A stretch of DNA of 64,000 nucleotides from Minisyncoccota bacterium. Lineage in GTDB: Bacteria > Patescibacteriota > Minisyncoccia > Phycocordibacterales > Phycocordibacteraceae. The notes beneath the pieces were generated by a model. It was not told where the DNA came from, did not search any database, and saw only the letters and a program-made list of their open reading frames with translations. This document shows positions 1-64,000 of this stretch, piece after piece (position 1 is the first letter of the stretch; each line of letters opens with the position of its first letter). Both the position numbers and the translations under genes were made by a program. The stretch covers positions 60,674 through 124,673 of the forward strand of contig JAGOSG010000002.1 of NCBI GenBank assembly GCA_018062445.1, written 5' to 3'.

Positions 1-1301
1 CTATCAAACTCATTAGTGAACATCCCAAACGATGCAAAGGCGGGACTAAAAAGTATTAAATCTCCTTCTACGGCAGAATCCATAGCGTCTTTAAGTGCAT
101 CTTCCAATCGGTCATACACTGGAGCGTTCATGAATGTCGCAATGTTAGATGTCACAAGTCGTTCCGTTCCGCTCCCCGTAAGAAGAATTACTCTTTTCGC
201 ATAGGCAGGAACAAAGGACAATAGCTCCTGCATACTGAGCCCCTTATCTGCTCCACCCATTATTAAAATGGCACGGGATCCAGGAATAGCACGAAGAGCC
301 GCGAGTGTTGCCTCTGGAGTAGTAGAGCTGTTGTCATTATAAATACCGACTCCATGAATCTCTCGTAAAAACTCCAAGCGCCCTGGTACTCCCTTAAAGG
401 TAGCGACAGATTCTTTAATAACTTCCTCATCAATGCCAAGCGCTCGCGCAGTTTCTATGGCGCACATGGCGTTCAGGAGGTTGTGCACGCCGAGCATACT
501 TATTTCCCAACCACTCGGGAAGTACGCAGGATCAGCCACAACAAGTCTTGAGAGAATTTTCGATCCGTATTTTTTCTTAAGTACAGGCGCCACTTGAGCA
601 CCCACCACAAGTGTGTCATCAGGTTTTTGATTAAGAAAAACTTGAGCCTTATCGTTAAGATACAGATCCAAATCATCTCTGTAATAGTTCATGTGGTCAG
701 GCATGAAAGTTGTGAACACTGCAACAGTAGGACTAAGGCCTGCATCTCCAAAGCCTTGGCACTGCCACGAATCAAGCTCCATAAGTGCTATGGAGTTTTG
801 CGTTACCTCTGGCAAAAGCGCCAGCGTTGAAACTCCTCGTACATTACCGCCAAGGAGTACATGCATTTGAGCGCGCTTCATAATGTCTTCAAGTAAGTGC
901 GTAACAGTGGACTTGCCTCGTGTACCCGTCACACCCACCACAGGAATCTCTGAGAGTTCTGCAAACCACGAGGCACTCATCTTAATAGGAATCCCATTCT
1001 TCCTCGCTTCCTTTATATACAAGGAATCAATCGGCACTCCCGCTGCTTTTAAAATAAAATCTCTATCTCGAAAATCTTCAAGTTCGTGCCCACCAAGACG
1101 GTACCGTATGTTTGAAAAATGTTTCAGTTCATCGAGTGATGCACGAAGCTGTTCATCATCTTTGAGGTCAGTAATGATAAGCTCCGCCCCTGCTTCAGCT
1201 AGGAATTTTGCATCCCCCACTCCCCGACCTAAAAGCCCTAAGCCCATGAGGGTTATTCGCTTCCCATTGAAAAACTCCGCCTTCGAATCCATTCTGTGCA
1301 T
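1..1301 (-). CDS. murD: UDP-N-acetylmuramoylalanine--D-glutamate ligase (MurD); N-terminal ~430 aa in window, 3' end runs off window start
   Basis: Manual translation of the minus strand from ATG at 1301 (or 1292): MHRMDSKAEFFNGKRITLMGLGLLGRGVGDAKFLAEAGAELIITD... GVTGTRGKST (Mur-ligase P-loop) ... GDLILFSPAFASFGMFTNEF (MurD-type C-terminal region). Absent from the ORF track only because it is truncated by the window edge. Confidence 0.8.
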   Translation of the reverse strand, partial: MHRMDSKAEFFNGKRITLMGLGLLGRGVGDAKFLAEAGAELIITDLKDDEQLRASLDELKHFSNIRYRLGGHELEDFRDRDFILKAAGVPIDSLYIKEARKNGIPIKMSASWFAELSEIPVVGVTGTRGKSTVTHLLEDIMKRAQMHVLLGGNVRGVSTLALLPEVTQNSIALMELDSWQCQGFGDAGLSPTVAVFTTFMPDHMNYYRDDLDLYLNDKAQVFLNQKPDDTLVVGAQVAPVLKKKYGSKILSRLVVADPAYFPSGWEISMLGVHNLLNAMCAIETARALGIDEEVIKESVATFKGVPGRLEFLREIHGVGIYNDNSSTTPEATLAALRAIPGSRAILIMGGADKGLSMQELLSFVPAYAKRVILLTGSGTERLVTSNIATFMNAPVYDRLEDALKDAMDSAVEGDLILFSPAFASFGMFTNEFD

Positions 1302-1350
1302 TGTACTATTAATGACCGTTATTAGGTGTTAATCTTCCGATACCAGATTC

Positions 1351-1378
1351 TTGACATTCTGGTAGGTTTCTTTAAAAT
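1351..1378 (+). promoter_or_regulatory. candidate sigma70-type promoter (TTGACA-N16-TAAAAT) in the murD / decarboxylase divergent region
   Basis: TTGACA at 1351-1356 and TAAAAT at 1373-1378, about 19 nt upstream of the ATG at 1397; no SD motif in between. Confidence 0.35.
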
Positions 1379-1396
1379 AACGCCCTCTACAATCCA

Positions 1397-2776
1397 ATGC
1401 CTCGATCCAAAAAAAACTACAAACACTTCTGGAAACTCGGCCAAGAAGAGTACAATACGCAATACTTCGACATCACCCCTGATGGAGACTTGATGGTAAA
1501 GGAGGGCAACTACCAGTACAACGTTCACAACCTCATTAAGAAGTACGGCTCACCTCTTGAGATGGTGTTTCCGTTTATTCTTGAAAACCGCGTGAGAAAC
1601 CTCATCGACATTTTTGATGCGTATATCAAGCTCCACGGCTACAAAGGAAAGTTTTACTACCACTACGCAATGAAGGTGAACCAGAACAAGGAGTTCGTGC
1701 TCCCTGTTGTTTCTGAGGGTGGACACTTTGACGTCGCATCAGTAAACGAGCTCTGGATTGTAAAGCGAATGCTCGAGCAACAGCGCTTTAATCCAAAAAT
1801 CCGCGTCACCTGCAATGGCCCAAAAACAGAAGCGTACATCACTCTCATTGAACAATTAAACGCGAAAGGTCTCACTGTCATACCTATCATCGAGGACTAC
1901 AACGAGCTCGAGCGTTTGAAAAACTTTAAAGGTGAAACGGGAATCCGTTTGAATATGAGTATCCGCGTGCAGTCACACTGGGACAAACGATTTAACCGCT
2001 ACGGTTTCCGTGAAGACGAAATAGTGAAACTTGGTAAAATCCGCAACCTCAGTGTTCTTCACTACCACATCTCATCTCAGCTTGAGAAAGTAGATGGGCT
2101 TGTCGAACCTTTGAAGCGAGCGCTTGAAATCTACGAGAAGCTCCGTGTAAAAAACCCAGGACTCGACACCATCGACATGGGCGGTGGCGCAGGAGTGCCA
2201 TACGAAAAGAAAGGAAAATTTTACACAGGAAAGTCTGCAATAAATAAAATAGTCCGCACCGCAAAGAATTACTGCGACAAATCAGGTATCAAACATCCAA
2301 ACCTCATTGTTGAGTGGGGTCGTTACGTTGCTGCACCTGCACAAATTACACTCTATAAAATATTGACTGAAAAAAGCGTGAGTGAAGACGGCAAGCGCAA
2401 GTGGTACATCATTGATGGGAGCTTCATGAACGACCTCTTGGACACATGGGCTCTGAAGCAAAAGTGGCATGTTACACCAGCAAACAATATGAAGAACAGA
2501 AAGCTTCAGCGCATTTGGTTTGCAGGCTCTTCGTGTGATTCTGATGACAAATACACCGCAGGTGGTGGCAACATCTCCATGCCTCGCCTCGAAGACTTGG
2601 AGACCAACGACCACCAGTATGTTGCCTTCTACGACACAGGAGCATACCAAGACGCACTTGCCTCGCACCATTGCCTCCTCTCCTCCCCTGCAAAAATAAT
2701 CTGCCAAGACGGCGAAATTAAACTCGCACGTAGACGAGAGACCTCAGAAGACGTGGGCAAACAATTCGGTTGGTAA
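1397..2776 (+). CDS. speA: PLP-dependent Orn/DAP/Arg decarboxylase family 2, most likely biosynthetic arginine decarboxylase (short SpeA-like)
   Basis: 459 aa. HYAMKVN (PLP-lysine motif), FDVASVNEL, MGGGAGVPY (Gly-rich loop), EWGRYVAAP, AGSSCDSDD (CxSxD as in Arg decarboxylases). Sits with agmatine deiminase and N-carbamoylputrescine amidase. Confidence 0.65.
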   Translation: MPRSKKNYKHFWKLGQEEYNTQYFDITPDGDLMVKEGNYQYNVHNLIKKYGSPLEMVFPFILENRVRNLIDIFDAYIKLHGYKGKFYYHYAMKVNQNKEFVLPVVSEGGHFDVASVNELWIVKRMLEQQRFNPKIRVTCNGPKTEAYITLIEQLNAKGLTVIPIIEDYNELERLKNFKGETGIRLNMSIRVQSHWDKRFNRYGFREDEIVKLGKIRNLSVLHYHISSQLEKVDGLVEPLKRALEIYEKLRVKNPGLDTIDMGGGAGVPYEKKGKFYTGKSAINKIVRTAKNYCDKSGIKHPNLIVEWGRYVAAPAQITLYKILTEKSVSEDGKRKWYIIDGSFMNDLLDTWALKQKWHVTPANNMKNRKLQRIWFAGSSCDSDDKYTAGGGNISMPRLEDLETNDHQYVAFYDTGAYQDALASHHCLLSSPAKIICQDGEIKLARRRETSEDVGKQFGW

Positions 2777-2813
2777 GACACAGTCTTACCAGCAAAGTGC
2801 GCTCTCAGAGCTC

Positions 2814-3317
2814 ATGAAACAAATCCTTTTTCTAAATCCAGAAAATGTCTCTAAGGACGAAGCCGGAAGCTATCCTTTGCGTGAAGCGGCACGTGCAGTA
2901 GTGTCTGATGAAAATGGGATGATTGCACTTCTGCATGTTTCCAAAGAAAACTACTACAAGTTACCGGGAGGCGGACTTGAAAGCTCCGAGGATAAATTCT
3001 CAGCTCTCCAACGAGAATGCCTAGAAGAAATAGGTTGCGAAGTTGAGATAATTGCTGAAGCGGGTTCTATTTTGGAATACAGAAAAATTTTCAATATAAG
3101 GCAAATTTCATATTGCTATGTAGCAAAGACAAAAGGTGCAAAAGGAATACCTGATTTTACTCAACATGAGAAAGATAGAGGTTTTGAAATAATATGGCTG
3201 CAACCAGAAAAAGCAAAACAAGCACTTAGTGAAAGCCAAGCAACGAGCGACGAAGGTCGTTTATATATTGTGCCGCGAGATCTCGCACTGCTGGAGGCCG
3301 CTTTAATTTTAAGCTAG
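2814..3317 (+). CDS. Nudix hydrolase
   Basis: 167 aa with a Nudix box: PGGGLESSEDKFSALQRECLEEIGCEV (Gx5Ex7REUxEExGU). Confidence 0.7.
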   Translation: MKQILFLNPENVSKDEAGSYPLREAARAVVSDENGMIALLHVSKENYYKLPGGGLESSEDKFSALQRECLEEIGCEVEIIAEAGSILEYRKIFNIRQISYCYVAKTKGAKGIPDFTQHEKDRGFEIIWLQPEKAKQALSESQATSDEGRLYIVPRDLALLEAALILS

Positions 3318-4423
3318 AGATCCAAAAGGACAGCGGCGATCCAGGGGAACGCTACGGTTACATCGCTTTGAATGATGTTGTAATAGCTCGTGGTTGAAAG
3401 TTTGTCCCAGGTTATTTTCTCTTTTCCACCTGCACCCGAGTAAGAACCATACGACATTGGGGATGAACCAATTTCAACAAATCCTGCCCAGTCACGCACA
3501 CCTTTGAGCTGTAAGTCATGCTTGAGTGATGGCACAACACAAATTGGAAAGTCTGCCGCGATACCGCCACCGAGTTGCAAAAATGCTATTGGGGCATTCT
3601 TTGATTCCTTCATGTACCAGTCGTACATCAGGTGGAAGTAGTCCAAACCTGTTTTCATAACACCTGCCTCCACTTCCGTGTCTCCTTTCTTTTTGTGAGG
3701 GCCATTGTAGGTGTAGCTTGCAAAAATGTTACCCATCGTTGAATCTTCAAACCCCGGCACGACAATAGGAATGTTTTTCTCGTATGCGGCGTATGTCCAA
3801 CAATCATTGGGGTTCGCCTTTGCATCAGGTTTGATTAACTTCTCAGCGAAAAGTCTGCGGAAATATTCGTGTGGGTAGTGACTCTCACCTTTCTTTGCGG
3901 CCTCATGCCACATCTTCAAAAGGTGCGGTTCCATGATGCGAACACTCTCGTCCTCAGGAAGGAAGGTGTCGGTAATACGACGAAGTCCTGCGTCTCGAAG
4001 TTCTGCTTCTTGTGCGGGTGTGAGTTCGGTGTAGCGAGGAATGTTAGCGTAGTGTGAGTGCGCCACATAGCGGTAGTACGACTCTTCGTGGTTTGCTCCT
4101 GTTGCAGAAACCAAGTGCACTTTGTTTTGGCGAATGAGTTCCGCAAGCATGATTCCTATCTGGAATGAACTCAAGGCACCTGCCAATGTCACCACCAATT
4201 TTCCACCATTTTTCAGGTGGTCTTTGAGCCACAACGCTGCCTCCATCGTCGCTCCCCCGTTGGTGTGATTGAGTGTTCGTTCAGCGAAGCTACTGACAGG
4301 ATTCTTACTCTTTTTGATGTTTGCGGACAGAGTGCCTGAGGTGACCCGAGCATCAGGCTGAATAAACTTCTTGAGAGCTGGAGAAAGCTTATCTATCTTC
4401 TTTTTTGATGAGTTTTTTTTCAT
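3314..4423 (-). CDS. deoxyhypusine synthase-like protein (homospermidine synthase family)
   Basis: 369 aa; LVSATGANHEES and QLGGGIAADFPICVVPSLKHD resemble DHS-family NAD/spermidine-binding motifs. Diverges from the polyamine genes. Confidence 0.55.
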   Translation of the reverse strand: MKKNSSKKKIDKLSPALKKFIQPDARVTSGTLSANIKKSKNPVSSFAERTLNHTNGGATMEAALWLKDHLKNGGKLVVTLAGALSSFQIGIMLAELIRQNKVHLVSATGANHEESYYRYVAHSHYANIPRYTELTPAQEAELRDAGLRRITDTFLPEDESVRIMEPHLLKMWHEAAKKGESHYPHEYFRRLFAEKLIKPDAKANPNDCWTYAAYEKNIPIVVPGFEDSTMGNIFASYTYNGPHKKKGDTEVEAGVMKTGLDYFHLMYDWYMKESKNAPIAFLQLGGGIAADFPICVVPSLKHDLQLKGVRDWAGFVEIGSSPMSYGSYSGAGGKEKITWDKLSTTSYYNIIQSDVTVAFPWIAAVLLDL

Positions 4424-4524
4424 AGTTGAAATCGTGCTAATGGTATCTCACATGAGTGGTGTGTCAATTATGCCTTAGTGAGGCAAATCCAAAATAGTGG
4501 ACATCGGAACTCTAAAATATATAA

Positions 4525-4672
4525 TTAAAATCTAGAGTATTTTCGGAAACCCGCTTTCGAACCGAGGAGAGTGATTTTTGAAGCGAGACGCAAGCTGGAA
4601 AACGAAGAATATCAGAGATATTTTGAGTTCGAAGCGTAGTGTCGTAGCAAAAAATCACTCTTCGCAGAGCCG
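4525..4672 (+). promoter_or_regulatory. structured divergent intergenic region (long-range inverted repeat) upstream of the aguB-like gene
   Basis: cgaggagagtgattttt (about 4563-4580) pairs with aaaaatcactcttcgcag (about 4643-4660), enclosing roughly 60 nt with internal stems; lies between divergent starts at 4423(-) and 4675(+). Confidence 0.25.
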
Positions 4673-4674
4673 GA

Positions 4675-5562
4675 ATGGGGTTTCAGAAAATGCTCAAAAA
4701 AATGAAAAAAAACTCCCTCGTTACCATCGGAGCAGTGCAGAGCAAGGTCTCTGCCGATATGCACAAAAACCTTGCGCATACGCTTACGCTCGTGCGGAGT
4801 GCTGCAAAGAAAGGTGCGAAAATAATCTCTCTTCAAGAGCTCTACCGCACCGAATACTTTCCTCAATACAAGAAAAACAAATTCGACAAGTACTCAGAAA
4901 CCATTCCGGGAGAATCCACAAAGGCCTTTAGCGCACTCGCAAAAGAACTCGGCGTCGTTATCATTGTTCCCCTGTTCGAGAAAACAAAAGACGGCCACTA
5001 CTACAATTCAGCGGTTGTTATTGATCACACTGGAAAAATATTGCCGACCTACCGCAAAATCCATATCCCACAGGATGCGCTCTTTTATGAGAAGAATTAC
5101 TTCAAAGAAAGCCCCGACGGCTACAAGATATACAAAACAAAGTTTGGCACCTTTGCCGTGCTCATTTGCTACGACCAGTGGTTCCCTGAAGCTGCACGCA
5201 TGGCAACCTTGGCTGGCGCAGACATCATCTTCTACCCCACTGCTATCGGCTATGTGCAGGGCTACAAGTCGCCTGACGGTGATTGGCATGATGCGTGGGA
5301 AACAATAATGCGTGGACACGCCATCGCAAATGGTGTGCATGTCGTTGCCATCAACCGCACAGGCAAAGAAGATAAACTAAATTTCTGGGGACAATCATTT
5401 GCCTGCGACTCATTCGGCAAGATACTCAAACGCGCTAGTGCTACAAAAGAGGAGGTGCTCGTCGCAACGCTCGACCTTTCACATAACAAACGCATTCGTG
5501 AAGGATGGGGATTTTTCAGGAATCGTCGCCCTGACACCTATCAGTTCAATCCTGCCAAATAA
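4675..5562 (+). CDS. aguB: N-carbamoylputrescine amidase (carbon-nitrogen hydrolase / nitrilase superfamily)
   Basis: 295 aa; CN-hydrolase pattern ...AKIISLQELYRTEYFP... (catalytic Glu region), ...FAVLICYDQWFPE (catalytic Cys). Immediately upstream of agmatine deiminase. Start may instead be the internal Met near 4690-4700. Confidence 0.7.
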   Translation: MGFQKMLKKMKKNSLVTIGAVQSKVSADMHKNLAHTLTLVRSAAKKGAKIISLQELYRTEYFPQYKKNKFDKYSETIPGESTKAFSALAKELGVVIIVPLFEKTKDGHYYNSAVVIDHTGKILPTYRKIHIPQDALFYEKNYFKESPDGYKIYKTKFGTFAVLICYDQWFPEAARMATLAGADIIFYPTAIGYVQGYKSPDGDWHDAWETIMRGHAIANGVHVVAINRTGKEDKLNFWGQSFACDSFGKILKRASATKEEVLVATLDLSHNKRIREGWGFFRNRRPDTYQFNPAK

Positions 5563-6606
5563 ATGGATACTTCAAAAAAGCCAAGCGACTTGGGTTTCTC
5601 TATGCCCGCAGAGTGGGAAAAGCACTCCGCTGTGTGGCTCTCATGGCCCCACGACACCACTTCATTCCCCCACCTCAATGAAGCAGAAGAATCTTTTGCT
5701 GAATTCATAAAGGAAATTTCTACTTCAGAGAAAGTTGAACTGCAGGTTTTGAATGAGGTGATGCTTGATCATGTAACTGAAGCTTTGGAAGAAAAAGGTG
5801 TAGATATGGAAAGAGTCACCTTCCATCCCGCTAACTATGCTGACATTTGGTTCCGAGACTACGGCCCAATCTTTGTAACAAACAAAGAAACTAAAGAGCT
5901 CGCCATGGCGAAGTGGACTTTTAATGCGTGGGGTAACAAATACAAAATCCTTCTGAAGGACAACGAGGTTCCTTACGCTATGAACGCAGAAATGAAACTG
6001 CCTATGTTTGAACCAGGCATTGTTATGGAGGGAGGTTCCATCGAAGTGAACGGAAAAGGAACCCTAATGACCACCGAGCAATGCTTACTCAATAAAAATC
6101 GCAACCCAAACTTGAGTCGTGAACAAATTGAGAAATACCTAAGCGACTACCTTGGTATCCGCCATTTCATTTGGCTTAAAGAAGGGATTGAAGGCGATGA
6201 CACTGACGGACACATTGACGACATCGCGCGCTTTGTAAACCCCACAACGGTGCTGTGTGCATACGAAGAAGATGAATCGCACCCTGATCACGCAATCTTG
6301 AAAGAGAATTTTGAAATACTGCAACACTCTACTGACCAGGATGGTAATCCCCTCTCTGTTATCAAGCTCCCTACTCCAGGAAAAATATCGGCCCACGTTG
6401 AGCCTCTGCCTGCGAGCTATGCAAATTTTTATATTGGAAACACAAAAGTCTTAGTTCCTACCTTTGGTACTGCAAACGACCAGAAAGCCTTAGACATCAT
6501 TCAATCAGTTTTCCCTGACAGGAAAGTTATAGGAATTGATGCAACCTATCTCGTGTATGGACTCGGCACCTTCCATTGCATGAGCCAGCAACAACCTGAG
6601 ATATAA
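5563..6606 (+). CDS. aguA: agmatine deiminase
   Basis: 347 aa; [57 protein letters not shown]-terminal [11 protein letters not shown] (catalytic Cys). Confidence 0.85.
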
Positions 6607-6607
6607 G

Positions 6608-6689
6608 TGGGTGTGAGAGGATTCGAACCTCCAAGGATTGCTCCATACGCTTCTGAGGCGTACGCGTATTCCAGTTCCGCCACACACCC
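6608..6689 (-). tRNA. tRNA-Leu (anticodon CAG), long variable arm, no encoded CCA
   Basis: Reverse complement: GGGTGTG-TG-GCGGAACTGGAATACGC-G-TACGC-CTCAGAA-GCGTA-TGGAGCAATCCTTGGA-GGAGG-TTCGAAT-CCTCT-CACACCC-A. Acceptor 7 bp, anticodon loop CTCAGAA, T-loop TTCGAAT. Confidence 0.8.
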
Positions 6690-6959
6690 GTCAGGCGCAT
6701 AGTACATTCGCTATAGTTGCTCTACAAACTTTTACCACGACTGTTTCCACCAATGACCTTTGGGGCAAAGAACGACGATTGTTCGTGGCGTTGAACGCTG
6801 TGGACTCAACCTCTTCTCAAAGCGGAATGAACAAGTTGGGCAACAAAACCCTACCGTTTCTTTCTTCGCTTTTATTTTTTCATTATGTGCCATGGTGTAA
6901 ATTTTATGATTCGCTCACAAATCCTTTAGTACTTTACTCCTAAGAATTGGGAAATGCCA

Positions 6960-7145
6960 AGGGCGCTCTAGGATTCGGTCACAGCCCATGCGCACACTTG
7001 TGGTCATAGAAATTTAGCTCTAGGATTCTCGCCTTACAGGCGCAGTACGGGTTTCGCATTCACTTCGCTAGACGCTCGTTCATAAACTCAACCGCATTCG
7101 AATCCTAGACGCAAGGCAAGCAGATGCCTTGCTAGCGCGCACCAG
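6960..7145. repeat. cluster of partial copies of the tRNA-Ile 3' end (pseudo-tRNA fragments / possible integration scars)
   Basis: gcgctctaggattcgg (about 6963), agctctaggattctcg (about 7015) and, on the plus strand, ttcgaatcctag-[25-nt hairpin acgcaaggcaagcagatgccttgct]-agcgcgcacca (7093-7144). All replicate the T-arm/acceptor/CCA of the bona fide tRNA-Ile at 7182-7257, but the T-stems cannot pair. Confidence 0.4.
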
Positions 7146-7149
7146 CAAT

Positions 7150-7180
7150 AAAAACGCCCGCCTTGGGGCGGGGTTTATTA
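7150..7180 (-). terminator. bidirectional intrinsic terminator hairpin downstream of tRNA-Ile
   Basis: aaaaaCGCCCGCCttggGGCGGGGtttatta: GC stem flanked by A/T runs on both strands. Confidence 0.5.
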
Positions 7181-7181
7181 C

Positions 7182-7257
7182 TGGTGCGCGCTCTAGGATT
7201 CGAACCTAGGACCCTCCGAGTATCAGTCGAATGCTCTACCAACTGAGCTAAGCGCGC
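7182..7257 (-). tRNA. tRNA-Ile (anticodon GAU) with encoded CCA
   Basis: Reverse complement (76 nt): GCGCGCT-TA-GCTC-AGTTGGTA-GAGC-A-TTCGA-CTGATAC-TCGGA-GGGTC-CTAGG-TTCGAAT-CCTAG-AGCGCGC-A-CCA. Cloverleaf complete. Confidence 0.85.
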
Positions 7258-7717
7258 AAATGCCTACCGTGCGTACCCTTGAGCTAACTGCTCGCGAGTA
7301 TCGGAAATACTAGCAAAAATAAGGCTCTCTAACAACGCTATCAAGCCCCTTGCTCGCGCTCAAGGTGTCCTACAAATCGCCTATCTGAAGGACGCCCTTC
7401 AGATGCGGCATGTACCGCTGCACGAAGAGCTCGACCATCATCACCTTTGCGTTTTGGTTTGAATCTGTCTAAATTTTCTTTCGCCATAAACCGCATACTA
7501 TGACTTCCCCTCACTCATGTCAAAAAGCCACCCTGTTAGGGTAGCTTTTTAAAAACCAAAGCAGTCAATCAAGTTCCTCTCTTTCTTCTGTTCCGCATAT
7601 CCCCGTTTCGACAATCGGGGTGCCGGATACCATTTAGAGTTGTGTATCAATACTCTGTACCTGACAATCGACCGGATTAATTTTGAACAGAATAAATTCT
7701 GAGCAAAACATTTTCCG

Positions 7718-9175
7718 CATGGAATTGTTCCACGACCAGCTTCCGCTAGCCGTGCCTTGTTACAACTTACTCCCTGTTACCGAGCTTACCGTAGACCGTG
7801 ATAAACACGGGCGTCGGGTCCTCCCGGCTCCCTTGAGTTGATGGGCGGTGAGTACAAAATTCGAGAACGTATTCACCGTAGTATAGCTGACCTACGATTA
7901 CTAGCGATTCCAGCTTCAAGAGGTCGAGTTGCAGACCTCTATCCGTACTGAGGAGGCGTTTTGGGATTTGCTCCACCTTACGGTATTGCTTCCTTTTGTC
8001 GCCCCCATTGTATCACGTGTGCAGCCCAGGGCATCAGAGGGACATGCTGATCTGGCGTCATCCCCTCCTTCCTCTCCCGTGAGGGAGCAGTCTCGTCTGA
8101 CATATAAAACAGACAACGGGGGTTGCGTTCGTTTCCCCACTTAAGGGAACAGCTCAAGCCACGAACTGACGACGACCATGCATCACCTGCCATACACCCT
8201 CGAAGGCTCCCAATGTTTCTACTGGGATGCAGTATGGTTTCAAGCCCTGGTAAGGTTCTTCGTTTACCGACGAATTAAGCCACATGATCCACCGCTTGTG
8301 CGAATTCCCGTCTATTCCTTTGAGTTTTAGTCTTGCGACCGTACTACCCAGGCGGTTCCCTTAACGCGTTAGCTACGCCACGAAGAGGGTCGATACTCCT
8401 CATAGCTAGGGAACATGGTTTAGGGCGTGGACTACAAGGGTATCTAATCCTTTTCGCTACCCACGCTTTCGTGCCTCAGTGTCAGGAATGTCCTAGTATG
8501 CTGCCTTCGCATTCGGTGTTCCCCATGATATCAACGGATTTCACCCCTACACCATGAGTTCCACATACCTCTTACATCCTCTAGTTTTACCGTTTCCCCC
8601 CGAGCCTCGGAGTTGAGCTCCGAGAATTTAAAGGAGGACTAATAAAACCACCTACGCACCCTTTACGCCCAGTAATTCCGGATAATGCTTGGGGCCTCTG
8701 TATTACCGCTCCTGCTGGCACAGAGTTAGGAGCCCCTTATTCATGAGGTACTGTCAAAACTTCATCCCTCATAAAAGGTGTTTACGTCCCGAAGGACTTC
8801 ATCCACCACGCGGCGTCGCTCCGTCAGACTTTCGTCCATTGCGGAAGATTCTCGACTGCGGCCTCCCGTAGGAGTAAGGACCGTATCTCAGTTCCATCGG
8901 TGGGGGTCAGCCTCTCAGCTCCCCTAAACGTCATAGCCTTGGTGAGCCATTACCTCACCAACTAGCTGATATTACGCAGGCTCCTCCTAGAGCGAATTGC
9001 TCCTTTACACCTTAGTGACTATCGAGAATTGCGCCATCTTTCGATGGAATATGCTCGACTCTAGGGTAGATTCCTACGTGTTACTACCTCGTCTGCCGTG
9101 GGTCTAAACCCACTCGACTTGCATGCCTTATCCACGCCGCCAGCATTCATCCTGAGCTAGGATCAAACTCTAATT
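7718..9175 (-). rRNA. rrs: 16S rRNA (about 1.46 kb)
   Basis: 5' end AGAGTTTGATCCTAGCTCAG (revcomp of 9151-9172). 530-loop region GTGCCAGCAGGAGCGGTAATAC (revcomp of about 8700-8722). 3' end ...GTAACAAGGCACGGCTAGCGGAAGCTGGTCGTGGAACAATTCC (helix 45 with GGAA loop conserved). ORF-track ORFs 7767-8871 are spurious. Confidence 0.85.
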
Positions 9176-9607
9176 TAAGATCTCATGCCTCCAATTGAAG
9201 GGCACGAAATCAATACACGGAACAGAAGAAAAAGAAGAAAATCTTTTATCTTCGGATCTTTTGATTTCTTGGCTCTTGATTACTACTTACTTTTTTGTGT
9301 TTTACGATTGGCTCCTATGCTAGTCGTAAAACTTACTGGTCTTCGTACTTTTACGTACGTATTCAATTTTCAAAGATCTCTGTGGTATTCGGGCTTACGC
9401 CCTCACACGACTGCACTCGCTCGGAAATGAAAAATAAATTTTCCTTCCCCTCACTCGCTTGTCGATAAAAAAAGCCGAAGCTTTTTCTTTACTCCGGCAT
9501 ACGGGTGAATCGTCTTTCGTTGAATCAGTTTGTTCCCATATGACAAATATAACCGCATGCCACAGCAAGCGTTTGTCTATACTACTCCCCCGCCCCAAAG
9601 CAGTCAA

Positions 9608-9722
9608 GCTGGGCTTTTGAAGCCAGCTTTCAGGTTTCAGGTGCCAGGTTTTAGCTTTAAATTAAAGCCTAGAATCTTAAATAAAAGCTGGAAGCTGAAA
9701 GCCGACAGCTGGAAGCTTTTAG
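9608..9722 (+). repeat. intergenic repeat family A, full-length copy (CCAGCTTTCAGGTTTCAGGTGCCAGG...GCTGAAAGCCGACAGCTGGAAGCT)
   Basis: Near-identical to the minus-strand copy at 26866-26946; shorter relatives at 39006-39043, 39661-39693, 24665-24701. Confidence 0.8.
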
Positions 9723-9741
9723 GGTATAGTGGAGAAAAACA

Positions 9742-10465
9742 TATGCAAAAAAACACGAAAAAAACAGTTAAGACTCCTAAGCAAAGCAATATAACGGTCA
9801 TTTCCCTCGGTGGCTCAATGGTGGTGCCAGACCTTCCAGACCCAGCCTTCGTAAAGGCGTTTGTAAAAATGATTGCAGAGAGGACTAAAAAAGGTCGCCG
9901 ATTCATCATCGTTGTAGGAGGAGGAAAAACCTGTCGTAACTACCAAAATGCCCTTGCCGAGGTGCGTCCTGTTTCTGACAATGAAAATGACTGGATGGGT
10001 ATCTACACCACACACTTCAACGCTGAGTTCATGCGCCTCGCTTTTGCTAAGCTCGCACACAAAGAAGTTGTTACAAAGTATGGAAAAAAGATTACATTCA
10101 AGACACCCGTCTTAATTGGCGCAGGAGAGTTGCCGGGTCACTCAACCGACTTTGATGCAGTACTTCTCGCAAAAATGTTTGGTGCAAAAAATGTGGTCAA
10201 CATCTCGAACATCGATTTTGTGTACACATCAGATCCTCGAAAGAATCCTGACGCTCGGCCACTGCCAAAACTTTCATGGAATGAATACTTGGCACTTCTT
10301 CCTAAAAAATGGACACCGGGCTTCTCTTCCCCGTTCGACGTCAAAGCATCAGCAATCGCTAAGAAATCAAAATTGACTGTGTCTATTGTGAACGGAAATT
10401 CACTGACCGAAATTGCAAAAGCCCTCGATGGAAAAAACTTCCGAGGAAGCACTATTTCCACATAG
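9742..10465 (+). CDS. pyrH: uridylate (UMP) kinase, archaeal-type
   Basis: From the internal Met at 9742: ...NITVISLGGSMVVPDLPDPAFVK..., IIVVGGGKTCRNY, GHSTDFDAVLLAKMFGAKNVVNISNIDFVYTSDPRKNPDA, ...GSTIST. Matches archaeal PyrH block for block. The upstream part of the ORF-track ORF (9530-9741) lies in a repeat element and is unlikely to be coding. Confidence 0.8.
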
Positions 10466-10915
10466 CTATTTACCTTTTGGAGGTCTCGAGCTTTTGGTTT
10501 CAGTAACCTTCTCTAAATCCCTACCATTCCACACTACACCTGAACCTACACCGTCTTCGTCAATCATATAAATACCTACATAACCATCTCTCCGCAGAGC
10601 CTTTTTGTTTACATCAGCAAGCTCAGGAAACGAGACTATTTTGAGCGGACCTTTTAGTTTCCATTCGCTTATATTTTCCCCATACCCTTCAGAAAAATTC
10701 CTATTTAAAGATATGTGTACACCATCACCATCCACGGGGAGCCACGCACCAGGGCGAAGTTTTTTTATGCCAACCTTAGGTGAGCCGTGATACCACCGTC
10801 GTCCCACGAAAGCGAGCTCCGCTGGCGGTATCTCCTTTGTCTCCTCACTCTTTCTTTCATTTAAAAATCTAGGTGTACCAAACTTCATATATTCTCTCTG
10901 GCTATGAAGGTCCAC
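10466..10915 (-). CDS. hypothetical protein (149 aa; RRWYHGSP motif)
   Basis: ORF overlaps the stop of the upstream small ORF (ATGA-type coupling) at the 3' end of the secD-secF operon; no family recognised; locally higher GC and Pro/Arg/Gly-rich. Confidence 0.4.
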   Translation of the reverse strand: MDLHSQREYMKFGTPRFLNERKSEETKEIPPAELAFVGRRWYHGSPKVGIKKLRPGAWLPVDGDGVHISLNRNFSEGYGENISEWKLKGPLKIVSFPELADVNKKALRRDGYVGIYMIDEDGVGSGVVWNGRDLEKVTETKSSRPPKGK

Positions 10916-11136
10916 TAACCTTCTATTTTCTCGATGAGAGACCTCAATGGACGCAGTCCATTTCTAGGTTTCCAACCACCGCACACTCCTGTTTGGAGGG
11001 CATCTGTGGGGCACGTACCACCGTGCACCTTTCTACGGCACTTACTGTCGCCCAAATTACGCCCACAGTTTGGAGGTTCCGGTCTATAGTCACCAGGTAC
11101 CAAAGGCTTAAGAGTTATGTAATCCTCTAATGACAT
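10915..11136 (-). CDS. hypothetical small Cys-rich protein (73 aa, 4-6 Cys; possible zinc ribbon)
   Basis: CGRNLGDSKC...HGGTCP...GVCGGW; translationally coupled to the downstream 149-aa ORF. Confidence 0.3.
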   Translation of the reverse strand: MSLEDYITLKPLVPGDYRPEPPNCGRNLGDSKCRRKVHGGTCPTDALQTGVCGGWKPRNGLRPLRSLIEKIEG

Positions 11137-11145
11137 TTCTTAAAA

Positions 11146-12081
11146 TTATTTTTTCCCTTTCTTCAGCTCCTCTTCCTTTGGTTTCTGCATTTTTTCAAGC
11201 GTTACCAAGAGTGGCGAACCAATGAATACTGACGAGTAGGTTCCTGTTACCACACCTATAAGAAGTGCGATGACGAAGAAATGCACTGAGACGGGCCCAA
11301 GGAGAAGGAGTGCTACAAGCACCAAAACTACTGTAAGTGAGGTGTTGAGAGAGCGATTCAGAGTCTCTGCAATAGATTTCCCTACCGTATCTTCAAATGC
11401 TTCTTTCATATTTTTCTCCTGATTCTTCCTCAAGTTTTCACGCACACGGTCAAACACAACGATGGTGTCGTGAACGGAGAAACCTAATACCACTAAGATG
11501 GCCGTAACAAACAGCGTATCTACCTCAGCTCCAAAGAAATGCCCGAGTATTGAGAATACGCCAATAGGAATAATGACATCATGCGCCAACGCTACGAGCG
11601 CAACAAGTCCGTACTTCCAGCTTGAGACAGGTTTCGAGACTTTTCGAAATGCAAACATAATGAAAAGCGCGATAGCCAAAAGAACGAGTGCGAGTGCGTA
11701 TATCGACTTAGTCTTGAGTTCAGAGCCGATGGTAGGACCAATGGAGTCAAAACGTTTTTGATCGTACTGCCATGCCCCTCCCTTCGTGAGTCCTACCTTC
11801 AAAGAATCGTACTCTGCTGGAGTAAGAAATGGAGTACGGATAAGATACCCTGTCTCCCCTGTGGGACGAATTGATGAACCAACAACCCCAGAATCGAGTA
11901 CCGCTTGTGCAATGTCATCCGTCGAAGGCGCTGGTGTGCTGGTGTAGGAAACCTCAAGCAAGGAACCGCCATTGAAATCAATACCGAATTTCAAACCCCA
12001 AAACAACATCGAGGCAATCGAGATGACAATAATCGCCACTGAGAATGAGTAAAACAGTTTTCTATTTTTTACAATAAACAT
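11146..12081 (-). CDS. secF: protein-export membrane protein SecF
   Basis: 311 aa; GIDFNGGS signature, multiple TM helices, directly follows secD. Confidence 0.85.
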   Translation of the reverse strand: MFIVKNRKLFYSFSVAIIVISIASMLFWGLKFGIDFNGGSLLEVSYTSTPAPSTDDIAQAVLDSGVVGSSIRPTGETGYLIRTPFLTPAEYDSLKVGLTKGGAWQYDQKRFDSIGPTIGSELKTKSIYALALVLLAIALFIMFAFRKVSKPVSSWKYGLVALVALAHDVIIPIGVFSILGHFFGAEVDTLFVTAILVVLGFSVHDTIVVFDRVRENLRKNQEKNMKEAFEDTVGKSIAETLNRSLNTSLTVVLVLVALLLLGPVSVHFFVIALLIGVVTGTYSSVFIGSPLLVTLEKMQKPKEEELKKGKK

Positions 12082-12082
12082 A

Positions 12083-13456
12083 CTATTTTCCTAAGCCATT
12101 ACCGAATAAGAAATGTGCTGCCTTTGAGGTAGACTTGCCAAATCCAAGGGCAAGCAACAATGTTCTCGTTACCGTAACAGCAGTAAACATTGAAACGAGG
12201 ACACCAATGATGAACACGAGCGCGAAACCTTTAATCACCGCAGTGCCACCAAGCCAGAACAAAATAACGCCAGTGATGATTGATGAGAGGTTTGAATCGC
12301 TGATCGATGACCACGCACGCCTGAATCCTTCCCGTATTGCTTCACCGAGAACCTTCCCACTCTTCAGCTCTTCTTTCATTCTTTCAAAAATAAGAATATT
12401 GGCATCAACTGCCATACCAATAGAGAGAATGAATGCAGCGAGGCCTGCGGTTGTAAGTGTTACTGGAATGAGCTTAAAGATAGCGAGGTTCAAGGCAACA
12501 TAGAGTGACAGTGCAACGACTGCAATAACCCCAGGAAGTCGGTACCAAAGAATGAGGAAAAGCGCGACGAGCCCAAAGCCCCAGAGGCCTGCATCCACAC
12601 TTTGCGTTAGCGCCTTCTCACCGAGCGATGCGCCAATAGTCTGAGAAGACACGAGCTCAATTGGCACTGGCAGGGCTCCGAAGTTTAGATTGCGGACCAA
12701 TTCACGAGCCTCATCTGGAGTAAAGGTACCTGTAATATTTGCCTCTCCGTTTGGAATAGCTTCTTGAATGACTGGCGCTGAAATAATTACATCGTCGAGA
12801 AATATGGCGAGTACCTTACCAACATTTTCTGATGTAATGTCCTTGAAACGCTTAGCCCCTTCAGGATTGAAGGTTAATACAATAATTGGCTGATTGGAGA
12901 GTGTGCCTTCGCGACCTGACGAAAAATCAAGCGTTGCGTGATCAAGATACTGACCCGTAAGTCCCATATCTTCATAAATTTGAGCGCCTGCTTCATCGGT
13001 CTTCTGGAGGCGAAAATCGAGCGTTGGAGTTTGACCTATTGCTTTCACTGCCTCCGATAAATCAGTGACGCCCGGAAGTTCAACAATCAATCTATTGTCT
13101 CCACCACCGACAACACCCCCACGCTCTACCTGCACTAATGGTTCCGACACTCCAAAAATATTCACTCGCTTCTCAACAACATCACGCAAACTCTGCATTG
13201 CAGAATTTACATCACCAGAAACAACTTTTGATGTGTCGGCCCTATATAAAAGATGTGATCCGCCAGCCAAATCAAGACCGTAGCGAAATGGGAATTTTTG
13301 ACCCGCCTGCTCCGAGCTAACTACAAACCAACCAATACCCGCACCAATCAAAAGGAGGACAACTGCGACAATTCGTACTTTCCACATAATGCTCAGAGTA
13401 TGCCACGAGTAGCGTTTAGGGGCTAGGGGTGAGCGTTTAGAGAGGAAAACAGGCAA
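12083..13456 (-). CDS. secD: protein-export membrane protein SecD (true start probably the MWKVRIVAV Met near 13387)
   Basis: LDLAGGSHLLY signature and a periplasmic domain followed by 6 TM helices. Confidence 0.85.
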   Translation of the reverse strand: MPVFLSKRSPLAPKRYSWHTLSIMWKVRIVAVVLLLIGAGIGWFVVSSEQAGQKFPFRYGLDLAGGSHLLYRADTSKVVSGDVNSAMQSLRDVVEKRVNIFGVSEPLVQVERGGVVGGGDNRLIVELPGVTDLSEAVKAIGQTPTLDFRLQKTDEAGAQIYEDMGLTGQYLDHATLDFSSGREGTLSNQPIIVLTFNPEGAKRFKDITSENVGKVLAIFLDDVIISAPVIQEAIPNGEANITGTFTPDEARELVRNLNFGALPVPIELVSSQTIGASLGEKALTQSVDAGLWGFGLVALFLILWYRLPGVIAVVALSLYVALNLAIFKLIPVTLTTAGLAAFILSIGMAVDANILIFERMKEELKSGKVLGEAIREGFRRAWSSISDSNLSSIITGVILFWLGGTAVIKGFALVFIIGVLVSMFTAVTVTRTLLLALGFGKSTSKAAHFLFGNGLGK

Positions 13457-13501
13457 TACGTGCTAAACCCGGGTTTAGCACAAGCTGTATACATCAAAGA
13501 A

Positions 13502-14326
13502 TTAGACGACCTTTTTAAGGGCAAGGAGATTTGTGAAAATTTCAACTACTGCAATAGGGCCAACACCTCCAGGAACTGGCGTAAAGACGGAAGCTTTCTC
13601 GGCGCACGCTGGGTCAGCGTCCCCCACTACCATTCCACCTGATTCACTTGTCCCGCCATCAATAATGACGACGCCTTCTTTAATCATATCTGTCTTCAAG
13701 AGCGCGGGAACACCTGCACCAGAAATAATAATGTCGGCATTTCTCGTTGCCGACGCAACATCGTCACCTTTTATAAGAGTGCGAACATTTGCACCAAGTC
13801 TTTCAAACAACACTCCTGCTGGTTTTCCTACCAATCTCCCTCCACCTATCAAAACCATGTTCGCTCCTTTTATCTCTACATTGTTTCGCTTCATGATGTA
13901 CCACATGGCGGCAGGCACTGGAGGAATGGCTGGAAAATTATTCTGCGCAAAAAGTTCAAACGCAGGGTCACTCAAGACATCAACATCGAGCATTTTAGGA
14001 ATGGCATTTTTTGCTATATCAACATCAATACCTGAAGGTAATGGGAGCTGAAGAATAACGCCATCATGCTTCCCCGCCTGCCTTGTTGCTTCCATTATCT
14101 CCTCAAGCGTTGCAGTCTCAGGAAGACGATACTCTTCTACGTGAATACCCAAATCCGTGGCGGCACGTTTTTTAATACCAACATACGACTGAGTCACTGG
14201 ACTTGTTGTCGCAATAACGACCCCTAAAGAAAGTGCGCCAAATTTTTGGCGTTCGATTTTCAGTTCTTCTTTCCGTTCTGCTGCAAGTTTGCGACCGTCA
14301 ATTATCATGCTGGAATCATAACTCAA
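13502..14326 (-). CDS. folD: bifunctional methylenetetrahydrofolate dehydrogenase / cyclohydrolase FolD
   Basis: 274 aa; ...VILQLPLP..., GGGRLVGKP, PVPGGVGPIAV. Confidence 0.85.
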   Translation of the reverse strand: MSYDSSMIIDGRKLAAERKEELKIERQKFGALSLGVVIATTSPVTQSYVGIKKRAATDLGIHVEEYRLPETATLEEIMEATRQAGKHDGVILQLPLPSGIDVDIAKNAIPKMLDVDVLSDPAFELFAQNNFPAIPPVPAAMWYIMKRNNVEIKGANMVLIGGGRLVGKPAGVLFERLGANVRTLIKGDDVASATRNADIIISGAGVPALLKTDMIKEGVVIIDGGTSESGGMVVGDADPACAEKASVFTPVPGGVGPIAVVEIFTNLLALKKVV

Positions 14327-14399
14327 AAAGAAATAATTCTATAGCGACAAATCATACAAAATAAAGAACTGAGCACGCTCAGTTCTTTCAAATAAAAAA

Positions 14400-15311
14400 T
14401 TAAACTCCAAACAATTTCTTCAATTCAGCCACCCCCTCCTCAAGAGATACTTCGGGTGTCCAATTCAGAAACTCCTTCGCCCGAGTGATATCCGCTCTCG
14501 TGTGGCGGGGTTCTAGTCGAGGCTCAATATGTACAGTGGTTCCCCCAATTAATTCTGCAAGGGCATTCACAGACACTTCCTGTCCTCGTCCTAAGTTTAT
14601 TACTTCCCCTTTTCCTACATGCTCGCTTCTCGCGGCAAGTATCATACCGCGGACGATATCCTGCACATGGGTGAAATCCCGAGTCTGTTGCCCATCTCCG
14701 GTAATCGTGAGTGGAACCCCATCTTTCTTTTGTTTCAAAAACTTACCTATCACGAGTGCATATGCACCCTCAGGATCAAGTCGGGACCCATATACATTGA
14801 AAAACCGCAATGACACCGTGGAAAGCCCATACACTTCACTAAAAACCCGACAGTACAACTCGCCAACATATTTTTGAAGCGCATAGGGGCTCAGTGGTTG
14901 TGGTGGCACATCTTCGGAAAGCGGTAGAGTTTCTTGATTGCCGTATGCGGAACTTGAAGCTGCATATACAACACGCTTTACTCCAGCATCTTTTGAAGCT
15001 TTTAAAACTGCCAAGGTACCCCCAACATTCACTGAGTTGGTCTCTTCAGGATACTCAATTGAATACTGCACCCGTGGAAGAGCTGCGAGATGAAAGACGA
15101 ATTCACTACCTGCAATAATTGGAGCTATCGCCTTGGAATCGCGTACATCTACAACATGCAATGTTGCGTCTTTATGTACATTGTCTCGCTTTCCCCCAGA
15201 TAGGTCGTCTATGACGGACACAGCAAATCCCTCCTTAATAAGCGCATCAACCACATGGGACCCAACAAACCCAGCGCCACCAGTTACAACCGCTTTCTTT
15301 GTACTGCTCAT
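14400..15311 (-). CDS. NAD-dependent epimerase/dehydratase (UDP-glucose 4-epimerase-like SDR)
   Basis: VVTGGAGFVGSH Rossmann motif, YALQK (YxxxK) catalytic motif, 303 aa. Confidence 0.8.
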   Translation of the reverse strand: MSSTKKAVVTGGAGFVGSHVVDALIKEGFAVSVIDDLSGGKRDNVHKDATLHVVDVRDSKAIAPIIAGSEFVFHLAALPRVQYSIEYPEETNSVNVGGTLAVLKASKDAGVKRVVYAASSSAYGNQETLPLSEDVPPQPLSPYALQKYVGELYCRVFSEVYGLSTVSLRFFNVYGSRLDPEGAYALVIGKFLKQKKDGVPLTITGDGQQTRDFTHVQDIVRGMILAARSEHVGKGEVINLGRGQEVSVNALAELIGGTTVHIEPRLEPRHTRADITRAKEFLNWTPEVSLEEGVAELKKLFGV

Positions 15312-15451
15312 AGTGATTCAGTTTACCTTGTTACATACTGCTTAACAATTTACTAACTCTTTAAAATTAAGAATGGTTTCCAAGGCGTTTTATACGATAT
15401 AAAAAAATATCTAACAAAGCAGACCCTGCTCGTGTAACAGAAAAAAATCAG

Positions 15452-16921
15452 CTAGCGACTAGCCCGCGAAACGAGAATCTTAATAGTGCGCAGAACTATC
15501 TCCATATCAAGTGCAAACGAGCGATGCTTGAAATAATACAAATCGTAGGACAGTTTTTGCTTTGTTGCCTCAACATCAAGCTTAAACTTTGGCGGAGACG
15601 CGTGCTTTATTTGTGCCCACCCAGAAATACCCGGCTGTATGAGATGCCTAGTTTCATAATATGGGATTACCCGTGCATATTCAGTAACAAAATGAGGTAT
15701 CTCAGGGCGTGGTCCGATTAATGCAATATCTCCTCGAAGCACATTCCAGAATTGCGGTATCTCATCAATTTGAGTTCGTCGCAAAAACGCACCTAAGCGT
15801 GTGACACGATTATGCTTCTTTTTTTCTGGATCTTCTCCGTCGTCAAACAGCATCGTACGAAATTTAATGATTGAAATTATACGGTTACCTTTCCCAATGC
15901 GTTTCTGGAAAATAAAAGGCTTCCTTCCTTCTCCAACGGCGAGCAGGAGCGCGATAATTAACATGAGTGGCAATAAACATATGAGTGCACATAAAGCAAG
16001 AATGATGTCAGTCACTCTCTTAAGAACATCATAGAGCGCCGTTGGAGTTCGAGCACGGGCACCTAAAAACCAGCGAGTATCAAGCGATGCCAGTGCGACC
16101 GAATCAAATAAATCTTCATATAGATTCGGAAGATCAATGAAGATAGCACTTGAGAGCATGAGCGCGTCCCACTCCTTTGAAAAACTTTGGTCTCGAAGAT
16201 ACCCAAATGGCATAACGACAATAGATACACCTGTCTCTTTAAGATGTGAAAGAATAGTTTTCTGAATTTCCTCTACAGAGCGCCCCCCCATGTCGACATG
16301 CGCAACAAACCGCATGGCGTAGCGTGTGTTGCCATTTACTTCCCTCATAACATCTTCAGCCTCCTTTCCTTCGCCTACTAACAATGCTGGAGCAGGTTTC
16401 ACCACAGACAGAAATGGGAAAAGATATAAACGCCAGGCAGAAACGAATATCGTGGAAAGGATAAGGTAGATAACAAGATTCGTTTTAGGTTGAATGCCGA
16501 AATACGGCACCAAGAAAAAAAATATTGCTGCAAGCGCAATATTCGCCACTTGCGCATAAAACACCATTTCAGGAAGCTTCGATTTTACAAGGAGTGTATG
16601 TTTCTCATAGAGACCCGCGATAAGAAAAACGAGTACTGAAAAAAGAAAAAGAAACGAAAAAGGCACGAAGTGAGTATATACAGTATGCGAATCTGGAAAA
16701 GCCGAATAGCGTAAAAGAAGCGTCGCCCATAGAGAAAAAGCGAGAAAACATAGGTCTCCAATTAGAAGTATGAACGCCTCCCGACGAAGATTTAAAAACA
16801 TTTGATGAGAGAATAGTACATGAGAAATAGGGAGCCACAAAACGCTCATTCCTCTGATACCCTGTACTACAGCCATTGGTTCCAAGAGAAACATGAAAAA
16901 AAAGATACTTTTTATCATCAC
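15452..16921 (-). CDS. polyprenyl glycosylphosphotransferase (bacterial sugar transferase, WbaP/EpsB-like)
   Basis: Several N-terminal TM helices; C-terminal FIFQKRIGKGNRIISIIKFRTM...DEIPQFWNVLRGDIALIGPRPE sugar-transferase domain. Confidence 0.8.
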   Translation of the reverse strand: MMIKSIFFFMFLLEPMAVVQGIRGMSVLWLPISHVLFSHQMFLNLRREAFILLIGDLCFLAFSLWATLLLRYSAFPDSHTVYTHFVPFSFLFLFSVLVFLIAGLYEKHTLLVKSKLPEMVFYAQVANIALAAIFFFLVPYFGIQPKTNLVIYLILSTIFVSAWRLYLFPFLSVVKPAPALLVGEGKEAEDVMREVNGNTRYAMRFVAHVDMGGRSVEEIQKTILSHLKETGVSIVVMPFGYLRDQSFSKEWDALMLSSAIFIDLPNLYEDLFDSVALASLDTRWFLGARARTPTALYDVLKRVTDIILALCALICLLPLMLIIALLLAVGEGRKPFIFQKRIGKGNRIISIIKFRTMLFDDGEDPEKKKHNRVTRLGAFLRRTQIDEIPQFWNVLRGDIALIGPRPEIPHFVTEYARVIPYYETRHLIQPGISGWAQIKHASPPKFKLDVEATKQKLSYDLYYFKHRSFALDMEIVLRTIKILVSRASR

Positions 16922-18059
16922 GAAATCAAACTGGGGAGGCGCTCAGCGCTATGTGTTTGACCTTGCTGTATCACTTTCATCTTCCTATGAGTGCACCGTT
17001 GCTCTCGGGGGGAACGGTCTACTTCGCACAAAACTTGAAGCAGCAGGAATAGAAACGATCTCTATTCCGTCACTCGAGCGAGATATTTCGATACAAAAAG
17101 AATTCGCAACCTTCTTTTTTTTAATGAAGCTTTTGCAAAAAGAATCATATGCCATCGTGCATCTCAACAGCTCAAAGGCAGGGGGCTTAGGTGCGCTCGC
17201 CGCCAGACTCTCTCATGTCCCTCGAATAATTTTCACTGCCCATGGTTGGCCATTTAACGAACCGCGAGGTCTTCTCTCTCGTGGAGCAATGCATATAGCC
17301 AGCTCCATTACTGCCTTCTTGAGTGACGCGGTCATTACCGTCTCCCAAAAAGACTACGCGCAAGGAATTCGAATGCCAGGAATGCGAAAAAAGATTTTCT
17401 ATATTCCACTTGGCATCGACACCCTTCCCACCGCATACCAGTCTGAAGATGAGGCGCGAGAATTTCTTCTTCAAACTCCTGCATTTGCACAATTTCACAA
17501 CGGACAAGAAAAAAGGCTCACCATGCTCGGCGCACACCGCATCATTGGCACTATAGGCGAACTCACTAAAAACAAAGGTATTGAATATGGGATACAAGCG
17601 ATTGCGGTACTCAATAAGAAAACACAGCAAAAAAGTCACTTCTACATCCTTATCGGAGATGGGGAAGAAAAGACGAAGCTCGAGAATACTGCAAAAAATC
17701 TTGGTGTTGCCGATCAAATATTTTTTATTGGTTTTATCCCAGATGCATGGAAATACCTTCACGCCTTCGACTGTTTCTTACTCCCTTCCCTCAAAGAAGG
17801 TCTGCCCTATGTCGCCCTAGAAGCTATCCGAGCAACATGCCCGATTGTTGCAACCTCTGTTGGAGGCATCCCTGACGTTATGCGCACATACCCTAAGGGT
17901 ATGCTTGTTCCGCCAAAAAATCCTGGAGAAATCGCTCGAGCAATTCTTGCACTCAGCACTACTGAGAATACAAACGAAACATCGAGCGAAAAAAACACCC
18001 TGGTGACGATGCTTATCGAAACAAAAAAAGTTTACGAACCAATACCTACCACCTCGTAG
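16893..18059 (+). CDS. glycosyltransferase family 4 (GT-B, group 1)
   Basis: 388 aa; EGLPYVALEAIRATCPIVATSVGGIPDV (E-x7-E GT4 motif). Confidence 0.8.
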   Translation: MKKKILFIITKSNWGGAQRYVFDLAVSLSSSYECTVALGGNGLLRTKLEAAGIETISIPSLERDISIQKEFATFFFLMKLLQKESYAIVHLNSSKAGGLGALAARLSHVPRIIFTAHGWPFNEPRGLLSRGAMHIASSITAFLSDAVITVSQKDYAQGIRMPGMRKKIFYIPLGIDTLPTAYQSEDEAREFLLQTPAFAQFHNGQEKRLTMLGAHRIIGTIGELTKNKGIEYGIQAIAVLNKKTQQKSHFYILIGDGEEKTKLENTAKNLGVADQIFFIGFIPDAWKYLHAFDCFLLPSLKEGLPYVALEAIRATCPIVATSVGGIPDVMRTYPKGMLVPPKNPGEIARAILALSTTENTNETSSEKNTLVTMLIETKKVYEPIPTTS

Positions 18060-19171
18060 CGCGCATCTTCGTGCACCTCTCGCCCATACTGTCGCATGGC
18101 GTTCACAATTCCCAAAAGTGCGTAACTCGTAATAATGTGAGAACCGCCATAGCTCATAAATGGAAGAGGAACTCCCGTCACTGGCATTATTCCTACATTC
18201 ATTCCGATGTGTATTATTGCGTGTATTCCAAAGAGTGATGCCACACCCAGCATAAAAAATGTTTCAAAATTAGTCGCACCTTTCTTTGCGTTATCAATCA
18301 ACCGATAAAATAAAAGTCCGAAAAGGCCAAGTAAAATAAGCGTCCCAATCAAACCCCACTCTTCAGCAAATGCTGCAAAAATAAAGTCGGTTTGATTTTC
18401 AGGCAGGAACTGAAGCCTCGATTGTGTTCCGTAGCCGATTCCCTTTCCTAGGATGCCACCAGAACCAACTGCAACAGTCGATTGAAATGCGTTATACCCT
18501 GCACCAGAAATATCAGCCAAAGGGTGCACGAAAGTCATAATTCGTGCCTTCTGGTATGGCGCAAACGCAAAAATCCAAAGAAGCGAGACTATTGCCACAC
18601 CCCCTCCAGCCAAGAGGAGGAGATGTCGAACAGGAATACCTGCGAGCAAGACCATCGCCATCCACAAGCCTGCCACAATGACCGCTGAACCAAAATCGGG
18701 CTGTAAAAACAACAGTACAAATATAAAAAAAGTATACGCACCCGAAACGAGAATATGCCGAATCTGTGCAATTTCAATATGCCGACGAGAAAAATACTTT
18801 GCTAGAACAAGAATGAGCGCAAACTTCGCAGGATCAACTGGTTGCACCGCAAACGCTCCAAGATTGAACCAACTCTGCGCACCTTTAAACACAGAACCTA
18901 CCGCAAAGAGAAGTCCGAGAAAGAAAATAGCAATCGCATATATGAACACCACAACACCCGTACGGCGCAGAAATCGAAAATCAACTGCGCTTGCTAGGAA
19001 AAAAACTCCCACTCCAAGCAGCAACCAGATAATTTGGTGCGATGCATATTGGTTCTCCGTGCCGAACCCAAACATACTTGCAAGTCCTGCAAGCGAAATG
19101 AGTACTGCACTCCCGAGCAATAACCAATCGACACGACGAAAAAATGACATCATTATCTTTTTACCTAACAA
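18032..19171 (-). CDS. SEDS-family cell-wall polymerase (FtsW/RodA)
   Basis: 379 aa; 10 TM helices; ...VPLPFMSYGGSHII... signature. Confidence 0.8.
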   Translation of the reverse strand: MLGKKIMMSFFRRVDWLLLGSAVLISLAGLASMFGFGTENQYASHQIIWLLLGVGVFFLASAVDFRFLRRTGVVVFIYAIAIFFLGLLFAVGSVFKGAQSWFNLGAFAVQPVDPAKFALILVLAKYFSRRHIEIAQIRHILVSGAYTFFIFVLLFLQPDFGSAVIVAGLWMAMVLLAGIPVRHLLLLAGGGVAIVSLLWIFAFAPYQKARIMTFVHPLADISGAGYNAFQSTVAVGSGGILGKGIGYGTQSRLQFLPENQTDFIFAAFAEEWGLIGTLILLGLFGLLFYRLIDNAKKGATNFETFFMLGVASLFGIHAIIHIGMNVGIMPVTGVPLPFMSYGGSHIITSYALLGIVNAMRQYGREVHEDARYEVVGIGS

Positions 19172-19909
19172 TCATTTAGTGCGTGCAACAATATCGGTAC
19201 GAACAACTTGACGTGGGAAAGGCTCCTGCCACGTAAAGACGGCATCGTGTGATCCTTTCGCTGGCAATGAATCAAACTTTGTTTGTGATGCTGTAATAAT
19301 AATATCGTCCGCATCATACAGAAGCGCCGTAAGTGTGGTCCCGTACACCGGCAGAGCCGTTTTGTTTTCAACGTGTGCAGTGAGCGTTAAAGTATCCTGA
19401 TTAAGTTCACGTGAAGTTATCTGAATAGGCTCTGTAGGTCTCTCCATTTTCACCCACACAGCGTTGCCAAAAGTGATAAAAGTACGTGCAGGTATACGTT
19501 CTCCCGTTAGAATATTTGCTTCAAAGAGTGGAACCACTTCTCCAGGGTACAGAAACATAACCCCACGGCGCTCTGCAATTAAAATATTTTTTGCATCAAA
19601 AACTTGAAATGTGTATGGAAGCGCCTCAGTGCCAGCAGAAGATTCAGGATTACGGACTAGTGCAACTGCATGATACACACCTGGGGCAACAGCAACTGAA
19701 CGTGCCCAAAGAGCGGACACCCGAGGAGCTTGGCACAAGGTTGCACACACTCCACCGCAATCAATCCCCTCTTCATTTTGATTCAGAATGTTATCAGAGC
19801 ACGTAGGAAGACGAAAGAAAAATAAAAACCACACACCAGCGAGAATCAAAATAATCCCTAGAAATATACTCCCCGCATATAAAGTTTGCCGTTTTTCTGC
19901 CCAACGCAT
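19172..19909 (-). CDS. hypothetical membrane-anchored protein
   Basis: 245 aa; one N-terminal TM helix, Cys cluster CSDN...CGGVCATLCQ; immediately upstream of the SEDS gene. Confidence 0.4.
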   Translation of the reverse strand: MRWAEKRQTLYAGSIFLGIILILAGVWFLFFFRLPTCSDNILNQNEEGIDCGGVCATLCQAPRVSALWARSVAVAPGVYHAVALVRNPESSAGTEALPYTFQVFDAKNILIAERRGVMFLYPGEVVPLFEANILTGERIPARTFITFGNAVWVKMERPTEPIQITSRELNQDTLTLTAHVENKTALPVYGTTLTALLYDADDIIITASQTKFDSLPAKGSHDAVFTWQEPFPRQVVRTDIVARTK

Positions 19910-20310
19910 GAGAACAGCTTAACAGATTTAATCTATCAGGCGATGCCTCATTGGTTCCGCTAGGAAAACACCCAGCTTTTTAATCACAAAACCTGCGCTA
20001 CGGCAGGTTTTGTGATTAAAAATTTAATTTCGAGTCTCTTGTTTTTGAAATTAGTGGTCTCCCCACTCTCCTACGTGGAGATCTAATGCTCTCAACAATT
20101 TATGAGCGAGATCTCTCATCTTATCGGGATGTTCTGGAGGACGTGCAGACTCTGATCCATGCAAAAGACCCCTTATCAATGCGCCGACAGACGCTTCACT
20201 ATGTGTTGGATTGCCACCACGGGGCGCATGAATGTCTTCAAAATCCATAAAAAAAATAAAATACACCCAAATCAATGGGCTGTTAATTTGTAACGCTGTA
20301 TCAAGTCCTC

Positions 20311-20423
20311 TGTTCTGGCGATTAGCTACTCTCCCCTTTCGAGTACCATCGCTACAACCATGCTTAACTGCCGAGTTCGGAATGGGATCGGGTGTGACCA
20401 CGGCGTCAAATCACCAGAACACA
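20311..20423 (-). rRNA. rrf: 5S rRNA
   Basis: Revcomp: TGTGTTCTGGTGATTTGACGCCGTGGTCACACCCGATCCCATTCCGAACTCGGCAGTTAAGC...GATGGTACTCGAAAGGGGAGAGTAGCTAATCGCCAGAACA. Matches the 5S helix I / loop C consensus. ORF 20051-20401 is spurious. Confidence 0.75.
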
Positions 20424-20437
20424 AGATTCGATACACT

Positions 20438-20469
20438 TCACTCATCACAAAGAAAACACCGAGCACAAT
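20438..20469 (-). promoter_or_regulatory. 3' half of the 23S processing stem (pairs with 23975-24006)
   Basis: Minus-strand attgtgctcggtgttttctttgtgatgagtg downstream of 23S is the reverse complement of the sequence 60 nt upstream of the 23S 5' end (attatgctcggtgttctctttgtgatgagttg on plus at 23975-24006). Classic RNase III stem flanking 23S. Confidence 0.5.
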
Positions 20470-20489
20470 ATTTCGTTAATAGATTTTCA

Positions 20490-23920
<3,431 letters not shown>

Positions 23921-23974
23921 GAGGAAGCTTGAAAACCACATAACGATTCTGTTCAATTACGAACAGTGATTTTT

Positions 23975-24006
23975 ATTATGCTCGGTGTTCTCTTTGTGAT
24001 GAGTTG
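23975..24006 (-). promoter_or_regulatory. 5' half of the 23S processing stem
   Basis: See 20438-20469; about 32-nt complementarity flanking the 23S. Confidence 0.5.
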
Positions 24007-24197
24007 TCAATGAACTGATGAATGAGGGAACAAAAAAGGCCGCTTTTCGCGACCTCTGGTACAGGAGCTTAAAAGCTACTGTCTAGCGTCGCATTTCGCC
24101 TCTAGTGTTAGTACTCATAAACCTATGTAAGAGAATACGCCCCGAGCGAGCTTATGTCAAGGAAACGCAGGCTCGTTTGGCAAAATGAGCTCCCTAA

Positions 24198-24235
24198 AAA
24201 GGGTTCAAATAAAAAACCCTTTATTTAAAGGGTTT
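24198..24235. terminator. hairpin plus T/A runs (bidirectional terminator-like) upstream of the rrl region
   Basis: aAAGGGTTcaaataaaaAACCCTTtatttaaagggtttt. Confidence 0.35.
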
Positions 24236-24386
24236 TACAGGAGAGCCTCTTTGAGTTGATTACCCTATCCACAGGATTTCCACTCCTAATTAGGTGCTAG
24301 GTTTTAGGGACTAGGTTCTAGCTTTGGGACAAAAATACCCTAAGGTTTCACCTTAGGGTATAGATATAAGTTATCGCTACAAAAAT

Positions 24387-24590
24387 CTAAGGTTGCGGAG
24401 ATTGAGAAATACTTAACAAAGCTCCAGCTTCTGCTTCTACGCGACGCTTCTCGTCAGGTGTAAGTGGTGAAAAAATTTCCATCACCCGCTCAACAAGCGG
24501 AGCTGTTTTTAAATCTCCGCTACCAGCCATTCGTATCTTTCGTATGAGTCCTGCGACTGGCTCTGAACGTGGATGCAATCCTTCTGCCAT
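24387..24590 (-). CDS. hypothetical small protein (67 aa); may be spurious
   Basis: ORF only; Arg/Pro/Ala-rich composition atypical for this window; lies in the rRNA upstream region. Confidence 0.2.
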   Translation of the reverse strand: MAEGLHPRSEPVAGLIRKIRMAGSGDLKTAPLVERVMEIFSPLTPDEKRRVEAEAGALLSISQSPQP

Positions 24591-24633
24591 ACAACAATGC
24601 TACTTTCCCATTACAAAAGAGTCAAGAAGAATA

Positions 24634-24665
24634 AAAAAACACCCGCTCTTTCGAGCGGGTGTTTT
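24634..24665 (-). terminator. intrinsic terminator of the 24716-25423 gene
   Basis: Minus strand reads aaaACACCCGCTCgaaaGAGCGGGTGTttttttt immediately after the stop. Confidence 0.6.
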
Positions 24666-24715
24666 AAGCTGAAAGCTAGAAGCTGTAAGCTAACAGCTTT
24701 CGCACTTTGTGCGAA

Positions 24716-25423
24716 CTAGTTCTTGTGTCCAACTTCTGAGCGAATTTTTTCGATGTAGCGAGCTGCTGCATCTTGACCACCGAGACCAAACGCAAGTCCG
24801 ACTGCGAGTGATACTGCAATCACAATTCCTGTGAAGAGTGTTTGCACAAAAGGAGTTGCAACTTGAAGTTGCGAGAGAACAGCGAGGATTGTGAAAACCC
24901 AAATTGCCCACTTCGCAACATGTCCTGCAAGACTAGCTGAGCGAACGCCCGCTGCCTTTGCTGAACCAGTAACAATGTCTTTCGCAAACTGTGCGAGCAT
25001 TGCACCAACAAGTACCATGAGTGCCGCAACAATTACTTGTGGCAAGTATGCAAGAACTACTGTCTGCAAGAAGACACTCACTTGTGTAAGTCCGAGAACT
25101 TCAAGTGCTGCCATCAAGAAGACGATAACGAAAAACCACTTCACTAAAGCACCGAGGAATGCTCCGGTGTTCAATGTAAAACCAGCGCGCTCGACGAGAT
25201 CGTTCAAGCCAGTCTTTTTAAGTGCTCCGTCAATTTTGAGCGTACCCAAAACTTGTGAAATGACGCTACCGAGTGCTGCGCCCACAACCCATCCAAAAGC
25301 GAGAATAATAATCGCAACGAGTACATTTGGAACGAAGCTAACGAGCGTAAGCCAGAGATTCTGGAACGAGTGCGTTAATACTTCTGCCCATGTTTGAATA
25401 ATCATAGAGGAAACGTTATACAA
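24716..25423 (-). CDS. membrane protein built of conserved TM-helix repeats (MscS-channel N-terminal-domain-like)
   Basis: 235 aa, about 6 TM helices. Repeated LG..V..LAQFAKDIVTG / LGTLKIDGALKKTG-type amphipathic linkers typical of Pfam TM_helix repeat proteins. Confidence 0.5.
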   Translation of the reverse strand: MYNVSSMIIQTWAEVLTHSFQNLWLTLVSFVPNVLVAIIILAFGWVVGAALGSVISQVLGTLKIDGALKKTGLNDLVERAGFTLNTGAFLGALVKWFFVIVFLMAALEVLGLTQVSVFLQTVVLAYLPQVIVAALMVLVGAMLAQFAKDIVTGSAKAAGVRSASLAGHVAKWAIWVFTILAVLSQLQVATPFVQTLFTGIVIAVSLAVGLAFGLGGQDAAARYIEKIRSEVGHKN

Positions 25424-25600
25424 TAAATAAAATTAATAATGAAGGACTTTATGTCCCTCCTACCGCTCGCTTCACCTTCGGTTCAGCATTAGCGGTTTCC
25501 GCTTTGCGGAACCGGAAGAAACATGAAGCAGTTCATGTTTCTTCCTACTTAAAATGGTAGCACATTGTAGAGGTGCTGGAGGGTGGATGTGGATAGCAGA

Positions 25601-25675
25601 ATAGCCACTAGCCAATAGGGGTTAAGCCACTAGGGAACATCTGAAACTCCCTAAACCCTAGTGGCTAAACCCTCG
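25601..25675. repeat. palindromic element GCCACTAGGG...CCCTAGTGGC (family D) just downstream of a gene stop
   Basis: agccactagccaataggggttaaGCCACTAGGGaacatctgaaactccctaaaCCCTAGTGGCtaaaccctcg; second copy at 33171-33246. Confidence 0.7.
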
Positions 25676-25676
25676 T

Positions 25677-26279
25677 TCAACGGCGGCCAATGATGGTACG
25701 GTGTTTGAATTCCAAGACATCGCGAAGCATTCGGTCGCGCGCTTCAAGACGCTCAGCGTATTCCCCTCTCTCTAGTACAGCATAGCGAAGCGGTAGTGCA
25801 GACATGCGCTCAACCGCACGCACCGATGTAGCGATTCGTGGATCGTTTGGTTTTTTAGTCACAATCAAAATATCAATAAGTCCTCTCTCTTCCCCAGCAA
25901 GTATGCCTGCAACAACAAGAAGCGTAATACCAGAGACACCCCTAAATGCTGATGCAATAGAAGAATCATCAGGAAGTGTTACTGACTCAAGAAATGCACG
26001 GAAAGGAGCGGTGAGCGGATGAGACGTGTTTAAACTCCAGAGCATATTTTTGCCCTGTGTCCGTGAAGTGAGGATGCCATAATTTTTAAGCGCCCGAAGT
26101 TCATGCACCGTAATAGCTTTAGGAATGCCAGTAGTGTTTGAGGCAACGAGAGTGGATATACGGACATCTGGTTGAAATAAGAAAAACTTCAAAAGCTTCA
26201 GACGCGGAATCGAGGAACAGAGTTGAATGATATCTTTGAACATGCAGAGTATTGTACCTGCACCTTTCTGAAAAACCAA
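25677..26279 (-). CDS. hypothetical protein: N-terminal winged-helix HTH plus C-terminal possible minimal nucleotidyltransferase-like domain
   Basis: LKLLKFFLFQPDVRISTLVASNTTGIPKAITVHELRALKNYGIL (wHTH-like); C-terminal ...GITLLVVAGILAGEERGLIDILIV... (degenerate NTase G-S...D.D pattern). Confidence 0.4.
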   Translation of the reverse strand: MVFQKGAGTILCMFKDIIQLCSSIPRLKLLKFFLFQPDVRISTLVASNTTGIPKAITVHELRALKNYGILTSRTQGKNMLWSLNTSHPLTAPFRAFLESVTLPDDSSIASAFRGVSGITLLVVAGILAGEERGLIDILIVTKKPNDPRIATSVRAVERMSALPLRYAVLERGEYAERLEARDRMLRDVLEFKHRTIIGRR

Positions 26280-26488
26280 AAATTGAAAAAATCACGAAAA
26301 ACAGCAAAAATCTCTGTATAGTATAATTTAACGGTCGTTAAATTATACTATACAATCAAAAAAACCGAGGTGAGTGAGTTATGGAGAGAGTTGCAAAAAG
26401 GAATGGAACGGTGCGTAAGAGAAATTAGTGTGCGCAATAAAAAACACCCCGAGCGAGGTGTTTTTTATTTGAGAGTGACGAACAAAAA

Positions 26489-26851
26489 TTATGCGAGCTC
26501 AACCTTTCCGCCTGCTTCCTCAATTTTCTTCTTGAGAGCTTCAGCGTCTTCTTTCTTGACCCCTTCCTTCAATACTGAAGGAGCGGCATCAATAAGATCT
26601 TTTGCTTCTTTAAGTCCGAGAGCAAGAGCTTCTTTAACTACTTTGATGACGGCAATCTTAGTTGCGCCTGCATCAGTAAGTTTAATGGTGAACATTGATT
26701 TTTCTTCTGCGGCTTCACCTGCTACTGCAGGACCTGCCGATGCAACTGCGGTTGCAGAAACACCCCACTTCTCTTCTATTGCCTTGACGAGTGTATTCAA
26801 TTCAAGGACTGTCATCTTCTCTACTGCTTCAATAACTTGTTCTTGTGTCAT
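26489..26851 (-). CDS. rplL: 50S ribosomal protein L7/L12
   Basis: 120 aa; N-terminal dimerisation helix, Ala/Glu-rich hinge, C-terminal ...[23 protein letters not shown]...EAGGKVEL. Confidence 0.9.
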
Positions 26852-26865
26852 AAATTAATTTATTA

Positions 26866-26946
26866 GGTTTCAGCTGCCAGCTGTCGGCTTTCAGCTTGAG
26901 CTTCTGAATTAAAAGCTAAAAGCTGGCACCTGAAAGCTGGAAGCTT
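26866..26946 (-). repeat. intergenic repeat family A copy filling the rplJ-rplL spacer
   Basis: Minus strand: aagcttCCAGCTTTCAGGTGCCAGCTTTTAGCTTTTAATT...GCTGAAAGCCGACAGCTGGCAGCTgaaacc. Confidence 0.8.
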
Positions 26947-26948
26947 TA

Positions 26949-27479
26949 CTAGACTTTGGTTTTCCCTACCTCAGCAAGTGCTATCGCAAAACGCTGAATA
27001 GGAGAATTAATAACATTGACGAACATTCCGCGAAGTACTGCAACTGGAGGAATGGTAGCCACAGCAACAATTTCTGTTCCTGAGAGATACTTCCCTTCTA
27101 GTGCACCCCCCAGGAATACAAGCTTGCCCTTCAATTTCTTGACGAACGCTTGCAAACTTCTCGCTGGCGCTGTGATGTCGGATTCCACACCCTCTACTTC
27201 AGAGAGATAGGCAAAGGCGACTTCACCAGTTAATTCTGGCATCTCACCAGAAAAACCTTTCGCATCGAGTGCCTTCTTCAAGAGCGTCTTCTTAACGACG
27301 GTGTACTTCACACCCTCGCTTTTGAGTGCATCTCGAAGTTCGTTTACTTCATGAACTGTCACTCCTCTAAAAGAAACAAAGACAATAGACACTGCTTTCA
27401 GAAGTGCATCAGTTGTTCCCTTTAAGAGTGACTCTTTTTTTGCTCGAGTAATGGCCACGTTAGTTTTTGTTACGAACAA
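26949..27479 (-). CDS. rplJ: 50S ribosomal protein L10
   Basis: 176 aa; ...VSFRGVTVHEVNELRDALKSEGVKYTVVKKTLLKKAL... L10 family; directly upstream of rplL. Confidence 0.9.
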   Translation of the reverse strand: MFVTKTNVAITRAKKESLLKGTTDALLKAVSIVFVSFRGVTVHEVNELRDALKSEGVKYTVVKKTLLKKALDAKGFSGEMPELTGEVAFAYLSEVEGVESDITAPARSLQAFVKKLKGKLVFLGGALEGKYLSGTEIVAVATIPPVAVLRGMFVNVINSPIQRFAIALAEVGKTKV

Positions 27480-27886
27480 AGTGAGTTAGAAAATCTTACG
27501 CCCTGTTAAATCCCCGGAACGGGGACGCTTCGGAACGAAGCGTATTTAATAGGGTTAACAAAATCTAATCACTTCACTCAAGATTTTCTAAACACACGTT
27601 CTTACTAGGAGTTTCGAGGCGGATCGACCGCACCCTCGACTTCGGTAGGTGGCTAGTAGCCATTGACCCTTTCGGGACCCACTGTCTCCAGTCGTGCTAC
27701 GAGGTACAGTATCACGAACCTGCCAATATACGCAAACTCAGGCTCTCCAGATACCCAGACTTAGGCAGATTTCGCTGCAACTCCAAATACAGTCAAAAAT
27801 AGGAAGCTAATAAGAATGATGACTGAAAAAGCGAGGAGAAACCGAAAAAATCCCGGTGTAAAAAACTTTTTCATGTAATTTTTACT
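27480..27886 (-). promoter_or_regulatory. structured 5' leader of rplJ-rplL (L10-leader-like autoregulatory region); promoter somewhere within
   Basis: 400-nt untranslated leader with nested hairpins at 27501-27556: ccctgttaaat-CCCCGgaaCGGGG-a-CGCTTCGgaaCGAAGCG-tatttaataggg. rplK/rplA are not upstream, so this is an independent transcription unit. Confidence 0.4.
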
Positions 27887-28669
27887 TTATTGTGGAAGTC
27901 GTGCGATCTCTGCTCCGATCGACTCTACATGCGCAACATCATTTTGCTCTCGAGCTATTGTGAGTGCCTTCGTAAATGCATCACGAGCTTTTACGGTGTC
28001 TCCAGTATCACGGTAGTACCCACCAAGCATTACTAACGGGTCAGGGTTTGCAGGAAATTTCTTTGATGCTGATACTAGAATATCTACAGCTGAGGTTGTG
28101 TTTTGCTTGTAGAGATAGCGATAGAGTTCGTGAAGTTCGAAGTACGGTGTTATTGAGTTTGGATTTGCTTGAATGGATTGCTTAAAATAACTCTCCGACT
28201 TTGGGAAATCTTTCAAATCAAACTTATAGAGTTTGCCGAGATTGTCGTACGCTGTAGAAACTCCTGGAGCTGGAACTACCTTCAAGAGAAACTCCCATAC
28301 ACCAATTGCTCCTTCGTAGTCGTTTGCACTATGGTACAGAACGCCAAGCGTAAACCAATCATCCGCACGATTTAGATCTTTCTTTAAGCGAGCCAGTACC
28401 ACATCAGCATTCTTTTGAATTGCAGTCCGAGCTACCTCTGGCACCGATGCACCAAAGTGAATCCCCCGCTCAAGACTTGGTGCCAAGTCTTTTATTTGTA
28501 CCTCCGGCTCAAGTTCGATGGTGTAATTGGGAGTAGTAGTTGCCCCATCGAAATTTATAGCAACACTTGCTTCTGGATTTTTTTGTCTAGAGGCAAAATA
28601 AGCAATACCAACAAGAACACCAATGACAACAAGAACGCCTGTAACAAATAATACTGTTTTTGATTTCAT
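27887..28669 (-). CDS. membrane-anchored TPR-repeat protein
   Basis: 260 aa; N-terminal TM helix; repeated W/Y-LG-Y-A-G-A-P helical motifs (ADDWFTLGVLYHSANDYEGAIGVWEFLLK..., AYDNLGKLY...). Confidence 0.55.
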   Translation of the reverse strand: MKSKTVLFVTGVLVVIGVLVGIAYFASRQKNPEASVAINFDGATTTPNYTIELEPEVQIKDLAPSLERGIHFGASVPEVARTAIQKNADVVLARLKKDLNRADDWFTLGVLYHSANDYEGAIGVWEFLLKVVPAPGVSTAYDNLGKLYKFDLKDFPKSESYFKQSIQANPNSITPYFELHELYRYLYKQNTTSAVDILVSASKKFPANPDPLVMLGGYYRDTGDTVKARDAFTKALTIAREQNDVAHVESIGAEIARLPQ

Positions 28670-28754
28670 ACATTCATTCTAAACCAACGAATCTACTAAT
28701 ACAAAGAACACGGAAGTTTAGACTTTGCACCTCTTACAAATAGAAACCGCCAAT

Positions 28755-28845
28755 CATGTGGGACCTCCGAGGTCCCACATGATCTATCTTACTTCTACCC
28801 TTGGTGGGGTACGCAAAAACCCACCCCGTGAGGGGTGGGTTTTTG
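28755..28845 (-). terminator. two tandem perfect hairpins downstream of the 1164-aa surface-protein gene (terminators)
   Basis: CATGTGGGACCtccgaGGTCCCACATG (28755-28781) and aaaaACCCACCCCgtgaGGGGTGGGTttttg (28816-28845; on minus followed by a T-run). Confidence 0.6.
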
Positions 28846-28877
28846 TTGCTAACCAAATGTGTTAGCTAGAGCAAGGC

Positions 28878-31800
28878 TTAGTGCGAGCGAGTCGCAAACA
28901 AGCCACCTGCTGGAAGACCTGAGACACCGTAACCGTTTGTCCAGTCCTGATCTGCACGAACCGCTGTGGTTGTGGAGTTAGGAGACCAAACAAAAGTGTT
29001 AGTAGCTGAGTCAACACCAGTAGAACTTGTCATAAGCAATGGGTTTGCACCAACTGCAGCTGCTGTTGATGGGAACGCTGAAGATCCGAGGAGCTTCGTT
29101 GTTACCGCAGCACCTGTAGCACTACCCGAGACTGAGCCACGGACCTCGAAGTATCGAGTGCCGCCTGCAGGAATCTGGATAGATGTTGCTGTACCACCTG
29201 AATTTGTTACTCCAACTACTACATTGCCCGTACCTGGGACAGTTGCATCGTCAGTTGCCTGAAGATCACCGCTCGTGCTGATACCCGAGATTGCCTGCGA
29301 GTATCCAGAATCGGTGAATCCGTAGATTGTGACGTTTGTAACTGAAGCGGTCGTTGTTGCGAGGTTAAGCGCAAACTGTGTGATGCCAAGAGGACCCTTT
29401 GCATCAGCAGTTACCTTGAATCGCATAAGGCGACCATCGGCAAGACCTGTAGTGCCGTTGACTGTTGAGTCAAGAGCGAATACTGGGAACGACTTCATGA
29501 TACGAACTCCTGATGAAGCTGATGAACCTGTTGGGGAGATAGTGATGCCTGAAGAAGCGCCAGTACCTTCCGAGTTCAAGTAATCAACTGCCAAAAGATG
29601 ACCAGAGAATGCAACTGCTTCACCAGTACCAACATTGTTGATGTCAGCCTTGATGGTAAGAGTTACATCTGTGTTCTTTGGAAGAGAAACAATCGATGTG
29701 AGTGTTGAAGTTGCTGAAGCGTTCGAACCTGAGAAGTATGCCTCGCCTACCTTTGTTGCACCATTCCAAATCGTTGCCTTTACGAGGTCAGACGATGAAG
29801 ATGAAGCTGTGTTGGTAAGAGTAAGACCGACTTTCGTCAAGTTGACTGCTTCGTTTGAAGCGCGGAACTTAAGGGCGCCGACAACTACATCAGTTGAGCC
29901 AGCTGAAACGAGCGTGAAGCCTGGGCTTGACGCATCGAGAGCAACTGTAGCAGAACCAGCAGCGACGGTCATCGTGACTGCAGAGTCAGATGTGTCAGTG
30001 CCTGTGATTGTTGTACCTGAAGTTGCACCTGTGAAGGTGTAGGCAGAAGCTGCACCAGCATCGAATGCGAATGTTCCGTTATTCGCTGCCGAACCAGAGA
30101 CATTACATTTGATACCGATAGTCTTAACTGTGCCCTTTGCAACTGTAACAGGGTTATCAAGTGTGAATGTCTGAGTTGCACCTGATGTACCTGAAGGATT
30201 TACAACATTCGAACCTGTCGAAAGTTGAGTTGTGCCATCGTACGCTGCGCAGGCAGTGAGGTCAGTGACCGCACCAGTTGCGAAGGTAAGAACGGTAGGA
30301 ATTGAAGAGAATCGTACATCTTCACCTGATTGCGTTGCATCGTATTGGAAGTTCACAAACAAAGTTTGTGAGCCACCAGCGGTGATGTTCTGCGAAGCAG
30401 GAGATGTAGCACGACCAACTGCAACTGCACCTGCCTTCACGGTCATGGTGTTCATAGTGAACGTACCATTTGACGAAAGTGAGATTGTGTTGCCAGTTGT
30501 TTCACCCTTTACGTTGGTCCATCCAGACGAAGGAACTGTGGTGACAATGTATGTACCACCGTTTCCGATGTTTGAAGCAACCTTACCGCGGAGTGTGTAG
30601 ACACCTCTTCCAACCTTGTAGGTGATTGAATCAGTGAAGGTAGCTGTTTGAGTCGTTGCTGAAGCGTAAACGCCATCAACAGGACCTGCAACTACTGCAC
30701 CGTTCTGATCAACAATCGTAAGATTGGTAAGGAGACCAGTACCTGAACCAGTTGTTGAAGCGATAGTGAAGACAGTTGACTGAACAGTCATTGCCTCACC
30801 CTTCAAGTCAACTACGTAACCGCCGAGAGGCTGATTAGGAAGATTGATTGCGATGTTCTGCGCAGGAACTTCGTTTGCCTTGCCGATCGATGTAATCGAT
30901 GCGCCAGAGACAGTTACCTGAGTAGAGTATACGAACGGAGTTCCGCTCGTAATAGTGATCGTACCGCGAGACGTTGGAACAGAAGATGCACCTACTGCTG
31001 GCGAAACGCCGTAGCCGTAAGTCTCACCTGTTGCGTAGATATCTGTAGTCTTGTCAACATCGAAGACAACAGTGCGGTTAGCCGCACCTGCACCAACAAT
31101 GTCGTACTGGACATAGAGATCAACCTGGTTTCCCTTTGGAATAACTACACCTGAACCAAGGTTCGTGTCGTAGTATTTTCCGTCTGCAGAAACAGTAGCT
31201 GGATATGCTGTTCCGTTTACGACTGTCATTACGTTTGCAATGTCAGTAGATGATACGGAGCCAGTTTGATTCCAACGAACGCTCTTGAGACGAAGATCCT
31301 CAGCAGATCCTGCTGTAAGGCGAAGACCTGTTGACTTGTAGGCTGTTGTACCAATTTCCTTCGTTTGGTTCGAGTTTGAAGCGAACGCATTTGAAGTATT
31401 CAAGGTAATTGAACCTACAGTCAAAGTATTGTTGTTTGTGTTATGAGCACCGACGATTGGAAGTGAACCAGAAACGGTTGCTGAAGTGTTAACCGCAACA
31501 AGCGCGATACCTGGAGCTTCACCAACGTACGAAGTGAGTGACGAATTCATGTTTCCTGCAAGCAAGAATGTCTTCGTTGTTCCCTTTGCAACAGTGAAGG
31601 TACCACCGACAACTGTCTGGTGATTTGAGTTCAATGTCTTTGCGATACCAAGCTGCAACCCAGTTGACTCATCGATGAGGACGATACCAGCAAAAGCTGC
31701 ATCCTGACCGAGTCCGTCTTTCTGGACCGTAACACCGTTCACAACTACATCGCCGTCAGCGCCTGCAGTGAGTGTGAAGCGAGTAAACGGAACGCGCGAT

Positions 31801-32372
31801 GCACCTTGTGGTGAAAGCGAGTTTGCTGGTTGTGTACCTGCTGCGACAGCAAGGCCAGTACCTGTTGGTGTTGTCACTACTGGAGTGGAACCACCTGAAG
31901 TCTTGCCGAATGCTGCGCGAGAGATTGCACCGAAGTAGCCAGCTGCAGGAGAAACTCCCGCTGCCTTCTGCCATGCGATAACTGCAGTCACAGTCTGGGA
32001 ACCGAAGTAGCCAGTTGCGCCTGCTGGAACCGAGTAGCCAGCTGCAATGAGTGCCTTCTGAAGACAAGTTACATCGTCACCTTTCGAGCCAACCGTGAGG
32101 TTTCTCGTGAAGGTACAACCGCCTGTCATTGAGCCGCCAGTCGAGCCTCCTGTTGGAGCTGTCCCATTGAGAGACGCACTAACGTTCGCAATAGTCGAAG
32201 CGTCAGCACCGAATGACTGCAAGAGAGAAACGATAGCTGAGATTTGTGAACTTGTGAGCGTTGCGGCTTCTGCCTTAGACGCTGTGAAAGTGAATGCAAA
32301 TCCAGCTACCAACGAAACTGCAACGACGATCGCCGCAACTTTCGTGAGAGAACTGTTTACAATTGAAGTCAT
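28878..32372 (-). CDS. large (1164 aa) secreted/surface protein: signal peptide, peptidoglycan-binding (PG_binding_1-like) domain, roughly 1000-aa Thr/Ser/Gly/Ala/Val-rich beta-rich low-complexity region
   Basis: N-terminal hydrophobic signal; GSKGDDVTCLQKALIAAGYSV...TGYFGSQTVTAVIAWQKAAGV (PG-binding motif LQxxL...VxxFQ); remainder nearly devoid of Lys/Glu, unlike other proteins here. Confidence 0.6.
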   Translation of the reverse strand: MTSIVNSSLTKVAAIVVAVSLVAGFAFTFTASKAEAATLTSSQISAIVSLLQSFGADASTIANVSASLNGTAPTGGSTGGSMTGGCTFTRNLTVGSKGDDVTCLQKALIAAGYSVPAGATGYFGSQTVTAVIAWQKAAGVSPAAGYFGAISRAAFGKTSGGSTPVVTTPTGTGLAVAAGTQPANSLSPQGASRVPFTRFTLTAGADGDVVVNGVTVQKDGLGQDAAFAGIVLIDESTGLQLGIAKTLNSNHQTVVGGTFTVAKGTTKTFLLAGNMNSSLTSYVGEAPGIALVAVNTSATVSGSLPIVGAHNTNNNTLTVGSITLNTSNAFASNSNQTKEIGTTAYKSTGLRLTAGSAEDLRLKSVRWNQTGSVSSTDIANVMTVVNGTAYPATVSADGKYYDTNLGSGVVIPKGNQVDLYVQYDIVGAGAANRTVVFDVDKTTDIYATGETYGYGVSPAVGASSVPTSRGTITITSGTPFVYSTQVTVSGASITSIGKANEVPAQNIAINLPNQPLGGYVVDLKGEAMTVQSTVFTIASTTGSGTGLLTNLTIVDQNGAVVAGPVDGVYASATTQTATFTDSITYKVGRGVYTLRGKVASNIGNGGTYIVTTVPSSGWTNVKGETTGNTISLSSNGTFTMNTMTVKAGAVAVGRATSPASQNITAGGSQTLFVNFQYDATQSGEDVRFSSIPTVLTFATGAVTDLTACAAYDGTTQLSTGSNVVNPSGTSGATQTFTLDNPVTVAKGTVKTIGIKCNVSGSAANNGTFAFDAGAASAYTFTGATSGTTITGTDTSDSAVTMTVAAGSATVALDASSPGFTLVSAGSTDVVVGALKFRASNEAVNLTKVGLTLTNTASSSSSDLVKATIWNGATKVGEAYFSGSNASATSTLTSIVSLPKNTDVTLTIKADINNVGTGEAVAFSGHLLAVDYLNSEGTGASSGITISPTGSSASSGVRIMKSFPVFALDSTVNGTTGLADGRLMRFKVTADAKGPLGITQFALNLATTTASVTNVTIYGFTDSGYSQAISGISTSGDLQATDDATVPGTGNVVVGVTNSGGTATSIQIPAGGTRYFEVRGSVSGSATGAAVTTKLLGSSAFPSTAAAVGANPLLMTSSTGVDSATNTFVWSPNSTTTAVRADQDWTNGYGVSGLPAGGLFATRSH

Positions 32373-33257
32373 AGATACAATAATAATTTTCTAATTTTTG
32401 ACGCCACACTCATTCACGCTTGAATTAAATAAAACGCGAGAATCAGTGGTGCGGGTGCGTGGACGCAAATCATTCGTTCGACCGAATAACTCACGACCCG
32501 CCGCATACCTGTTAATAAGTACGACTAAGAGTCGTCCTTTCTACCGTCGCTCGTTCGGAAGAGAAATAAAATTTCTCTTCCCTCACTCGCTAGGTAGTAA
32601 GCATAACGAGATGTCACACTCTCTGTCATTTCTTGTTCGGGAAAGAAATAGAATTTCTTTCTACTCACTTGAATGACAGCAAAGAACAACTAATTTTCTG
32701 TCTTCCGTAATTGAATCTAGAAAAATTTTCTAAACTTTTTTCAGAAGACAGCACAACTAAATTCCATCAACCCGTTCGCATTATTTCTAATGTAAACGGG
32801 ACCAATGGTAAGAAGAAAAAATGGTCATGCAGGATATAGCCGTGGTGGGATAGTGCTTCCTTACAGTGATGTACGCATGCTTCATTTATTACAACGAAAC
32901 CAAGGCGCACGCTTGAGATGTATTCCGGATATGAAAGATGTCAAAGTTCTGTTCGACCGGAAGCGCGCCACAACAACGCGCAACCGAACACCCAGTACGG
33001 GAGTTCACTTATTATACGTGCCCGCCCCGCTCTACATATTAGAACAGAGGGTTTGTATATGTGGACAACATAGACAACAAAAAGCCCGTTTCCGGGTTTG
33101 TTGCTGTCTATAGGATCATGCCATCCACAAATGAAATACTATCTGAAATAAGGCTCAAAAGCAAGAGAGCAGGGGTTAGCCAATAGCCACTAGGGTGTAG
33201 GGTATAGGGAGCTCCCCTAATGACTAAACCCTAGTGGCTATACCCTTACAGAAAAGC
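32373..33257. other. 885-bp noncoding region with repeated hairpin modules; candidate ncRNA(s) and promoter of the surface-protein gene
   Basis: No credible ORF (32398-32676 and 32805-33113 have non-protein-like composition). Contains GGAAGAGAAATAAAATTTCTCTTCCCTCACTCGCT (about 32548-32590) and its variant GGGAAAGAAATAGAATTTCTTTCTACTCAC (about 32640-32670), both similar to 9419-9465 upstream of the 16S; plus GCCACTAGGG...CCCTAGTGGC palindrome at 33171-33246. Confidence 0.3.
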
Positions 33258-33274
33258 TTACGCTTTTCTGTAAG
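33245..33274 (-). terminator. hairpin overlapping the stop codon of the 33258-34139 gene
   Basis: CTTACAGAAAAGcttacgCTTTTCTGTAAG (12-bp stem). Confidence 0.45.
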
Positions 33275-34139
33275 TACTCCATCTGCGCTCCCCTTCCTTT
33301 ATAAGGGTGCCTGACTGAACAAGAGACAGAAGCTCCCGCTGCACTGTCTTTTCGCTACAACCAACGACTGATGCGGTGATGTCCTTTATAGAAAGTTTTT
33401 CTTTATTTTTGAAAACAGCGAGCACTAAATCCCTTCTATCGGACTGTCTTTTTTGAGGGGCGATTCTCAAAGTATTGTTTTTTATTCTGAGAGAATCTAA
33501 AGGACTTTTTGTAACATGTCCTATAGAAAAACTATTCGGAGCCTCTAGGTCAGAGAGGGCTTCCTCTATACGACCAACATGTTCAGAAATCTTCTCTTGA
33601 TTGTCTCGGACAAAAGAAGCGAGTGAGGCATATTCATCTCCTATAAGTTTTGCGTTCATTGCCGATATCAACCCGCCCGCTTTTGCGGTCTCAAGTATTG
33701 CACCTATCTCCATACAACGAGCGCCAAAAGACTCTATGCTAGCGCCGTGAAGTTTTGCCTGATCTGTCGATCGATTAAGAAGGTCAAGCGCACACGAACG
33801 GAGACGCCCTCGTGCAGGTTCATCGGGAGACAAGAAGCCAGTAATTACATATAGGGCGGAGGCCAGTCTCTCAGACTTTTTAACAACAAAAGCATGATGT
33901 CCATTAGACAAAAGGTGTCCCAAATGGAAAGAAGCGCTTACACTGAGCGTTTTCTTATTTGTCTGATTACCTTGATTGTCTTTTATACTATCGGACATGT
34001 ATGAAACGCTATCGGTCTTTAATTTCAAGGTCATTTTACCTCTAAGACCTTGTCCTTTGCAACCTCCGAGGTAAAAAACAAGAAACAAATTCCAAGTACC
34101 AAAAAGAAAGAGACTTGCGGGCAAGGCACCCAGACTCAA
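33258..34139 (-). CDS. hypothetical protein with C-terminal helix-turn-helix (winged-helix) domain; N-terminal extent uncertain
   Basis: C-terminus ...LSIKDITASVVGCSEKTVQRELLSLVQSGTLIKEGERRWSTYRK is HTH-like; first about 30 codons (MSLGALPASLFLF...) may be upstream of the real start. Confidence 0.4.
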   Translation of the reverse strand: MSLGALPASLFLFGTWNLFLVFYLGGCKGQGLRGKMTLKLKTDSVSYMSDSIKDNQGNQTNKKTLSVSASFHLGHLLSNGHHAFVVKKSERLASALYVITGFLSPDEPARGRLRSCALDLLNRSTDQAKLHGASIESFGARCMEIGAILETAKAGGLISAMNAKLIGDEYASLASFVRDNQEKISEHVGRIEEALSDLEAPNSFSIGHVTKSPLDSLRIKNNTLRIAPQKRQSDRRDLVLAVFKNKEKLSIKDITASVVGCSEKTVQRELLSLVQSGTLIKEGERRWSTYRKA

Positions 34140-34317
34140 ATCCTAAGAAACAAAGACGAATGTAAAGAGCTAAGAAGTAAGCTCCGAGTTTCAAAATTCG
34201 ATCATGCCTGACGTCCTTAGTTCTCGGAATTTGGTTCTTGGTACTTCGTACTTATTTTAGAACTTAGTGTTTGAAATTTGATAATTTCTCTTTGAGATGC
34301 CGTGCTAAAATCCATCA

Positions 34318-36504
34318 ATGGCAAAGAAAAAAAGAGAGAGGAATAGTAAGAAAAAATCTGGTATTCCTACCCCTTCTCTTTCGCTCAATCTAAAACCAGA
34401 AACCACAAAGAGTATCTACGGTATCCTTGCCATGGTTGCGGCGGCACTCTTTCTGTTAGGCCCTCTTGGTAAAGGGGGGCCTGCTGGCAATTTTATCTAC
34501 GAAGCACTGAGTTCTTTTTTCGGCATCGGATACTTCCTTATTCCTGTTTCACTACTCCTCCTCGGTATCGGATTATTTCGACAACGAGAACATCCGGGCT
34601 TTGGTGGTACGCGAGTCTTTGGTGCATCGATTCTTTTTTTATCGGGCATTGCCATACTCTCACTTATTGATAACCACGGCGGACTTGCGGGACACTGGAT
34701 CGCCCTCCCTTTCACTTCACTTTTTGATATCACTCTCGCCTCTATCATTCTTGGAGGTATCGCCGTTGTAGGGACTCTTCTTGCTCTCGATACACCACTT
34801 GGTATCCCGCACTTTGCGATGCCGCAATTTCAATTGCCTTGGTCAAAGAAAATACTTGAAGACGCCTCCGAGAAGCCCGCTGATGATGATGACGAAATAA
34901 AAATAGCAACTCCTCAAAACGAGGAAGAAGAGAAACCAATACGAAAGGAGAAAATAAAAGAAAAGAAAATAGAAGCCGAGCCAGAGGCAAGCTTTGCCTT
35001 TGCGCCAATTGGGCAAGCATACAATCCTCCCCCACTTTCATTATTGGAACGAGACAAAGGGAAGCCCGACAATGGGGATATTAAAGCGAACGCGAATCTC
35101 ATTAAGCGAACACTCCAAAACTTCGGTATCACTGTAGAAATGGACGAGGTGTCTATTGGCCCTACCGTGACCCGCTATGCACTAAAACCTGCCGAAGGAG
35201 TTCGTCTACAAAAAATACTTTCTCTTCAAAACAATCTCGAGCTTGCACTCGCTGCACACCCTGTTCGTATTGAAGCCCCAATACCTGGAAAGTCTCTCGT
35301 CGGTATTGAAGTGCCTAACACTAAAAAATCAACGGTGGGCTTGGGGTCACTTCTTGGAGACACTAAGTTTGAGAGCGATAAACGACCTCTTATGGTTGCT
35401 CTTGGGCGTGACATCGCTGGCGCATCACATTTTGCAAACATCGGTAAGATGCCACACCTCCTCATTGCCGGTGCAACAGGTGCTGGCAAGTCAGTATCTA
35501 TACATGCACTCATCACCTCCCTTCTCTACAGAAATGGCCCTTCAGCACTTCGCTTCATCATGATTGATCCAAAGCGCGTGGAACTCACTCTCTACAACCC
35601 TATCCCCCATCTTCTTACGCCAGTCATTACCGACCCAAAGAAAGCAATCCTCTCTTTGAAGTGGGCAGCGAAAGAAATGGAACGACGCTACACGATTCTT
35701 GAGACGCACGCAGTCCGCGATGTGCAGTCGTACCACGAGAACATCGCATCAAAATGGAAGCCTTCGACGACTTCACCGCAGGGAGGCGACGAAATGCCCG
35801 ACCAAATGCCCTATATCGTGATTGTTGTCGATGAGCTTGCAGACATCATGCAAACATACCCACGAGAGCTCGAAGCTGCGATTGTGCGCCTTGCCCAGAT
35901 GAGTCGTGCTGTTGGTATCCACCTGATTCTTTCAACACAACGCCCCTCAGTAAATGTCATTACTGGGCTCATTAAGGCAAACGTACCTGCGCGTATCGCC
36001 TTGCAGGTGGCATCACAAATCGACTCACGCACCATTCTTGACGCAGCAGGCGCAGAAAAACTCCTCGGGGCTGGCGACATGCTCTTCCAGTCTGCTGATA
36101 TGTCAAAGCCACACCGTATCCAAACTGCCTTCATTTCTGAAAGTGAAGTAAAGACTGTTGTGGAATACATACGGAAACACAACGAGCCGTCACTCGACTC
36201 GATTACCCTCTCGAGCAATACACCAGACTCTCCAAATGCAATATTCTCAGCATCTTTGGAGGACGATGATGTCGATGACGACCTTTTTGCTGAAGCAAAA
36301 CAAATAGTAGAAGAAGCAGGTAAGGCATCAACATCATACCTACAAAGAAAACTCCGCATCGGCTATGCCCGCGCTGCGAGACTTATGGATATTCTGGAAG
36401 ACAAGGGCATCATAGGAGCAGCAGATGGTGCGAGACCTCGCGATGTCCTCACTACATCGGAAGGAGAAACAACTATGACTGAAGAAAACAATGGCACCGC
36501 GTAA
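34318..36504 (+). CDS. ftsK: DNA translocase FtsK/SpoIIIE
   Basis: 728 aa; N-terminal TM helices; Walker A LLIAGATGAGKS, Walker B IVIVVDELAD, ...HLILSTQRPSV..., gamma domain ...TSYLQRKLRIGYARAARLMDILEDKGII. Confidence 0.9.
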   Translation: MAKKKRERNSKKKSGIPTPSLSLNLKPETTKSIYGILAMVAAALFLLGPLGKGGPAGNFIYEALSSFFGIGYFLIPVSLLLLGIGLFRQREHPGFGGTRVFGASILFLSGIAILSLIDNHGGLAGHWIALPFTSLFDITLASIILGGIAVVGTLLALDTPLGIPHFAMPQFQLPWSKKILEDASEKPADDDDEIKIATPQNEEEEKPIRKEKIKEKKIEAEPEASFAFAPIGQAYNPPPLSLLERDKGKPDNGDIKANANLIKRTLQNFGITVEMDEVSIGPTVTRYALKPAEGVRLQKILSLQNNLELALAAHPVRIEAPIPGKSLVGIEVPNTKKSTVGLGSLLGDTKFESDKRPLMVALGRDIAGASHFANIGKMPHLLIAGATGAGKSVSIHALITSLLYRNGPSALRFIMIDPKRVELTLYNPIPHLLTPVITDPKKAILSLKWAAKEMERRYTILETHAVRDVQSYHENIASKWKPSTTSPQGGDEMPDQMPYIVIVVDELADIMQTYPRELEAAIVRLAQMSRAVGIHLILSTQRPSVNVITGLIKANVPARIALQVASQIDSRTILDAAGAEKLLGAGDMLFQSADMSKPHRIQTAFISESEVKTVVEYIRKHNEPSLDSITLSSNTPDSPNAIFSASLEDDDVDDDLFAEAKQIVEEAGKASTSYLQRKLRIGYARAARLMDILEDKGIIGAADGARPRDVLTTSEGETTMTEENNGTA

Positions 36505-36883
36505 ATTTATTGCATTCACTCCTAAACGCACCGCCCTTTTTATTGGCGGGGTCGCCCTTCTAATAATTCTAGGCTATAGCGCGTACGCAGCACTTCCACT
36601 CATTCAAGGACCCTCACTCACCGCTACGGCAACTATGGATACCGCTACCGTCTTAGTAAGTGGCATGACGCGCCGTGTTGCATTTTTAGAGGTAAACGGT
36701 GCGCCAGTTCCCCTGCAGGAAAACGGGAGTTTTTTGGCAAAGCGCGCATACCCTCCGGGGTATACTGCCATCACCGTAACGGCACGAGACCGTTTCGGCA
36801 AAGGCGTTACTAAGAAACTCTCGTTGCTTAGTCCAAAGCAAGAAAAACCCTCCAATACAAAAGAAGAAGCGCCTATTAATTAA
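36491..36883 (+). CDS. hypothetical membrane-anchored protein (130 aa)
   Basis: Overlaps the ftsK stop by 14 nt; one TM helix; no family recognised. Confidence 0.4.
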
Positions 36884-36902
36884 AAGCGATAATCTGGTCA
36901 TC

Positions 36903-37961
36903 ATGGCAATAAAAAAGAAAGCAGAGAAAGTATCAAAGCCTCCCGTAACATCAAATCAAACAGGTGGTCAAACTATTTCTGATAGAAAAGCTGCAATCAG
37001 TGAAGCTATCGCGAGTATAAAAACAAAATTCGGTGATGAATCAATTACAACTCTTGGTGCGAAACCAAAAGTTGGTGTTGATGCCATCCCTACAGGCTCC
37101 ATTGGGCTCGACTGGGCGCTCGGCATCGGCGGAGTCCCCCGAGGTCGCATCATAGAAATTTTTGGACCTGAATCATCAGGAAAAACAACTCTTTCACTGC
37201 ACATCATTGCAGAGGCACAGAAAAAAGGTGGGATTTGTGCATTCATTGACGCAGAGCACGCGCTCGACCCAGAGTATGCAAAAGTTCTTGGCGTTAAGAT
37301 TGAAGACCTCCTCGTGTCGCAACCTGACACTGGTGAGCAATCACTTGAAATTACCGAGAGCTTGGTGCGCTCAGGAAAGATAGATGTAGTAGTGGTTGAC
37401 TCTGTTGCAGCACTCACACCAAAAGACGAAATCGAAGGAGAGATGGGTCAACAGCACATGGGTAAACAGGCTAGGCTTATGTCTCAAGCTCTACGTAAGC
37501 TCACTGCAATCGTTGCCAAATCAAAGACGACTGTCATTTTCATCAACCAGATACGCATGCAAATTGGCGTTATGTTTGGCAACCCAGAAACAACCCCAGG
37601 AGGAAAGGCGTTGAAATTCTACACATCGGTACGCCTCGACATTCGTCGCATTGCTCAAATTAAAAAGGGCGAGGAAATTGTTGGTGGTCGTGTACGAGTG
37701 AAAGTGGTAAAAAATAAAATTGCTGCGCCATTTAAAGTGACCGAATTTGACCTCATGTACAACGAAGGCATTTCTCGTGAAGGAGAGCTCATTGCCTTGG
37801 GTGAAAAATTTGGCTTGGTTACAAAATCTGGTGCCTCATACAAGTACGGCGAGGAGTCATTGGGTCGTGGCTATGATGCAACACGAACCTTTCTCAAAGA
37901 AAACCCAAAAATAGCAGGAGAAATTCTTAAAGCAATTCGTGCAAAGTTCTTGGAAGCATAG
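36903..37961 (+). CDS. recA: recombinase RecA
   Basis: 352 aa; [16 protein letters not shown] (Walker A), ...[19 protein letters not shown]..., ...[23 protein letters not shown].... Confidence 0.95.
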
Positions 37962-37992
37962 CCCCCCCTAAAGAGGTACGGTGAAGTGTCGA

Positions 37993-38319
37993 TTACTGCA
38001 CTGAAAGTTGTGTATTCCCTGCTCGACGCACCACATCAACTCCAATCCACGCAGTAAGCAAAACGGCAACGAGAACGCAGAGCTGGACAACAAGCGTTGT
38101 CCCAACAATTGCCCCAACAGTGAAGTTTATAAATCCAGGAATATCCTGCACATTGAGGACATTTTGTATGACATTCGGCAGTGACACCGATGCGGCAACC
38201 GCAAAAAAGACCGTAGCAAGGACGGCGAAGCGAACCATTGGACTCGTAAGTTGGCGCACGATGTACACGCCATACACACGGCGCATAATTCTATTTCTCA
38301 ACTCTTGTTCTCTATCCAT
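37993..38319 (-). CDS. small membrane protein, putative anti-sigma factor partner of the upstream ECF sigma
   Basis: 108 aa; 2-3 TM helices; directly downstream of (co-directional with) the sigma-factor gene. Confidence 0.35.
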   Translation of the reverse strand: MDREQELRNRIMRRVYGVYIVRQLTSPMVRFAVLATVFFAVAASVSLPNVIQNVLNVQDIPGFINFTVGAIVGTTLVVQLCVLVAVLLTAWIGVDVVRRAGNTQLSVQ

Positions 38320-38339
38320 ATATAAAAATAGTTACTAAA

Positions 38340-38969
38340 TTATTCTACCGAACCCATACTTTCTCTGAGTACTGCTTTTGCACGGTGCACCCTCGTTTTT
38401 ACCGCAGGAACACTTGTACCCAATTTCTCTGCTATCTCCGCATACGGCAATCCTTCAATAAAAGCGAGCTTGAGAATTTCAGCAACATGCTCTGGAACTT
38501 TGGAAAGCCCCTTCTCTATTACTTCCCTCGCGTACTCTTGGTGACCCTCTTTTGCATGAATTGATGGATCGGCAAGAGATTCATAGTGTTCGGAGGTTAA
38601 TTCTGCAAAACTTTCTCTACCACGAGCAATTTTACGATAGTGAGTTCGCGCAACATTCATAAGGATAGTAAGTGACCATGCACGAAACGAACCCGACTCT
38701 CCCTTGAAGCGCGGGGCAAAACGGTACACGCGAATGAATGCTTCTTGCACTACATCTTCAGCGGCATCCCGACTACCAACGATCCCCTGAACTCTGCTTA
38801 AAAATTGCGACTGATAGCGAGCAACAAGAATCTCAAATGCGCTCGGGTTTGATAGCGAGCGTGCAAGGAGTGCCTCATCGGGCATACTCATAAGTTCATC
38901 CATACTGCGTATACTAAACCCTACGGGAGCAGTTTGAGCAATAGCAGTTACTTTTGGTATAGTACTCAT
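38340..38969 (-). CDS. RNA polymerase sigma-70 family factor, ECF-type
   Basis: 209 aa; region 2 ...FEILVARYQSQFLSRVQGIVGSRDAAEDVVQEAFIRVY..., region 4 ...LKLAFIEGLPYAEIAEKLGTSVPAVKTRVHRAKAVL. Confidence 0.8.
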   Translation of the reverse strand: MSTIPKVTAIAQTAPVGFSIRSMDELMSMPDEALLARSLSNPSAFEILVARYQSQFLSRVQGIVGSRDAAEDVVQEAFIRVYRFAPRFKGESGSFRAWSLTILMNVARTHYRKIARGRESFAELTSEHYESLADPSIHAKEGHQEYAREVIEKGLSKVPEHVAEILKLAFIEGLPYAEIAEKLGTSVPAVKTRVHRAKAVLRESMGSVE

Positions 38970-39081
38970 TGTTAGACGCTTCGGCGCCTTTATTAATACT
39001 TATTGAGAAGCTTTCAGGTTTCAGCTGTCAGGTGCCAGCTTCGGAGTTTGAAACAAACTTAAACGCTATAATTTAACCCTC

Positions 39082-39657
39082 ATGTCTGTACTTTCATACA
39101 ACGAAATCATTCCTAAGAAAATAATTGTCCACGAAGGACAGCCTTTTGAAGTACTTTCTTCGCACGTATTTCGCAAACAACAACGAAAGCCTGTAAATCA
39201 AACAAAACTCAGAAACTTGAAAACTGGGAAAGTGCTTGAAATATCATTTCACCAAGCGGAAACCGTACTGGAAGCAGACATGGAAAAGCGCTCAGCAAAA
39301 TTCATATACAAAAATCGTGGTGAAGCGTGGTTTACCGATCCAGAAAATCCAAAAGATCGTTTTGTGGTAACCGAGGGGATTCTTGGAGAAAACGGGCAGT
39401 ATCTGAAGCCTGATTTGCTCGTGGAGCTATTGGTATGGAATGAAGAAATCATTGGCGCGAGGTTACCAATAAAAATGGAATTCAAAGTGGTTGAGGCTCC
39501 CCCATCAGTCAAAGGCAATACTGCGCAAGGTGGTACAAAACTAGTAACACTCGAAGGTGGAGCAACGGTAAATGTTCCGATGTTCATCAACGAAGGTGAT
39601 ATTGTGCGCATCAATACCGAGACTGGAGAATACAATGAAAGAGTTGAGAAAGCATAA
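39082..39657 (+). CDS. efp: elongation factor P
   Basis: 191 aa; KOW-like N-domain; C-terminal ...GGTKLVTLEGGATVNVPMFINEGDIVRINTETGEY; tip-loop region reads FRKQQRKPVNQTKLRNL. Confidence 0.85.
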   Translation: MSVLSYNEIIPKKIIVHEGQPFEVLSSHVFRKQQRKPVNQTKLRNLKTGKVLEISFHQAETVLEADMEKRSAKFIYKNRGEAWFTDPENPKDRFVVTEGILGENGQYLKPDLLVELLVWNEEIIGARLPIKMEFKVVEAPPSVKGNTAQGGTKLVTLEGGATVNVPMFINEGDIVRINTETGEYNERVEKA

Positions 39658-39700
39658 ATTAGCTTTCAGATGCCAGCTGTCAGGTTTCAGCTTTTAAATA

Positions 39701-39728
39701 AAAATCCCTCTGACGAGGGATTTTTTAG
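39701..39728. terminator. bidirectional intrinsic terminator between efp and rpsR
   Basis: aaaAATCCCTCtgacGAGGGATTtttt. Confidence 0.6.
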
Positions 39729-39782
39729 TTTGGATGCTTATTGTGCGATGTATGGCTAAACGCTTTGCGTCGCCCGATTGCT

Positions 39783-39965
39783 CTACTGAGCAATATAGGG
39801 GAGAAGTCCCATGAACCTTGCGTGTTTGATAGCTTTCTCAATCTTTCGCTGATGGCTTGCTGGCATGCTGGTTCGGCGAGCGCCTTGAATACGAGCATGT
39901 GGTGTAATAAACCCTTTAAGGTATTGGGTGTTCTTGTAATCAACGTATTTTGGAAGTGAAGACAT
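39783..39965 (-). CDS. rpsR: 30S ribosomal protein S18
   Basis: 60 aa; ...YKNTQYLKGFITPHARIQGARRTSMPASHQRKIEKAIKHARFMGLLPY. Confidence 0.85.
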   Translation of the reverse strand: MSSLPKYVDYKNTQYLKGFITPHARIQGARRTSMPASHQRKIEKAIKHARFMGLLPYIAQ

Positions 39966-39980
39966 AATTTTTATTGTTAT

Positions 39981-40433
39981 TTAAAATGGAATATCGTCAG
40001 GGCTTATTTCTTCGGCAGGATACTCGATATCGGGACCTTTGTCACTCCCTGCCTTACCAGGCTTCATTGGAGCGCCGTCACCGCGCACTTCGTCGCTTCC
40101 CCCGCCTCCGGTCTTCGAGCCAAACTGAACGCGCTCTGCAACAATTTCTGTTCGATACTGCTTTGCGCCATCTTTGTCCCAAGAACGAGTCTGAAGTCGG
40201 CCTTCAACCAAAACTTGCTGACCTTTTTTCAAGTACTGAGCACAGGTTTCTGCCTGACGACCAAACACAACAATGTTATGAAACTCTGTTGCCTCTTTCT
40301 TCTCACCATTCTGATCTTTCCATGTACGATTTGTTGCAACACCGAAGGAAGAAACATTCGCACCAGATGGGAGCGCTTTTAACTCTGGGTCGCGAGTGAG
40401 GTTTCCTGCAATGAAAACTTTATTGAGATACAT
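39981..40433 (-). CDS. ssb: single-stranded DNA-binding protein
   Basis: 150 aa; OB-fold N-terminus (VFIAGNLTRDPELK...WHNIVVFGRQAE), Gly-rich tail ending ...DDIPF. Confidence 0.9.
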   Translation of the reverse strand: MYLNKVFIAGNLTRDPELKALPSGANVSSFGVATNRTWKDQNGEKKEATEFHNIVVFGRQAETCAQYLKKGQQVLVEGRLQTRSWDKDGAKQYRTEIVAERVQFGSKTGGGGSDEVRGDGAPMKPGKAGSDKGPDIEYPAEEISPDDIPF

Positions 40434-40480
40434 GTGAGTGAGTTTCGGGTAACAGGTTTCAGTTAAACATCTAACAAGAA

Positions 40481-41050
40481 CTACTCAGCAACCTTTGCGT
40501 CTTCTGTAGCAATACTTTCAAGAGCTTGATCGAGGGCGACCTCAGACATTTCGCCTCCCACTTCAGCCTCTCGTTTTGGCTTATCAATAGAGCCTGATGG
40601 GCCTACAACTGCACCACTCAAAGCTGCTGCTACCGCCTCTCTGTCGGTTACTACGATGAGTGAGCGGAGGATTGATGGGTTTGCATCCAATGCTATTTTT
40701 ATGCGAGCAATTGCTTCACGAGGAGCCTCAAAAGCCATCCAGCCAAAGTATGCGCCGTTAAAATTCGTCAATTTACCGTTTACACGCTTTGCGATTGTGT
40801 ATGCGAGAGCAATGTTTGAAGGAAATCTGTCCCCGACAAAAGTAACACCCTCTCCCTTGAGAGTTTCCATAATCCCCTGAACCGCTACCGTAACTTCCTC
40901 CTCAGAGAGCGTTGGCAACAGGTGATAGCCTACTTCATAGACATTTGTGCGGACATCATCTCCTTCATCTGAAAGAGCTGGAACTCCAGCCAAATCTTCT
41001 TCCAATATCTTTGTTTCCATTGTCCGAAGAGCGTACCATGGCTCGCCCAT
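40481..41050 (-). CDS. rpsF: 30S ribosomal protein S6 (with N- and C-terminal extensions)
   Basis: Core ...NVYEVGYHLLPTLSEEEV...GWMAFEAPREAIARIKIALDANPSILRSLIV matches the S6 fold; gene order rpsF-ssb-rpsR. Confidence 0.7.
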   Translation of the reverse strand: MGEPWYALRTMETKILEEDLAGVPALSDEGDDVRTNVYEVGYHLLPTLSEEEVTVAVQGIMETLKGEGVTFVGDRFPSNIALAYTIAKRVNGKLTNFNGAYFGWMAFEAPREAIARIKIALDANPSILRSLIVVTDREAVAAALSGAVVGPSGSIDKPKREAEVGGEMSEVALDQALESIATEDAKVAE

Positions 41051-41092
41051 TGAGGCAAACGAGGACAGCTTCTAGGTTCAAGGTTCTAGGTG

Positions 41093-41899
41093 CTAGCTAG
41101 GAATACTGAAAAGCCGAAGGGCGTTTTGGACGGTAGCCTCTCTGGCTACCTCTTCTGAAATGCCCCGAATTGAGGCAATAGCCCCAACAATGTACTTCAC
41201 ATATAAAGGCTCATTTCTTCTCCCTCTAAAAGGGTTCGGGGTGGCATAGGGGGCATCAGTTTCAGTCATGAGCATCTCGAGTGGTGCAAACTTCACCACC
41301 TCATCGTATTCGCGAGCAAAAGTGAGAACGCCCGTGAATGATGTTGTGAAGCCAATGTTGTAAAAACGCCTCGCTATGTCAACGGTACCCACAAAAAAAT
41401 GAATGTTCCCTCGGAGTTTTTCACCTACCTCTCTCTTTTTCGATTCCAAAATGGCAAGCATGTCGAGATACGTGTCGACAGTCCCTCGCGAAGGCCTGCC
41501 ATGAATCATTAATGGTTTGTCGTATTTAATTGCAAAATCAATATGCTTCTCAAACTCACGCATCTGGCGTTTCTTGGCGACAGCGATATCGCCCGTAATC
41601 CGAAAATAGTCGAGCCCACACTCTCCTACCCCGACAACCTTTGGATTTGAAACAAGTTCTTTGTATTCGCTCTCTGAAAAAGTTTCTGACTCAGTATCGT
41701 TAGGGTGAAGTCCGATCGTCGCAAAAAATCCTTCCTTCCCTTCTCCAAATTTAACCGCATCTTCTGATGTGGCTTTATTAACACCAACAGTAATAGTCCA
41801 TACAGACTCGTCACGCATACGTTGAAGCACCTCTTCGAGGTCTTGGTCGTAGTCCTTAAAAGTTATGTGAGAGTGGATGTCGAAATACTTCGGAATCAT
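41093..41899 (-). CDS. TatD-family metal-dependent hydrolase / DNase
   Basis: 268 aa; FDIHSHI..., ...GVGECGLDYF..., ...METDAPY TatD motifs. Confidence 0.8.
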   Translation of the reverse strand: MIPKYFDIHSHITFKDYDQDLEEVLQRMRDESVWTITVGVNKATSEDAVKFGEGKEGFFATIGLHPNDTESETFSESEYKELVSNPKVVGVGECGLDYFRITGDIAVAKKRQMREFEKHIDFAIKYDKPLMIHGRPSRGTVDTYLDMLAILESKKREVGEKLRGNIHFFVGTVDIARRFYNIGFTTSFTGVLTFAREYDEVVKFAPLEMLMTETDAPYATPNPFRGRRNEPLYVKYIVGAIASIRGISEEVAREATVQNALRLFSIPS

Positions 41900-43353
41900 G
41901 TAAGTCGTGGAAATAGATTTTCTGGTTTTTTGTTACTGACAATTGCACTCAATATAATTTTTGCAGTATTAGGCATTATGGGAGCTAAGTGAACAGCAAT
42001 CACCGCAAGCCGGTGCACGAGCTCAAAAATATCTTCCTTTGCTGCCTGCCTCCATGGACCCTCTTCTATTTTTATCTTTTTGTACGGCTCTTGTGTTGTC
42101 ATAAATTCATCGCTCGCAGCAACAAGACTGAAAATGAATTCTAAGCCGCCATTGAAATCGAAGGCATTAATTTTTTCACCAAAAACCTTCTCGAATACAA
42201 ACTCCTCTTTCGTTGGTGACACAGGAGACAGATGCTCCTCTGAGAGCTTCATTATTCTTGCAACAAGGTTTCCAATTCCATTTACTAACCCTGCCGTATA
42301 CCACTCATCAAGCTTCTCCCATGTAACATCCGTGTCTTCAGTTGAATGTACGTGACGGAGTAAAAGATACCGCGTTGCTTCAGTTCCGTATTTTTGAACG
42401 AGTTCATATGGACTAATGACATTGCCGATAGATTTGGACATCTTTTGTCCACCAGAATTTATAAAACCGTGGTAGAAAACTTGGTCAGTATTTTTAATGT
42501 CGGCAGACATGAGCATCGCTTGCCACATGAGCGATTGAAAACGCACTTGATCTTTTCCTGCCATCTGAAGCGTGTGCCCTTCTTCCCAGAATTTTTTGAA
42601 ATTCCCTTCTCCGTCGTCGGGCCAGCCAAGTGTCGAAATGTAATTGATGAGTGCTTCAAACCAGACATACATCACTTGAGTGTCATCGTTAGGAACAGGA
42701 ACACCCCACGTGAGCTTGCTCTTCTCTCGAGAAATACTAAAATCCTCCAGCCCTTCCGTGGCAAAATTTATGGCTTCAATCCTACGCCATTCGGGAATTA
42801 TGACATTGGAGCGATTCAAATATTCAAGTAATTTCTCTTGGTATTTCGAAAATTTGAAGAAATAATTTTCTTCTTTTAAAAGTTGCGGAGCTGTTTTATG
42901 AATGTGGCAAAGATCATCAATTATTTCTTTTTTGGTTAAAAACTTTTCACACCCTACGCAGTACAAACCCTCAAACAGCTTCTTATAAATGTCACCCTTT
43001 GCCATACATCGCTTCCACATCTCCTCAGCTGCGAGCTTATGCTGTGGGCTCGTAGTGCGAATAAAATGCAAATCATCAGAGAGACCTAAGGTTCCTTTCA
43101 ATCTTTGAAATTCGTTCGCATAGTAATTAACATACTCCTCTGTACTCTTCCCTGCCTTCTGTGCGGCTTCGTATATTTTTTGTCCGTGCTCATCCGTACC
43201 AGTGTTAAAAAATACTTCTTCACCCACAGAGCGTCTAAAGCGAACGAGCGCATCAGCTTGCACAAGCTCTAACGCAAACCCGATGTGTGGGTCGGAATTC
43301 ACATAAGGAAGCGTAGTGGTGAGATAAAAGGTGCGCATCGAACTATCAATCAT
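41896..43353 (-). CDS. metG: methionyl-tRNA synthetase (short form)
   Basis: 485 aa; PYVNSDPHIGFA (HIGH), zinc knuckle CVGCEKF, KMSKSIGN (KMSKS). Confidence 0.9.
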   Translation of the reverse strand: MIDSSMRTFYLTTTLPYVNSDPHIGFALELVQADALVRFRRSVGEEVFFNTGTDEHGQKIYEAAQKAGKSTEEYVNYYANEFQRLKGTLGLSDDLHFIRTTSPQHKLAAEEMWKRCMAKGDIYKKLFEGLYCVGCEKFLTKKEIIDDLCHIHKTAPQLLKEENYFFKFSKYQEKLLEYLNRSNVIIPEWRRIEAINFATEGLEDFSISREKSKLTWGVPVPNDDTQVMYVWFEALINYISTLGWPDDGEGNFKKFWEEGHTLQMAGKDQVRFQSLMWQAMLMSADIKNTDQVFYHGFINSGGQKMSKSIGNVISPYELVQKYGTEATRYLLLRHVHSTEDTDVTWEKLDEWYTAGLVNGIGNLVARIMKLSEEHLSPVSPTKEEFVFEKVFGEKINAFDFNGGLEFIFSLVAASDEFMTTQEPYKKIKIEEGPWRQAAKEDIFELVHRLAVIAVHLAPIMPNTAKIILSAIVSNKKPENLFPRLT

Positions 43354-44408
43354 TTCAATTCAGCGAGTTCACGGGTTTTTGATTTTTCTATATCGGTCAC
43401 AAACTCTTGAAGTGCGGCCGCTAGAGGAACGGCAAGAAGTATGCCGTAGAAGCCTGCAAGCTGTCCTCCTGCAATCATTGCCAAAATAACCATGAGCGGA
43501 GGTACTCCCACTACTCGCTTCACCACCAAAGGATAAATAAGGTTTGATTGAAGGAGGTTAATAACAAGAAAGCCTCCTGCAACAAAGAGTGCAAGCTGGG
43601 TTCCTCCTGTCGTTGCCCCTATGATAACCGCAAGCGTTCCTGAGACGAGCGAACCAAACATAGGAATAATTTCTACACAGGCTGCAAAAATAGCAATAAG
43701 AAATGCGTACGGAACTTGAAGAATAGAAAGCCAGAGGTAGCCTAGTACACCAATGATGAGGGAAAGAATGAGTTGTCCTTGCATCCAAAGACCAATCTTA
43801 TGACGGGATCGCTTCCATAAATCAAGTGCGTAGTGCTGATGCTTCACTGGTATAACAACCTTGAGAAAATCGTCCACACCTGTTTCTTGAAATGCAAAGT
43901 AGATCGATAAAATGATTATCAAAATAAAAGAGATGATACCGCCAAAGATACTGTACACAGCTTGGAGGGCTCCTTGTCCGGTCGGGATAATGAAACTTTG
44001 CAATTGTGTCAGGAGTGCTGCAGAAAATTCGTGAGGAATAAATGGTTGGAGTGCACTCACCGTAGAGCCTCCGAAAATACTATCGATACGGAGGGAGCTC
44101 AAGAATTGCGGAAGATCAACAATAAACCCTCGTGCTTCTTCAACAAGAGGTGGTAACAAAAGATAAATGATTCCCAAAAATACACCGACAATAAGGGCGT
44201 AAATCGAGAGCACTGCAACGGCGCGAGGGAAACGCTTCTTCACAAACCAATGCACACCTGGTTCTACTGCCGAGGAGAGGACAATAGCAGTGAGGACAAT
44301 AAGAACAAGGTCTCTGAGAAAGAAGAGCAACCATAAGAGTAGACCAATCCACACCACTGTCCAAAAAGAACCGGGCGTGATGTTAATAGTGAGAGGCCGA
44401 GTGTCCAT
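43350..44408 (-). CDS. AI-2E family transporter (UPF0118 / PerM-like permease)
   Basis: 352 aa, about 8 TM helices, typical length and topology; overlaps metG start by 4 nt. Confidence 0.55.
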   Translation of the reverse strand: MDTRPLTINITPGSFWTVVWIGLLLWLLFFLRDLVLIVLTAIVLSSAVEPGVHWFVKKRFPRAVAVLSIYALIVGVFLGIIYLLLPPLVEEARGFIVDLPQFLSSLRIDSIFGGSTVSALQPFIPHEFSAALLTQLQSFIIPTGQGALQAVYSIFGGIISFILIIILSIYFAFQETGVDDFLKVVIPVKHQHYALDLWKRSRHKIGLWMQGQLILSLIIGVLGYLWLSILQVPYAFLIAIFAACVEIIPMFGSLVSGTLAVIIGATTGGTQLALFVAGGFLVINLLQSNLIYPLVVKRVVGVPPLMVILAMIAGGQLAGFYGILLAVPLAAALQEFVTDIEKSKTRELAELK

Positions 44409-44428
44409 GTGGCTATTCTAGCACCACT

Positions 44429-45763
44429 CTATTGTAGATACAGAGATACACCTCCTGCCACCATTTCTATTGCCGTATCGATAGGCATTCGCTCTTGTGA
44501 GCCAGTGTCTCTGTTTCGCACCGTAACGGTATCTTTTTGTTCAGGGTTTTCGCCGAGAGTATCGAAATCAATAGTAATGCACCACGGTGTACCTATCTCA
44601 TCTTGTCTACGATACCGCTTGCCAATGTTGCCATTATCGTCCCACATAACCTGAGGCACCTTCTTTTTAAGTGCCGTGTATACTTCTCGCGCTTTCTCTA
44701 CAAGCTCTGGCTTATTCTTCAAAAGAGGAAATACCGCGGCTTTGATGGGAGCTATGTGAGATGGAAATGCAAGGTAAACACGCGTATCATCCCCCGTCAC
44801 ATCTTCCTTATACGCACTCGCGAGAATTGCGAGCACGGTACGGTCAACACCAAGCGATGGCTCAATTACATGGGGAGTAATTTTTGCGCCTTCTCCATCA
44901 GAATATTTCAACTCAACAGTTGAACCTTTCTCGTGCGCAGAAAGATCAAAATCACCTCGGTACGCTAACCCCCAGAGTTCACCTCGTCCGAAAGGAAAAT
45001 CGAATTCAAAATCGATAGTCTTTTTACTGTAGTGCGCCAAGTCCCCTGCCTCTATATCTTTAGAGTGAAAAGAATCCATTGATAAACCACACGCTTCTGC
45101 AAAGTGCACCATACCTTTTCTCCATTCCTCAAAAGCACCCTCCCATGAATTTTCATTAACAAAGTATTCAAGTTCCATCTGCTCAAACTCACGTGAACGA
45201 AATACAAAGTCACGAGGTGCAATTTCATTTCTGAATGCTTTGCCAATTTGCGCTATACCAAACGGTAGCTTTGGATGAAAGGTATCAATAATATTCTTAA
45301 AGTTCACAAAAATGCCTCCAGCGGTTTCAGGTCGAAGATATACGACTGAAGACTCATCTTCAGTAGCGCCCGCATGTGTCTTAAACATCATGTTGAACTG
45401 GCGCGCTTCGCCGAGCTCACCCTCACACTCAGGACACCTCTTCCCACTTTCAAGATGATCGGCACGAAAACGTCGTTTACATTTTTTACATTCAACCAAC
45501 GGATCAGAGAAACCAGAAACATGCCCGGACGCTTCCCACGCTTTTGAATTCATTAAAATTGCAGCATCAACGCCGTATACATCATCACGGCTATCAACGA
45601 ACATCCGCCACCAGAGATTCTTTACATTATTCTTCAGCGCAACACCTAACGGGCCATAGTCATAGGTGCCTGAAAGACCTCCATATATCTCCGAGCCTGG
45701 AAAAATAAAACCTCGTCGCTTTGCAAGCGATGTAATCTTCTCCATCAGTCCTTCTTCTTTTTG
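44429..45763 (-). CDS. glyQS: glycyl-tRNA synthetase, class II dimeric (eukaryote/archaeal-like)
   Basis: ...MEKITSLAKRRGFIFPGSEIYGGLSGTYDYGPLGVALKNN... N-terminus; class II motifs; ORF-track start at 45841 overlaps the upstream gene, so the Met at about 45763/45742 is preferred. Confidence 0.85.
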   Translation of the reverse strand, partial: QKEEGLMEKITSLAKRRGFIFPGSEIYGGLSGTYDYGPLGVALKNNVKNLWWRMFVDSRDDVYGVDAAILMNSKAWEASGHVSGFSDPLVECKKCKRRFRADHLESGKRCPECEGELGEARQFNMMFKTHAGATEDESSVVYLRPETAGGIFVNFKNIIDTFHPKLPFGIAQIGKAFRNEIAPRDFVFRSREFEQMELEYFVNENSWEGAFEEWRKGMVHFAEACGLSMDSFHSKDIEAGDLAHYSKKTIDFEFDFPFGRGELWGLAYRGDFDLSAHEKGSTVELKYSDGEGAKITPHVIEPSLGVDRTVLAILASAYKEDVTGDDTRVYLAFPSHIAPIKAAVFPLLKNKPELVEKAREVYTALKKKVPQVMWDDNGNIGKRYRRQDEIGTPWCITIDFDTLGENPEQKDTVTVRNRDTGSQERMPIDTAIEMVAGGVSLYLQ

Positions 45764-45809
45764 CATTGAATGATTGTATCCTCCCCAAAAACTAAAAGCT
45801 ATGCCCAGT

Positions 45810-47663
45810 TTATGGCACCACAACACCTCCGCTCGGTACACCTGAAGCTGAGCCAGTTGTTAATGGTCCTGCCGTAGCTTCAATCTGACCTCTCACAAAT
45901 CGGTCATAGGCAGACACTCGCTGACTACCGACTATCGTTGGTACATTTCCTACTTGAGTAAGAGACGGGGTCATTCCTACTTTGAATGAAGCATTTTTTG
46001 TTTGCCCCCCTGCCACATCTCCAATAGTCCAAGTGACAATACGGCCAGAGGCATTGAAAGAAATATTTGACCCAGCTTCGGGCGCAATGAAGCGCACATA
46101 ACTTGGCAATATCGCACTCACAGAAGTATTGGCTAATGCATTTGCCGAATTCAAAACGATCCAGGTAACGGTGTAGGTTGTTTCCTTATCGGCCTTTGGT
46201 GATACAGGTCCCGCCATATTCGTTATCGATGGAGAAAGCGTTACATCTGTTGCAACAACGGCATTTGTTGTAGCGGATGACTTAACGATAACAGGAACGT
46301 TTGATTCACTTTGTCTCTCTGCCTCCACATTAACCGACAGGCGCACAGTCGAATTTTTAAAGTCGCCCTTATTTAAAGGAAGTGTCTTGAATGAAAATGA
46401 AAGTGTCTCCGAGTCCCCTGGGGCAACATTTGAAAGATTTGAATTAGTTGCCTTACTCCAAAGTATTGAGGAATTATTTGAACTATAGAATCCTTTTTCT
46501 GCTTGTACCGTACTTCGATCTAAAATAGCCCCGTCTAAGGTAAGTGTGATGGCAACATTTTGAACCTTCACTGGAAGATTGTTTGTCCATGTCACCTGTC
46601 CTTGCACTTCTCGTCCACGAATAATTGTGTGTGTGTCAGAAGTAGAACCTTCAAGCGAGAGTGCGACGGAAACGAAAGGCTTTGTTACGGTAAGTGAAAG
46701 TTCAGACGCCGCGAGCGGAGCTATGATTGCATCACTATTATCTATCTTCTGAGTTCCCGTGTTAAAACGAAGCACTCTGCTCTCGCCATCTTCACCAACA
46801 AAAACACCTTTCACTTCCACGGTGCGTGTACCGCCTGCTTCTATGTCTCCAAGTGCCCACGATGCAGTGCCTACCGTAGGCGCTGGTTTTGAAGATTCAA
46901 AAGAAAATCCTGGAGGATAATTTGCGACAAGAAGCATATCTTTCAAAACCCCCGGAGCGTTCGATACTACCGACACGGAGAATGTCACAGGTTGTCCTGA
47001 CACTGCCTCCTTGAGGGCATCAATAGTAATAGATGCTGGCGACTGATTAACTTTTGTGACATACGTAGTTTCGCTCACAAAAATAGCATTCGAAGAAGGT
47101 ACACGATATTCCGCCGAAGCTTTAATAGAGAGATCCTGCCCTGACTCACCGAAAACAACAGCACGGATTGTACGATTAATACTCTCACCAGATTTAATAG
47201 TCCCTAGCGACTCTCGAATGCGTGGAAGTTCACGAGAAATATCTGTATCTGACCGCGTACCTGCGGGGAATTCTATAATTAAGTCAGTGAGTTCCATCGG
47301 CACAGCATTTCTGTTTGTTATAACAACCTGCAAAGAAAGCGTGCTTCCGGCACCAATTTCTGTCGGGCCAGTCACCTGAACATCGACGTTCTTAGTTGAG
47401 ATTGTGTTATTGCCAGCAAACAAAATTACCCCCGCGACTGCAACAGCGAGAAAGAAAAAAATAACCGAGCCACCAAAGAGTATTTCAGGGATCTTCATAC
47501 GTCGCCCCTTTGGCCTAGCCGACACATCACCTCCTTCCTGTTTCTGCCATCCCTTAGGAGCGCGCGAACTGCGTGAGAAAAGGGTTGAGCGATGAATGCT
47601 TCCATCAACTAACCCGCTGTCTAGTTTTTTTGAAAGATTTTCGAGCGCACCGTTGTCAGACAT
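45810..47663 (-). CDS. hypothetical membrane-anchored extracellular protein (617 aa, beta-rich, Thr/Ser/Val-rich repeats)
   Basis: Cytoplasmic N-tail, single TM (IPEILFGGSVIFFFLAVAVAGVILF), then repeated roughly 100-aa segments (..TV.V.GVFVGE..) suggestive of tandem Ig-like/DUF11-like domains. Confidence 0.45.
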   Translation of the reverse strand: MSDNGALENLSKKLDSGLVDGSIHRSTLFSRSSRAPKGWQKQEGGDVSARPKGRRMKIPEILFGGSVIFFFLAVAVAGVILFAGNNTISTKNVDVQVTGPTEIGAGSTLSLQVVITNRNAVPMELTDLIIEFPAGTRSDTDISRELPRIRESLGTIKSGESINRTIRAVVFGESGQDLSIKASAEYRVPSSNAIFVSETTYVTKVNQSPASITIDALKEAVSGQPVTFSVSVVSNAPGVLKDMLLVANYPPGFSFESSKPAPTVGTASWALGDIEAGGTRTVEVKGVFVGEDGESRVLRFNTGTQKIDNSDAIIAPLAASELSLTVTKPFVSVALSLEGSTSDTHTIIRGREVQGQVTWTNNLPVKVQNVAITLTLDGAILDRSTVQAEKGFYSSNNSSILWSKATNSNLSNVAPGDSETLSFSFKTLPLNKGDFKNSTVRLSVNVEAERQSESNVPVIVKSSATTNAVVATDVTLSPSITNMAGPVSPKADKETTYTVTWIVLNSANALANTSVSAILPSYVRFIAPEAGSNISFNASGRIVTWTIGDVAGGQTKNASFKVGMTPSLTQVGNVPTIVGSQRVSAYDRFVRGQIEATAGPLTTGSASGVPSGGVVVP

Positions 47664-47821
47664 CTAATCAGGGTATAGCGTTTAGTGCTCAGCGTCTAGG
47701 GTTTTAAAGAAAAGAAAAAGGAACTTTCTTGTCATATGATCCCTGCGGATCCGACGAAGCTGGTCCCTTCGGACACGACGAAGCGTCGCCTATACGCTAA
47801 ACGCTACCCACTAACCACTGC

Positions 47822-48406
47822 TCACAGTCCACTTTCAGAAATAGCCTCGTTAATAAGGCGAACAAGTGTGCCCCGTGATTCACGCACCGCTTTCAAAGTT
47901 GGCATATCGTACGAAATATCTAAAAACAACTTCATTATAGGATCCTCTCGCACATACCCTAATGCTGCGAGTACCCGAAGTACCACAATGCATTCCGCTT
48001 CAAGCACATACTCCTCATCGATGCTTGGGATGATGCGAAAGAATCCAAACAGCGCACTAAAAAGATACGGATCACTGCCTTCTCCCCGAATAAACTGCCT
48101 AACTATTGTGATAACCCGGGCCGTAACTTCTTGAGCTTTTGTATTACCTGAAAGTGCAAAATGCGAATTCTCAGTTTTTGTAGCACCAATAACACGCCAC
48201 ACATCACGACCTTTCACCAAAACAAAAACGCCCGTTGTCCCAACCTGTAGGTGCGGGCGAAGCTTTGAGCGTTCTTCACGGGCACTTTTAGCGAGAGCGG
48301 AAACAAGTCCTAACGAGTCCGTATATATAGAAATACGCACACTGCCCTCTCCGGCTGAGCGCCTAGCAACTATAATTCCTCGAGCTGTTACTTCACGAAC
48401 GGACAT
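47822..48406 (-). CDS. recO: DNA repair protein RecO-like
   Basis: 194 aa; N-terminal OB-fold pattern GIIVARRSAGEGSVRISIYTDSLGLVSALAKSAR...SKLRPHLQ; short relative to canonical RecO. Confidence 0.45.
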   Translation of the reverse strand: MSVREVTARGIIVARRSAGEGSVRISIYTDSLGLVSALAKSAREERSKLRPHLQVGTTGVFVLVKGRDVWRVIGATKTENSHFALSGNTKAQEVTARVITIVRQFIRGEGSDPYLFSALFGFFRIIPSIDEEYVLEAECIVVLRVLAALGYVREDPIMKLFLDISYDMPTLKAVRESRGTLVRLINEAISESGL

Positions 48407-51400
48407 TGAACCTAAATGTCATCCCATCAAACACCAATTCATTCGTACCATTACCTGATTCTCTTGATGAGAGTCTGGTGGCAGTACTGAGAGTATGCCA
48501 ATGCTTTTCTAAAAACTTCTCTATGTCATCACTCTGAACAAACACCAATGTTGCCGCCTCTTTTGGTGTAAGTCCTGCCTCTTTGCGAAGTTCTTGAATG
48601 AAGCGAATTACTTCGCGCACATTACCTTCCTCTTTCAACTCATCTGAAATATCAGTATCAAGTATCACTTCATCTTTCGATAGCGCTCCGTCGATGACAA
48701 CCTCCTTCACATTGAGCTCATCTTTTATTAATTGCAGAAGCTCTACTCTTCCTGCTAACAGTTCACTATTCACTGTTATTTTTGCAAGTGGTTGTCTCAC
48801 TTTTATATCCACCTTCTGCCTCGCTTCGAGCCCTCGCGATGCAATGCGCCTGACTTCCACCATTGCTTCTTGAAGTGGTGCGTCAGTAGAACCCGTGCGT
48901 GGCCACTCACACAAATGCACGCTCTCTGGCATGTCTTTAATTTTCACTCTCTGGTAGGCGCTTTCGGCGACAAACGGCATGAAAGGTGCTGATATTTTTG
49001 CAAAAATTTCTATAACGCTACGAAGTGTTTGAAGTGCGTCTCTTGCGTCAGCCTCTTCCTCTTTAAAGCGATCGCGAGAACGCCTGAGATACCATGTCGA
49101 CAAATCGTCCACAAAAAGAGTAAGTGGGCGCGTTGCCTTATCCAACTCATAGGATTCCATTCCCCTCTCAACTTCTCCAATAACTTGATTCAATCGTGAA
49201 AAAATCCATCTATCGAGAGGGTGAGAACTTGGAGACACTCCGTGCTCCAAGTCTTTATAGAGCTCATAGAAAGAGACGACATTCAAAAATCGTCCGATGA
49301 GTTTCGACGCGACTTCTCCCACTCCCTTCTCTGAAAAATTTAAATCTTCTGCCTTCATTAAAGGTGACGCGAGGAGGTAGTACCGAATAGCATCTGCGCC
49401 ATATTTCTCGAGCACGGTGAGTGGGTCAGGGTAATTTTTCAAACGCTTCGACATTTTTTGCCCATCTTCTGCCAAAACAATGCCGTTCACGATCACATTC
49501 TTATAGGTTGCTTTGCCGAAAAGCCCCACCCCCAAGACAAGGAGCGAATAAAACCAACCTCTTGTTTGATCCAATCCTTCTGCAATAAAATCTGCGGGGT
49601 AGCCACGAGATTTTTTGAGCCAGCCTGGTTTTGGGTTAAAGGTGGAAAGATTCTCAAAGGGGTAATGATTCTGAGCATACGACATTGAGCCTGACTCAAA
49701 CCAGCAATCAAAAACATCGTGTACACGCTCAAGCCTCGTGCCATCGGAGTCTATAAGCACTACCTCATCGATATATGGGCGATGGTAATCAAGTTCGTAA
49801 TTTTCGTTGTGAGGGATAGGAGTGAAAGGAAGGCTCACTATTTCTGCAGGTGCAAGCATGGCGTGATCGGCAAGAATAGATACCGCCTCCTTTGCAGTGC
49901 TTCCTTTTGAAACCGCAGTGAGCGCGGCTACTGGCCAACCATGCGAAACAAACAATATATTCTTCCCTGCATATTTGTGCTCACATTCATATAAAAGTGC
50001 ACCCACACGACGACGCATGTCATTGATACTTTCCCCTTCTTCGGGACCTTTTTCAAAAAGCGGCGCAATGTCTTTAAAGTGCTCTGCCCACTCGCGGTCA
50101 AGTCGACCATTAAAAACACCGTGGTTGTATTCGTTCAAACGCGAATCAGTCGACATGGCCGACACATCGAGACCAAGAACTTCGCGTGCTATTTCAGCAG
50201 TTTGAGTCGCACGCAAAAGTTCCGAATGAATGATGATATCTATGTGTGTCCCTAAATTTTGGGCAGATTTTTTTGCCTCCGCCTTTCCATACTCGGTGAG
50301 AGAAATACCGTCGTCAGGTTTATAACTTATGATTTTCTTAACATTCTTTTCCGATTCTCCATGACGCATCGCAAAATATCTGTTACCAGATTTTTTCGTA
50401 TGAGATTTCAATTCATCAAGTGAACCGATGAAAATGTTTTCTTTCGTTTTGTGATTGCGCCATACAGGAATTGGTGCACCCCAGTACCGAGCGCGTGAAA
50501 TTGCCCAATCCCTAGCGTTTAAAAGCCAGTTTCCAAACCTCTTATCCCCCACTTCTTTTGGTACCCAGTTTATTTTTTTATTTTCGGCAACAAGCTTGTC
50601 TTTAAATTTCGTTACCTCTACAAACCACGATGATGATGCGTAATTTAAAAGCGGCGTATCACATCGCCAACAATGCGGATACGAGTGTATAATTTTTTCC
50701 TTTGCAAAGAGCAATCCCTTCCCTGCAAGGTATTTAATAACCGCAACATCAGTTGATTGTGGGTCGTCTTTTGGCTTTGCCTGAAGTCCTTTGAAATCCA
50801 AAACAGCATCAACAAAAAAACCGTCCTTGTCGACGTGGTGCACTATCGGGATTCCCTCTTTTTGCGCGAGCTCCAAATCTTCGGCACCAAATGCAGGAGC
50901 AAGATGTACTAAGCCTGTTCCACTATCCATCGTCACATATGGAGCGTGATACACCTTCCACGCTTTTTCTTTTCCTTTGATGTTGTGATCAGCGAAATAC
51001 GAGAACGGAGGCTTGTATGATTTACCAACAAGTTCACTACCAAGAAATTCTTTCTCTATTTTGTAGTCAACTTTAATTACTTCCAACCTTTCTTTAGCGA
51101 GAATATATTTTTCATTCCCCGCTGAAATTTTTACATACGTAAATTCAGCGTTCACCGCAGCCGCCATGTTTCCAGGCAAAGTCCATGGCGTAGTTGTCCA
51201 TGCAAGTAGAAATGTTCCAGGTTCATCAACAAGCTCAAGTTTTACGGTGACAGAAATATCAGTGATGTCTTTGTACCCTTGCGCTACTTCAAAGTTAGAG
51301 AGCGTGGTGCCACAGCGAGGACAAAGGTGCATTGCTTTAAATCCTTCATACACCAATCCCTTTTTATGAAGATCATTAAATGCCCACCATACGCTTTCGG

Positions 51401-51872
51401 TGTAGGTGGCATCCATCGTCCTATAGTCATTCTCCATATCTACCCATCTACCGAAACGAGGAATAATGGCTTTCCAATCATCCGAATACCGGAGCACGGC
51501 TTTACGGGCAGCTTCGTTGAATGTGGCGACACCTAAAGTTTCAATATCCCGCTTCGTAGCAAGACCGAGCTCCTTCTCTATCTGATTCTCCAACGGCAAT
51601 CCATGGCAATCCCAACCCCACCGCCTTGGCACATGGTAGCCCTGCATTGTTTTGTAGCGAGGAATAGCATCTTTAATGGTGCCTGCGAGGATGTGGCCGT
51701 AATGTGGCAAGCCAGTGGCAAATGGTGGTCCATCATAAAAAACAAACTCCCCTTTTGGAGCCTCCCTAGAAAGGGTTTTTTCAAAAATCTCATTCTTTTG
51801 CCAAAAAGCTAGAATTTCTTCCTCACGCTTGGCGGGTTCGCTTTTAGTATCTCCATCCATAAACTTCATCAC
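48393..51872 (-). CDS. ileS: isoleucyl-tRNA synthetase with an internal histidine-phosphatase-family (PGAM-like) domain insertion
   Basis: 1159 aa; PFATGLPHYGH (HIGH), WISRxRYWG-type AISRARYWGAPIPVW, KMSKRLKNYPDP (KMSKS), C-terminal anticodon-binding region. Residues about 497-685 (nt 49818-50384) carry RYFAMRHGESEKN ... LFVSHGWP, the two catalytic-His motifs of histidine phosphatases. Confidence 0.9.
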   Translation of the reverse strand: MMKFMDGDTKSEPAKREEEILAFWQKNEIFEKTLSREAPKGEFVFYDGPPFATGLPHYGHILAGTIKDAIPRYKTMQGYHVPRRWGWDCHGLPLENQIEKELGLATKRDIETLGVATFNEAARKAVLRYSDDWKAIIPRFGRWVDMENDYRTMDATYTESVWWAFNDLHKKGLVYEGFKAMHLCPRCGTTLSNFEVAQGYKDITDISVTVKLELVDEPGTFLLAWTTTPWTLPGNMAAAVNAEFTYVKISAGNEKYILAKERLEVIKVDYKIEKEFLGSELVGKSYKPPFSYFADHNIKGKEKAWKVYHAPYVTMDSGTGLVHLAPAFGAEDLELAQKEGIPIVHHVDKDGFFVDAVLDFKGLQAKPKDDPQSTDVAVIKYLAGKGLLFAKEKIIHSYPHCWRCDTPLLNYASSSWFVEVTKFKDKLVAENKKINWVPKEVGDKRFGNWLLNARDWAISRARYWGAPIPVWRNHKTKENIFIGSLDELKSHTKKSGNRYFAMRHGESEKNVKKIISYKPDDGISLTEYGKAEAKKSAQNLGTHIDIIIHSELLRATQTAEIAREVLGLDVSAMSTDSRLNEYNHGVFNGRLDREWAEHFKDIAPLFEKGPEEGESINDMRRRVGALLYECEHKYAGKNILFVSHGWPVAALTAVSKGSTAKEAVSILADHAMLAPAEIVSLPFTPIPHNENYELDYHRPYIDEVVLIDSDGTRLERVHDVFDCWFESGSMSYAQNHYPFENLSTFNPKPGWLKKSRGYPADFIAEGLDQTRGWFYSLLVLGVGLFGKATYKNVIVNGIVLAEDGQKMSKRLKNYPDPLTVLEKYGADAIRYYLLASPLMKAEDLNFSEKGVGEVASKLIGRFLNVVSFYELYKDLEHGVSPSSHPLDRWIFSRLNQVIGEVERGMESYELDKATRPLTLFVDDLSTWYLRRSRDRFKEEEADARDALQTLRSVIEIFAKISAPFMPFVAESAYQRVKIKDMPESVHLCEWPRTGSTDAPLQEAMVEVRRIASRGLEARQKVDIKVRQPLAKITVNSELLAGRVELLQLIKDELNVKEVVIDGALSKDEVILDTDISDELKEEGNVREVIRFIQELRKEAGLTPKEAATLVFVQSDDIEKFLEKHWHTLSTATRLSSRESGNGTNELVFDGMTFRFNVRS

Positions 51873-51906
51873 ATACTAACATTTACACTACGAGCTCCTA
51901 CCTAAA

Positions 51907-52089
51907 TTACCGAGGAAGATAACCAGTGCCGTTACATTTTTCACAATACACCTCCCTAAATGCATTAGGGAGGCCGAGTAACCCTCCCTGAAGACATTTC
52001 CCGCGTCCATTACATGCGCCACAAACACGAGTAGTTTCAGTGTGGCGCCGAAAATCAAACCCTCCTGTTTCTTGTCTTCCTTCTGACAT
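51907..52089 (-). CDS. small protein with two DnaJ-type CxxCxGxG zinc-finger motifs (60 aa)
   Basis: CGACNGRGKC and CEKCNGTGY; 35 nt upstream of ileS on the same strand. Confidence 0.35.
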   Translation of the reverse strand: MSEGRQETGGFDFRRHTETTRVCGACNGRGKCLQGGLLGLPNAFREVYCEKCNGTGYLPR

Positions 52090-52108
52090 AACTATCTATA
52101 TAATTAAA

Positions 52109-52134
52109 GAAAACCCCTTCTTTCGAAGGGGTTT
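52109..52134. terminator. bidirectional terminator hairpin
   Basis: aAAAACCCCTTctttcgAAGGGGTTTTgt. Confidence 0.55.
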
Positions 52135-52262
52135 TGTATGTTTTTGTAATTTTTCTTTATGAGTGCACTACAAAACCCCTTCGCTTGGAAAAGCGCTTTG
52201 TAATCTTAATGATGGTCGTGCCTCGTGCCATGTGTTTAAGAATATTCTAAAAACGAACGCTG

Positions 52263-52436
52263 TCAAGCCGAAAATGGAATCTCTATACCCCACTCTTTTA
52301 GTCGAGCTTTTGCGTCAGCTATTTTTTCCGCCAAACTTTTTTTAATATCTTCAGAAGAACGACTAACATTTATCCTTATATCTGGATAACCACGCCTTCC
52401 CAGTCCATCTTCTCTTAATCCTTCATTGTATGTCAT
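52263..52436 (-). CDS. candidate small protein (57 aa), unannotated in the ORF track (<60 aa)
   Basis: Manual translation: MTYNEGLREDGLGRRGYPDIRINVSRSSEDIKKSLAEKIADAKARLKEWGIEIPFSA*; 37 nt downstream of the argS stop, same strand. Confidence 0.2.
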   Translation of the reverse strand: MTYNEGLREDGLGRRGYPDIRINVSRSSEDIKKSLAEKIADAKARLKEWGIEIPFSA

Positions 52437-52472
52437 ACCAATACATACTACTGAGATTATAAAAAAGTTTCA

Positions 52473-54173
52473 CTACATCGCCTCAGGGGCACGGATACCT
52501 AGAATAGTGAGACCATTTTTCATCGTCAACGCAAATGCCTGCGTTAATGCGACCTTGTAAGGAGACAGGGTATCTGTAGAATCAACAATTTTTCCTGCTG
52601 CATACCAACTATTGAATGCGGAAGCGAGCTCTGTCAAAAATGTAGTTATGTGATGCGGTTCACGCTCCATTTGTGCTCGCTCTACTATTTCAGGAAACCG
52701 GTAGAGTACTCGCTCCAACTCGCTAACCTCAGGAATGAGTTCACTGATTTGATATATCAAATCACTTGCAAGCGCGGGTATTTTTTCTGCCCTCGCTTTT
52801 CGAAGAACTGCTTGCGCTCGCACATAGGAGTACTGTAAATACGGGCCTGAATCACCTTCAAATGAAAGCGATGCCTCAGGGTCGAAAATAATATTTTTTC
52901 CTGTCGACTGCTTCAAAATGGAATATTTAATCGCAGAAACAGCAACGGCATCCGCGACATCGCGTTTTATTTCTTCAGACTCAAACGCACGCCCCTCCAT
53001 TTTTGCTAACGCCTTGGCGCGCATATCTTCTATCAATGATTCGCCTGTTATGATGTTGCCCTTTCTTGATGACATCTTTCCGCTCGTTAGCTGCATCATG
53101 CCAAACGCCGTGTGCGTGTACTTCCCTGCCATATCAGGCCACAATTCTGCCATAGCAGCTTCTACCACTTTGAAATAACCATCCTGCTCCACTGCGATTG
53201 TCGTCACATTAAGATCAAATGGGAACGACTGTTGTTTCATCTGAGCCAATCCCAGCTCTTTTGCTTCATAGGTTGGTGTTCCTTTTGAGGTGACAAACAC
53301 ACGGGTATGAAGTCCTACTTTTTCTCCCTTAAACACTATTGCTCCATCACTCTCTTCAAAAATTCCACGGACTTTCCCTTCTTCTACAATCTTAAGACCG
53401 ATACGCCACGCATCGCTTTCAAAAAAATACTTGTCGAATTTTGTTCCAAGAACCAGATATAAGTCCTCAAAGTGTGCGAGTGATGCTTTGCGACCTTTGT
53501 CATATACATCCTGAAGTGATACATCGCCTTCGTAGAGTCTTTTATTAATTGAATCAATCTCGGCTTTCGAGGCAGGGTCGTCTTCATAGGCGGTATTTCC
53601 AATAACATATGCGTCACCGAGGTCTTGAATACTTGAAGGATCAAGGTTATTTTTCTGCAATCCCCAAATTCCTTTTGCCACATGAGGCCCAATGTCTCCT
53701 TGATAGTTAGCGCGATATATATCAGCGCCCGACCACTCAACAAGACGGGAAATAGCTTCGCCAACGGTAGTCGACATCAGGTGCCCAATGTGGAAAGGTT
53801 TAAAGGGATTTGGCTGTGAGTACTCAACAATTATCTTCTTTCCTTTCAAGGTTGCATTACTACCCCACGACTCCCCGCTCTCAGTAATTACTGAGACACT
53901 TTCAGAAAAGAACGGGCGTGTGAGATGAAAGTTAATGAATCCAGCTCCTGCCGTCTCTATCTTCTTAACTCCCTCTATTACCCCAAGGCTTTTCACAATC
54001 TCATCCGCAAGCGCGCGAGGATTCTTCCCAGCTTTTTTTGCAACAGCGAGTGCAATGTTCGTTGAATAATCCCCGTGAGACAAATCCCCTGGGTGCTCCA
54101 ACGCAACCACACCCTCAAGTCCGAGAATCTTTAATGCCCGTTGCAGTGCTTCAATAATTCGCTCAGAAATCAT
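52473..54173 (-). CDS. argS: arginyl-tRNA synthetase
   Basis: N-terminus MISERIIEALQRALKILGLEGV... (ORF-track start at 54248 probably 25 codons too long); PFHIGHLMSTTVG (HIGH); C-terminal DALR anticodon-binding domain (...DALAVSAIKYSILK...). Confidence 0.9.
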   Translation of the reverse strand: MISERIIEALQRALKILGLEGVVALEHPGDLSHGDYSTNIALAVAKKAGKNPRALADEIVKSLGVIEGVKKIETAGAGFINFHLTRPFFSESVSVITESGESWGSNATLKGKKIIVEYSQPNPFKPFHIGHLMSTTVGEAISRLVEWSGADIYRANYQGDIGPHVAKGIWGLQKNNLDPSSIQDLGDAYVIGNTAYEDDPASKAEIDSINKRLYEGDVSLQDVYDKGRKASLAHFEDLYLVLGTKFDKYFFESDAWRIGLKIVEEGKVRGIFEESDGAIVFKGEKVGLHTRVFVTSKGTPTYEAKELGLAQMKQQSFPFDLNVTTIAVEQDGYFKVVEAAMAELWPDMAGKYTHTAFGMMQLTSGKMSSRKGNIITGESLIEDMRAKALAKMEGRAFESEEIKRDVADAVAVSAIKYSILKQSTGKNIIFDPEASLSFEGDSGPYLQYSYVRAQAVLRKARAEKIPALASDLIYQISELIPEVSELERVLYRFPEIVERAQMEREPHHITTFLTELASAFNSWYAAGKIVDSTDTLSPYKVALTQAFALTMKNGLTILGIRAPEAM

Positions 54174-54856
54174 ACTTTCGCCATCATACCTCGCTAAAGC
54201 ATGCCACAAAAAGACTGCACTCTCACCTCTGGAACCAACCAAGAACACAGGAGGGTTTATCGTGACTTACGACCCCAGCTATATTTATTTTTGATTCGCC
54301 AGGCAATATCGATTTTCCGCATCCCCTGCATACTGGGCAATGCTCGACACGAATACCTGTTGATTTTTCTTCTGAGGACCCAATCATTCCTAGAAGCATA
54401 CTGAAATTCAACTTGGTAAGTGGCCACTCTACAATGACAGGGAGTTGCCCATGATTTTTTTCTTTCATATTTTTTTTTTACTCTTGTACATAATAAGTTT
54501 GGAGATCTTTTATCTCACATCGAATTTCTCAACAGTTTCTTTGACCATCTCCTGTAGCTTCTTAATCACCCCTTCTTTACCTATTTCCCTAATAAGCTTA
54601 GCTATTTCAACAGCATAGAAGGTGATTTCAAGTGGAGGATTTTCTTTGTTTTGTTGTTCCATAGTTTTAGATTGAATGTGTAAATAAGAAAAAACAGCCT
54701 CGTTTGAGACTGTTTGGGAAATTTCGTTATGTACAAAAACTCGCAGACAATCTCAAACAGAATGTCTACGGCGACGCACCTGAATTAATACAACATGTGT
54801 ATTCATAGAATTAATACTAACAACCATTTTAGTTAAGTCAATAGCCGTAGATACCA

Positions 54857-54900
54857 CCCATACACATCCCTAATTCGTGCGAATTAGGGATGTGTATGGG
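54857..54900. repeat. perfect 21-bp-arm palindrome immediately downstream of the GNAT gene
   Basis: CCCATACACATCCCTAATTCG-tg-CGAATTAGGGATGTGTATGGG; no flanking T-run. Confidence 0.5.
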
Positions 54901-54910
54901 TGAGAAAAAA

Positions 54911-55297
54911 TTAAAGTATTTTTAGGAGGGCAAACTTTTCATTGTTGAATGTTCCGAAGCCGTGCTTATCAAACAAAGCTGGTACACCTGTAACACTCAG
55001 AAGTTCATAAATATCTTTTTTCTTCGCGAATGCTATGCATGCATCAATCAACGCTGTTGCAATTCCTTTCCGCTGAAAATCTTTGGAAACCGCAAGACTT
55101 CTAATTTCACCGAGGCGCTTTGAATAAATCACCAGTGCACAACACCCAACTATCTTCCCGTCCTCTATGGCAACAAAAAATTCGCTCGCTTTCGGCAAAT
55201 GCTTTTGCAAAAGTGTATCGGGATATTCTTTGATGAGTTTCTTGATGCCTAGAAAATCCTTGAGCGACGCCCTTCTTATTTTCACGATGGTACTCAA
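54911..55297 (-). CDS. GNAT family N-acetyltransferase
   Basis: 128 aa; ...IVGCCALVIYSKRLGEIRSLAVSKDFQRKGIATALIDA... (acetyl-CoA binding Q/RxxGxG/A motif). Confidence 0.75.
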   Translation of the reverse strand: MSTIVKIRRASLKDFLGIKKLIKEYPDTLLQKHLPKASEFFVAIEDGKIVGCCALVIYSKRLGEIRSLAVSKDFQRKGIATALIDACIAFAKKKDIYELLSVTGVPALFDKHGFGTFNNEKFALLKIL

Positions 55298-55300
55298 CGC

Positions 55301-56560
55301 TTATACAAAGGACTCAGGAATAGGAAACTGCCCCGCAAGCTCTTTTACTTCTTCATGCACCGCACGCTTTGTATCCGCACTATCTTTATTTTTCAGCGTT
55401 TGAATCATGAGCTCAGCAACGCGCGCGCACTCCACCTCTTTAAATCCACGAGTCGTTATTGCGGGAGAACCAAAGCGTATACCAGATGGGTCGAGAGGCT
55501 TCCTCGTATCCCCTGCAATTGAGTTCATGTTGAGTGTGATACCAACTTCATCCAAGACCGTCTGTGATTCTTTCCCTGTCACTCCCAAAGAGCCAAATAC
55601 ATCCGCAAGAATTAAATGATTGTCTGTACCTCCTCCAATCATACGCACACCTTCACGCCTAAGCACATGCTCCATTGCTTTAGCATTTTTCAAAATTTGC
55701 TCTGCATACTCTTGAAATGCCGCTGTTCCCGCCTCACCAAACGCAACCGCCTTCGCGGCAATCGTGTGCATGTGAGGTCCCCCTTGAATGCCTGGGAAAA
55801 TTGCTTTATCTATTTTGGTTGCGATTTCCTCGCTTTCACGCGTGAGAATAATGCCACCACGAGGCCCTCTGAGTGTTTTGTGTGTCGTTGAAGTAATAAT
55901 GTCGAAGCCGTCATCAAAGGGATTGCGGAGTGCCTTGCCAGCAATAAGGCCGGCAATATGTGCCATGTCTGCCATCGTTATTGCCCCCACTTCATGCGCA
56001 ATATCAACAAACTTTTTGTAATCGAGTGTGCGTGAATATGCACTGAATCCTGCAAGAATAATTTTAGGTTTCGTTTCAATTGCAACACGGCGGAGCTCAT
56101 CATAATCTATCTCCCCTGTTTCGGGATCTTTCATTTTGTAGGTAACAAACTTGTACACTTTCGCAGGCAATGTCATTGGGTGTCCATGCGTAAGATGTCC
56201 GCCGTGTGACAAGTCCATACCAAGAACTGTGTCACCAGGATTCAAAAGTGCAGCGTATACCGCTAAGTTTGCAGGTGCCCCCGAGTGAGGTTGTACGTTC
56301 GCAAATTTACAATTAAAAAGCGCCTTCACGCGTTCAATAGCGAGACGTTCCACAATATCCGTATACATCTGCCCTCCGTAGTAACGCTTTCCTGGGTATC
56401 CTTCTGAATATTTGTTTGTAAATACTGAACCATTCGCTTCAAGAACCGCACGGGATACATAATTTTCAGAAGGAATAAGCTCTAAGCCCTCTTCCTCTCG
56501 CTTTTGTTCGCCCGCTATCGCTGCTGCTACTTCTACGTCCTGTTTTTCTATGTATGCCAT
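55301..56560 (-). CDS. glyA: serine hydroxymethyltransferase
   Basis: 419 aa; ...GYPGKRYYGG..., ...TTHKTLRGPRGG (PLP-Lys), ...ANVQPHSGAPAN.... Confidence 0.95.
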   Translation of the reverse strand: MAYIEKQDVEVAAAIAGEQKREEEGLELIPSENYVSRAVLEANGSVFTNKYSEGYPGKRYYGGQMYTDIVERLAIERVKALFNCKFANVQPHSGAPANLAVYAALLNPGDTVLGMDLSHGGHLTHGHPMTLPAKVYKFVTYKMKDPETGEIDYDELRRVAIETKPKIILAGFSAYSRTLDYKKFVDIAHEVGAITMADMAHIAGLIAGKALRNPFDDGFDIITSTTHKTLRGPRGGIILTRESEEIATKIDKAIFPGIQGGPHMHTIAAKAVAFGEAGTAAFQEYAEQILKNAKAMEHVLRREGVRMIGGGTDNHLILADVFGSLGVTGKESQTVLDEVGITLNMNSIAGDTRKPLDPSGIRFGSPAITTRGFKEVECARVAELMIQTLKNKDSADTKRAVHEEVKELAGQFPIPESFV

Positions 56561-56564
56561 TGTG

Positions 56565-57296
56565 TTATTTCTTACCCTTAATAACTTTTAAAACAGTGTC
56601 ATAAATTTGCTCATGTATCTCTTCTCTCGGAAGAATACCATTTTTGTTTCCGCACTCAATCTTCTTCCAATTTCCTTTTTGGCTAATAAGTTTTAAGGCG
56701 CTTTTCTGCGCTGCCTCAAGATACTCTGCATCCCCTTCTACAATATCCTTTCCTCTGTGGGCATAGCGTTTTTTATCCTCTCGATCCTTATTCTTCAAAA
56801 GCTTCAATACCTCTTTCATGGGGAGATGGAGGTACACAATCAAATCAGGTCGCGGGAGCCCAAATACTCCATGCTCCATGGTGTCGAGCCACTTTAAAAA
56901 TGCGCGACGCTTCTTCGCGTCATTTATTTTTCCTCCCTGATGGAGCTGATTCGCCGACACATAACGATCAAGAACAACGGTTTTCCCTTCTTTGAGCCAC
57001 TTTTCCAATTTTTCTTTGGACTCAAAGCGGTCAGCTGCATACATAACTGAGGCAATGTATGGATCAATATGCAAAAAATCACCGTACTCTCCTGTGAGCA
57101 TTGCGCCTATAAAGTGCCCAAAGAAATTCTTGTAGTACTGAGGGAAATCGAGAGTCTCTATCTTCATTCCTTCTCGCTTTAACCGCGCAACCAAGAGCTT
57201 TGTTTGTGTTGCCTTACCTACCCCGTCGGTACCATCTATGACTATAAGTCTGCCCTTTTTACTCTTCATTATCCCCAGTATATCGTGAGCTTTCAT
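56565..57296 (-). CDS. tmk: thymidylate kinase
   Basis: 243 aa; P-loop LIVIDGTDGVGKATQ, DRY-like ...VLDRYVSANQL.... Confidence 0.85.
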   Translation of the reverse strand: MKAHDILGIMKSKKGRLIVIDGTDGVGKATQTKLLVARLKREGMKIETLDFPQYYKNFFGHFIGAMLTGEYGDFLHIDPYIASVMYAADRFESKEKLEKWLKEGKTVVLDRYVSANQLHQGGKINDAKKRRAFLKWLDTMEHGVFGLPRPDLIVYLHLPMKEVLKLLKNKDREDKKRYAHRGKDIVEGDAEYLEAAQKSALKLISQKGNWKKIECGNKNGILPREEIHEQIYDTVLKVIKGKK

Positions 57297-57302
57297 TTTT
57301 CC

Positions 57303-57336
57303 CCTAAACGCTATACGCTATACGCTATACGCTCTC
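57303..57336. repeat. tandem octamer (ACGCTATA) x 3 forming the entire 42-bp tmk/thyA divergent intergenic region
   Basis: cccctaaACGCTATACGCTATACGCTATACGCTctcatATG. Related AACGCTA motifs at 13410-13440, 47671-47700, 47789-47808, 60677-60708, 62529-62540. Confidence 0.85.
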
Positions 57337-57338
57337 AT

Positions 57339-58166
57339 ATGAAGCAATACAATAACCTCCTCAAAAAAGTTTTAGAAGAAGGTGCCGACCGTGAGACTCG
57401 AAATGGTAAAACGCGCGCACTCTTCGGTCTTCAGATGCGCTTCAACATGGCGGATGGATTCCCTGCAGTCACTACTAAAAAACTTGCATTCAAAGCAGTG
57501 AAGAGCGAACTTTTATGGTTCATCGAAGGCTCGAATGATGATAACCGTTTGAAAGAATTAAATAGTAGCGAACGCACCATCTGGACTGACAATGCCGAAG
57601 CTCCGTACTGGGCACCAAAAGCAAAATTTCCCGGCGACCTAGGCCGGGTTTATGGAGTGCAGTGGAGAAAATGGCAAGGGCCAAACGGTAAGGTCGTCGA
57701 CCAACTTGCAGAAGTCATCGAGAAAATAAAGACGAACCCGACTGACCGCAGACTTATTGTGTCTGCATGGAACCCAGGCGAACTCGACCAAATGGCATTG
57801 CCACCGTGCCATATGTTCTTCCAGTTTTTCGTAGCCAACGGGAAGTTGTCGCTTCTTATGCACCAACGCTCATGCGATATGTTTCTTGGTGTTCCATTCA
57901 ACATCGCTTCCTACTCACTCCTTTTGGCAATGGTGGCACAGGTTACAAATCTTGTCCCTCACGAATTCGTACACTCGCTCGGCGACGCACACATCTATCA
58001 CGATCACTTGGATGCAGTGAAAGAACAGCTCTCCCGTGAACCCCTCGCTCTCCCAACACTTAAATTAAATCCGGTCGTAAAAAACATCAACGATTTCAAG
58101 ATGGAGGATATAGAATTAGAAAATTATCAGTCACACCCTCCGATTAAAGCTAAAATGGCGGTATAA
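57339..58166 (+). CDS. thyA: thymidylate synthase (ThyA)
   Basis: From the internal Met at 57339: MKQYNNLLKKVLEEGADRETRNGKTRALFGLQMRFNMADGFPAVTTKKLAFKAVKSELLWFIEGS..., ...ALPPCHMFFQFFV (catalytic Cys), ...SCDMFLGVPFNIASY.... The ORF-track start at 57204 would overlap tmk. Confidence 0.9.
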   Translation: MKQYNNLLKKVLEEGADRETRNGKTRALFGLQMRFNMADGFPAVTTKKLAFKAVKSELLWFIEGSNDDNRLKELNSSERTIWTDNAEAPYWAPKAKFPGDLGRVYGVQWRKWQGPNGKVVDQLAEVIEKIKTNPTDRRLIVSAWNPGELDQMALPPCHMFFQFFVANGKLSLLMHQRSCDMFLGVPFNIASYSLLLAMVAQVTNLVPHEFVHSLGDAHIYHDHLDAVKEQLSREPLALPTLKLNPVVKNINDFKMEDIELENYQSHPPIKAKMAV

Positions 58167-58170
58167 AAAT

Positions 58171-58866
58171 ATGGCACTTTCTGACAAAAAAATCCTCGAG
58201 CACATGAAAGCGGGCACGGTCGTTATTGAACCGTTCCAGCGTGAAAACCTCGCAACATCAAGCTACGATGTAACTTTGGGCGAATGGTATTTTAAAGAAC
58301 AACCACCTCAAGGCCACAAGAAAATCTACAACGTATATAGCAAATCAGATACTGAAATAGTTTGGGATACGAAGCCTCGTCGTGCCAAAACAGCCAAAGA
58401 AGAACTCAAGAATTTCAACTTCTCATTTGATGGTATCCGCCCTGACGACAAAGTCATTTTAATGGAGCCAGGCGAAACAATTCTTGCTCACACACAAGAG
58501 TTCATTGGTGGGAAAGACACTGTCACCACAATGATGAAAGCTCGCTCTTCAATGGGTCGTAACTTCATCAATGTGTGCAAATGCGCAGGCTGGGGAGATG
58601 TGGGATACACCAATCGTTGGGTCATGGAAATTTCAAACGCATCACAGCACTACATAATTCCTCTTGTCGTTGGTCGCAGAATCGCACAGATAGTATTTTT
58701 TGAAACTGGACCTATTCTTGCAGGTGACTATACAAAAACTGGTAAATACCAAACAACTACCGATGTCGCGAAGCTAAAGAAAACATGGAAACCTGAAACA
58801 ATGTTGCCAAAACTCTGGGCAGACCGTGACATCAAAAAGCACCACCCATGGCACAAGCAAAAATAA
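58171..58866 (+). CDS. dcd: dCTP deaminase (dUTPase superfamily; possibly bifunctional dCTP deaminase-dUTPase)
   Basis: 231 aa; ...LMEPGETILAHTQEFIG..., ...ARSSMGRNFINV...AGWGDVGY...RWVMEISNAS...GRRIAQIVFFE. Confidence 0.75.
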   Translation: MALSDKKILEHMKAGTVVIEPFQRENLATSSYDVTLGEWYFKEQPPQGHKKIYNVYSKSDTEIVWDTKPRRAKTAKEELKNFNFSFDGIRPDDKVILMEPGETILAHTQEFIGGKDTVTTMMKARSSMGRNFINVCKCAGWGDVGYTNRWVMEISNASQHYIIPLVVGRRIAQIVFFETGPILAGDYTKTGKYQTTTDVAKLKKTWKPETMLPKLWADRDIKKHHPWHKQK

Positions 58867-59336
58867 TTGCCATTGCTGCGATCGGCAAGAATCGGGGTTT
58901 GGGTAAGGATAATAATCTTATCTATAAGATCCCTGAGGACATGAAACATTTTCGCGATGCAACACTCGGACATCCAATTATTAGCGGGCGAAAGAATTTT
59001 GAATCAATGGGTAGAGCGCTCCCTGGACGACCAACTATTGTAGTAACGCGGGATACTTCCTATGCATACGGAGGTGTCACTGTAGTGCACACAATCGAAG
59101 ATGCTATAGCTAAGGCGCGAGAGCTAGATCAAGAAAAAATTTTTATTATTGGAGGAGGAGAAATATACAAAGCGGCACTCCCCTACACTGACACTCTCGA
59201 CCTCACACTTATCGATGACGAGAAACCAGCTGATGTTTTTTTTCCAGACTATTCAGAATTCACCAAAGTGATTTCTGAAGAAAAAAAAGAGCACGAAGGA
59301 ATTTCGTACTCTTTTGTGATTTTGGAGAGAAATTAA
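58848..59336 (+). CDS. folA: dihydrofolate reductase
   Basis: 162 aa; IIAIAAIGKNRGLGKDNNLIYKIPEDMKHFRDATLGHPIISGRKNFESMG..., ...IFIIGGGEIYKAALP.... Confidence 0.85.
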   Translation: MAQAKIIAIAAIGKNRGLGKDNNLIYKIPEDMKHFRDATLGHPIISGRKNFESMGRALPGRPTIVVTRDTSYAYGGVTVVHTIEDAIAKARELDQEKIFIIGGGEIYKAALPYTDTLDLTLIDDEKPADVFFPDYSEFTKVISEEKKEHEGISYSFVILERN

Positions 59337-59345
59337 AAAAACTCT

Positions 59346-59573
59346 CTAGACAGTCAACGCCAAATGAATCACTTTGTGGCAGTGTCCGCACTCGAGAATA
59401 GAAACATGCCCTCCACTGCCCTCACCACCCTGAAACTCTTCAACCGCATTTGCAGTACCCCAATCGTGTCTTTCCCCTCTCCGGGCAGAACACATGGCGG
59501 TATATTCAGTGCGCCCCCTTTCTAAAGCCTTGAGAGAAATCTTCTGAGGAAAACGTTTTGGTTTTTCTGGCAT
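59346..59573 (-). CDS. hypothetical small protein (75 aa, His/Cys cluster CGHCHK); doubtful
   Basis: ORF only. Confidence 0.2.
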   Translation of the reverse strand: MPEKPKRFPQKISLKALERGRTEYTAMCSARRGERHDWGTANAVEEFQGGEGSGGHVSILECGHCHKVIHLALTV

Positions 59574-59921
59574 CTTTATATACTACAGCACAAAAATATG
59601 TAAGTCAATAACACTATTTAAAATCAGCTGGGAACGAGATTAATTCCTATCTACAAGTGACAAATTGCAGTTAATGCACTCCTTCCGTGCCTTAAGACTC
59701 AATGCGGGATGCGCACCAAAGTACCTCCACACATGTTTACCGTTCTCTGACCGTTTGCTTAGACATCTTGATTCAGATTCTTCACTTCGACCCCTTCGAA
59801 CACCTACCCCCGAGGCCTCATGTGCTGATAGATTCATATACTTAGCAGTAAATAATAAAGCTGACTAATCACTCTAATAACTACCCTACGTATATATAAG
59901 TACTCCCCAAAAGATGGCTCG

Positions 59922-60662
59922 TCAACTTCTCTCCCCTTCACCTTTCTGCCACCCTACATTTTTCAAAAACGGCTCAAAGAGGTCTTCCTCTATAGTGGAA
60001 GAAAAGGAATCAGTACTTACATACTTAGAGTCCCCAATGAAAGGAGCGTTCCGAATACGAACAATCGGGGTCTGCTCATTCGCCTCCCCCATTACAAATG
60101 ACGCAGTTGCAGCGAGTGAGTCCGGAATATTTGTCTGACTTCCTCCTGACGGAGTACCAAGAATATCAATGCGATTTTTGTTGCTGAATAGTGGTTCAAA
60201 TCCCGCCCAAGCGAGCGCAATACCTACAACACCTTTTCGAAGAAACACACTCCGAGAGTCCGTCATGATGAGATATAAATTTTTGATGTTGTATGTCCTT
60301 TTGAACCATTGCAAAAGCTCCTCGGCAGACTTCTGCGGATTTTCTGGCCAGAGAACATAGTATTGCCCTAATGGGTCAATCCCCGCTGAGGGTATAAGAA
60401 TACCGTTCGTGATGGTATGCACCACTGCACCATCCCGCATGTCTTCACGTGGGATATACCATTCGGCCTCTTTTTTAACGAGTTCGTCTTTCTTGGAAAA
60501 ATTACGCTCCACACACCTGCCTTCAGAAATTGAAACAACCTTTGAAGAAATTGCCACGACATCGCCCTCCTCGAGCGTGAGTGTCGAAGCTTTTATTTTT
60601 GAAAACAAATCGTCCTTTGGTGGCTTGAGGATATCAATAGAAAATGCGGTGACTTCCATCAC
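59922..60662 (-). CDS. CofE-like protein (F420-0:gamma-glutamyl ligase family, PF01996)
   Basis: 246 aa; GDVVAISSKVVSISEGR, ...IPSAGID..., ...IMTDSRSVFLRKGVVGIALAWAGF..., ...ATASFVMGEANEQTPIVRIR align block-for-block with archaeal CofE. Occupies the slot immediately after rplK. Confidence 0.65.
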   Translation of the reverse strand: MMEVTAFSIDILKPPKDDLFSKIKASTLTLEEGDVVAISSKVVSISEGRCVERNFSKKDELVKKEAEWYIPREDMRDGAVVHTITNGILIPSAGIDPLGQYYVLWPENPQKSAEELLQWFKRTYNIKNLYLIMTDSRSVFLRKGVVGIALAWAGFEPLFSNKNRIDILGTPSGGSQTNIPDSLAATASFVMGEANEQTPIVRIRNAPFIGDSKYVSTDSFSSTIEEDLFEPFLKNVGWQKGEGERS

Positions 60663-60712
60663 CGCATTGTGCCAAAGCTAAACGCTAAACGCTAACCCCT
60701 ATACGCTCATCA

Positions 60713-61132
60713 TTACTTCACGTCAATGCCCATCGAGCGAGCGGTACCAGCAATAATCTTCATTGCTTGCTCAGTATCTTTTGTATTGAGGTCTGGCATC
60801 TTCTTCTCAGCAATTTCCTTGAGTTGTGCCTTTGTTATTGAACCTGCTTTTACTGTTGGAACCTTTCCAGAGCCCTTCTCCAAACCTGCCCATTTCAAAA
60901 GAAGTCGTGATGCTGGAGAAACCTTAACGATGAAAGTGAACGAGCGATCGTCCATGACTGAGATCTCAACAGGGAGAATGTCGCCCATTTGGTCTTGTGT
61001 TGCAGCATTGAACTGCTGAACAAACTGACCGATGTTAACGCCAGCAGGACCGAGTGCCGTTCCTACTGGAGGTGCAGGCGTTGCCTTACCACCTGGAACC
61101 TGAAGCTTAATTTTCTTTACTACTTTTGCCAT
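60713..61132 (-). CDS. rplK: 50S ribosomal protein L11
   Basis: 139 aa; [37 protein letters not shown]... canonical L11. Confidence 0.9.
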
Positions 61133-61147
61133 ATGTGTTGATGATAC

Positions 61148-61690
61148 TTATATTTTCTTAACTTGCAAAAAATCGAGCTCAACTGGCGTCTCGCGACCAA
61201 ACATAGACACCAACACCTTCACCTTACCCTTCTCCTCATCAATTTCGCCAATGCGACCCTCCAAATCTTTGAAAGGACCATCTGCAACAATAACAGGCTC
61301 GCCAACAGCAAAATCAATCTTATGTTTTGCAATATCGGTGGACATGCGCTTAAAGAGAATATTCATTTCCTCTTCTGTCAAAGGCACGGGAGTCACACCG
61401 GAACCCACGAAGCCTGTCACACGAGGAGTATTGCGAACAATGTACCAACTTTCATCGTCAACAATCATGTCGACCAAGATGTATCCAGGGTAAATTTTTT
61501 CTTCAACGGTATTTCTTTTGCCACCCACCACTTTAATTTTCTTCTCGGTAGGAATGACCACATTGAAAATCTTGTCCTGCATGTTCAAGGAATCAATGCG
61601 TTGCTTTAAGTTACGGAGAACAGCATTCTCATATCCTGAGTATGTGTGCACCGCGTACCAACCTCGTGTTCCTTCTGTTTGTTTTGCCAT
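61148..61690 (-). CDS. nusG: transcription termination/antitermination factor NusG
   Basis: 180 aa; NGN domain [14 protein letters not shown]..., KOW ...[45 protein letters not shown]. Confidence 0.9.
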
Positions 61691-61695
61691 ACAGA

Positions 61696-61887
61696 TTATT
61701 TCTTAAGAAGGATAAGTTGTTCTAGTCCTAATGTGAAAATGAAATCAAAAGCCCCAAGCATAAGGGCGACCGCGATAGAAATAACGATGACGAGCAAGGT
61801 ATAGAGAATTGCTTGATTTCGAGTTGGCCACGACACATGCGTGAGCTCATTTCGTACTGCCTTGATGTATTCAATGAATTTTTTCAT
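61696..61887 (-). CDS. secE: preprotein translocase subunit SecE
   Basis: 63 aa; ...[37 protein letters not shown]... single TM; upstream of nusG. Confidence 0.8.
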
Positions 61888-61912
61888 AAAAAAAGCCCTG
61901 CGAGGGCTTTGA
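61888..61912 (-). terminator. intrinsic terminator between the 161-aa gene and secE
   Basis: Minus strand: aAAGCCCTCgcaGGGCTTttttttt then the secE ATG. Confidence 0.55.
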
Positions 61913-61958
61913 TTAAGGTATCAAATTGAGACTATTAGGTCAAGAGCGACCAAAAAAC

Positions 61959-62444
61959 CTACCATTGTCGAGGCCTACAACTCTGCACTCGCTCATCAGC
62001 AATACGACGGGCTGTAGCAAAACGAGATTGAGCGGAGGACAAAGAGCGAGTTCTATTTGTTTCTATTCTGCGTCGTTCAATGTCTCGGGCTGCAGGGGTA
62101 AGGTCAGTGCGACGACTAAGCGACTCGAGGGCACTGTCAGCATCCTCGTTTGCTCTCTCAGTGTCATAACGAAAATCATCCCTAGCGTTGATTAGAAGCT
62201 CATTAGCCGAGTCTATTTGTACCCGAAGACATCGCTGCTCATCTTCCTGTCTTCGTCTCGCATCGACATACCCATTCACCGCACCTTGAGCAAATTGACC
62301 CCAGTTAAAATCCTGTCCTGCCTCTGCAGGAGCAGGCGCTGTTCCCGCCAACGCACCAGCAAGACCTAATGTAGCCCAAATAGACGCTTTCTTTGAAGGT
62401 TTTCTTGAAACAAACCCTGCCTCAGAAGATATTCTTTCTCCCAT
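61959..62444 (-). CDS. hypothetical secreted protein (161 aa; signal peptide, Arg/Asp/Glu-rich helical)
   Basis: ...KKASIWATLGLAGALAGTAPAPAEA signal-like segment; composition (Arg-rich, few Lys) and higher GC differ from neighbours. Confidence 0.4.
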   Translation of the reverse strand: MGERISSEAGFVSRKPSKKASIWATLGLAGALAGTAPAPAEAGQDFNWGQFAQGAVNGYVDARRRQEDEQRCLRVQIDSANELLINARDDFRYDTERANEDADSALESLSRRTDLTPAARDIERRRIETNRTRSLSSAQSRFATARRIADERVQSCRPRQW

Positions 62445-62544
62445 GATGCCTACATGATAACACTCCTAAGCTATCCTGTCAATAGCACATTCTGCCAACA
62501 AAAAACCCCGGCAAATGCCGGGGTTTTCCCTAAACGCTTTTTTC

Positions 62545-62576
62545 CTAGAACCTAGAACCTAGAACCTAGAACCTAA
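62545..62576. repeat. tandem heptamer repeat (CCTAGAA) x 4.6
   Basis: cctagaacctagaacctagaacctagaaccta directly after the stop of the SIMPL gene; preceded by a ccctaaacgct motif (62529-62540). Confidence 0.9.
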
Positions 62577-62578
62577 TC

Positions 62579-63439
62579 CTACCGTATCTCGTACGTCACC
62601 GAGACATTCACGATGATTTCATTCTCCCCTGTTGGGACAGATACTTCTGGACGTGGTGCAGTAGCGCCCGCGCTCACCGCCATGTCTTTAGCGTAGTAGA
62701 TAGGGTATCCGCCACCTTCGGAATAATTTACTATTCGTACCAAACGAACACCAAGATCTTTGGCGAGCTCCTTTGCCTGCGCGCGAGCCTTGTCTATCGC
62801 CTCTTTGCGAGCCTCGGCTTTCAAGCCGTCCGGATCCTCAACTGAGAAATTTGGTCCGTAGAGGTTTGTAACTCCCGCTTCACCGAGAGCCGAGAGGACT
62901 TTCCCCGTGTCATCGATCTTGCGAACCTTCACCTCAACGGTTTCTGAGACTGTAAAGCCGATAATCTTTTGCTCCTGATTATAGACACAAGGAACCGCCC
63001 CATAGCACGGCGTTGGTTGCGAATAACGAGGTGAAATGTTGTATGAACTAGTCTTGATGTCCTTCTCGTTAATTTTGAGATCTTTCAACAATGCAAGGGC
63101 AACATTAATCTTCTTTGCGGCCGCATCTTGCGCCTGTGCAGAAGTATCAGCATCTTCAGAGATACTGAAAGAAATTGTGGCAATGTCTGGCGATGCAGAA
63201 ACTTTTCCTTCCCCTGTAACAGAGATGACATTGGTCGGAGGCTCTGTCAGAGTGTCAAAGTTAACAATGGCATTAATTGCCTTTGCTCCAACAAAGATTG
63301 TCGCAACAACAAGGAAGGCTGCAAATAATTTCATAACGAGCCGACTTTTCAAAAGTCCGTGGTGATGTGAATGGTCGTGAGTATCTTTAAGTTCATCCAT
63401 AGAGAAGAATATATTACTGCTATGCGCCCAGTATATCAC
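62579..63439 (-). CDS. SIMPL-domain protein (DUF541 family), membrane-anchored/secreted; real start probably MKLFAAFLVV (about 63331)
   Basis: ...ISVTGEGKVSASPDIATISFSI..., ...KIIGFTVSETVEVKV..., ...IIVNVSVTYEI pattern typical of SIMPL/26-kDa periplasmic proteins. Confidence 0.6.
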   Translation of the reverse strand: MIYWAHSSNIFFSMDELKDTHDHSHHHGLLKSRLVMKLFAAFLVVATIFVGAKAINAIVNFDTLTEPPTNVISVTGEGKVSASPDIATISFSISEDADTSAQAQDAAAKKINVALALLKDLKINEKDIKTSSYNISPRYSQPTPCYGAVPCVYNQEQKIIGFTVSETVEVKVRKIDDTGKVLSALGEAGVTNLYGPNFSVEDPDGLKAEARKEAIDKARAQAKELAKDLGVRLVRIVNYSEGGGYPIYYAKDMAVSAGATAPRPEVSVPTGENEIIVNVSVTYEIR

Positions 63440-63538
63440 TAGGCATATTTAATAAGATTGATGTGGATCTCTCACTAAGACGAAGCTCAGACCTCATCCT
63501 TACGAGCCTTGTTGATGCGTAAAGGTGCTCTGCGCCAT

Positions 63539-63575
63539 ATTCTACTTGCAATTTATTTGCAAATAGAATAGTATC
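63539..63575 (+). promoter_or_regulatory. candidate fur promoter/operator (AT-rich repeat ATTCTAC-TTGCAA-tttat-TTGCAAA-TAGAAT)
   Basis: attctacTTGCAAtttatTTGCAAatagaatagtat ends 1 nt before the fur ATG; TTGCAA / TAGTAT spaced 17 nt; inverted outer arms attcta...tagaat. Confidence 0.35.
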
Positions 63576-63995
63576 ATGCCTATGACTGTCGTCGCAGACG
63601 CCCTCAAAAAAAGAGGTTTCCGAGTAACCACACCACGCATTCGCATCTTCAACGTCTTGCAGAAAGCGTCATATCCTATGAGCGTGCAGGAGGTAAAAAT
63701 GGGAACGAAAGGTGTTGATACAGTAACCGTGTACCGTACACTCGAGGCGTTCAAGCGTGTAGGGCTGGTTGCACAAGTTGACCTCCAACTAGGGCGTGCC
63801 CTCTACGAACTTAAAGAGGGCAAAAGTGACCATCACCACATTGTGTGCGTGAGTTGCAAAAAAATAGAAGATTTCACTGGATGCGACTACCAACCAATCG
63901 CACAGCAAGCCCTAAAACAGTCAAAGGGGTTCACCAAGATTATCAACCATTCGCTAGAACTTTTTGGTCTCTGCACACTCTGCGCGACTAAATAA
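63576..63995 (+). CDS. fur: Fur-family metalloregulator (Fur/Zur/PerR)
   Basis: 139 aa; winged-helix N-domain, HHH (SDHHHIVC), CxxC...CxxC (CVSCKK...CTLCATK). Confidence 0.85.
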   Translation: MPMTVVADALKKRGFRVTTPRIRIFNVLQKASYPMSVQEVKMGTKGVDTVTVYRTLEAFKRVGLVAQVDLQLGRALYELKEGKSDHHHIVCVSCKKIEDFTGCDYQPIAQQALKQSKGFTKIINHSLELFGLCTLCATK

Positions 63996-64000
63996 ATAAC

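Follow-up and report, generated by a model that had tools for sequence, protein, structure and literature searches.

The window (the whole 64-kb stretch of DNA analyzed here) comes from the MAG of a member of the Paceibacteria (Patescibacteria/CPR) with a very small, streamlined genome; 89% of the window is gene or RNA and 11.4% is intergenic. Five of its genes delimit the repeat with which the analysis is concerned: pyrH (AA_kinase, 9743–10465, plus strand), efp (39082–39657, plus strand), rplL (26489–26851, minus strand), rplJ (26949–27479, minus strand), and a gene for a mechanosensitive-channel TM-helix protein (24716–25423, minus strand). An earlier, sequence-only reading of this DNA had assigned these genes correctly and had placed a word-like repeat at five sites beside them, all of which are present. 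The word AGCTGNAAGCTG occurs 16 times in the window with at most 1 mismatch, compared with 1.6 expected, and none of 100 shuffles reached 16. The organizing feature is not the AGCT/CAGCTG words in which the repeat had been described but a strict period, with an AG dinucleotide every 7 nt in an orientation that depends on the neighboring gene.

Heptamer arrays of the window

The basic element is a tandem array of approximately 35 nt, composed of about five degenerate heptamers in which AG is invariant. The class has the unit Y-A-G-S-K-K-Y on one strand (AG strand) and R-M-M-S-C-T-R on the other (CT strand), with about 5 copies per array. The repeat at the five sites, designated family A (CAGSTKY on one strand, AASCTGR on the opposite strand), is one subfamily of this larger class, and its long copies of 80–115 bp are two arrays arranged head to head. 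Individual arrays are as follows.

9621–9658, plus strand: family A AG arm (CAGCTTT CAGGTTT CAGGTGC CAGGTTT TAGCTTT), forming the left half of the long copy that precedes pyrH
9681–9719, plus strand: family A CT arm (AAGCTGG AAGCTGA AAGCCGA CAGCTGG AAGCT), right half of the same copy
13406–13440, minus strand: TAGCGTT/TAGGGGY array, sense-strand CT arm upstream of secD
20871–20940, minus strand: AG-then-CT heptamer pair within a 375-nt insertion of the 23S rRNA gene
24291–24325, plus strand: TAGGTKY array upstream of the minus-strand 23S rRNA gene
24663–24701, minus strand: single family A array 3′ of the TM-helix gene, with the AG arm on the sense strand and the terminator 24665–24636 after it
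25600–25676, minus strand: inverted pair TAGCCAC/TAGGGTT, 3 nt past the stop of the gene 25677–26279
26861–26900, minus strand: family A CT arm on the sense strand, ending about 20 nt 5′ of the rplL start
26910–26948, minus strand: family A array starting directly after the rplJ stop codon, an AG arm in the sense direction of rplJ-rplL
33164–33250, no strand assigned: inverted pair TAGCCAC/TAGGGTR, 3′ of a 246-aa HTH gene (33258–33998, minus strand); hairpin z = -3.9
39006–39043, plus strand: single family A array between efp and the divergently oriented sigma-factor gene, with respect to which it is a CT arm
39661–39699, plus strand: single family A AG arm, 3 nt past the efp stop and followed by the intrinsic terminator AAAAATCCCTCTGACGAGGGATTTTTT
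41063–41103, minus strand: mixed-family array (plus strand CAGCTTC TAGGTTC AAGGTTC TAGGTGC TAGCTAG), sense-strand CT arm just 5′ of rpsF
47664–47832, minus strand: two TAGCGTT-type arrays in inverted orientation that fill the spacer from RecO to a 617-aa gene
57297–57338, plus strand: CTAAACG/CTATACG x5 array filling the 42-nt tmk-thyA spacer, a CT arm ending 4–7 nt before the thyA ATG
60668–60709, minus strand: TAGCGTT-type AG arm starting 5 nt past the rplK stop codon
62535–62583, minus strand: TAGGTTC x5 AG arm, 4 nt past the stop of a SIMPL-family gene and followed by a terminator

The two-array element proposed at 9608–9722 is present, except that its first 13 nt (9608–9620) form a separate small hairpin outside the array. 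The interval 9608–9722 exactly spans the gap between two divergent promoter-like sites, one for 16S (TTGACT-17-TAGTAT, 9607 to 9579, minus strand) and one for pyrH (CCGACA-17-TATAGT, 9702 to 9730), and the copy may, as judged from this arrangement, not be transcribed. The right arm overlaps the −35-like CCGACA of the pyrH site; the left arm, read on the minus strand, is a CT arm upstream of the 16S site. The public MAG annotates pyrH as 302 aa rather than about 240 aa, which results from gene callers running ORFs through arrays, one of the practical consequences of these elements. Transcription is certain for at least one array pair, the one within the 23S rRNA gene.

The two long copies had been called near-identical, which overstated their likeness: their alignment has 79% column identity and two gaps of 12 nt, and only the left arm taken alone is about 90% identical. 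That the halves of a long copy are imperfect reverse complements of each other holds, with 71–87% complementarity, and they can pair in several registers, each shifted by 7 nt.

In three cases an AG arm separates a stop codon from an intrinsic terminator. The terminator at 24665–24636 was called by a scan, and the other two were read directly from the sequence; the one at about 39704–39728, a hairpin followed by a T tract, was absent from the scan output. An intrinsic terminator is a GC-rich stem followed by a U tract; the arrays have no U tract and none was called by the scan, which bears out the view that they are not classic terminators, true ones adjoining them at 24636–24665 and about 39704–39728. 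We therefore rejected identity with intrinsic terminators.

In the host, SD-like motifs precede only 6 of 64 genes, the 3′ tail of the 16S rRNA is GGAACAAUUCC, without CCUCC (anti-Shine-Dalgarno), and the start positions of TANNWT (−10-like) hexamers peak at −12 from the ATG. As far as sequence can tell, the host has lost Shine-Dalgarno pairing and many of its promoters are probably of the leaderless type. A tie between arrays and SD loss within the Paceibacteria was rejected: SD-like motifs are at about 9% in Paceibacteria loci both with and without arrays (Spearman rho -0.01).

Unit, period, and length

The 7-nt period was established from a lag scan, TRF, and in-phase AG runs. At lag 7, 14 arrays match themselves; the other lags from 4 to 15 give 0–3, except the double lag of 14, which gives 12. 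AG/CT is the most frequent in-phase dinucleotide. The window holds 24 runs of at least 4 AG at 7-nt spacing (1.8 expected) and 19 runs of at least 5 (0.2 expected), compared with 0–6 runs at the other spacings from 5 to 10, and 20 of the 24 are intergenic although intergenic DNA makes up 11.4% of the window. The consensus of 124 units is strongest at A2 (96%) and G3 (98%), followed by K5 (95%), K6 (93%), S4 (92%), Y1 (88%), and Y7 (84%). The palindromic AGCT core decays to AGGT in AG arms and to ACCT in CT arms.

Run length is sharply peaked at 5 units. Five runs of the window have 4 units, 17 have 5, and 2 have 7; the corresponding counts are 5 runs of 4, 13 of 5, and 2 of 6 units in the relatives L001 and L005 together, and 27 runs of 5 versus 3 of 6 in other Paceibacteria.

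With a period of 7 and units that contain TAG (TGA or TAA on the other strand), many arrays place a stop codon in every one of the three frames. On the AG strand this holds for 54% of the arrays and on the CT strand for 41%, versus 8% and 2%, respectively, of composition-matched shuffles. Being enriched on both strands, they do not explain the polarity of the arrays.

Polarity and pairing of the arms

The orientation of an array follows the gene beside it. After stop codons the sense strand is the AG strand, beginning 2–5 nt past the stop; before starts and promoters it is the CT strand. In the window genus, CT exceeds AG by 13 to 4 before start codons and AG exceeds CT by 6 to 1 after stop codons, and a hand check of the window spacers agrees with these counts. 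In other Paceibacteria the rule before start codons is retained (CT 13 versus AG 3), whereas that after stop codons is weak outside the window genus (9 versus 9).

Since the polarity of single arms is fixed, inverted pairs read 5′-AG arm...CT arm-3′ on both strands. In 28 of 30 inverted pairs the AG arm precedes the CT arm, and it does so in 59 versus 10 cases of a wider set (n = 77) drawn from the window genus, other Paceibacteria, and IMG/VR contigs of 27–71% GC. The polarity rule thus reaches other Paceibacteria and metagenomic viral contigs of very different base composition.

The arms are independent modules. About half of the arrays are single arms, and complementarity is no greater between partner arms than between non-partner arms (0.78 versus 0.77). 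The left arm of the pyrH copy matches CT arms elsewhere at 89–91% and its own partner at only 74%.

Folding of each copy, which the sequence-only reading had suggested as a check, gave a divided result. The two arms of the rplJ-rplL spacer (26910–26948 and 26861–26900) form an imperfect hairpin of -34.6 kcal/mol (z = -4.5), which leaves the rplL start codon unpaired 20 nt beyond the stem, and the pairs at 33160–33260 and 25590–25680 fold with z = -3.9 and -3.1. The pyrH copy reaches only -2.0 and -1.8, and single arms have z near 0. No known RNA family was recognized, as Rfam at permissive thresholds returned solely sub-threshold matches to eukaryotic miRNA hairpins.

A role as primase initiation sites was also considered. 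The templates for primase initiation are CTG/CTA. We rejected this role, since array orientation tracks genes on both strands within a single GC-skew domain, and not replication.

Dispersal and turnover

The arrays are a dispersed family at gene boundaries, as had been proposed. Family A units keep the fixed order AGCTGAA-AGCTGGC-ACCTGAA-ASCTGAA-AGCT at non-orthologous sites, and this order is common to the present genome, its relatives, and other metagenome contigs. Between close relatives, arrays are gained, lost, or exchanged as cassettes with flanks that are 95–100% identical. Family A shows clean presence/absence polymorphism between relatives, and in the relative L001 a family A pair replaces the TAGCGTT-type pair in the spacer between RecO and the 617-aa gene. 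An imperfect ATTATT/ATTAAT duplication, doubtful as a target duplication in AT-rich DNA, borders one insertion. These cassette changes between close strains make the arrays useful as strain markers.

MITEs carry terminal inverted repeats and a target-site duplication; the long copies here do have inverted arms, but single arms transpose or insert alone. A REP or MITE in the strict sense was not supported, in that the unit is a single 35-nt heptamer array without a palindrome and its arms are not co-adapted.

Arrays are also found in relatives and other Paceibacteria, and about two thirds of the related species are without arrays in the loci examined. The rplJ-rplL spacer of 80 species is mostly short, plain, and AT-rich, with unrelated heptamer arrays in a few lineages. 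Look-ups of pyrH, rplL, and secF in relatives returned the same species only. An orthologous array compared between two relatives (L210 and L214) has no extra conservation, with 2 changes in 35 nt against an overall identity of 92%.

A model for the function of the arrays

A shared regulatory or protein-binding site, one of the two options offered by the sequence-only reading, is the possible function that we favor, with the 7-nt AG and not the AGCT/CAGCTG words as the shared feature. Taken as a whole, the observations are best explained if the heptamer arrays are strand-specific gene-boundary elements read single-stranded every 7 nt, to which we assign a probability of about 0.45; a boundary-element function is our best guess. 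Each arm would be an independent, strand-specific element at a gene boundary, and would be read single-stranded, most plausibly as nascent or 3′-UTR RNA. A putative multi-site binder would touch AG every 7 nt with a footprint of about 5 units. The reading logic would resemble that of HutP, with its (XAG-N4)3 beside a terminator, and that of TRAP, with its (G/U)AG triplets; the arrays do carry at least three NAG at 7-nt spacing, the A and G being invariant, as in HutP-type sites. Cold-shock proteins cover about 7 nt each. The expected effect would lie at the ends of transcription units, where termination, read-through, and mRNA fate would be modulated, and hairpins formed by paired arms would be a by-product or at most an auxiliary feature. 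Three regularities, namely the in-phase AG, the 5-unit mode, and the gene-relative polarity with the AG arm 5′ in inverted pairs, together give an otherwise ill-defined repeat the form of a specific binding-site model that can be tested, and they occur in a minimal Patescibacteria genome that tolerates little non-coding DNA. Pfam and PDB sequence searches revealed no HutP-, TRAP-, or Csp-like protein among the proteins of the 64-kb window. This result weighs against the model, as do the placement of CT arms in promoter DNA if most genes are leaderless, the pyrH copy that may not be transcribed, the orthologous array conserved no better than its flanks, the weak post-stop rule outside the window genus, and the cassette turnover with its possible target duplication.

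In its most specific form, the model would make the arrays quantized (NAG-N4)5 landing pads for a putative oligomeric single-strand (RNA) binder, a global HutP/TRAP-like boundary reader that sets termination, read-through, and mRNA fate in the Shine-Dalgarno-less, largely leaderless Patescibacteria; we consider this full version rather unlikely.

The main rival explanation is that the arrays are a selfish or neutral repeat, that is to say, miniature mobile or slippage-prone DNA without host function that was copied into AT-rich spacers, and although we doubt it, it is a serious possibility. Cassette gain, loss, and replacement between relatives within nearly identical flanks fits a selfish element equally well, and the fixed unit order at unrelated sites and in other genomes, the imperfect duplication around one insertion, the orthologous array without extra sequence conservation, and the array-free loci of about two thirds of the related species all count in its favor. 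The polarity would then reflect purifying selection against the other orientation, only the least harmful one being tolerated. Heptamers are described as the commonest class of long simple-sequence repeat in prokaryotes, and polymerase slippage has been invoked for them (Mrazek 2007, as relayed in PMC4679880). Slippage, however, predicts broad or geometric copy numbers and arbitrary units, whereas the arrays have a sharp mode at 5 and keep the in-phase AG invariant across unrelated unit families and lineages, with strong gene-relative polarity. In addition, a Pfam scan found no transposase or RAYT among the window proteins, and the arrays persist in a streamlined genome with little room between its genes.

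Two further explanations were weighed. As promoter-upstream elements acting at the DNA level, the arrays would be bound as duplex by RNA polymerase (in the manner of an UP element), by a nucleoid protein, or by a transcription factor, and would shape promoters abutting the starts. The fit of the 9608–9722 interval between the 16S and pyrH promoter-like sites agrees with this, as do the CT arms 4–25 nt 5′ of starts, which overlie promoter DNA given the −12 peak of the −10-like hexamers, and the CTATACG-type units, which supply TATAC(G/C) at the −10 of thyA and of the 617-aa gene. If most genes are indeed leaderless, CT arms near starts would lie in promoter DNA and not in mRNA, which favors a DNA-level role for that half of the arrays. 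The AG arms argue against it, because they begin 2–5 nt past stops and precede terminators, and no promoter is expected at some of them, where a minus-strand gene ends against non-coding DNA or the 3′ DNA of another gene (the plus-strand ORF 32805–33113, which adjoins the pair 33164–33250 on the side away from the HTH gene and lies in conserved non-coding DNA, is perhaps no real gene). A period of 7 bp does not match the turn of the DNA helix, polarity is strand-specific even though many cores (AGCT, CTAG) are palindromic in the duplex, one array pair lies within the 23S rRNA gene, and the promoter matches are weak (9 of 12 positions), so that we regard a DNA-level role as unlikely. Alternatively, selection could act on a REP/BIME- or STRR-like stem-loop (RNA or DNA) into which two inverted arrays fold and which would stabilize mRNA, offer a site to RNase III, couple translation, or act as a terminator without a U tract. 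The stable fold of the rplJ-rplL spacer and of two other pairs and the frequency of inverted pairs across many lineages speak for this, and the STRR hairpins of cyanobacteria have been suggested to act in the same way (PMC2670836). We nevertheless find it quite improbable: partner arms are not preferentially complementary, the left pyrH arm resembling CT arms elsewhere more than its own partner, the pyrH copy and the single arms fold poorly, about half of the arrays have no partner at all, the rplL start lies outside the stem, and a hairpin alone leaves the 5′ position of the AG arm unexplained.

Comparison with known systems

Several known elements share single features with the arrays. REP/BIME, REPIN, and MITE elements (ERIC, Correia, BOX, RPE) are likewise short, dispersed intergenic repeats with hairpin potential that occur at both the 5′ and 3′ ends of genes and are polymorphic in presence or absence between strains. 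A REP is an imperfect palindrome of 20–40 nt preceded by GT[A/G]G, whereas the element described here is a non-palindromic heptamer array, without the combination of GTAG and palindrome and with arms that are not co-adapted; its single arms consist of direct heptamer repeats and fold with z close to 0. A TIGR (TIGR-Tas) or CRISPR-like array was rejected: TIGR arrays have 8–12-nt repeats alternating with 9-nt spacers in units of about 36 nt and adjoin a Nop-domain Tas gene, whereas the present arrays have period 7 and 4–7 units, are dispersed, and are accompanied by no Nop-domain protein in the window. A sigma-54 promoter was also rejected. Its consensus is GG-N10-GC (TGGCAC-N5-TTGC), and family A contains TGGCAC but has GG-N9-GC instead.

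The likeness to HutP and TRAP is one of mechanism by analogy and not of membership, no HutP-family protein being found within the window. In the Bacillus hut leader, HutP binds XAG at a 7-nt period, reading A and G specifically and leaving the first base free (PMC2425495). Its NAG triplets are 4 nt apart and lie just 5′ of, or flanking, a terminator hairpin (PMC2425495), as in the arrays. HutP has 3 + 3 sites in one operon leader, whereas here about 5 sites recur at dozens of gene boundaries.

The closest known elements are the cyanobacterial STRRs and the TAACTGA repeats of the Beggiatoaceae. STRR units include CCCCAGT, TTGGTCA, and CAACAGT. STRRs are 7-bp repeats that form intergenic hairpins between cistrons, for instance in hupS-hupL, and a function in mRNA stability or translational coupling has been proposed (PMC2670836); an STRR is also reported inside the RNase P RNA gene (Vioque 1997). 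The arrays share with them (i) 7-bp tandem units in short, dispersed intergenic arrays (here 24 runs in 64 kb, 20 of them intergenic); (ii) inverted arrays able to form intercistronic hairpins (here z from -3.1 to -4.5); and (iii) occurrence inside a structural RNA gene (here that of 23S rRNA). They differ in their host, a member of the Patescibacteria with a very small genome as opposed to heterocystous cyanobacteria, and in their units, which are degenerate around an invariant AG whereas STRR units are near-exact. The quantized 5-unit length, the gene-relative polarity, and the AG-first rule are documented for the arrays described here; the comparison of polarity with STRRs covered the IMG/VR contigs and one 50-kb segment of a Nostoc plasmid, the 5 arrays of which are too few for statistics.

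The TAACTGA repeats occur in marine Beggiatoaceae, some Cyanobacteria, and Bacteroidetes (MacGregor 2015, PMC4679880). Nearly all are intergenic, 147 of 170 sets point to start codons, and binding by S1, Csp, or CsrA has been proposed (PMC4679880). The arrays are likewise intergenic direct repeats of heptamers oriented to the start codon (CT 13 versus 4 and 13 versus 3, above), and since the complement of TAACTGA has a CAG core, the polarity of these repeats matches that of the CT arms. By contrast, TAACTGA is one exact unit; when it is rotated for the best fit (ACTGATA), the closest heptamers here, AACCTGA and AAGCTGA of family A, agree with it at 5 of 7 positions. Its copy number declines from 2 (68, 40, 19, 2, and 1 sets with 2 to 6 copies, respectively; PMC4679880), whereas the present arrays peak at 5, and a single inverted repeat and no class of post-stop arrays are reported for it. 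The STRRs, the TAACTGA repeats, and the heptamer LSSRs have been cataloged for decades without a known function. The AG-first rule extends to the IMG/VR contigs of 27–71% GC, so the landing-pad mechanism considered above, if it exists, may underlie the STRR and TAACTGA repeats as well.

Family A copies are tandem arrays of heptamers

The sequence-only reading had named five family A sites, 2 of them long copies. All five are present in the sequence as described, and the neighbouring genes that it guessed at (pyrH, rplL/rplJ, efp, and a TM-helix gene) are indeed found beside them.

Genes beside the family A sites, and rRNA genes of the window
9743–10465, plus strand, pyrH (AA_kinase)
24716–25423, minus strand, mechanosensitive-channel TM-helix protein gene
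26489–26851, minus strand, rplL
26949–27479, minus strand, rplJ
39082–39657, plus strand, efp
7718–9178, 16S rRNA gene
20313–23921, 23S and 5S rRNA genes

The word common to the five sites, AGCTGNAAGCTG, occurs 16 times with at most 1 mismatch (1.6 expected), and 16 was equalled in none of 100 shuffles. What the sequence-only reading had missed is that every copy is built of tandem units with a strict period of 7 nt (TRF). The 2 long copies (upstream of pyrH and in the rplJ–rplL spacer), which had been called near-identical, share 79% identity with two 12-nt gaps. Their halves are imperfect reverse complements as claimed, being 71%–87% complementary in several registers 7 nt apart, as expected of 2 oppositely oriented heptamer arrays. 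The original observation was essentially right, and its REP/MITE-like label applies only in part.

In the public annotation of a MAG of which one part is identical to the window (GCA_020049755.1, JAHZTO010000105.1), pyrH encodes 302 aa (L216, the annotated counterpart, 5617–6525), and its ORF crosses the heptamer array (window 9530–9742). The array has probably caused an erroneous start call, because the Pfam AA_kinase match begins at residue 16 of the 240-aa pyrH product.

The arrays share an in-phase AG and a preferred length of five units

A self-match scan of the window at lags of 4–15 yielded 14 arrays at lag 7, 12 at the double lag of 14, and 0–3 at all other lags. The window contains several unit flavours: that of family A, CAGSTKY (AASCTGR on the opposite strand), besides TAGGTTC, TAGCGTT/TAGCGTA, and TAGGGTR/TAGCCAC. 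A single consensus, Y-A-G-S-K-K-Y, fits all of them, with A2 at 96% and G3 at 98% among 124 units from the window and 2 relatives. AG/CT is the top in-phase dinucleotide at 7-nt spacing in the window: on either strand, runs of at least 4 AG at this spacing number 24 (1.8 expected; maximum 6 in 100 simulations) and runs of at least 5 number 19 (0.2 expected), while control spacings of 5, 6, 8, 9, and 10 give 0–6 runs. Twenty of the 24 runs lie within the 11.4% of the window that is without a gene or RNA. The first approximately 9.5 kb of the window, comprising a polyamine-related cluster and the adjacent tRNA/16S region, contains no heptamer array. This cluster (1397–6606) encodes Orn/Arg/DAP decarboxylase-type, NUDIX, CN hydrolase, and agmatine deiminase-type PAD_porph proteins, and includes a deoxyhypusine synthase-like gene (3314–4423, minus strand).

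Array length is quantised. Runs of 4, 5, and 7 units number 5, 17, and 2 in the window; runs of 4, 5, and 6 units number 5, 13, and 2 in the close relatives L001 and L005; and in other Paceibacteria (0.95 Mb), 27 runs of 5 units were found versus 3 of 6 units. Every aligned family A arm has exactly five CT cores, with the consecutive consensus units AAAGCTG, AAAGCTG, GCACCTG, AAAGCTG, and AAAGCTA. All-frame stop codons are enriched in the arrays on both strands (54% and 41%, versus 8% and 2%).

Array polarity follows gene boundaries

Each spacer was read by hand and then tallied automatically. According to the hand reading, the sense strand directly after stop codons is the AG strand (the strand with in-phase AG), the first AG lying 2–5 nt past the stop codon of rplJ, efp, RecO, rplK, the SIMPL gene, and gene 25677. 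Intrinsic terminators come next after three AG arms. The terminator scan gave one of them (24665–24636); the other two, behind the AG arms of efp and the SIMPL gene, were identified by reading the sequence. Before starts or promoters, the sense strand is the CT strand, as found at rplL, pyrH, thyA, rpsF, secD, the 617-aa gene, and both rRNA genes. In the window genus, the automated tally gave 13 CT versus 4 AG before starts and 6 AG versus 1 CT after stops; in other Paceibacteria, it gave 13 CT versus 3 AG before starts and 9 versus 9 after stops.

This gene-relative polarity therefore places pairs of head-to-head arrays in the AG-then-CT order on both strands and in any gene arrangement; 28 of 30 clear inverted pairs read 5′-AG arm to CT arm-3′. 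Among the 77 pairs from all loci, in-phase AG exceeds CT in the 5′ arm of 59, is exceeded in 10, and ties in 8, and the 5′ arms have G over C in 59 versus 18, with no bias between T and A. When the palindromic AGCT core degenerates, AG arms come to carry AGGT and CT arms ACCT; what is constrained is therefore AG on one strand, not the palindrome. The AG-arm-first rule is also seen in IMG/VR contigs of 27%–71% GC, which were retrieved with (AGSTNNN)5. The gene at 33258–33998 (minus strand), encoding a 246-aa protein with a C-terminal winged-helix-like sequence and without a Pfam match, has array pairs on both sides; the upstream pair belongs to another family (CAAGAAA/TTTCTTG) and is still AG-arm-first.

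Folding and the arms of a pair

The rplJ–rplL copy forms a long imperfect hairpin (z = −4.5), and 2 further pairs have z values of −3.1 and −3.9; z is only −2 for the pyrH copy and near 0 for single arms. The complementarity of partner arms is 0.78, versus 0.77 for arms of different loci, and the left arm of the pyrH copy matches CT arms elsewhere at 89%–91% and its own partner at 74%. The arms are therefore independent modules that show no co-adaptation, and the hairpin is not the conserved feature.

The 23S gene (20496–23921, minus strand) has a 375-nt insertion at 20779–21154, around position 2620 of the Rfam LSU model, in a hairpin loop immediately preceding the sarcin-ricin region. Neither an ORF nor an intron family was detected in the insertion. 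It contains an AG-then-CT array pair at 20871–20940, so that at least one pair is transcribed. Small GC-rich hairpins with TTCG/UUCG-type loops (such as GACGCTTCGGCGCC and GATCCCTTCGGATC) recur between array arms and beside gene starts.

Positions of TTCG/UUCG-type hairpins
38975–38990, window
47735–47790, window
5480–5500, L005 (close relative)

Arrays turn over as whole cassettes

Arrays are gained, lost, or exchanged as whole cassettes between coding and non-coding flanks that are 95%–100% identical in the relatives. Downstream of efp, the window has a family A array where L001 and L005 have TAGGTKC; between RecO and the 617-aa gene, the TAGCGTT-type pair of the window corresponds to a family A pair of L001. 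The SSB–S6 spacer has 47 nt in the window and a 105-nt pair in both relatives. In L005, the S18–SSB spacer is interrupted cleanly by a 44-nt insertion of family A sequence with 100% identical flanks; this spacer measures 15 nt in L001 and in the window. ATTATT/ATTAAT at the insertion is a doubtful duplication.

A 25-nt family A signature retrieved six metagenome loci, including 2 copies on one 206-kb contig, orthologous copies that precede a dnaG-like gene in 2 relatives, and the 10-unit version on the 59% GC contig described below. Approximately one-third of other Paceibacteria species have heptamer arrays, with unit sequences of their own. Among the other Paceibacteria species as a whole, rplJ–rplL spacers are mostly short and plain, but several species independently have CT-type arrays directly before rplL. 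The metagenome contig L211 (Ga0326727_10036726; 722–1215 and 5738–5877; 59% GC) has a 10-unit family A-like array (CAGCTCT/CAGCTTT to CAGGTGC) and further arrays of GGACCGT (11 units) and CAGGGGT; this style of element is therefore also present in a very different genome. The IMG/VR contig L180 (3883–10520) has nine AGCTNTT/AGCTAAN arrays in 11.5 kb, in AG-then-CT pairs often flanked by GGCGCGCC, and many further IMG/VR contigs (27%–71% GC) have similar degenerate arrays or perfect heptamer microsatellites.

Host genome context

The relatives identified through RplL are MAGs of Paceibacteria/Parcubacteria, within the Patescibacteria. The rRNA genes of the window are not linked: the 16S gene, with tRNA-Ile(GAT) and tRNA-Leu(CAG) (7182–9178), lies approximately 11 kb from 23S–5S, and secDF, folD, cell-envelope genes, and pyrH lie between them. 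The 16S 3′ tail, ending in GGAACAAUUCC (window 7700–7760), is without a CCUCC anti-Shine–Dalgarno. Shine–Dalgarno-like motifs occur in just 6 of 64 window genes and in approximately 9% across 60-odd Paceibacteria loci, equally rare in all. Among 43 genes, 13 have a −10-like TANNWT hexamer that starts 12 nt before the ATG (−12), where such hexamers peak, an indication that leaderless mRNAs are widespread.

A non-coding region of approximately 700 nt (32373–33100), approximately 95% conserved in L001, is built of AT-loop hairpins such as GGAAGAGAAATAAAATTTCTCTTCC followed by CTCACTCGCT; upstream of 16S (9400–9460) there is a similar module. These sequences may represent an ncRNA or a further repeat family; the enrichment of the 10-mer alone (11 versus 6.1 expected) is not significant.

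Possible functions of the arrays

We favour, with modest confidence, gene-boundary elements that would be read in RNA and would tune termination, read-through, and mRNA fate. The arrays may constitute a strand-specific, transcription-linked signal, in which one dinucleotide per 7 nt and a fixed unit number would suit a multi-site single-strand binder. TRAP reads (G/U)AG triplets, and each cold-shock protein covers approximately 7 nt. HutP reads XAG-N4 repeats beside a terminator through specific contacts to A and G (PMC2425495). The modest confidence partly reflects the 64-kb window, which yielded no candidate binding protein.

The CT arms beside starts may act, or be tolerated, as promoter-upstream DNA, a reading consistent with the leaderless-type promoters of the host and with the 9608–9722 copy, which fits exactly between 2 divergent promoter-like sites. 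The main rival to an RNA-read boundary element is that the repeat is selfish or neutral and has been filtered by selection; this would explain the cassette turnover but leaves the AG phase, the five-unit mode, and the polarity unexplained.

Comparison with known heptamer repeats

A full-text literature search found no paper on such arrays in Patescibacteria. The closest known elements are the cyanobacterial STRRs and the TAACTGA repeats. [quoted passage not shown] TAACTGA repeats are found in Beggiatoaceae, cyanobacteria, and Bacteroidetes, and 147 of 170 sets point to the start codon (PMC4679880); their complement has a CAG core, so that their orientation agrees with the array polarity here. 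The unit length, intergenic dispersal, hairpin potential, and orientation toward start codons are common to these repeats and the present arrays. By contrast, the present arrays have another host, degenerate units around an invariant AG, a five-unit mode, a counterpart class of arrays that follows stop codons, and pairs that obey the AG-first rule.

Follow-up and report, generated by a model that had tools for sequence, protein, structure and literature searches.

The window analyzed here is a 64-kb stretch of DNA (64,000 nucleotides) from a Parcubacteria-type genome, and all of the features described lie on its minus strand. The gene ileS (48393..51872) encodes a type 2 (eukaryote-like) isoleucyl-tRNA synthetase (IleRS) with a nested phosphatase domain, the whole forming one open reading frame of 1,159 amino acids without stops. 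Its upstream neighbor is argS (52473..54248), an open reading frame in a syntenic position, and the spacer between the two genes (51873..52472) holds no phosphatase gene or remnant. Downstream, a recO-like gene with a RecO_N match (47822..48406) overlaps the ileS stop, an arrangement that was syntenic in all loci examined. A six-frame hmmsearch with an HMM of the insert detected no copy or remnant of the phosphatase in the 64-kb window besides the nested one. Rfam matches in the window consisted of rRNA and tRNA genes; neither a T-box nor any other element was found around ileS.

We compared the ileS product with profiles and with solved structures. An NCBIfam profile search assigned it to the IleRS equivalog (TIGR00392, 896.7 bits against a cutoff of 621.4), and its matches to IleRS2 and eukaryotic chains (yeast and Candida IleRS, P. 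megaterium IleRS2, and T. thermophilus IleRS; E values of 1e-208 to 1e-222) were far better than those to type 1 chains (1e-72 to 1e-92, with S. aureus IleRS at 1e-88), placing it by these comparisons nearer to the eukaryote-like IleRS2 group than to IleRS1. The N-terminal part (residues 1-489; 50406..51872) covers the first half of the Rossmann core, the CP1/editing domain, and the connective peptide as far as GSLDELK, with the HIGH motif PHYGH (51693..51707) and the CP1 editing motif WTTTPWT (51180..51200) at their expected positions and a WAISRARYWGAPIPVW block at residues 456-471 (50460..50507). The C-terminal part (residues 687-1159; 48393..49814) comprises the PHNENYELDYHRPYID junction, the second half of the Rossmann core, KMSKR at its expected position (49443..49457), and the anticodon-binding and C-terminal domains; the HRPYID junction occupies 49767..49814, with HRPYID itself at residues 697-702, and DCWFESG (49689..49709), DQTRGWF (49551..49571), and LDRWI (49203..49217) follow. 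Pfam matches were tRNA-synt_1 (residues 20-497), Anticodon_1 (887-1030), and DUF5915 (1069-1156). With the equivalog score above its cutoff and the HIGH, KMSKR, and editing motifs in place, the synthetase is predicted to be complete and functional.

Between these two parts lies a histidine-phosphatase domain of branch 1 (His_Phos_1), whose envelope with our own HMM spans residues 497-686 (49815..50384). A sequence-only reading of this DNA had proposed a PGAM-type insert at 49818..50384 (residues 497-685), and both the domain and its position held up: Pfam PF00300 matched the whole protein with 104 bits (E value = 9.9e-30; gathering cutoff, 21.7) and the insert alone with 109 bits (E value = 2.7e-31), far beyond chance. 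The strings that this reading had quoted also lie where it put them, with WAISRARYWGAPIPVW and HRPYID on either side of the domain, RHG at residues 503-505, and LFVSHGWP containing H644. All solved IleRS chains aligned to the window protein as two blocks (query residues 15-492 and 694-1063 to chain residues 12-492 and 498-886), such that approximately 200 residues stand in place of a linker of approximately 5, in agreement with the earlier suggestion that the insertion falls in a normally short linker. By the core definition of PmIleRS2 (40-168/513-632), the insertion point belongs to the connective-peptide (CP) region. The protein had furthermore been described as 150 to 200 residues longer than usual, and orthologues without the insert are indeed 931 to 983 amino acids long, versus 1,159 here.

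Structure prediction, one of the checks that the sequence-only reading had proposed, indicated that the insert folds as an independent domain. Modeled alone, it reached an AF2 pLDDT of 91.7 and a pTM of 0.89, and the full-length protein reached a pLDDT of 89.3 and a pTM of 0.81. The best Foldseek matches of the insert (4ij6/4ij5, 6s2q, 4pz9, 9mmh, 6e4b, and 1h2e; probability of 1.00, TM scores of 0.6 to 0.75) identified the alpha/beta, dPGM-like fold of branch 1. On the N side, the linker SHTKKSG (residues 490-496; 50385..50405) has a conserved K-K-S-G (K493 in 95/120 homologs, S495 in 98/120, and G496 in 97/120) and varies in length by at most 1 residue, with gaps at position 494 only (17/120); its pLDDT in the full-length model was approximately 94. 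Because the linkers are conserved, of fixed length, and confidently modeled (pLDDT of 88 to 94 in a model with the full-length pTM given above), a rigid docking of the phosphatase domain on IleRS is suggested. Behind the domain, a conserved P-H-N has a counterpart, L-P-[RK]-N, in IleRS without the insert. The domain thus bordered would sit in a surface linker of the connective-peptide region, immediately ahead of the second half of the Rossmann core. An intein or other selfish splicing element was rejected as its identity, given the dPGM-like fold and the lack of any intein/HINT match in Pfam.

The residues expected of branch 1 (an RHG with its His, a second His, two Arg, and an acidic donor) are all present, and R503, H504, R554, E581, and H644 were each retained in 117 to 120 of 120 homologs. 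The RHG motif (50358..50366), which lines up with RHxE in 4ij5 and 1fzt, contains R503 and the predicted nucleophile H504 (both 120/120) followed by G505 (118/120); R554, the second phosphate-binding arginine, lies in an S-x-x-x-R motif (50211..50213; 120/120); E581, the predicted general acid, lies in R-L-x-E (50130..50132; E in 117/120 and D in 3/120); and H644, the second catalytic histidine, lies in VSHG (49941..49943; 120/120). With N510, E614, and R622 included, the catalytic set was retained in 114 to 120 of the 120 homologs. Sequence variability was highest in the cap and loop regions. Within alleles, dN/dS was 0.06 to 0.08 for the insert versus 0.03 to 0.11 for the IleRS body, which points to purifying selection on the insert. 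These results indicate a phosphatase domain that is complete and apparently active, in a surface loop of the IleRS catalytic region; the near-invariant catalytic residues, purifying selection, and confident independent fold thereby lend support to the earlier idea of a moonlighting catalytic module.

We also asked which enzyme of the superfamily the insert resembles. Every NCBIfam equivalog stayed well under its cutoff, both for the insert and for the free-standing proteins described below. The best match by score was dPGM_arch (75.2 bits for the insert against a cutoff of 225, and 102 bits for the free-standing P0276), followed among the dPGM models by pgm_1 (34.1 bits; cutoff, 81.7) and by the remaining ones with lower scores. 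CobC (TIGR03162; cutoff, 162.9) gave 62 bits for the insert and 99 bits for P0276, PspA/iPSP (NF045917; cutoff, 350) gave 55 bits for the insert although iPSP1 is its best solved match, and SixA (TIGR00249; cutoff, 74.5) gave 34.8 bits over the N-terminal half only. In dPGM structures, an Arg-Arg pair before P-x-GES constitutes the mutase-specific substrate-binding residues. The segment of 1fzt that carries it (wRRsydiappnGES) aligns to iaPLfekgpeeGES of the insert, so that the Arg-Arg of the S. pombe PGM is replaced by P-L, and the basic pair is absent from the family consensus as well. Phosphoglycerate mutase was accordingly rejected on the dPGM cutoffs, the Arg-Arg replacement, and the phosphatases found as structural neighbors, and the insert is best read from its residues as a phosphatase and not a mutase. 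Of the label "phosphoglycerate mutase/histidine phosphatase" in the sequence-only reading, membership of the PGAM superfamily therefore stands and mutase identity does not.

The domain is not a peculiarity of one genome, as the first reading might have implied; it is shared across the clade and has a free-standing counterpart beside ileS. Nested copies are present in at least 442 GTDB species of Paceibacteria/Parcubacteria, and 402 clusters were counted at E values of ≤1e-30. A survey of the nearest homologs, another check proposed, recovered the insert in 119/120 and 117/120 members of two homolog sets, with some lineages lacking it. Relatives without the insert usually encode the same phosphatase as a separate gene of approximately 190 amino acids directly upstream of ileS: in all five loci examined, this free-standing family member is flanked by argS and an ileS that lacks the insert, and one of them has a gap of just 1 nt. 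Conversely, a free copy nearby was missing at 83 of 84 insert-bearing loci, so the two states have a complementary distribution. The order argS-(His_Phos)-ileS-recO-CLIPPER was shared by L001 and L085-L091. In deep neighbor-joining (NJ) trees without support values, built for the domains and for the IleRS bodies, the sampled free-standing phosphatases formed their own clade, and three IleRS without the insert (P0030, P0128, and P0148), all in syntenic loci, nested among insert-bearing ones. For P0030 the state was present in two assemblies, and an assembly artefact was therefore rejected. Three lineages have lost the domain at the ileS locus, so its role is either not essential everywhere or provided by another source. 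A HAD hydrolase adjoins argS in the P0128 locus; we rejected it as a non-orthologous replacement, since it is a generic HAD-IA protein found at that one locus only.

Across the clade, the phosphatase domain occurs at four IleRS positions (sites A to D) in one to three copies per IleRS, and one ValRS has four copies. R503, H504, R554, E581, and H644 are retained in every copy at all IleRS sites and in ValRS, and the only substitutions in the set affect a single copy at site B (E614/R622) and a single ValRS copy (N510). The multicopy proteins come from independent assemblies, and an assembly artefact was rejected given the six members of the P0224 cluster and contigs of up to 1.06 Mb. Other enzyme domains are nested at equivalent IleRS sites, namely, a GNAT domain in P0212 (site C) and, in P0275, a P-loop kinase-like domain. 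Among other in-frame insertions in patescibacterial IleRS, we observed a Y1-transposase-like domain.

Within this conserved framework, alleles of the insert differ between otherwise near-identical genomes. Over a tract at 49783..50373, identity between the window and the Greene0714_7 locus was 42 to 67%, versus 93 to 99% elsewhere; no blastn HSP fell between nucleotides 1514 and 2059 of the gene, and the drop was also evident in 60-nt sliding identity. In the P0006/P0007 pair, identity broke at identical boundaries. Genomes with 93 to 99% DNA identity thus hold insert alleles that are only about 50% identical, with synonymous sites saturated within the tract versus a dS of 0.14 to 0.31 in the flanks. 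Among closely related pairs, the insert fell below 60% identity in approximately 55%, while the catalytic core never did, and two or more old alleles are segregating in two lineages. These patterns indicate, on nucleotide comparisons, that recombination has exchanged the insert alleles, with breakpoints exactly at the borders of the domain. Mosaicism extends to the IleRS body, so part of the recombination at the insert reflects how these populations behave in general. Hypermutation by a diversity-generating retroelement (DGR) was rejected as the source of the divergence: no template repeat, that is, no second copy of the insert DNA, was found in the window, and there was no adenine bias, the fractions substituted between alleles being 0.49 for A, 0.54 for C, 0.49 for G, and 0.39 for T, with third codon positions changed most. 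The free-standing gene by ileS, the multisite and multicopy architectures, and this allele exchange all go beyond what the sequence-only reading had described.

Taken together, we consider it probable that the window encodes a bifunctional type 2 IleRS with an autonomous PhoE/iPSP/CobC-like phosphatase in its CP-region linker, from a family genetically tied to ileS. Neighboring genes in very compact genomes can stay together without a functional link; nonetheless, nesting at four sites in one to three copies (four in ValRS), operon adjacency in relatives without the insert, and the complementary distribution together argue that the link between phosphatase and ileS is selected and not accidental. 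The family takes different forms among lineages: a separate gene of approximately 190 amino acids flanked by argS and ileS, a domain nested at the site seen in the window (the largest group), extra copies at three further sites, and copies in ValRS. Catalysis would most likely follow the canonical mechanism of the superfamily: H504 attacks a phosphomonoester while R503, R554, N510, and H644 keep the phosphate in place, the leaving group takes up a proton from E581, and the resulting phospho-histidine is hydrolyzed to free the phosphate. The substrate would be a small phosphorylated molecule, with phosphoserine-type or nucleotide-type compounds as the best leads. Aminoacylation itself probably does not need the phosphatase domain, since P0030, P0128, and P0148 lack it and nest among insert-bearing IleRS in syntenic loci. 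Tethering may fix the stoichiometry of the phosphatase and co-localize it with IleRS. Alleles, which differ chiefly in the cap and loop regions that determine specificity in the superfamily, pass from one close relative to another through homologous recombination, for which the conserved borders of the domain serve as anchors.

We weighed four other explanations. The domain could serve in tethered self-defense, stripping from IleRS or its tRNA an inhibitory phosphate put on by a toxin kinase or hydrolyzing a phosphate or phosphoramidate mimic of the aminoacyl-adenylate, and an arms race would then account for allele turnover and copy-number expansion. HipA-type kinases, which act in this way on GluRS/TrpRS, offer an analogy for such a kinase. 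The insert divergence among close relatives, which the catalytic core does not share, and the old alleles in two lineages suit this explanation, as do the peak of variability in cap and loop regions, the arrays of up to four copies with core catalytic residues intact in each, and the GNAT and P-loop kinase-like domains at equivalent sites. In addition, P-N aminoacyl-nucleotides occur in nature as inhibitors of aminoacyl-tRNA synthetases, and cleavage of P-N bonds is known from the superfamily member PGAM5 (PMC6429109). However, PADLOC-DB defense models matched neither the insert nor P0275 nor P0212 (P0276 reached only 18 bits, E value = 4.6e-4), there is no toxin or kinase gene in the conserved neighborhood, cap and loop variability is expected of any family, recombination reaches the IleRS body too, and no natural phosphate-containing inhibitor of IleRS is known to us. 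Phage origin or carriage was rejected, as the insert domain was not found in viral contigs, and this absence likewise counts against self-defense, which we judge unlikely. If it were true, the domain would keep class Ia synthetases (IleRS and ValRS) working under chemical or enzymatic attack, and a multi-allelic, recombining domain of variable copy number, together with the GNAT and kinase-like modules, would be an arms-race footprint on an essential translation enzyme.

A sensor or pseudo-enzyme that binds a phospho-metabolite or alarmone and tunes aminoacylation allosterically without turnover would also keep its phosphate-binding residues, and from its place beside the second half of the catalytic core, short, conserved, and confidently modeled linkers could pass on a conformational change. 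The sequence-only reading had raised a regulatory sensor of this kind, with (p)ppGpp as an example, and the present data lend it no support. Conservation is as high at H504 (nucleophile) and E581 (general acid) as at the binding residues, the same domain is a separate protein in relatives, it occupies four unrelated insertion sites and tandem arrays, and it can be lost while ileS is kept; a purely allosteric role is accordingly quite improbable. Stronger doubt attaches to a glycolytic enzyme, with the domain serving as the cofactor-dependent phosphoglycerate mutase of the organism and joined to ileS by accident: dPGM_arch gives the top NCBIfam score (75 bits, and 102 for P0276) and the sequence matches include the short monomeric PGM of S. 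pombe, but the dPGM cutoffs are far from reached (75 versus 225 and 34 versus 81.7), the Arg-Arg pair is replaced, the nearest structures are phosphatases, and multicopy arrays and hypervariable alleles are ill suited to a single conserved glycolytic step, so this reading is very unlikely. That the domain is a functionless passenger, a tolerated selfish or neutral in-frame insertion or an assembly chimera, is scarcely credible; other odd in-frame insertions such as the Y1-transposase-like domain are tolerated and the domain can be lost, but it recurs in hundreds of independent assemblies and species with a dN/dS of 0.06 to 0.08, its catalytic residues are near-invariant at every site, and it shows neither intein/HINT features nor a DGR signature. 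The conservation data thus contradict this last reading.

Aminoacyl-tRNA synthetases with accessory domains are already known. A phosphatase-bearing IleRS was not found in our literature search, and no solved IleRS has a domain at this place, in keeping with the claim of the sequence-only reading that the architecture is not a described one. What appears to be new is a bacterial IleRS whose catalytic region encloses a phosphatase, predicted to be catalytically intact, an arrangement kept across hundreds of species. A single recombinant protein would allow a direct test of this piece of Patescibacteria biology. The four sites also chart where a class Ia synthetase permits insertions, which is of use in protein engineering, and the locus offers a clear case of domain-precise allele exchange among near-identical genomes of uncultivated bacteria.

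The preferred reading, a bifunctional IleRS, can be set beside several known systems. Type 2 IleRS (P. megaterium IleRS2 8C8U, T. thermophilus 1ILE, and yeast cytoplasmic 7D5C/8WND) share the synthetase body, motifs, and domains but have approximately 5 residues at the site and no nested enzyme domain, whereas the window IleRS has a 190-residue phosphatase with linkers. Hydrogenobacter iPSP1 (4IJ5), Bacillus PhoE (1H2E), mycobacterial GpgP Rv2419c (4PZ9), CobC (6E4B), and the riboflavin-pathway HFP (9MMH) share with the insert the fold, a length of approximately 190 to 210 amino acids, and the catalytic residues (TM scores of 0.6 to 0.75; 23 to 28% identity); these proteins are free-standing with assigned substrates, while the insert is nested and under every family cutoff. 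The P0276 family (patescibacterial "histidine phosphatase family protein"; P0367/P0400 in Staskawiczbacteria) has the borders, the N-x-Y-[FY]-x-x-RHG start, and the catalytic set of the insert and occupies the argS-X-ileS-recO neighborhood, as separate genes upstream of an ileS without the insert. In M. tuberculosis Rv2228c (RNase HI plus a CobC-like acid phosphatase, PRK07238), a nucleic-acid enzyme is likewise joined to a branch 1 phosphatase, but by end-to-end fusion and with another partner, and PRK07238 was the third-best NCBIfam match of the nested insert (71 bits; cutoff, 326). Finally, IleRS with an N-acetyltransferase domain (NF040702) is a precedent for an accessory enzyme domain in bacterial IleRS, although the accessory domain differs and the window IleRS scored 310 bits against a cutoff of 1999.

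The window's ileS gene (48393..51872 (-)) is a single ORF without interruption encoding 1159 aa, and the whole protein was identified as ileS by NCBIfam (896.7 bits, cutoff 621.4). Its best matches among solved structures were yeast and Candida IleRS, P. megaterium IleRS2, and T. thermophilus IleRS (E values, 1e-208 to 1e-222), with type-1 IleRS structures at 1e-72 to 1e-92; as judged by sequence, the synthetase is a type-2, eukaryote-like IleRS, and its HIGH (PHYGH), KMSKR, and editing WTTTPWT motifs are intact. The Pfam tRNA-synt_1 match was divided in two parts around a His_Phos_1 (PF00300) match at residues 501-662 (104 bits, E value = 9.9e-30, Pfam cutoff 21.7). A sequence-only reading had claimed a histidine phosphatase domain inside IleRS at 49818-50384; the strings it quoted were found where it placed them, and this segment searched alone scored 109 bits, far beyond chance. 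HMM mapping set the domain envelope at residues 497-686 (49815..50384 (-)). The alignment to every solved IleRS fell into two blocks, query residues 15-492 and 694-1063 matching chain residues 12-492 and 498-886, so that about 200 residues stand in place of a linker of about 5 residues. The insertion site aligned to approximately residue 478 of PmIleRS2, whose catalytic core consists of residues 40-168 and 513-632 (PMC10485003); the insert thus lies in the connective-peptide region, CP2/CP3 in yeast nomenclature, just ahead of the second half of the Rossmann core. At this point, the insert-less ortholog P0030 (962 aa) reads GSFEELKRYSVTHELPRNEKGEVDVHRPYID. GC content and skew across the insert showed nothing unusual.

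The AF2 model of residues 478-706 had a confident dPGM-like fold (pLDDT 91.7, pTM 0.89), and Foldseek matched it to small dPGM-like phosphatases (probability 1.00, TM 0.6-0.75, identity 23-28%): Hydrogenobacter iPSP1 (a phosphoserine phosphatase), mycobacterial GpgP and related hydrolases, a riboflavin-pathway phosphatase, CobC, Rv3214, and PhoE. A sequence search agreed with these neighbors, iPSP1 being the best solved match; the insert did not reach the NCBIfam phosphatase equivalogs (CobC, 62/163; PspA, 55/350; SixA, 35/75). In the full-length model (pLDDT 89.3, pTM 0.81), the insert and both short linkers scored 88-97, and linker length was near-constant across 120 homologs, which suggests that the modeled insert is docked rather than floppy.

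Of the 120 homologs nearest to the window protein, 119 carried PF00300, as did 117 of the 120 nearest to insert-less P0030; their labels included Parcubacteria, Kaiser-, Taylor-, and Pacebacteria. When each GTDB species was represented by a single genome, the insert with its junctions was recovered in at least 442 species, among whose records Paceibacterota, Adler-, Yonath-, Nomura-, Zambryski-, Vogel-, and Lloydbacteria are named in the titles. Searching 1.84 billion cluster representatives exhaustively with a profile yielded 402 clusters at E ≤ 1e-30. Public annotation names the insert-bearing proteins "class I tRNA ligase family protein" or "isoleucyl-tRNA synthetase," and no account of the architecture turned up in full-text literature searches. 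Synthetases that carry accessory enzyme domains are a known kind of protein; IleRS with a nested phosphatase is clade-wide and apparently undescribed. The feature is not unique to the window genome and has a free-standing counterpart, several insertion sites, and recombining alleles.

Profile searches recovered complete proteins, about 190-210 aa long, that share the insert's domain boundaries and its N-x-Y-[FY]-x-x-RHG start. One of them seeds a 318-member family named "histidine phosphatase family protein [Patescibacteria]" or "PhoE," Staskawiczbacteria included. In all five loci examined, the free-standing gene lay between argS and an insert-less ileS (products of 931, 965, 818, 957, and 983 aa), with recO after ileS; the phosphatase gene-ileS gap was 1 nt in one locus, and one ORF intervened in two, in one case encoding a CYTH-family protein (L089:6570-7160; weak class IV adenylate cyclase/triphosphatase match). 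The same locus has a reverse-transcriptase ORF (RVT_1) upstream of argS (L089:2890-3663). Window synteny matches these loci: argS (ORF, 52473..54248 (-)), ileS, recO (47822..48406 (-)), and DUF11/CLIPPER (45810..47663 (-)). The five free-copy loci had no nested copy, and 83/84 loci with a nested copy had no free copy within 6-10 kb; nested and free states are complementary. The sole locus of the 84 that also has a free copy (182 aa) carries it about 3.8 kb downstream of ileS (L071:11814-12359). There was no second copy in the window and no remnant in the argS-ileS spacer (51873-52472). Within this spacer are two small ORFs (57 and 61 aa as called in the related loci L001 and L086), one with a CxxC...CxxC zinc-ribbon motif, and a terminator-like hairpin, AAAACCCCTTCGAAAGAAGGGGTTTT. 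A small GIY-YIG ORF separates the dCTP deaminase gene from the thymidylate synthase gene at L001:3373-3639 and L086:3406-3675 and is absent in L085; such patchiness among near-identical loci is as expected of a mobile homing-endonuclease-like element. The window genes belong to a synthetase-rich block (41896-54248 (-)) of argS, ileS, a class II aaRS (44429-45841), and a short gene resembling MetRS (41896-43353); interspersed among them are recO, the DUF11/CLIPPER surface-type protein, an AI-2E transporter, and TatD.

In a neighbor-joining tree of IleRS bodies (no support values), the insert-less P0030, P0128, and P0148 each nested separately among insert-bearing proteins; "adjacent gene" lineages fell in three places of the same unsupported tree. 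The loci of these three are syntenic, with argS abutting ileS and no phosphatase gene, so the insert is dispensable for IleRS function. Whole-locus haplotype exchange, by recombination in conserved flanks, would explain the interleaving. On the P0030 contig (L003), the SHMT, class II aaRS, and AI-2E transporter genes are each split in two, which suggests frameshift errors or pseudogenization in that assembly; the P0030 ileS is unbroken, and a second assembly has the identical gene. At the P0128 locus, a 196-aa HAD-IA hydrolase with weak pyrimidine-nucleotidase-like matches lies between SHMT and argS (L092:5500-6090), and it could be a non-orthologous phosphatase replacement, seen in that one locus only.

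By placing the matches of an insert HMM relative to landmark motifs, we located nested phosphatases at four IleRS positions: site A, between GSxxEL and HRPYID (the window protein and most family members); site B, between HRPYID and DCWFESG (P0214, P0245, and P0300); site C, between DCWFESG and DQTRGWF (P0214, P0224, and P0298); and site D, after KMSK and the stem-contact fold and before LDRWI (P0224, P0255, and P0298). Full-length IleRS of 1379-1468 aa carried two copies, and P0214 carried three (sites B, C, and D); the P0224 type was found in six independent assemblies on contigs of up to 1.06 Mb. A truncated protein of 1161 aa, P0154, is identified as a ValRS by its top NCBIfam matches (valS) and has four copies, the first ahead of DWCISR and the other three in a tandem array behind this motif. 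All copies retained R503, H504, R554, E581, and H644 (window numbering); the only substitutions in the eight-residue set described below were Q at E614 and R622 in one site-B copy and A at N510 in one ValRS copy. Kimura distances of 1.5-1.9 separated site B-D copies about equally from site-A and from free-standing sequences, which points to old events whose order is beyond neighbor joining. Other domains nested in IleRS were GNAT, P-loop kinase-like, and Y1-transposase-like. One truncated IleRS (P0212, JGI, 1066 aa) has three nested domains: a Y1/REP-associated tyrosine-transposase-like domain in the editing region (326-472), a site-A phosphatase, and a site-C GNAT acetyltransferase. Another (P0275, 1395 aa) combines a site-A phosphatase with a kinase-like domain of the P-loop AAA_18/AAA_33 type that occupies site C (residues ~737-869) and matches Zeta_toxin weakly.

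Over about 23 kb, the window and the near-identical MAG Greene0714_7 shared 93-99% DNA identity; from gene nucleotide ~1500 to ~2090, identity was 42-67% with no blastn match, and at the protein level, body and insert were 98% and 50% identical. The homologs P0006 and P0007 differed likewise (98.6% versus 49%), with the same borders. Across the two lineages, A-type inserts were 91% and B-type inserts 86% identical; the insert tree ((win,P0006),(P0004,P0007)) is thus incompatible with the tree of the C-terminal body, ((win,P0004),(P0006,P0007)). Synonymous sites were saturated between insert alleles, with flank dS at 0.14-0.31. Among 44 close pairs, identity fell below 60% in insert windows in about 55% of pairs, in the fast-evolving C-terminal domain in 25-48%, and in the catalytic core never. 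DGR mutagenesis as the source of this divergence was ruled out. The IleRS body is mosaic too (P0006 versus P0007 dS, 0.83 in the N-terminal part and 0.10 in the C-terminal part); in these populations, recombination is a general phenomenon of which the insert is the most extreme example.

We assessed conservation in 120 insert-bearing homologs that were 55-100% identical overall. R503, H504, R554, and H644 were present in 120/120, E614 and R622 in 119/120, E581 in 117/120 (3 Asp), and N510 in 114/120. The rest of the insert domain had a mean column entropy of 2.05 versus 1.17 for the IleRS body, and mean pairwise identity was 40% versus 65%. Within an allele class, dN/dS was 0.06 and 0.08 for the insert and similar, 0.03-0.11, for the body; the idea of a functionless passenger is contradicted. 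Variability peaked in the loop after RHG and at residues 582-612 and 658-676. Variable loops of this kind shape substrate pockets in the histidine phosphatase superfamily, and such loops vary in any family.

The best-supported reading of these sequence data is a putative bifunctional enzyme, a normal IleRS plus a predicted autonomous, active PhoE/iPSP/CobC-like phosphomonoesterase. Hydrolysis of phosphomonoesters would proceed via phospho-H504, by a phosphatase that is genetically coupled to ileS across Paceibacteria and has been tethered to class Ia synthetases repeatedly. Phosphoserine is a weak lead as a candidate substrate, from the iPSP1 match together with SHMT and a thymidylate cycle in the conserved neighborhood; nucleotides or polyphosphates are another, from the CYTH neighbor in L089 and the HAD-IA hydrolase by argS at the P0128 locus. 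The initial claim of a catalytic PGAM-superfamily module was right in kind. The insert is not a mutase: all dPGM models scored far under cutoff (75 versus 225; 34 versus 81.7), Pro-Leu occupies the aligned place of the S. pombe PGM Arg-Arg pair, and a phosphoglycerate mutase role is contradicted. That the insert serves as a regulatory sensor is very improbable, given that homologs exist free-standing and that nucleophile and general acid are conserved. An arms-race or defense role would match the allele turnover and copy-number variation but is unlikely (no PADLOC match, nothing in viral contigs).

Elsewhere in the window, the 23S rRNA match (20496-23921 (-)) spans 3426 nt against a 2925-nt model, implying an insertion of about 500 nt, and adjoins the 5S rRNA (20313-20418 (-)). 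The 16S rRNA (7718-9178 (-)) is unlinked to the 23S, about 11 kb off with protein genes between. A 1164-aa ORF (28878-32372 (-)) has as its sole Pfam match a short peptidoglycan-binding domain, PG_binding_1.

Follow-up and report, generated by a model that had tools for sequence, protein, structure and literature searches.

In Xanthomonas and Nostoc, the heptamers GGGAATC and GGGGA(C/T)T are abundant in intergenic DNA, with a preference for about four units and with some copies arranged as inverted repeats (Rehm et al. 2015, PMC4692102). The G-rich strand has its 5′ end nearest to the neighbouring ORF: the repeats occur either on the coding strand within 50 bp of a stop codon, which they may overlap, or on the non-coding strand shortly before a start codon (PMC4692102). 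Neighbouring genes belong to no particular class, the corresponding spacers of sister species are occupied by repeats whose length and sequence vary extensively, and the function of these heptamers and of the cyanobacterial STRR heptamers is unresolved (PMC4692102). A study in Nostoc postulated a binding partner for heptamer repeats, which was not identified there (bioRxiv 10.1101/2022.06.06.494920). In marine Beggiatoaceae, TAACTGA is found in sets of 2-6 heptamers that are mostly intergenic and lie a few nucleotides upstream of start codons (MacGregor 2015, PMC4679880). These repeats are present in ribosomal-protein operons and have a patchy phylogenetic distribution, and related heptamers are rare (PMC4679880). 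Records of abundant intergenic heptamers in cyanobacteria, Xanthomonas and Beggiatoaceae go back decades, with no function established for them so far.

The REP and BIME elements of enterobacteria are dispersed extragenic units of ∼35 nt, single or in inverted pairs, which form hairpins and are polymorphic between strains. They are located in 3′ UTRs and in the gaps of operons, many of them no more than 15 nt from a stop codon, and related species fill the same spacers with different repeat families. The REP unit is an imperfect palindrome, and REPs are tied to RAYT (Y1) transposases. Short contiguous units also serve as operators: the omega repressor of inc18 plasmids, a ribbon-helix-helix (RHH) protein, binds heptads, MetJ binds 8-bp met boxes, and ToxR recognizes TTTTGAT heptads at the ctx promoter. 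Such operators overlap promoters and consist of 2-10 contiguous units, direct or inverted, bound cooperatively with one dimer per unit; the omega, MetJ and ToxR arrays are found at a few specific promoters and their binding protein is known. HutP reads UAG-N4 with a period of 7, and TRAP reads G/UAG repeats. In the leaderless promoters of Actinobacteria and Deinococcus, the −10 box lies 6-7 nt upstream of the start codon.

In the present study we describe a tandem repeat between the divergent genes tmk and thyA of a Minisyncoccota bacterium, together with related repeats in the surrounding 64,000 nucleotides of contig JAGOSG010000002.1 (hereafter the window). A search of a literature library retrieved no paper linking heptamer repeats, or leaderless or Shine-Dalgarno (SD)-less translation, with Patescibacteria.

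Results

The array between tmk and thyA

The array occupies positions 57302-57336 and consists on the + strand of five in-phase heptads, CCCTAAA CGCTATA CGCTATA CGCTATA CGCTCTC, which read GAGCGTA TAGCGTA TAGCGTA TAGCGTT TAGGGGA on the − strand. From 57300 the letters are tcccctaaac gctatacgct atacgctata cgctctcata tg, and the thyA ATG is at 57339. TRF called 57304-57333 at a period of 7, with 4.3 copies and 95% matches. The heptads and the TRF call bear out the tandem repeat that had been predicted here, and correct its unit length from 8 to 7. It is a solo copy at the thyA-side edge of the spacer.

The 42-bp gap originally assigned to these two genes depends on an in-frame ATG at 57296. The spacer is probably 69 bp long (57270-57338), because tmk is predicted to start at 57269: the gene caller of the source assembly places the start there, the −10-like sequence TATACT (57277-57282, − strand) lies 7 nt upstream of the ATG (57269-57267), and the Tmk N-termini of relatives, judged by eye from the sequences, agree with this start. 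The tmk box lies outside the array, which had been proposed to be the whole divergent promoter.

The array is identical in six other assemblies, barring one substitution in L098, and its number of units is constant across all seven. We rejected a phase-variable contingency locus at thyA, as unit number does not vary in the seven assemblies and the flanking genes are housekeeping genes. Variation in unit number was found instead at the SIMPL array described below. In two other assemblies the contigs end ∼10-15 nt from the thyA array, and in L090 a segment of ∼370 bp, flanked by CAGCT-type arrays, is inserted between tmk and thyA.

Predicted leaderless promoters

Among the 37 genes having an upstream spacer of at least 40 nt, the motif TANNNT peaks 6-7 nt upstream of the start codon (16 genes, against a background of ∼1 per position). 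SD-like motifs precede only 2 of 59 genes, and the 16S rRNA tail has no CCUCC anti-SD. The position of this peak, the absence of SD motifs and the 16S tail together indicate that genes here are leaderless and lack a Shine-Dalgarno sequence, as far as can be read from the DNA. A generic scan for sigma-70 −35/−10 pairs performed no better than shuffles.

At thyA, a −10-like box, TATACGCT (57326-57333, + strand), is built from the last heptads of the array, offering TATACG 7 nt or TACGCT 5 nt before the ATG, and the thyA transcript would accordingly be leaderless. In three relatives that have no array (L091, L093 and L095), thyA retains GCTATACTATA, with TATACT 7-8 nt ahead of its ATG. The EF-P gene is preceded by CGCTATAAT, with the putative −10 region AACGCTATAAT at 39062-39072 (+ strand; its distance to the ATG at 39082 is 9 nt from TATAAT or 7 nt from TAATTT), which is not part of any array, and the gene for a 617-aa protein is preceded by CGCTATACCCT. 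Going by position, GCTATAnnnT is the predicted −10 region of thyA, EF-P and the 617-aa gene. A comparison with archaeal TATA/BRE spacing, which had been suggested, does not apply: the 16S, 23S and 5S rRNAs fit bacterial models, there is a sigma-70-family gene, and box and start codon are 5-9 nt apart instead of ∼26.

A family of heptad arrays

The words noted at thyA do recur at all five other sites for which they had been reported, and each was located in the sequence. Allowing at most one mismatch, ACGCTATACGCT occurs six times in the window (47670, 47794, 57308/57315/57322 and 60682) against 0.11 expected, a number reached in none of 100 shuffles. AACGCTA occurs 16 times (6.8 ± 2.6 expected; 0/100 shuffles with as many), with six copies inside arrays (13410, 47676, 47800, 57307, 60681 and 60688), two promoter-proximal (39062 and 34005) and eight intragenic, the last being about the chance level. 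All shuffle controls were exceeded, and the argument that these words are not random low complexity thus stands.

The words are part of a larger set. We curated 19 arrays of 4-5 degenerate heptads of the form (Y-A-G-S-N-N-N)n, in 14 of the 42 spacers of at least 30 bp. One copy measures ∼35 nt, its length is tightly kept at 4-5 units, and copies stand alone or as convergent inverted pairs. A self-similarity scan that assumed no core found nine segments at period 7 and 0-1 at each other period from 4 to 15, save for four at 14, the double of 7; all nine arrays have N-A-G-S in common. Three or more in-phase YAGS units occur 15 times (0.29 in shuffles), and runs of at least four NAGNNNN units 24 times (2 in shuffles and 0-6 at other periods), with 21 of the 24 loose matches outside genes. 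In the heptad logo the first position, N, is weak, while A and G reach ∼94%. As members of this family, the arrays at 57304 (that of thyA), 60678, 47790 and the reverse complement of 13410-13444 have five heptads each, and those at 57304 and 60678 share both ends, CTAAACG ... CTATACGCTC.

The arrays are not promoter-specific, because they are found in divergent (3/7), co-directional (10/33) and convergent (1/2) spacers and often lie 0-4 nt past a stop codon. Genes with an array directly 3′ of the stop codon include those of EF-P, L10, L11, RecO and SIMPL, and one array is located in a convergent 3′ spacer, between stop codon and terminator. Some arrays lie within ribosomal-protein gene clusters, and the housekeeping genes next to arrays belong to all classes. 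Arrays have no uniform orientation towards the downstream gene: the CofE-like gene reads YAG, and thyA, secD and the 617-aa gene read CTR. By our own tally, 13 of the 15 arms adjacent to a gene have the 5′ end of their YAG strand against that gene. In L134 the array at 3073-3107 occupies the entire spacer and its polarity is unreadable there. The left flank of the window holds one further full array and three short ones, and the transcribed 23S rRNA has an insertion that carries a CAG-heptad pair.

Pairs fold better than shuffles (z −2.2 to −4.4), while solo arrays have no significant fold (z −1.4 to +0.3); the + strand of the thyA spacer reaches z −2.8, but its MFE is just −4.2 kcal/mol. The hairpins show no strand asymmetry, with sense and antisense folding equally well. 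Searching the whole window with Rfam 15, at gathering score and at E≤1, yielded no family that fits the arrays, and matches to Leu_leader and miRNA families were dismissed as sub-threshold chance hits. G-quadruplexes were likewise discarded: most arrays have no G3 tracts, and in the unit list, read by eye, four closely spaced ones occur in none. A total of four is reached by 33177-33211 only, together with 33170 upstream and with a long loop, and the CAGCTTT, TAGCGTT and TAGGTTC unit types cannot supply them. The idea that TAG every 7 nt places stop codons in three frames fails as a general rule, since CAG-type arrays have no stops.

Individual arrays

The arrays closest in type to that of thyA lie at three other loci. 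A convergent pair has its left arm at 47669-47703 (+ strand; CAGGGTA TAGCGTT TAGTGCT CAGCGTC TAGGGTT), 5 nt from the start of the 617-aa gene, and its right arm at 47786-47820 (− strand; CAGTGGT TAGTGGG TAGCGTT TAGCGTA TAGGCGA), 1 nt past the RecO stop codon. The left arm contains the predicted −10 of the 617-aa gene (TATACCCT, − strand) and is 100% conserved in L098 and L090; across these strains, coding DNA diverges by 8-16%. Between the genes for L11 and the CofE-like protein, a solo array (60674-60708, − strand; GAGCGTA TAGGGGT TAGCGTT TAGCGTT TAGCTTT) fills the spacer, 4 nt from the L11 stop codon; L098 has an insert of ∼240 bp and no array there. The solo array at 13410-13444 (+ strand; TAGCGTT TAGGGGC TAGGGGT GAGCGTT TAGAGAG) precedes secD, 22 nt from the start of the gene and immediately before its −10-like CATACT.

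Other arrays are built from different units. A perfect array, (TAGGTTC)x4.6, at 62541-62575 (− strand) starts 3 nt past the SIMPL stop codon, ahead of a terminator hairpin; in L098 the array numbers 3.5 units. The convergent pair at 9624-9719 (∼95 nt; left units CAGCTTT CAGGTTT CAGGTGC CAGGTTT TAGCTTT, right units AAAGCTG GAAGCTG AAAGCCG ACAGCTG GAAGCTTT) is directly upstream of a −10-like TATAGT of pyrH, whose true start is likely 9743. The pair at 26864-26946, which fills the rplJ-rplL spacer and folds with z −4.2 / −3.7, is a reverse-complement copy of this whole element; the same spacer holds a different palindrome in L011, and in L012 it is short (∼20-28 bp) and has no array. Two further convergent pairs follow stop codons. 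One, at 33177-33247, lies 10 nt past the stop codon of a 246-aa gene (left units TAGCCAA TAGCCAC TAGGGTG TAGGGTA TAGGGAG, right units, as reverse complement, AAGGGTA TAGCCAC TAGGGTT TAGTCAT TAGGGGA; z −4.4). The other, of the TAGCCAC/TAGGG type, is found at 25602-25674, 2 nt past the stop codon of a 188-aa gene, in a spacer that contains pairs of other unit types in L011 and L012.

The remaining arrays are solo copies. One (39008-39042, + strand; AAGCTTT CAGGTTT CAGCTGT CAGGTGC CAGCTTC) lies in the divergent spacer between the sigma-factor gene and EF-P, where the unit content differs in L011 and L010. At the 3′ end of EF-P, the array at 39660-39694 (+ strand; TAGCTTT CAGATGC CAGCTGT CAGGTTT CAGCTTT) starts 2 nt past the stop codon and precedes a terminator hairpin; because the spacer is convergent, no downstream promoter is expected. 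Between TatD and S6, the array at 41066-41100 (+ strand; CAGCTTC TAGGTTC AAGGTTC TAGGTGC TAGCTAG) fills the spacer and overlaps the TatD stop codon, and L010 has a TAGCGTT/TAGGGTT-type array in the same place. An array upstream of the 23S rRNA gene (24291-24325, + strand) reads TAGGTGC TAGGTTT TAGGGAC TAGGTTC TAGCTTT. The last (24665-24699, − strand; AAGCTGT TAGCTTA CAGCTTC TAGCTTT CAGCTTA) lies 16 nt past the stop codon of the MS-channel gene, again before a terminator hairpin.

Copying, turnover and distribution

Distant loci have their unit order in common, which points to copying of arrays between loci as the probable source. Positions 9625-9663 match the reverse complement of 26907-26945 at 90% over 39 nt, and 9692-9717 that of 26872-26897 at 96% (26 nt). 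Similarly, 39658-39693 matches 26862-26897 (89%), and 25651-25673 matches 33224-33246 (96%). Close strains differ in the unit number, unit type and presence of arrays; unit types in the TatD/S6, MscL and SSB/S6 spacers differ among the window, L011, L010 and L012. Between orthologous arrays, 2 of 20 substitutions fall at heptad positions 1-3 (P=0.0017), in a sample that is small and not phylogenetically independent.

Among 80 relatives anchored on FtsK, ∼8 loci have at least two period-7 arrays, and those at 65-71% identity have none. In 376 kb of Tmk-anchored metagenome loci, periods 7 (25 arrays) and 8 (10 arrays) dominate, and their cores are lineage-specific. Among Paceibacterota, such arrays are limited to some lineages, with periods of 7 or 8; they were found in L010-L012, L020, L027, L036, L037, L089, L105 and L122 besides the window, and the sisters L013-L016 are free of them. 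Scanning viral contigs for TAGCGTTTAGCGTWTAG gave 20 matches, about the chance level by hand estimate, in unrelated phages; one contig carries a convergent pair.

Discussion

On our preferred reading, the family belongs to the abundant intergenic heptanucleotide repeats, a known class of which it would be the representative in this Paceibacterota genome and with which it shares an excess of 7-nt units, a non-coding bias over unrelated loci and the polarity of the G-rich strand. Like the GGGAATC/GGGGAYT and STRR repeats, the arrays have about four units, inverted repeats, a polarity towards the ORF, overlap with stop codons and variation within the same spacer. They differ in that the units are degenerate, with a Y-A-G-S core, variable bases and several unit types, and in that whole arrays and pairs are copied between loci. 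Most arrays are without four G-tracts, so that G-quadruplex formation is not shared, and divergent spacers are not depleted (3/7). The host, too, is different, being by its sequence a probably SD-less and leaderless CPR bacterium. With TAACTGA the arrays share a mostly intergenic location, ribosomal-protein loci and a patchy distribution, but that repeat is one exact heptamer placed mainly before start codons, whereas many unit types with a common core are found here, as often after stop codons and often in convergent pairs.

The ∼35-nt units, single or paired, their position near stop codons and the re-occupation of spacers by other types also recall REP/BIME elements. Unlike a REP, the unit here is an array of heptads and not a palindrome, solo copies have no significant fold and only pairs fold convincingly. 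In ∼77 kb of the contig, none of the called genes encodes a RAYT (Y1) transposase. The contiguous 7- or 8-bp units, direct or inverted and overlapping promoters, resemble omega, MetJ and ToxR operators, but the arrays fill a third of all spacers, 3′ ends included. Compared with HutP and TRAP sites, post-stop arrays occupy the sense strand in 8 of 9 cases and three are next to terminators; those of thyA, secD, S6 and GatC are on the wrong strand. The promoters, with TANNNT at 6-7 nt and no SD, look like the leaderless promoters of Actinobacteria and Deinococcus, except that here the 16S rRNA has no CCUCC and that thyA and the 617-aa gene have their predicted −10 inside a heptad array.

We give an even chance to the following account: the tmk/thyA tandem is a solo copy of a lineage-specific, dispersed family of heptad repeats, which overlaps a leaderless promoter and is turned over by copying and slippage. 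Arrays would spread by copying between loci, as the shared unit order suggests, and replication slippage would alter them, in keeping with the difference in unit number between strains and with homogenized perfect runs. In-place replacement would have left orthologous spacers with different unit types, and arrays would be tolerated because they occupy the only DNA that is free, close up to stop codons and core promoters. At thyA, the last heptads would provide the −10 box 5-7 nt before the ATG, and the upstream heptads would fill the spacer and the −35 region and would also lie upstream of the promoter of tmk, which is back to back with that of thyA. Local slippage or conversion may have produced the three identical units in the middle, and the array might conceivably have grown from an ancestral GCTATACTATA promoter word as its seed. 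On this account the array itself is neither a dedicated operator nor an unusual TATA box, and only its terminal GCTATAnnnT word is promoter. The conserved YAG core may leave room for a role in protein binding. A sequence-specific constraint, for example by a binding protein or a mobilizing enzyme, is suggested because substitutions spare positions 1-3, N-A-G-S is shared, arrays have 4-5 units, polarity holds in 13 of 15 arms and one arm is invariant; a purely neutral slippage model predicts neither the spared core nor the fixed length, the polarity and the invariant arm. No transposase or other mobilizing gene was found in the 77 kb inspected.

Alternatively, the arrays may be operators, where a small abundant protein binds cooperatively, each dimer on one Y-A-G-S core per 7 bp, and acts as a global repressor, insulator or nucleoid organizer at spacers, with lineage-specific cores reflecting co-evolution of protein and site. 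We regard this as unlikely. A YAG core that is kept while heptad positions 4-7 drift would fit, as would 4-5 contiguous units in direct and convergent arrangements, a period of 7 or 8 according to lineage, and arrays that overlap or abut the core promoters of thyA, secD, pyrH, the 617-aa gene and the CofE-like gene; in Nostoc reporter assays, deletion of heptamer repeats altered regulator access (bioRxiv 10.1101/2022.06.06.494920). However, Pfam searches at E≤0.1 with the 17 small or unannotated proteins of the window revealed no RHH, HutP- or TRAP-like binder, nor any other candidate. Arrays also occur in the convergent 3′ spacer and between stop codon and terminator, where a promoter is unexpected, the housekeeping genes of most relatives have none, orthologous spacers freely gain, lose and swap them, and an operator does not predict that the 5′ end abuts the gene. 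The post-stop arrays could instead act as RNA, the YAG strand being transcribed and either bound by a ring-type reader of NAG triplets (HutP/TRAP) or paired with a downstream CTR arm, thereby controlling read-through, processing or mRNA stability as REP/BIME elements do. Of nine arrays starting within 16 nt of a stop codon, eight read YAG on the sense strand and seven start within 4 nt; three directly precede intrinsic-terminator hairpins (EF-P, SIMPL and MS channel), pairs fold better than shuffles, the logo fits readers of NAG triplets, and one pair is inside the transcribed 23S rRNA. Yet the YAG strand of the thyA array is tmk-sense and upstream of the tmk −10, and should not be transcribed, and at secD, S6 and GatC the sense strand of the array reads CTR. 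Moreover, some convergent pairs join non-complementary unit types (L011, 14744/14793), solo arrays lack significant structure, both strands fold equally, and no HutP- or TRAP-like gene was found in the sampled DNA. In our view an RNA-level role is improbable. A broader proposal would cover both: the arrays may be cis sites of a dedicated, so far undescribed system of SD-less, leaderless Paceibacterota, in which a protein reads N-A-G(-S) every 7 nt (8 in sister lineages) on DNA, in the manner of omega or MetJ, or on RNA, in the manner of HutP or TRAP, insulating or coupling transcription units and co-evolving with the lineage cores. This, too, we think unlikely to be correct; if it were, a protein would coat arrays just past stop codons and before leaderless promoters, in genomes with next to no spacer DNA and few regulators.

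The original prediction itself, that the AACGCTA/TATACGCT words are a dedicated promoter-proximal element (a −10/TATA box or an operator) at −40 to −1, is in our judgement very unlikely to hold for the repeats as a class, although it contains a sound part. A −10-type box does lie immediately before start codons (the TANNNT peak of 16/37 genes) and overlaps the reported word, GCTATAnnnT would be the −10 region of the three genes named above, and four CGCTA-type arrays are within ∼60 nt upstream of a start codon. But the repeated words extend to all spacer types and in mixed orientation (YAG at the CofE-like gene, CTR at thyA, secD and the 617-aa gene), and the arrays at 47786, 60674, 25647 and 33213 abut stop codons. 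Divergent, promoter-bearing spacers are not enriched for arrays, arrays of the CAGCTTT, TAGGTTC and TAGCCAC types behave alike without a TATA-like word, and half of the 16 AACGCTA matches are intragenic at the chance level. Chance low complexity or an assembly artefact, to which only the shortness of each array would lend colour, can hardly be entertained, as all shuffle controls were exceeded and the array recurs in independent NCBI, Logan, ENA and JGI assemblies.

The ultra-small CPR genome has in common with the earlier heptamer repeats an architecture of ∼4-5 units, polarity to the neighbouring gene, convergent pairs and in-place turnover. This suggests that the underlying mechanism, whether mutational or based on a protein, is general and not peculiar to one phylum. 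With a third of its spacers occupied, this genome is a very compact system in which to seek a binding or mobilizing protein by phylogenetic profiling. For Paceibacterota, the signs of leaderless and SD-less genes matter wherever start codons are annotated, and the arrays themselves mislead gene callers: pyrH was extended through its array, and tmk has an alternative in-frame start.

A heptad array between tmk and thyA

On the + strand, the spacer between the divergent genes tmk and thyA reads ...CAT TTTT CCCCTAAACGCTATACGCTATACGCTATACGCTCTCAT ATG, and positions 57302-57336 consist of five in-phase heptads: CCCTAAA, three copies of CGCTATA, and CGCTCTC. TRF describes 57304-57333 as a repeat of period 7 with 4.3 copies and 95% matches. 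Because of this period and the in-phase reading, the unit is 7 nt, and not the 8-nt ACGCTATA of the original prediction. The further claim that such words recur non-randomly was borne out, since the window holds six matches to ACGCTATACGCT (at most one mismatch) against 0.11 expected, and 16 to AACGCTA against 6.8 ± 2.6; all other sites listed with it are present. The thyA array is shared with six other independent assemblies, and a strain with 97% Tmk identity (locus L098) carries it with one substitution. Among named relatives, ‘Parcubacteria group bacterium Greene0714_7’ and Candidatus Paceibacterota MAGs stand nearest to the window.

A period-7 family

The analysis covered ∼77 kb of this genome, with gene calls and Pfam labels from the annotation of contig JAHZTO010000105.1 (MAG GCA_020049755.1). 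A core-agnostic self-similarity scan of the window returned nine segments of period 7, and zero or one for each other period from 4 to 15 except 14, the double of 7, which gave four. All nine read Y-A-G-S plus three variable bases on one strand (YAG strand; CTR on its complement). At least three YAGS units in phase occur in 15 cases versus 0.29 in shuffles, with 0-1 at other periods except 14, and (NAGNNNN) runs of at least four units number 24 versus 2. After curation the count is 19 arrays, each 4-5 units long; they are distributed over 14 of 42 spacers that measure 30 bp or more, and the initial 9.5 kb of the window has none. In the logo, units show T/C (60/30%), A (94%), G (94%) and C/G (47/47%), followed by weak T/G, T and T/C, and TAGCGTT, TAGGGKY, TAGCCAM, TAGGTTC, CAGCTKY and CAGGTKY are found repeatedly. 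The thyA array is of the TAGCG/TAGGG type. The array at 57304 has five units, as do those at 60678, 47790 and 13410-13444 (the last read as its reverse complement), and it has both ends in common with 60678.

Position relative to genes

By spacer type, arrays are present in 10 of 33 (co-directional), 3 of 7 (divergent) and 1 of 2 (convergent). Nine begin at most 16 nt past a stop codon (seven at most 4 nt), following the genes for EF-P, L10, L11, RecO, SIMPL, a 188-aa and a 246-aa product, the MS channel and TatD, whose stop codon is overlapped. Eight of these nine read YAG in the sense direction, and terminator hairpins come directly after three. At arrays adjoining starts (thyA, secD, the gene for a 617-aa product, L12, pyrH), CTR is on the sense strand. 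In 13 of 15 gene-adjacent arms, a small and partly non-independent sample, the YAG strand has its 5′ end against the adjoining gene. Pairs are without exception convergent (YAG-> <-CTR) and form imperfect hairpins (z -2.2 to -4.4), while folding of the solo arrays, that of thyA included, gave no convincing structure. With arrays in all spacer types and nine right after stop codons, their distribution is unlike that of a promoter element, contrary to what had been proposed for the words. The annotated start of pyrH (AA_kinase), 9557, translates through a heptad pair; ATG 9743 (240 aa), with TATAGT upstream, is the more probable start.

Predicted promoters and leaderless genes

SD-like sequence precedes only 2 of 59 genes, and the 16S 3′ tail (7718-7760, - strand) has GGAACAAUUCC in place of GGAUCACCUCC, without the CCUCC anti-Shine-Dalgarno. 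Where the upstream spacer measures 40 nt or more (37 genes), TANNNT shows a peak at 6-7 nt ahead of the start codon (16 genes; background ∼1 per position), a signature of leaderless transcription. Initiation in this genome thus appears to be SD-independent and leaderless. The -10-like boxes are TGCTAAAAT-6-ATG for FtsK, TGCTAGAAT-6-ATG for AI-2E, GATATACT-7-ATG for Tmk, CGCTATAAT-9-ATG for EF-P, CGCTATACCCT-6-ATG for the 617-aa gene and CGCTATACGCT-5-ATG for ThyA; hyp161 has TTGACA-17-TATCAT-9-ATG. Given these boxes, the word just before the start is a predicted -10 region at thyA, EF-P and the 617-aa gene, and the promoter idea survives there, although not for the arrays as a class.

Relatives with 76-78% Tmk identity have a tmk/thyA spacer of just 20-35 bp without an array. 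The array-free spacer of loci L091, L093 and L095 reads GCTATACTATA, with TATACT 7-8 nt ahead of the thyA ATG. The source annotation starts tmk at 57269, so the spacer probably measures 69 bp, not 42 bp as stated before, and the TATACT box of tmk itself (57277-57282) lies outside the array. If this start is correct, the array would span the thyA -10 to -35 region and DNA upstream of the tmk promoter.

Copying, turnover and spread

The pair at 9624-9719 (∼90 nt, upstream of pyrH) is the reverse complement of that at 26864-26946 in the rplJ-rplL spacer, its unit variants following in an identical sequence and its arms matching at 90% (39 nt) and 96% (26 nt). Copying also extends to solo arms, those at 39658 and 25651/33224 being 89-96% like others. 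As signs of slippage, the perfect runs (TAGGTTC)4.6 and (CGCTATA)3 look recently homogenised, and the SIMPL array has 4.6 units in the window versus 3.5 in L098. Between the window and related loci L010, L011 and L012, arrays also vary in place. The TatD/S6 spacer carries a TAGGTTC-type array in the window and L011, but L010 has the TAGCGTT/TAGGGTT type there; at MscL, the window, L011 and L012 have convergent pairs of three differing unit types. The rplJ-rplL pair gives way to another palindrome in L011 and to none in L012, and at SSB/S6 a pair is found in L011 and L010, the window keeping only a 47-nt remnant. The L011 palindrome (1680-1810) is nested, with an outer arm GTTACGAACGAAGTGAGTT similar to window sequence upstream of rplJ (26949-27030), and may be a duplicated L10-leader-like structure. 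Substitutions between orthologous arrays number 1, 1, 0, 6, 3, 5 and 4 at heptad positions 1-7 (n = 20; at most two at positions 1-3, P = 0.0017 in a small, non-independent sample), and sequence constraint seemingly remains on the core.

L098 lacks the CofE/L11 array and has a ∼240-bp insert there (rc 14540-14780). In the close strain L090, a ∼370-bp segment, apparently a small gene, is inserted between tmk and thyA (rc 10700-11110), with CAGCT-type arrays on its flanks; the L098 insert is apparently a gene as well. Two other assemblies (L003, L004) have contig ends ∼10-15 nt from the thyA array. Such inserts exactly at array spacers, together with these ends, suggest that arrays mark rearrangement-prone spots.

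Among 80 FtsK-anchored relatives, period-7 arrays are confined to the nearest three plus a few scattered lineages, and relatives at 65-71% have none. In Tmk-anchored metagenome loci (376 kb), periods 7 (25 arrays) and 8 (10) prevail, with frequent convergent pairs and lineage-specific cores such as TTGACAY, AGCCAAT, AATTTCN, TTAACGAG and AAATTGTT. The analogous 8-nt-period arrays of other Paceibacterota (TTAACGAG, TAAATTGT, AAATTGTT) form convergent pairs, also directly upstream of tmk (L105 9947-9989 and 19293-19378; L117 1813-1853; L122 801-1952). A 62%-GC viral contig (L136, 12540-12710) has a convergent (TAGCGTT)n/(CTAAACG)n pair ∼100 nt apart; the remaining IMG/VR matches to the 17-mer are about as numerous as estimated for chance.

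Relation to known heptamer repeats

The GGGAATC/GGGGAYT repeats of Xanthomonas and Nostoc are over-represented in non-coding DNA, favour four units and include inverted repeats; their 5′ side is always nearest the ORF, on the coding strand after stop codons (overlap included) and the non-coding strand before starts (Rehm et al., PMC4692102). They adjoin genes of every functional class, and in sister species the same spacers are occupied by repeats that vary extensively in length and sequence; no function is established (Rehm et al.). TAACTGA repeats have been described directly before start codons, in spacers without canonical ribosome-binding sites (MacGregor, PMC4679880), and Mrazek, as cited there, observed that heptamers are the most frequent kind of long simple repeat in prokaryotes. 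The window arrays resemble the Xanthomonas and Nostoc repeats in non-coding excess, unit number (4-5 here), inverted pairs, polarity, mixed neighbours and in-place variation. We give an even chance to the reading that they represent this abundant intergenic class in Paceibacterota and that, at thyA, the array overlaps a leaderless promoter whose -10 would be provided by its terminal units.

DNA operators of short repeated units are known from omega (heptads) and MetJ (8-bp boxes), and RNA sites or hairpins from HutP, TRAP and REP. Two protein-based readings of these kinds stay in contention because the YAG core is conserved, array length fixed and polarity marked. No candidate array-binding protein turned up among 17 small or unannotated proteins of the window. 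A DNA operator in the omega/MetJ style seems unlikely. An RNA NAG-repeat site or hairpin would agree with the post-stop arrays but not with the thyA array itself, and we regard it as quite improbable. No Rfam family fits the arrays.

rRNA genes and other features of the window

The rRNA genes (7718-9178, 20313-20418, 20496-23921) are unlinked, with 16S 11 kb away from 23S-5S. The 23S gene has 3426 nt versus 2925 in the model; its several insertions include one of 53 nt, one of 74 nt and a larger stretch near 20749-21000 that does not align. Within the unaligned insertion, 20870-20941 forms a convergent CAG/TAG heptad pair (AAGTGGG CAGTGTA CAGATTG CAGTATG CAGAATG plus inverted partner; hairpin z -2.9). 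A 31-nt inverted repeat, 94% complementary (20440-20470, 23974-24004), brackets the 23S gene and resembles an rRNA processing stem. The ∼800 bp that precede the 1164-aa PG-binding gene (32373-33170) have no called gene and contain two copies of the 31-nt motif GAAAAATAAATTTTCCTTCCCCTCACTCGCT (32561-32591, 32643-32673), which recurs upstream of 16S (9429-9459). Spacers 54855-54902 and 19977-20022 hold perfect palindromes of 23+23 and 20+20 nt. The isoleucyl-tRNA synthetase-like gene (48393-51860, 1155 aa) has a His_Phos_1 (histidine phosphatase) Pfam match between its tRNA-synt_1 segments. The cluster at 1397-6606 (Orn/Arg decarboxylase, NUDIX, deoxyhypusine synthase, CN hydrolase and an agmatine-deiminase-like gene) is a polyamine/hypusine-type pathway.
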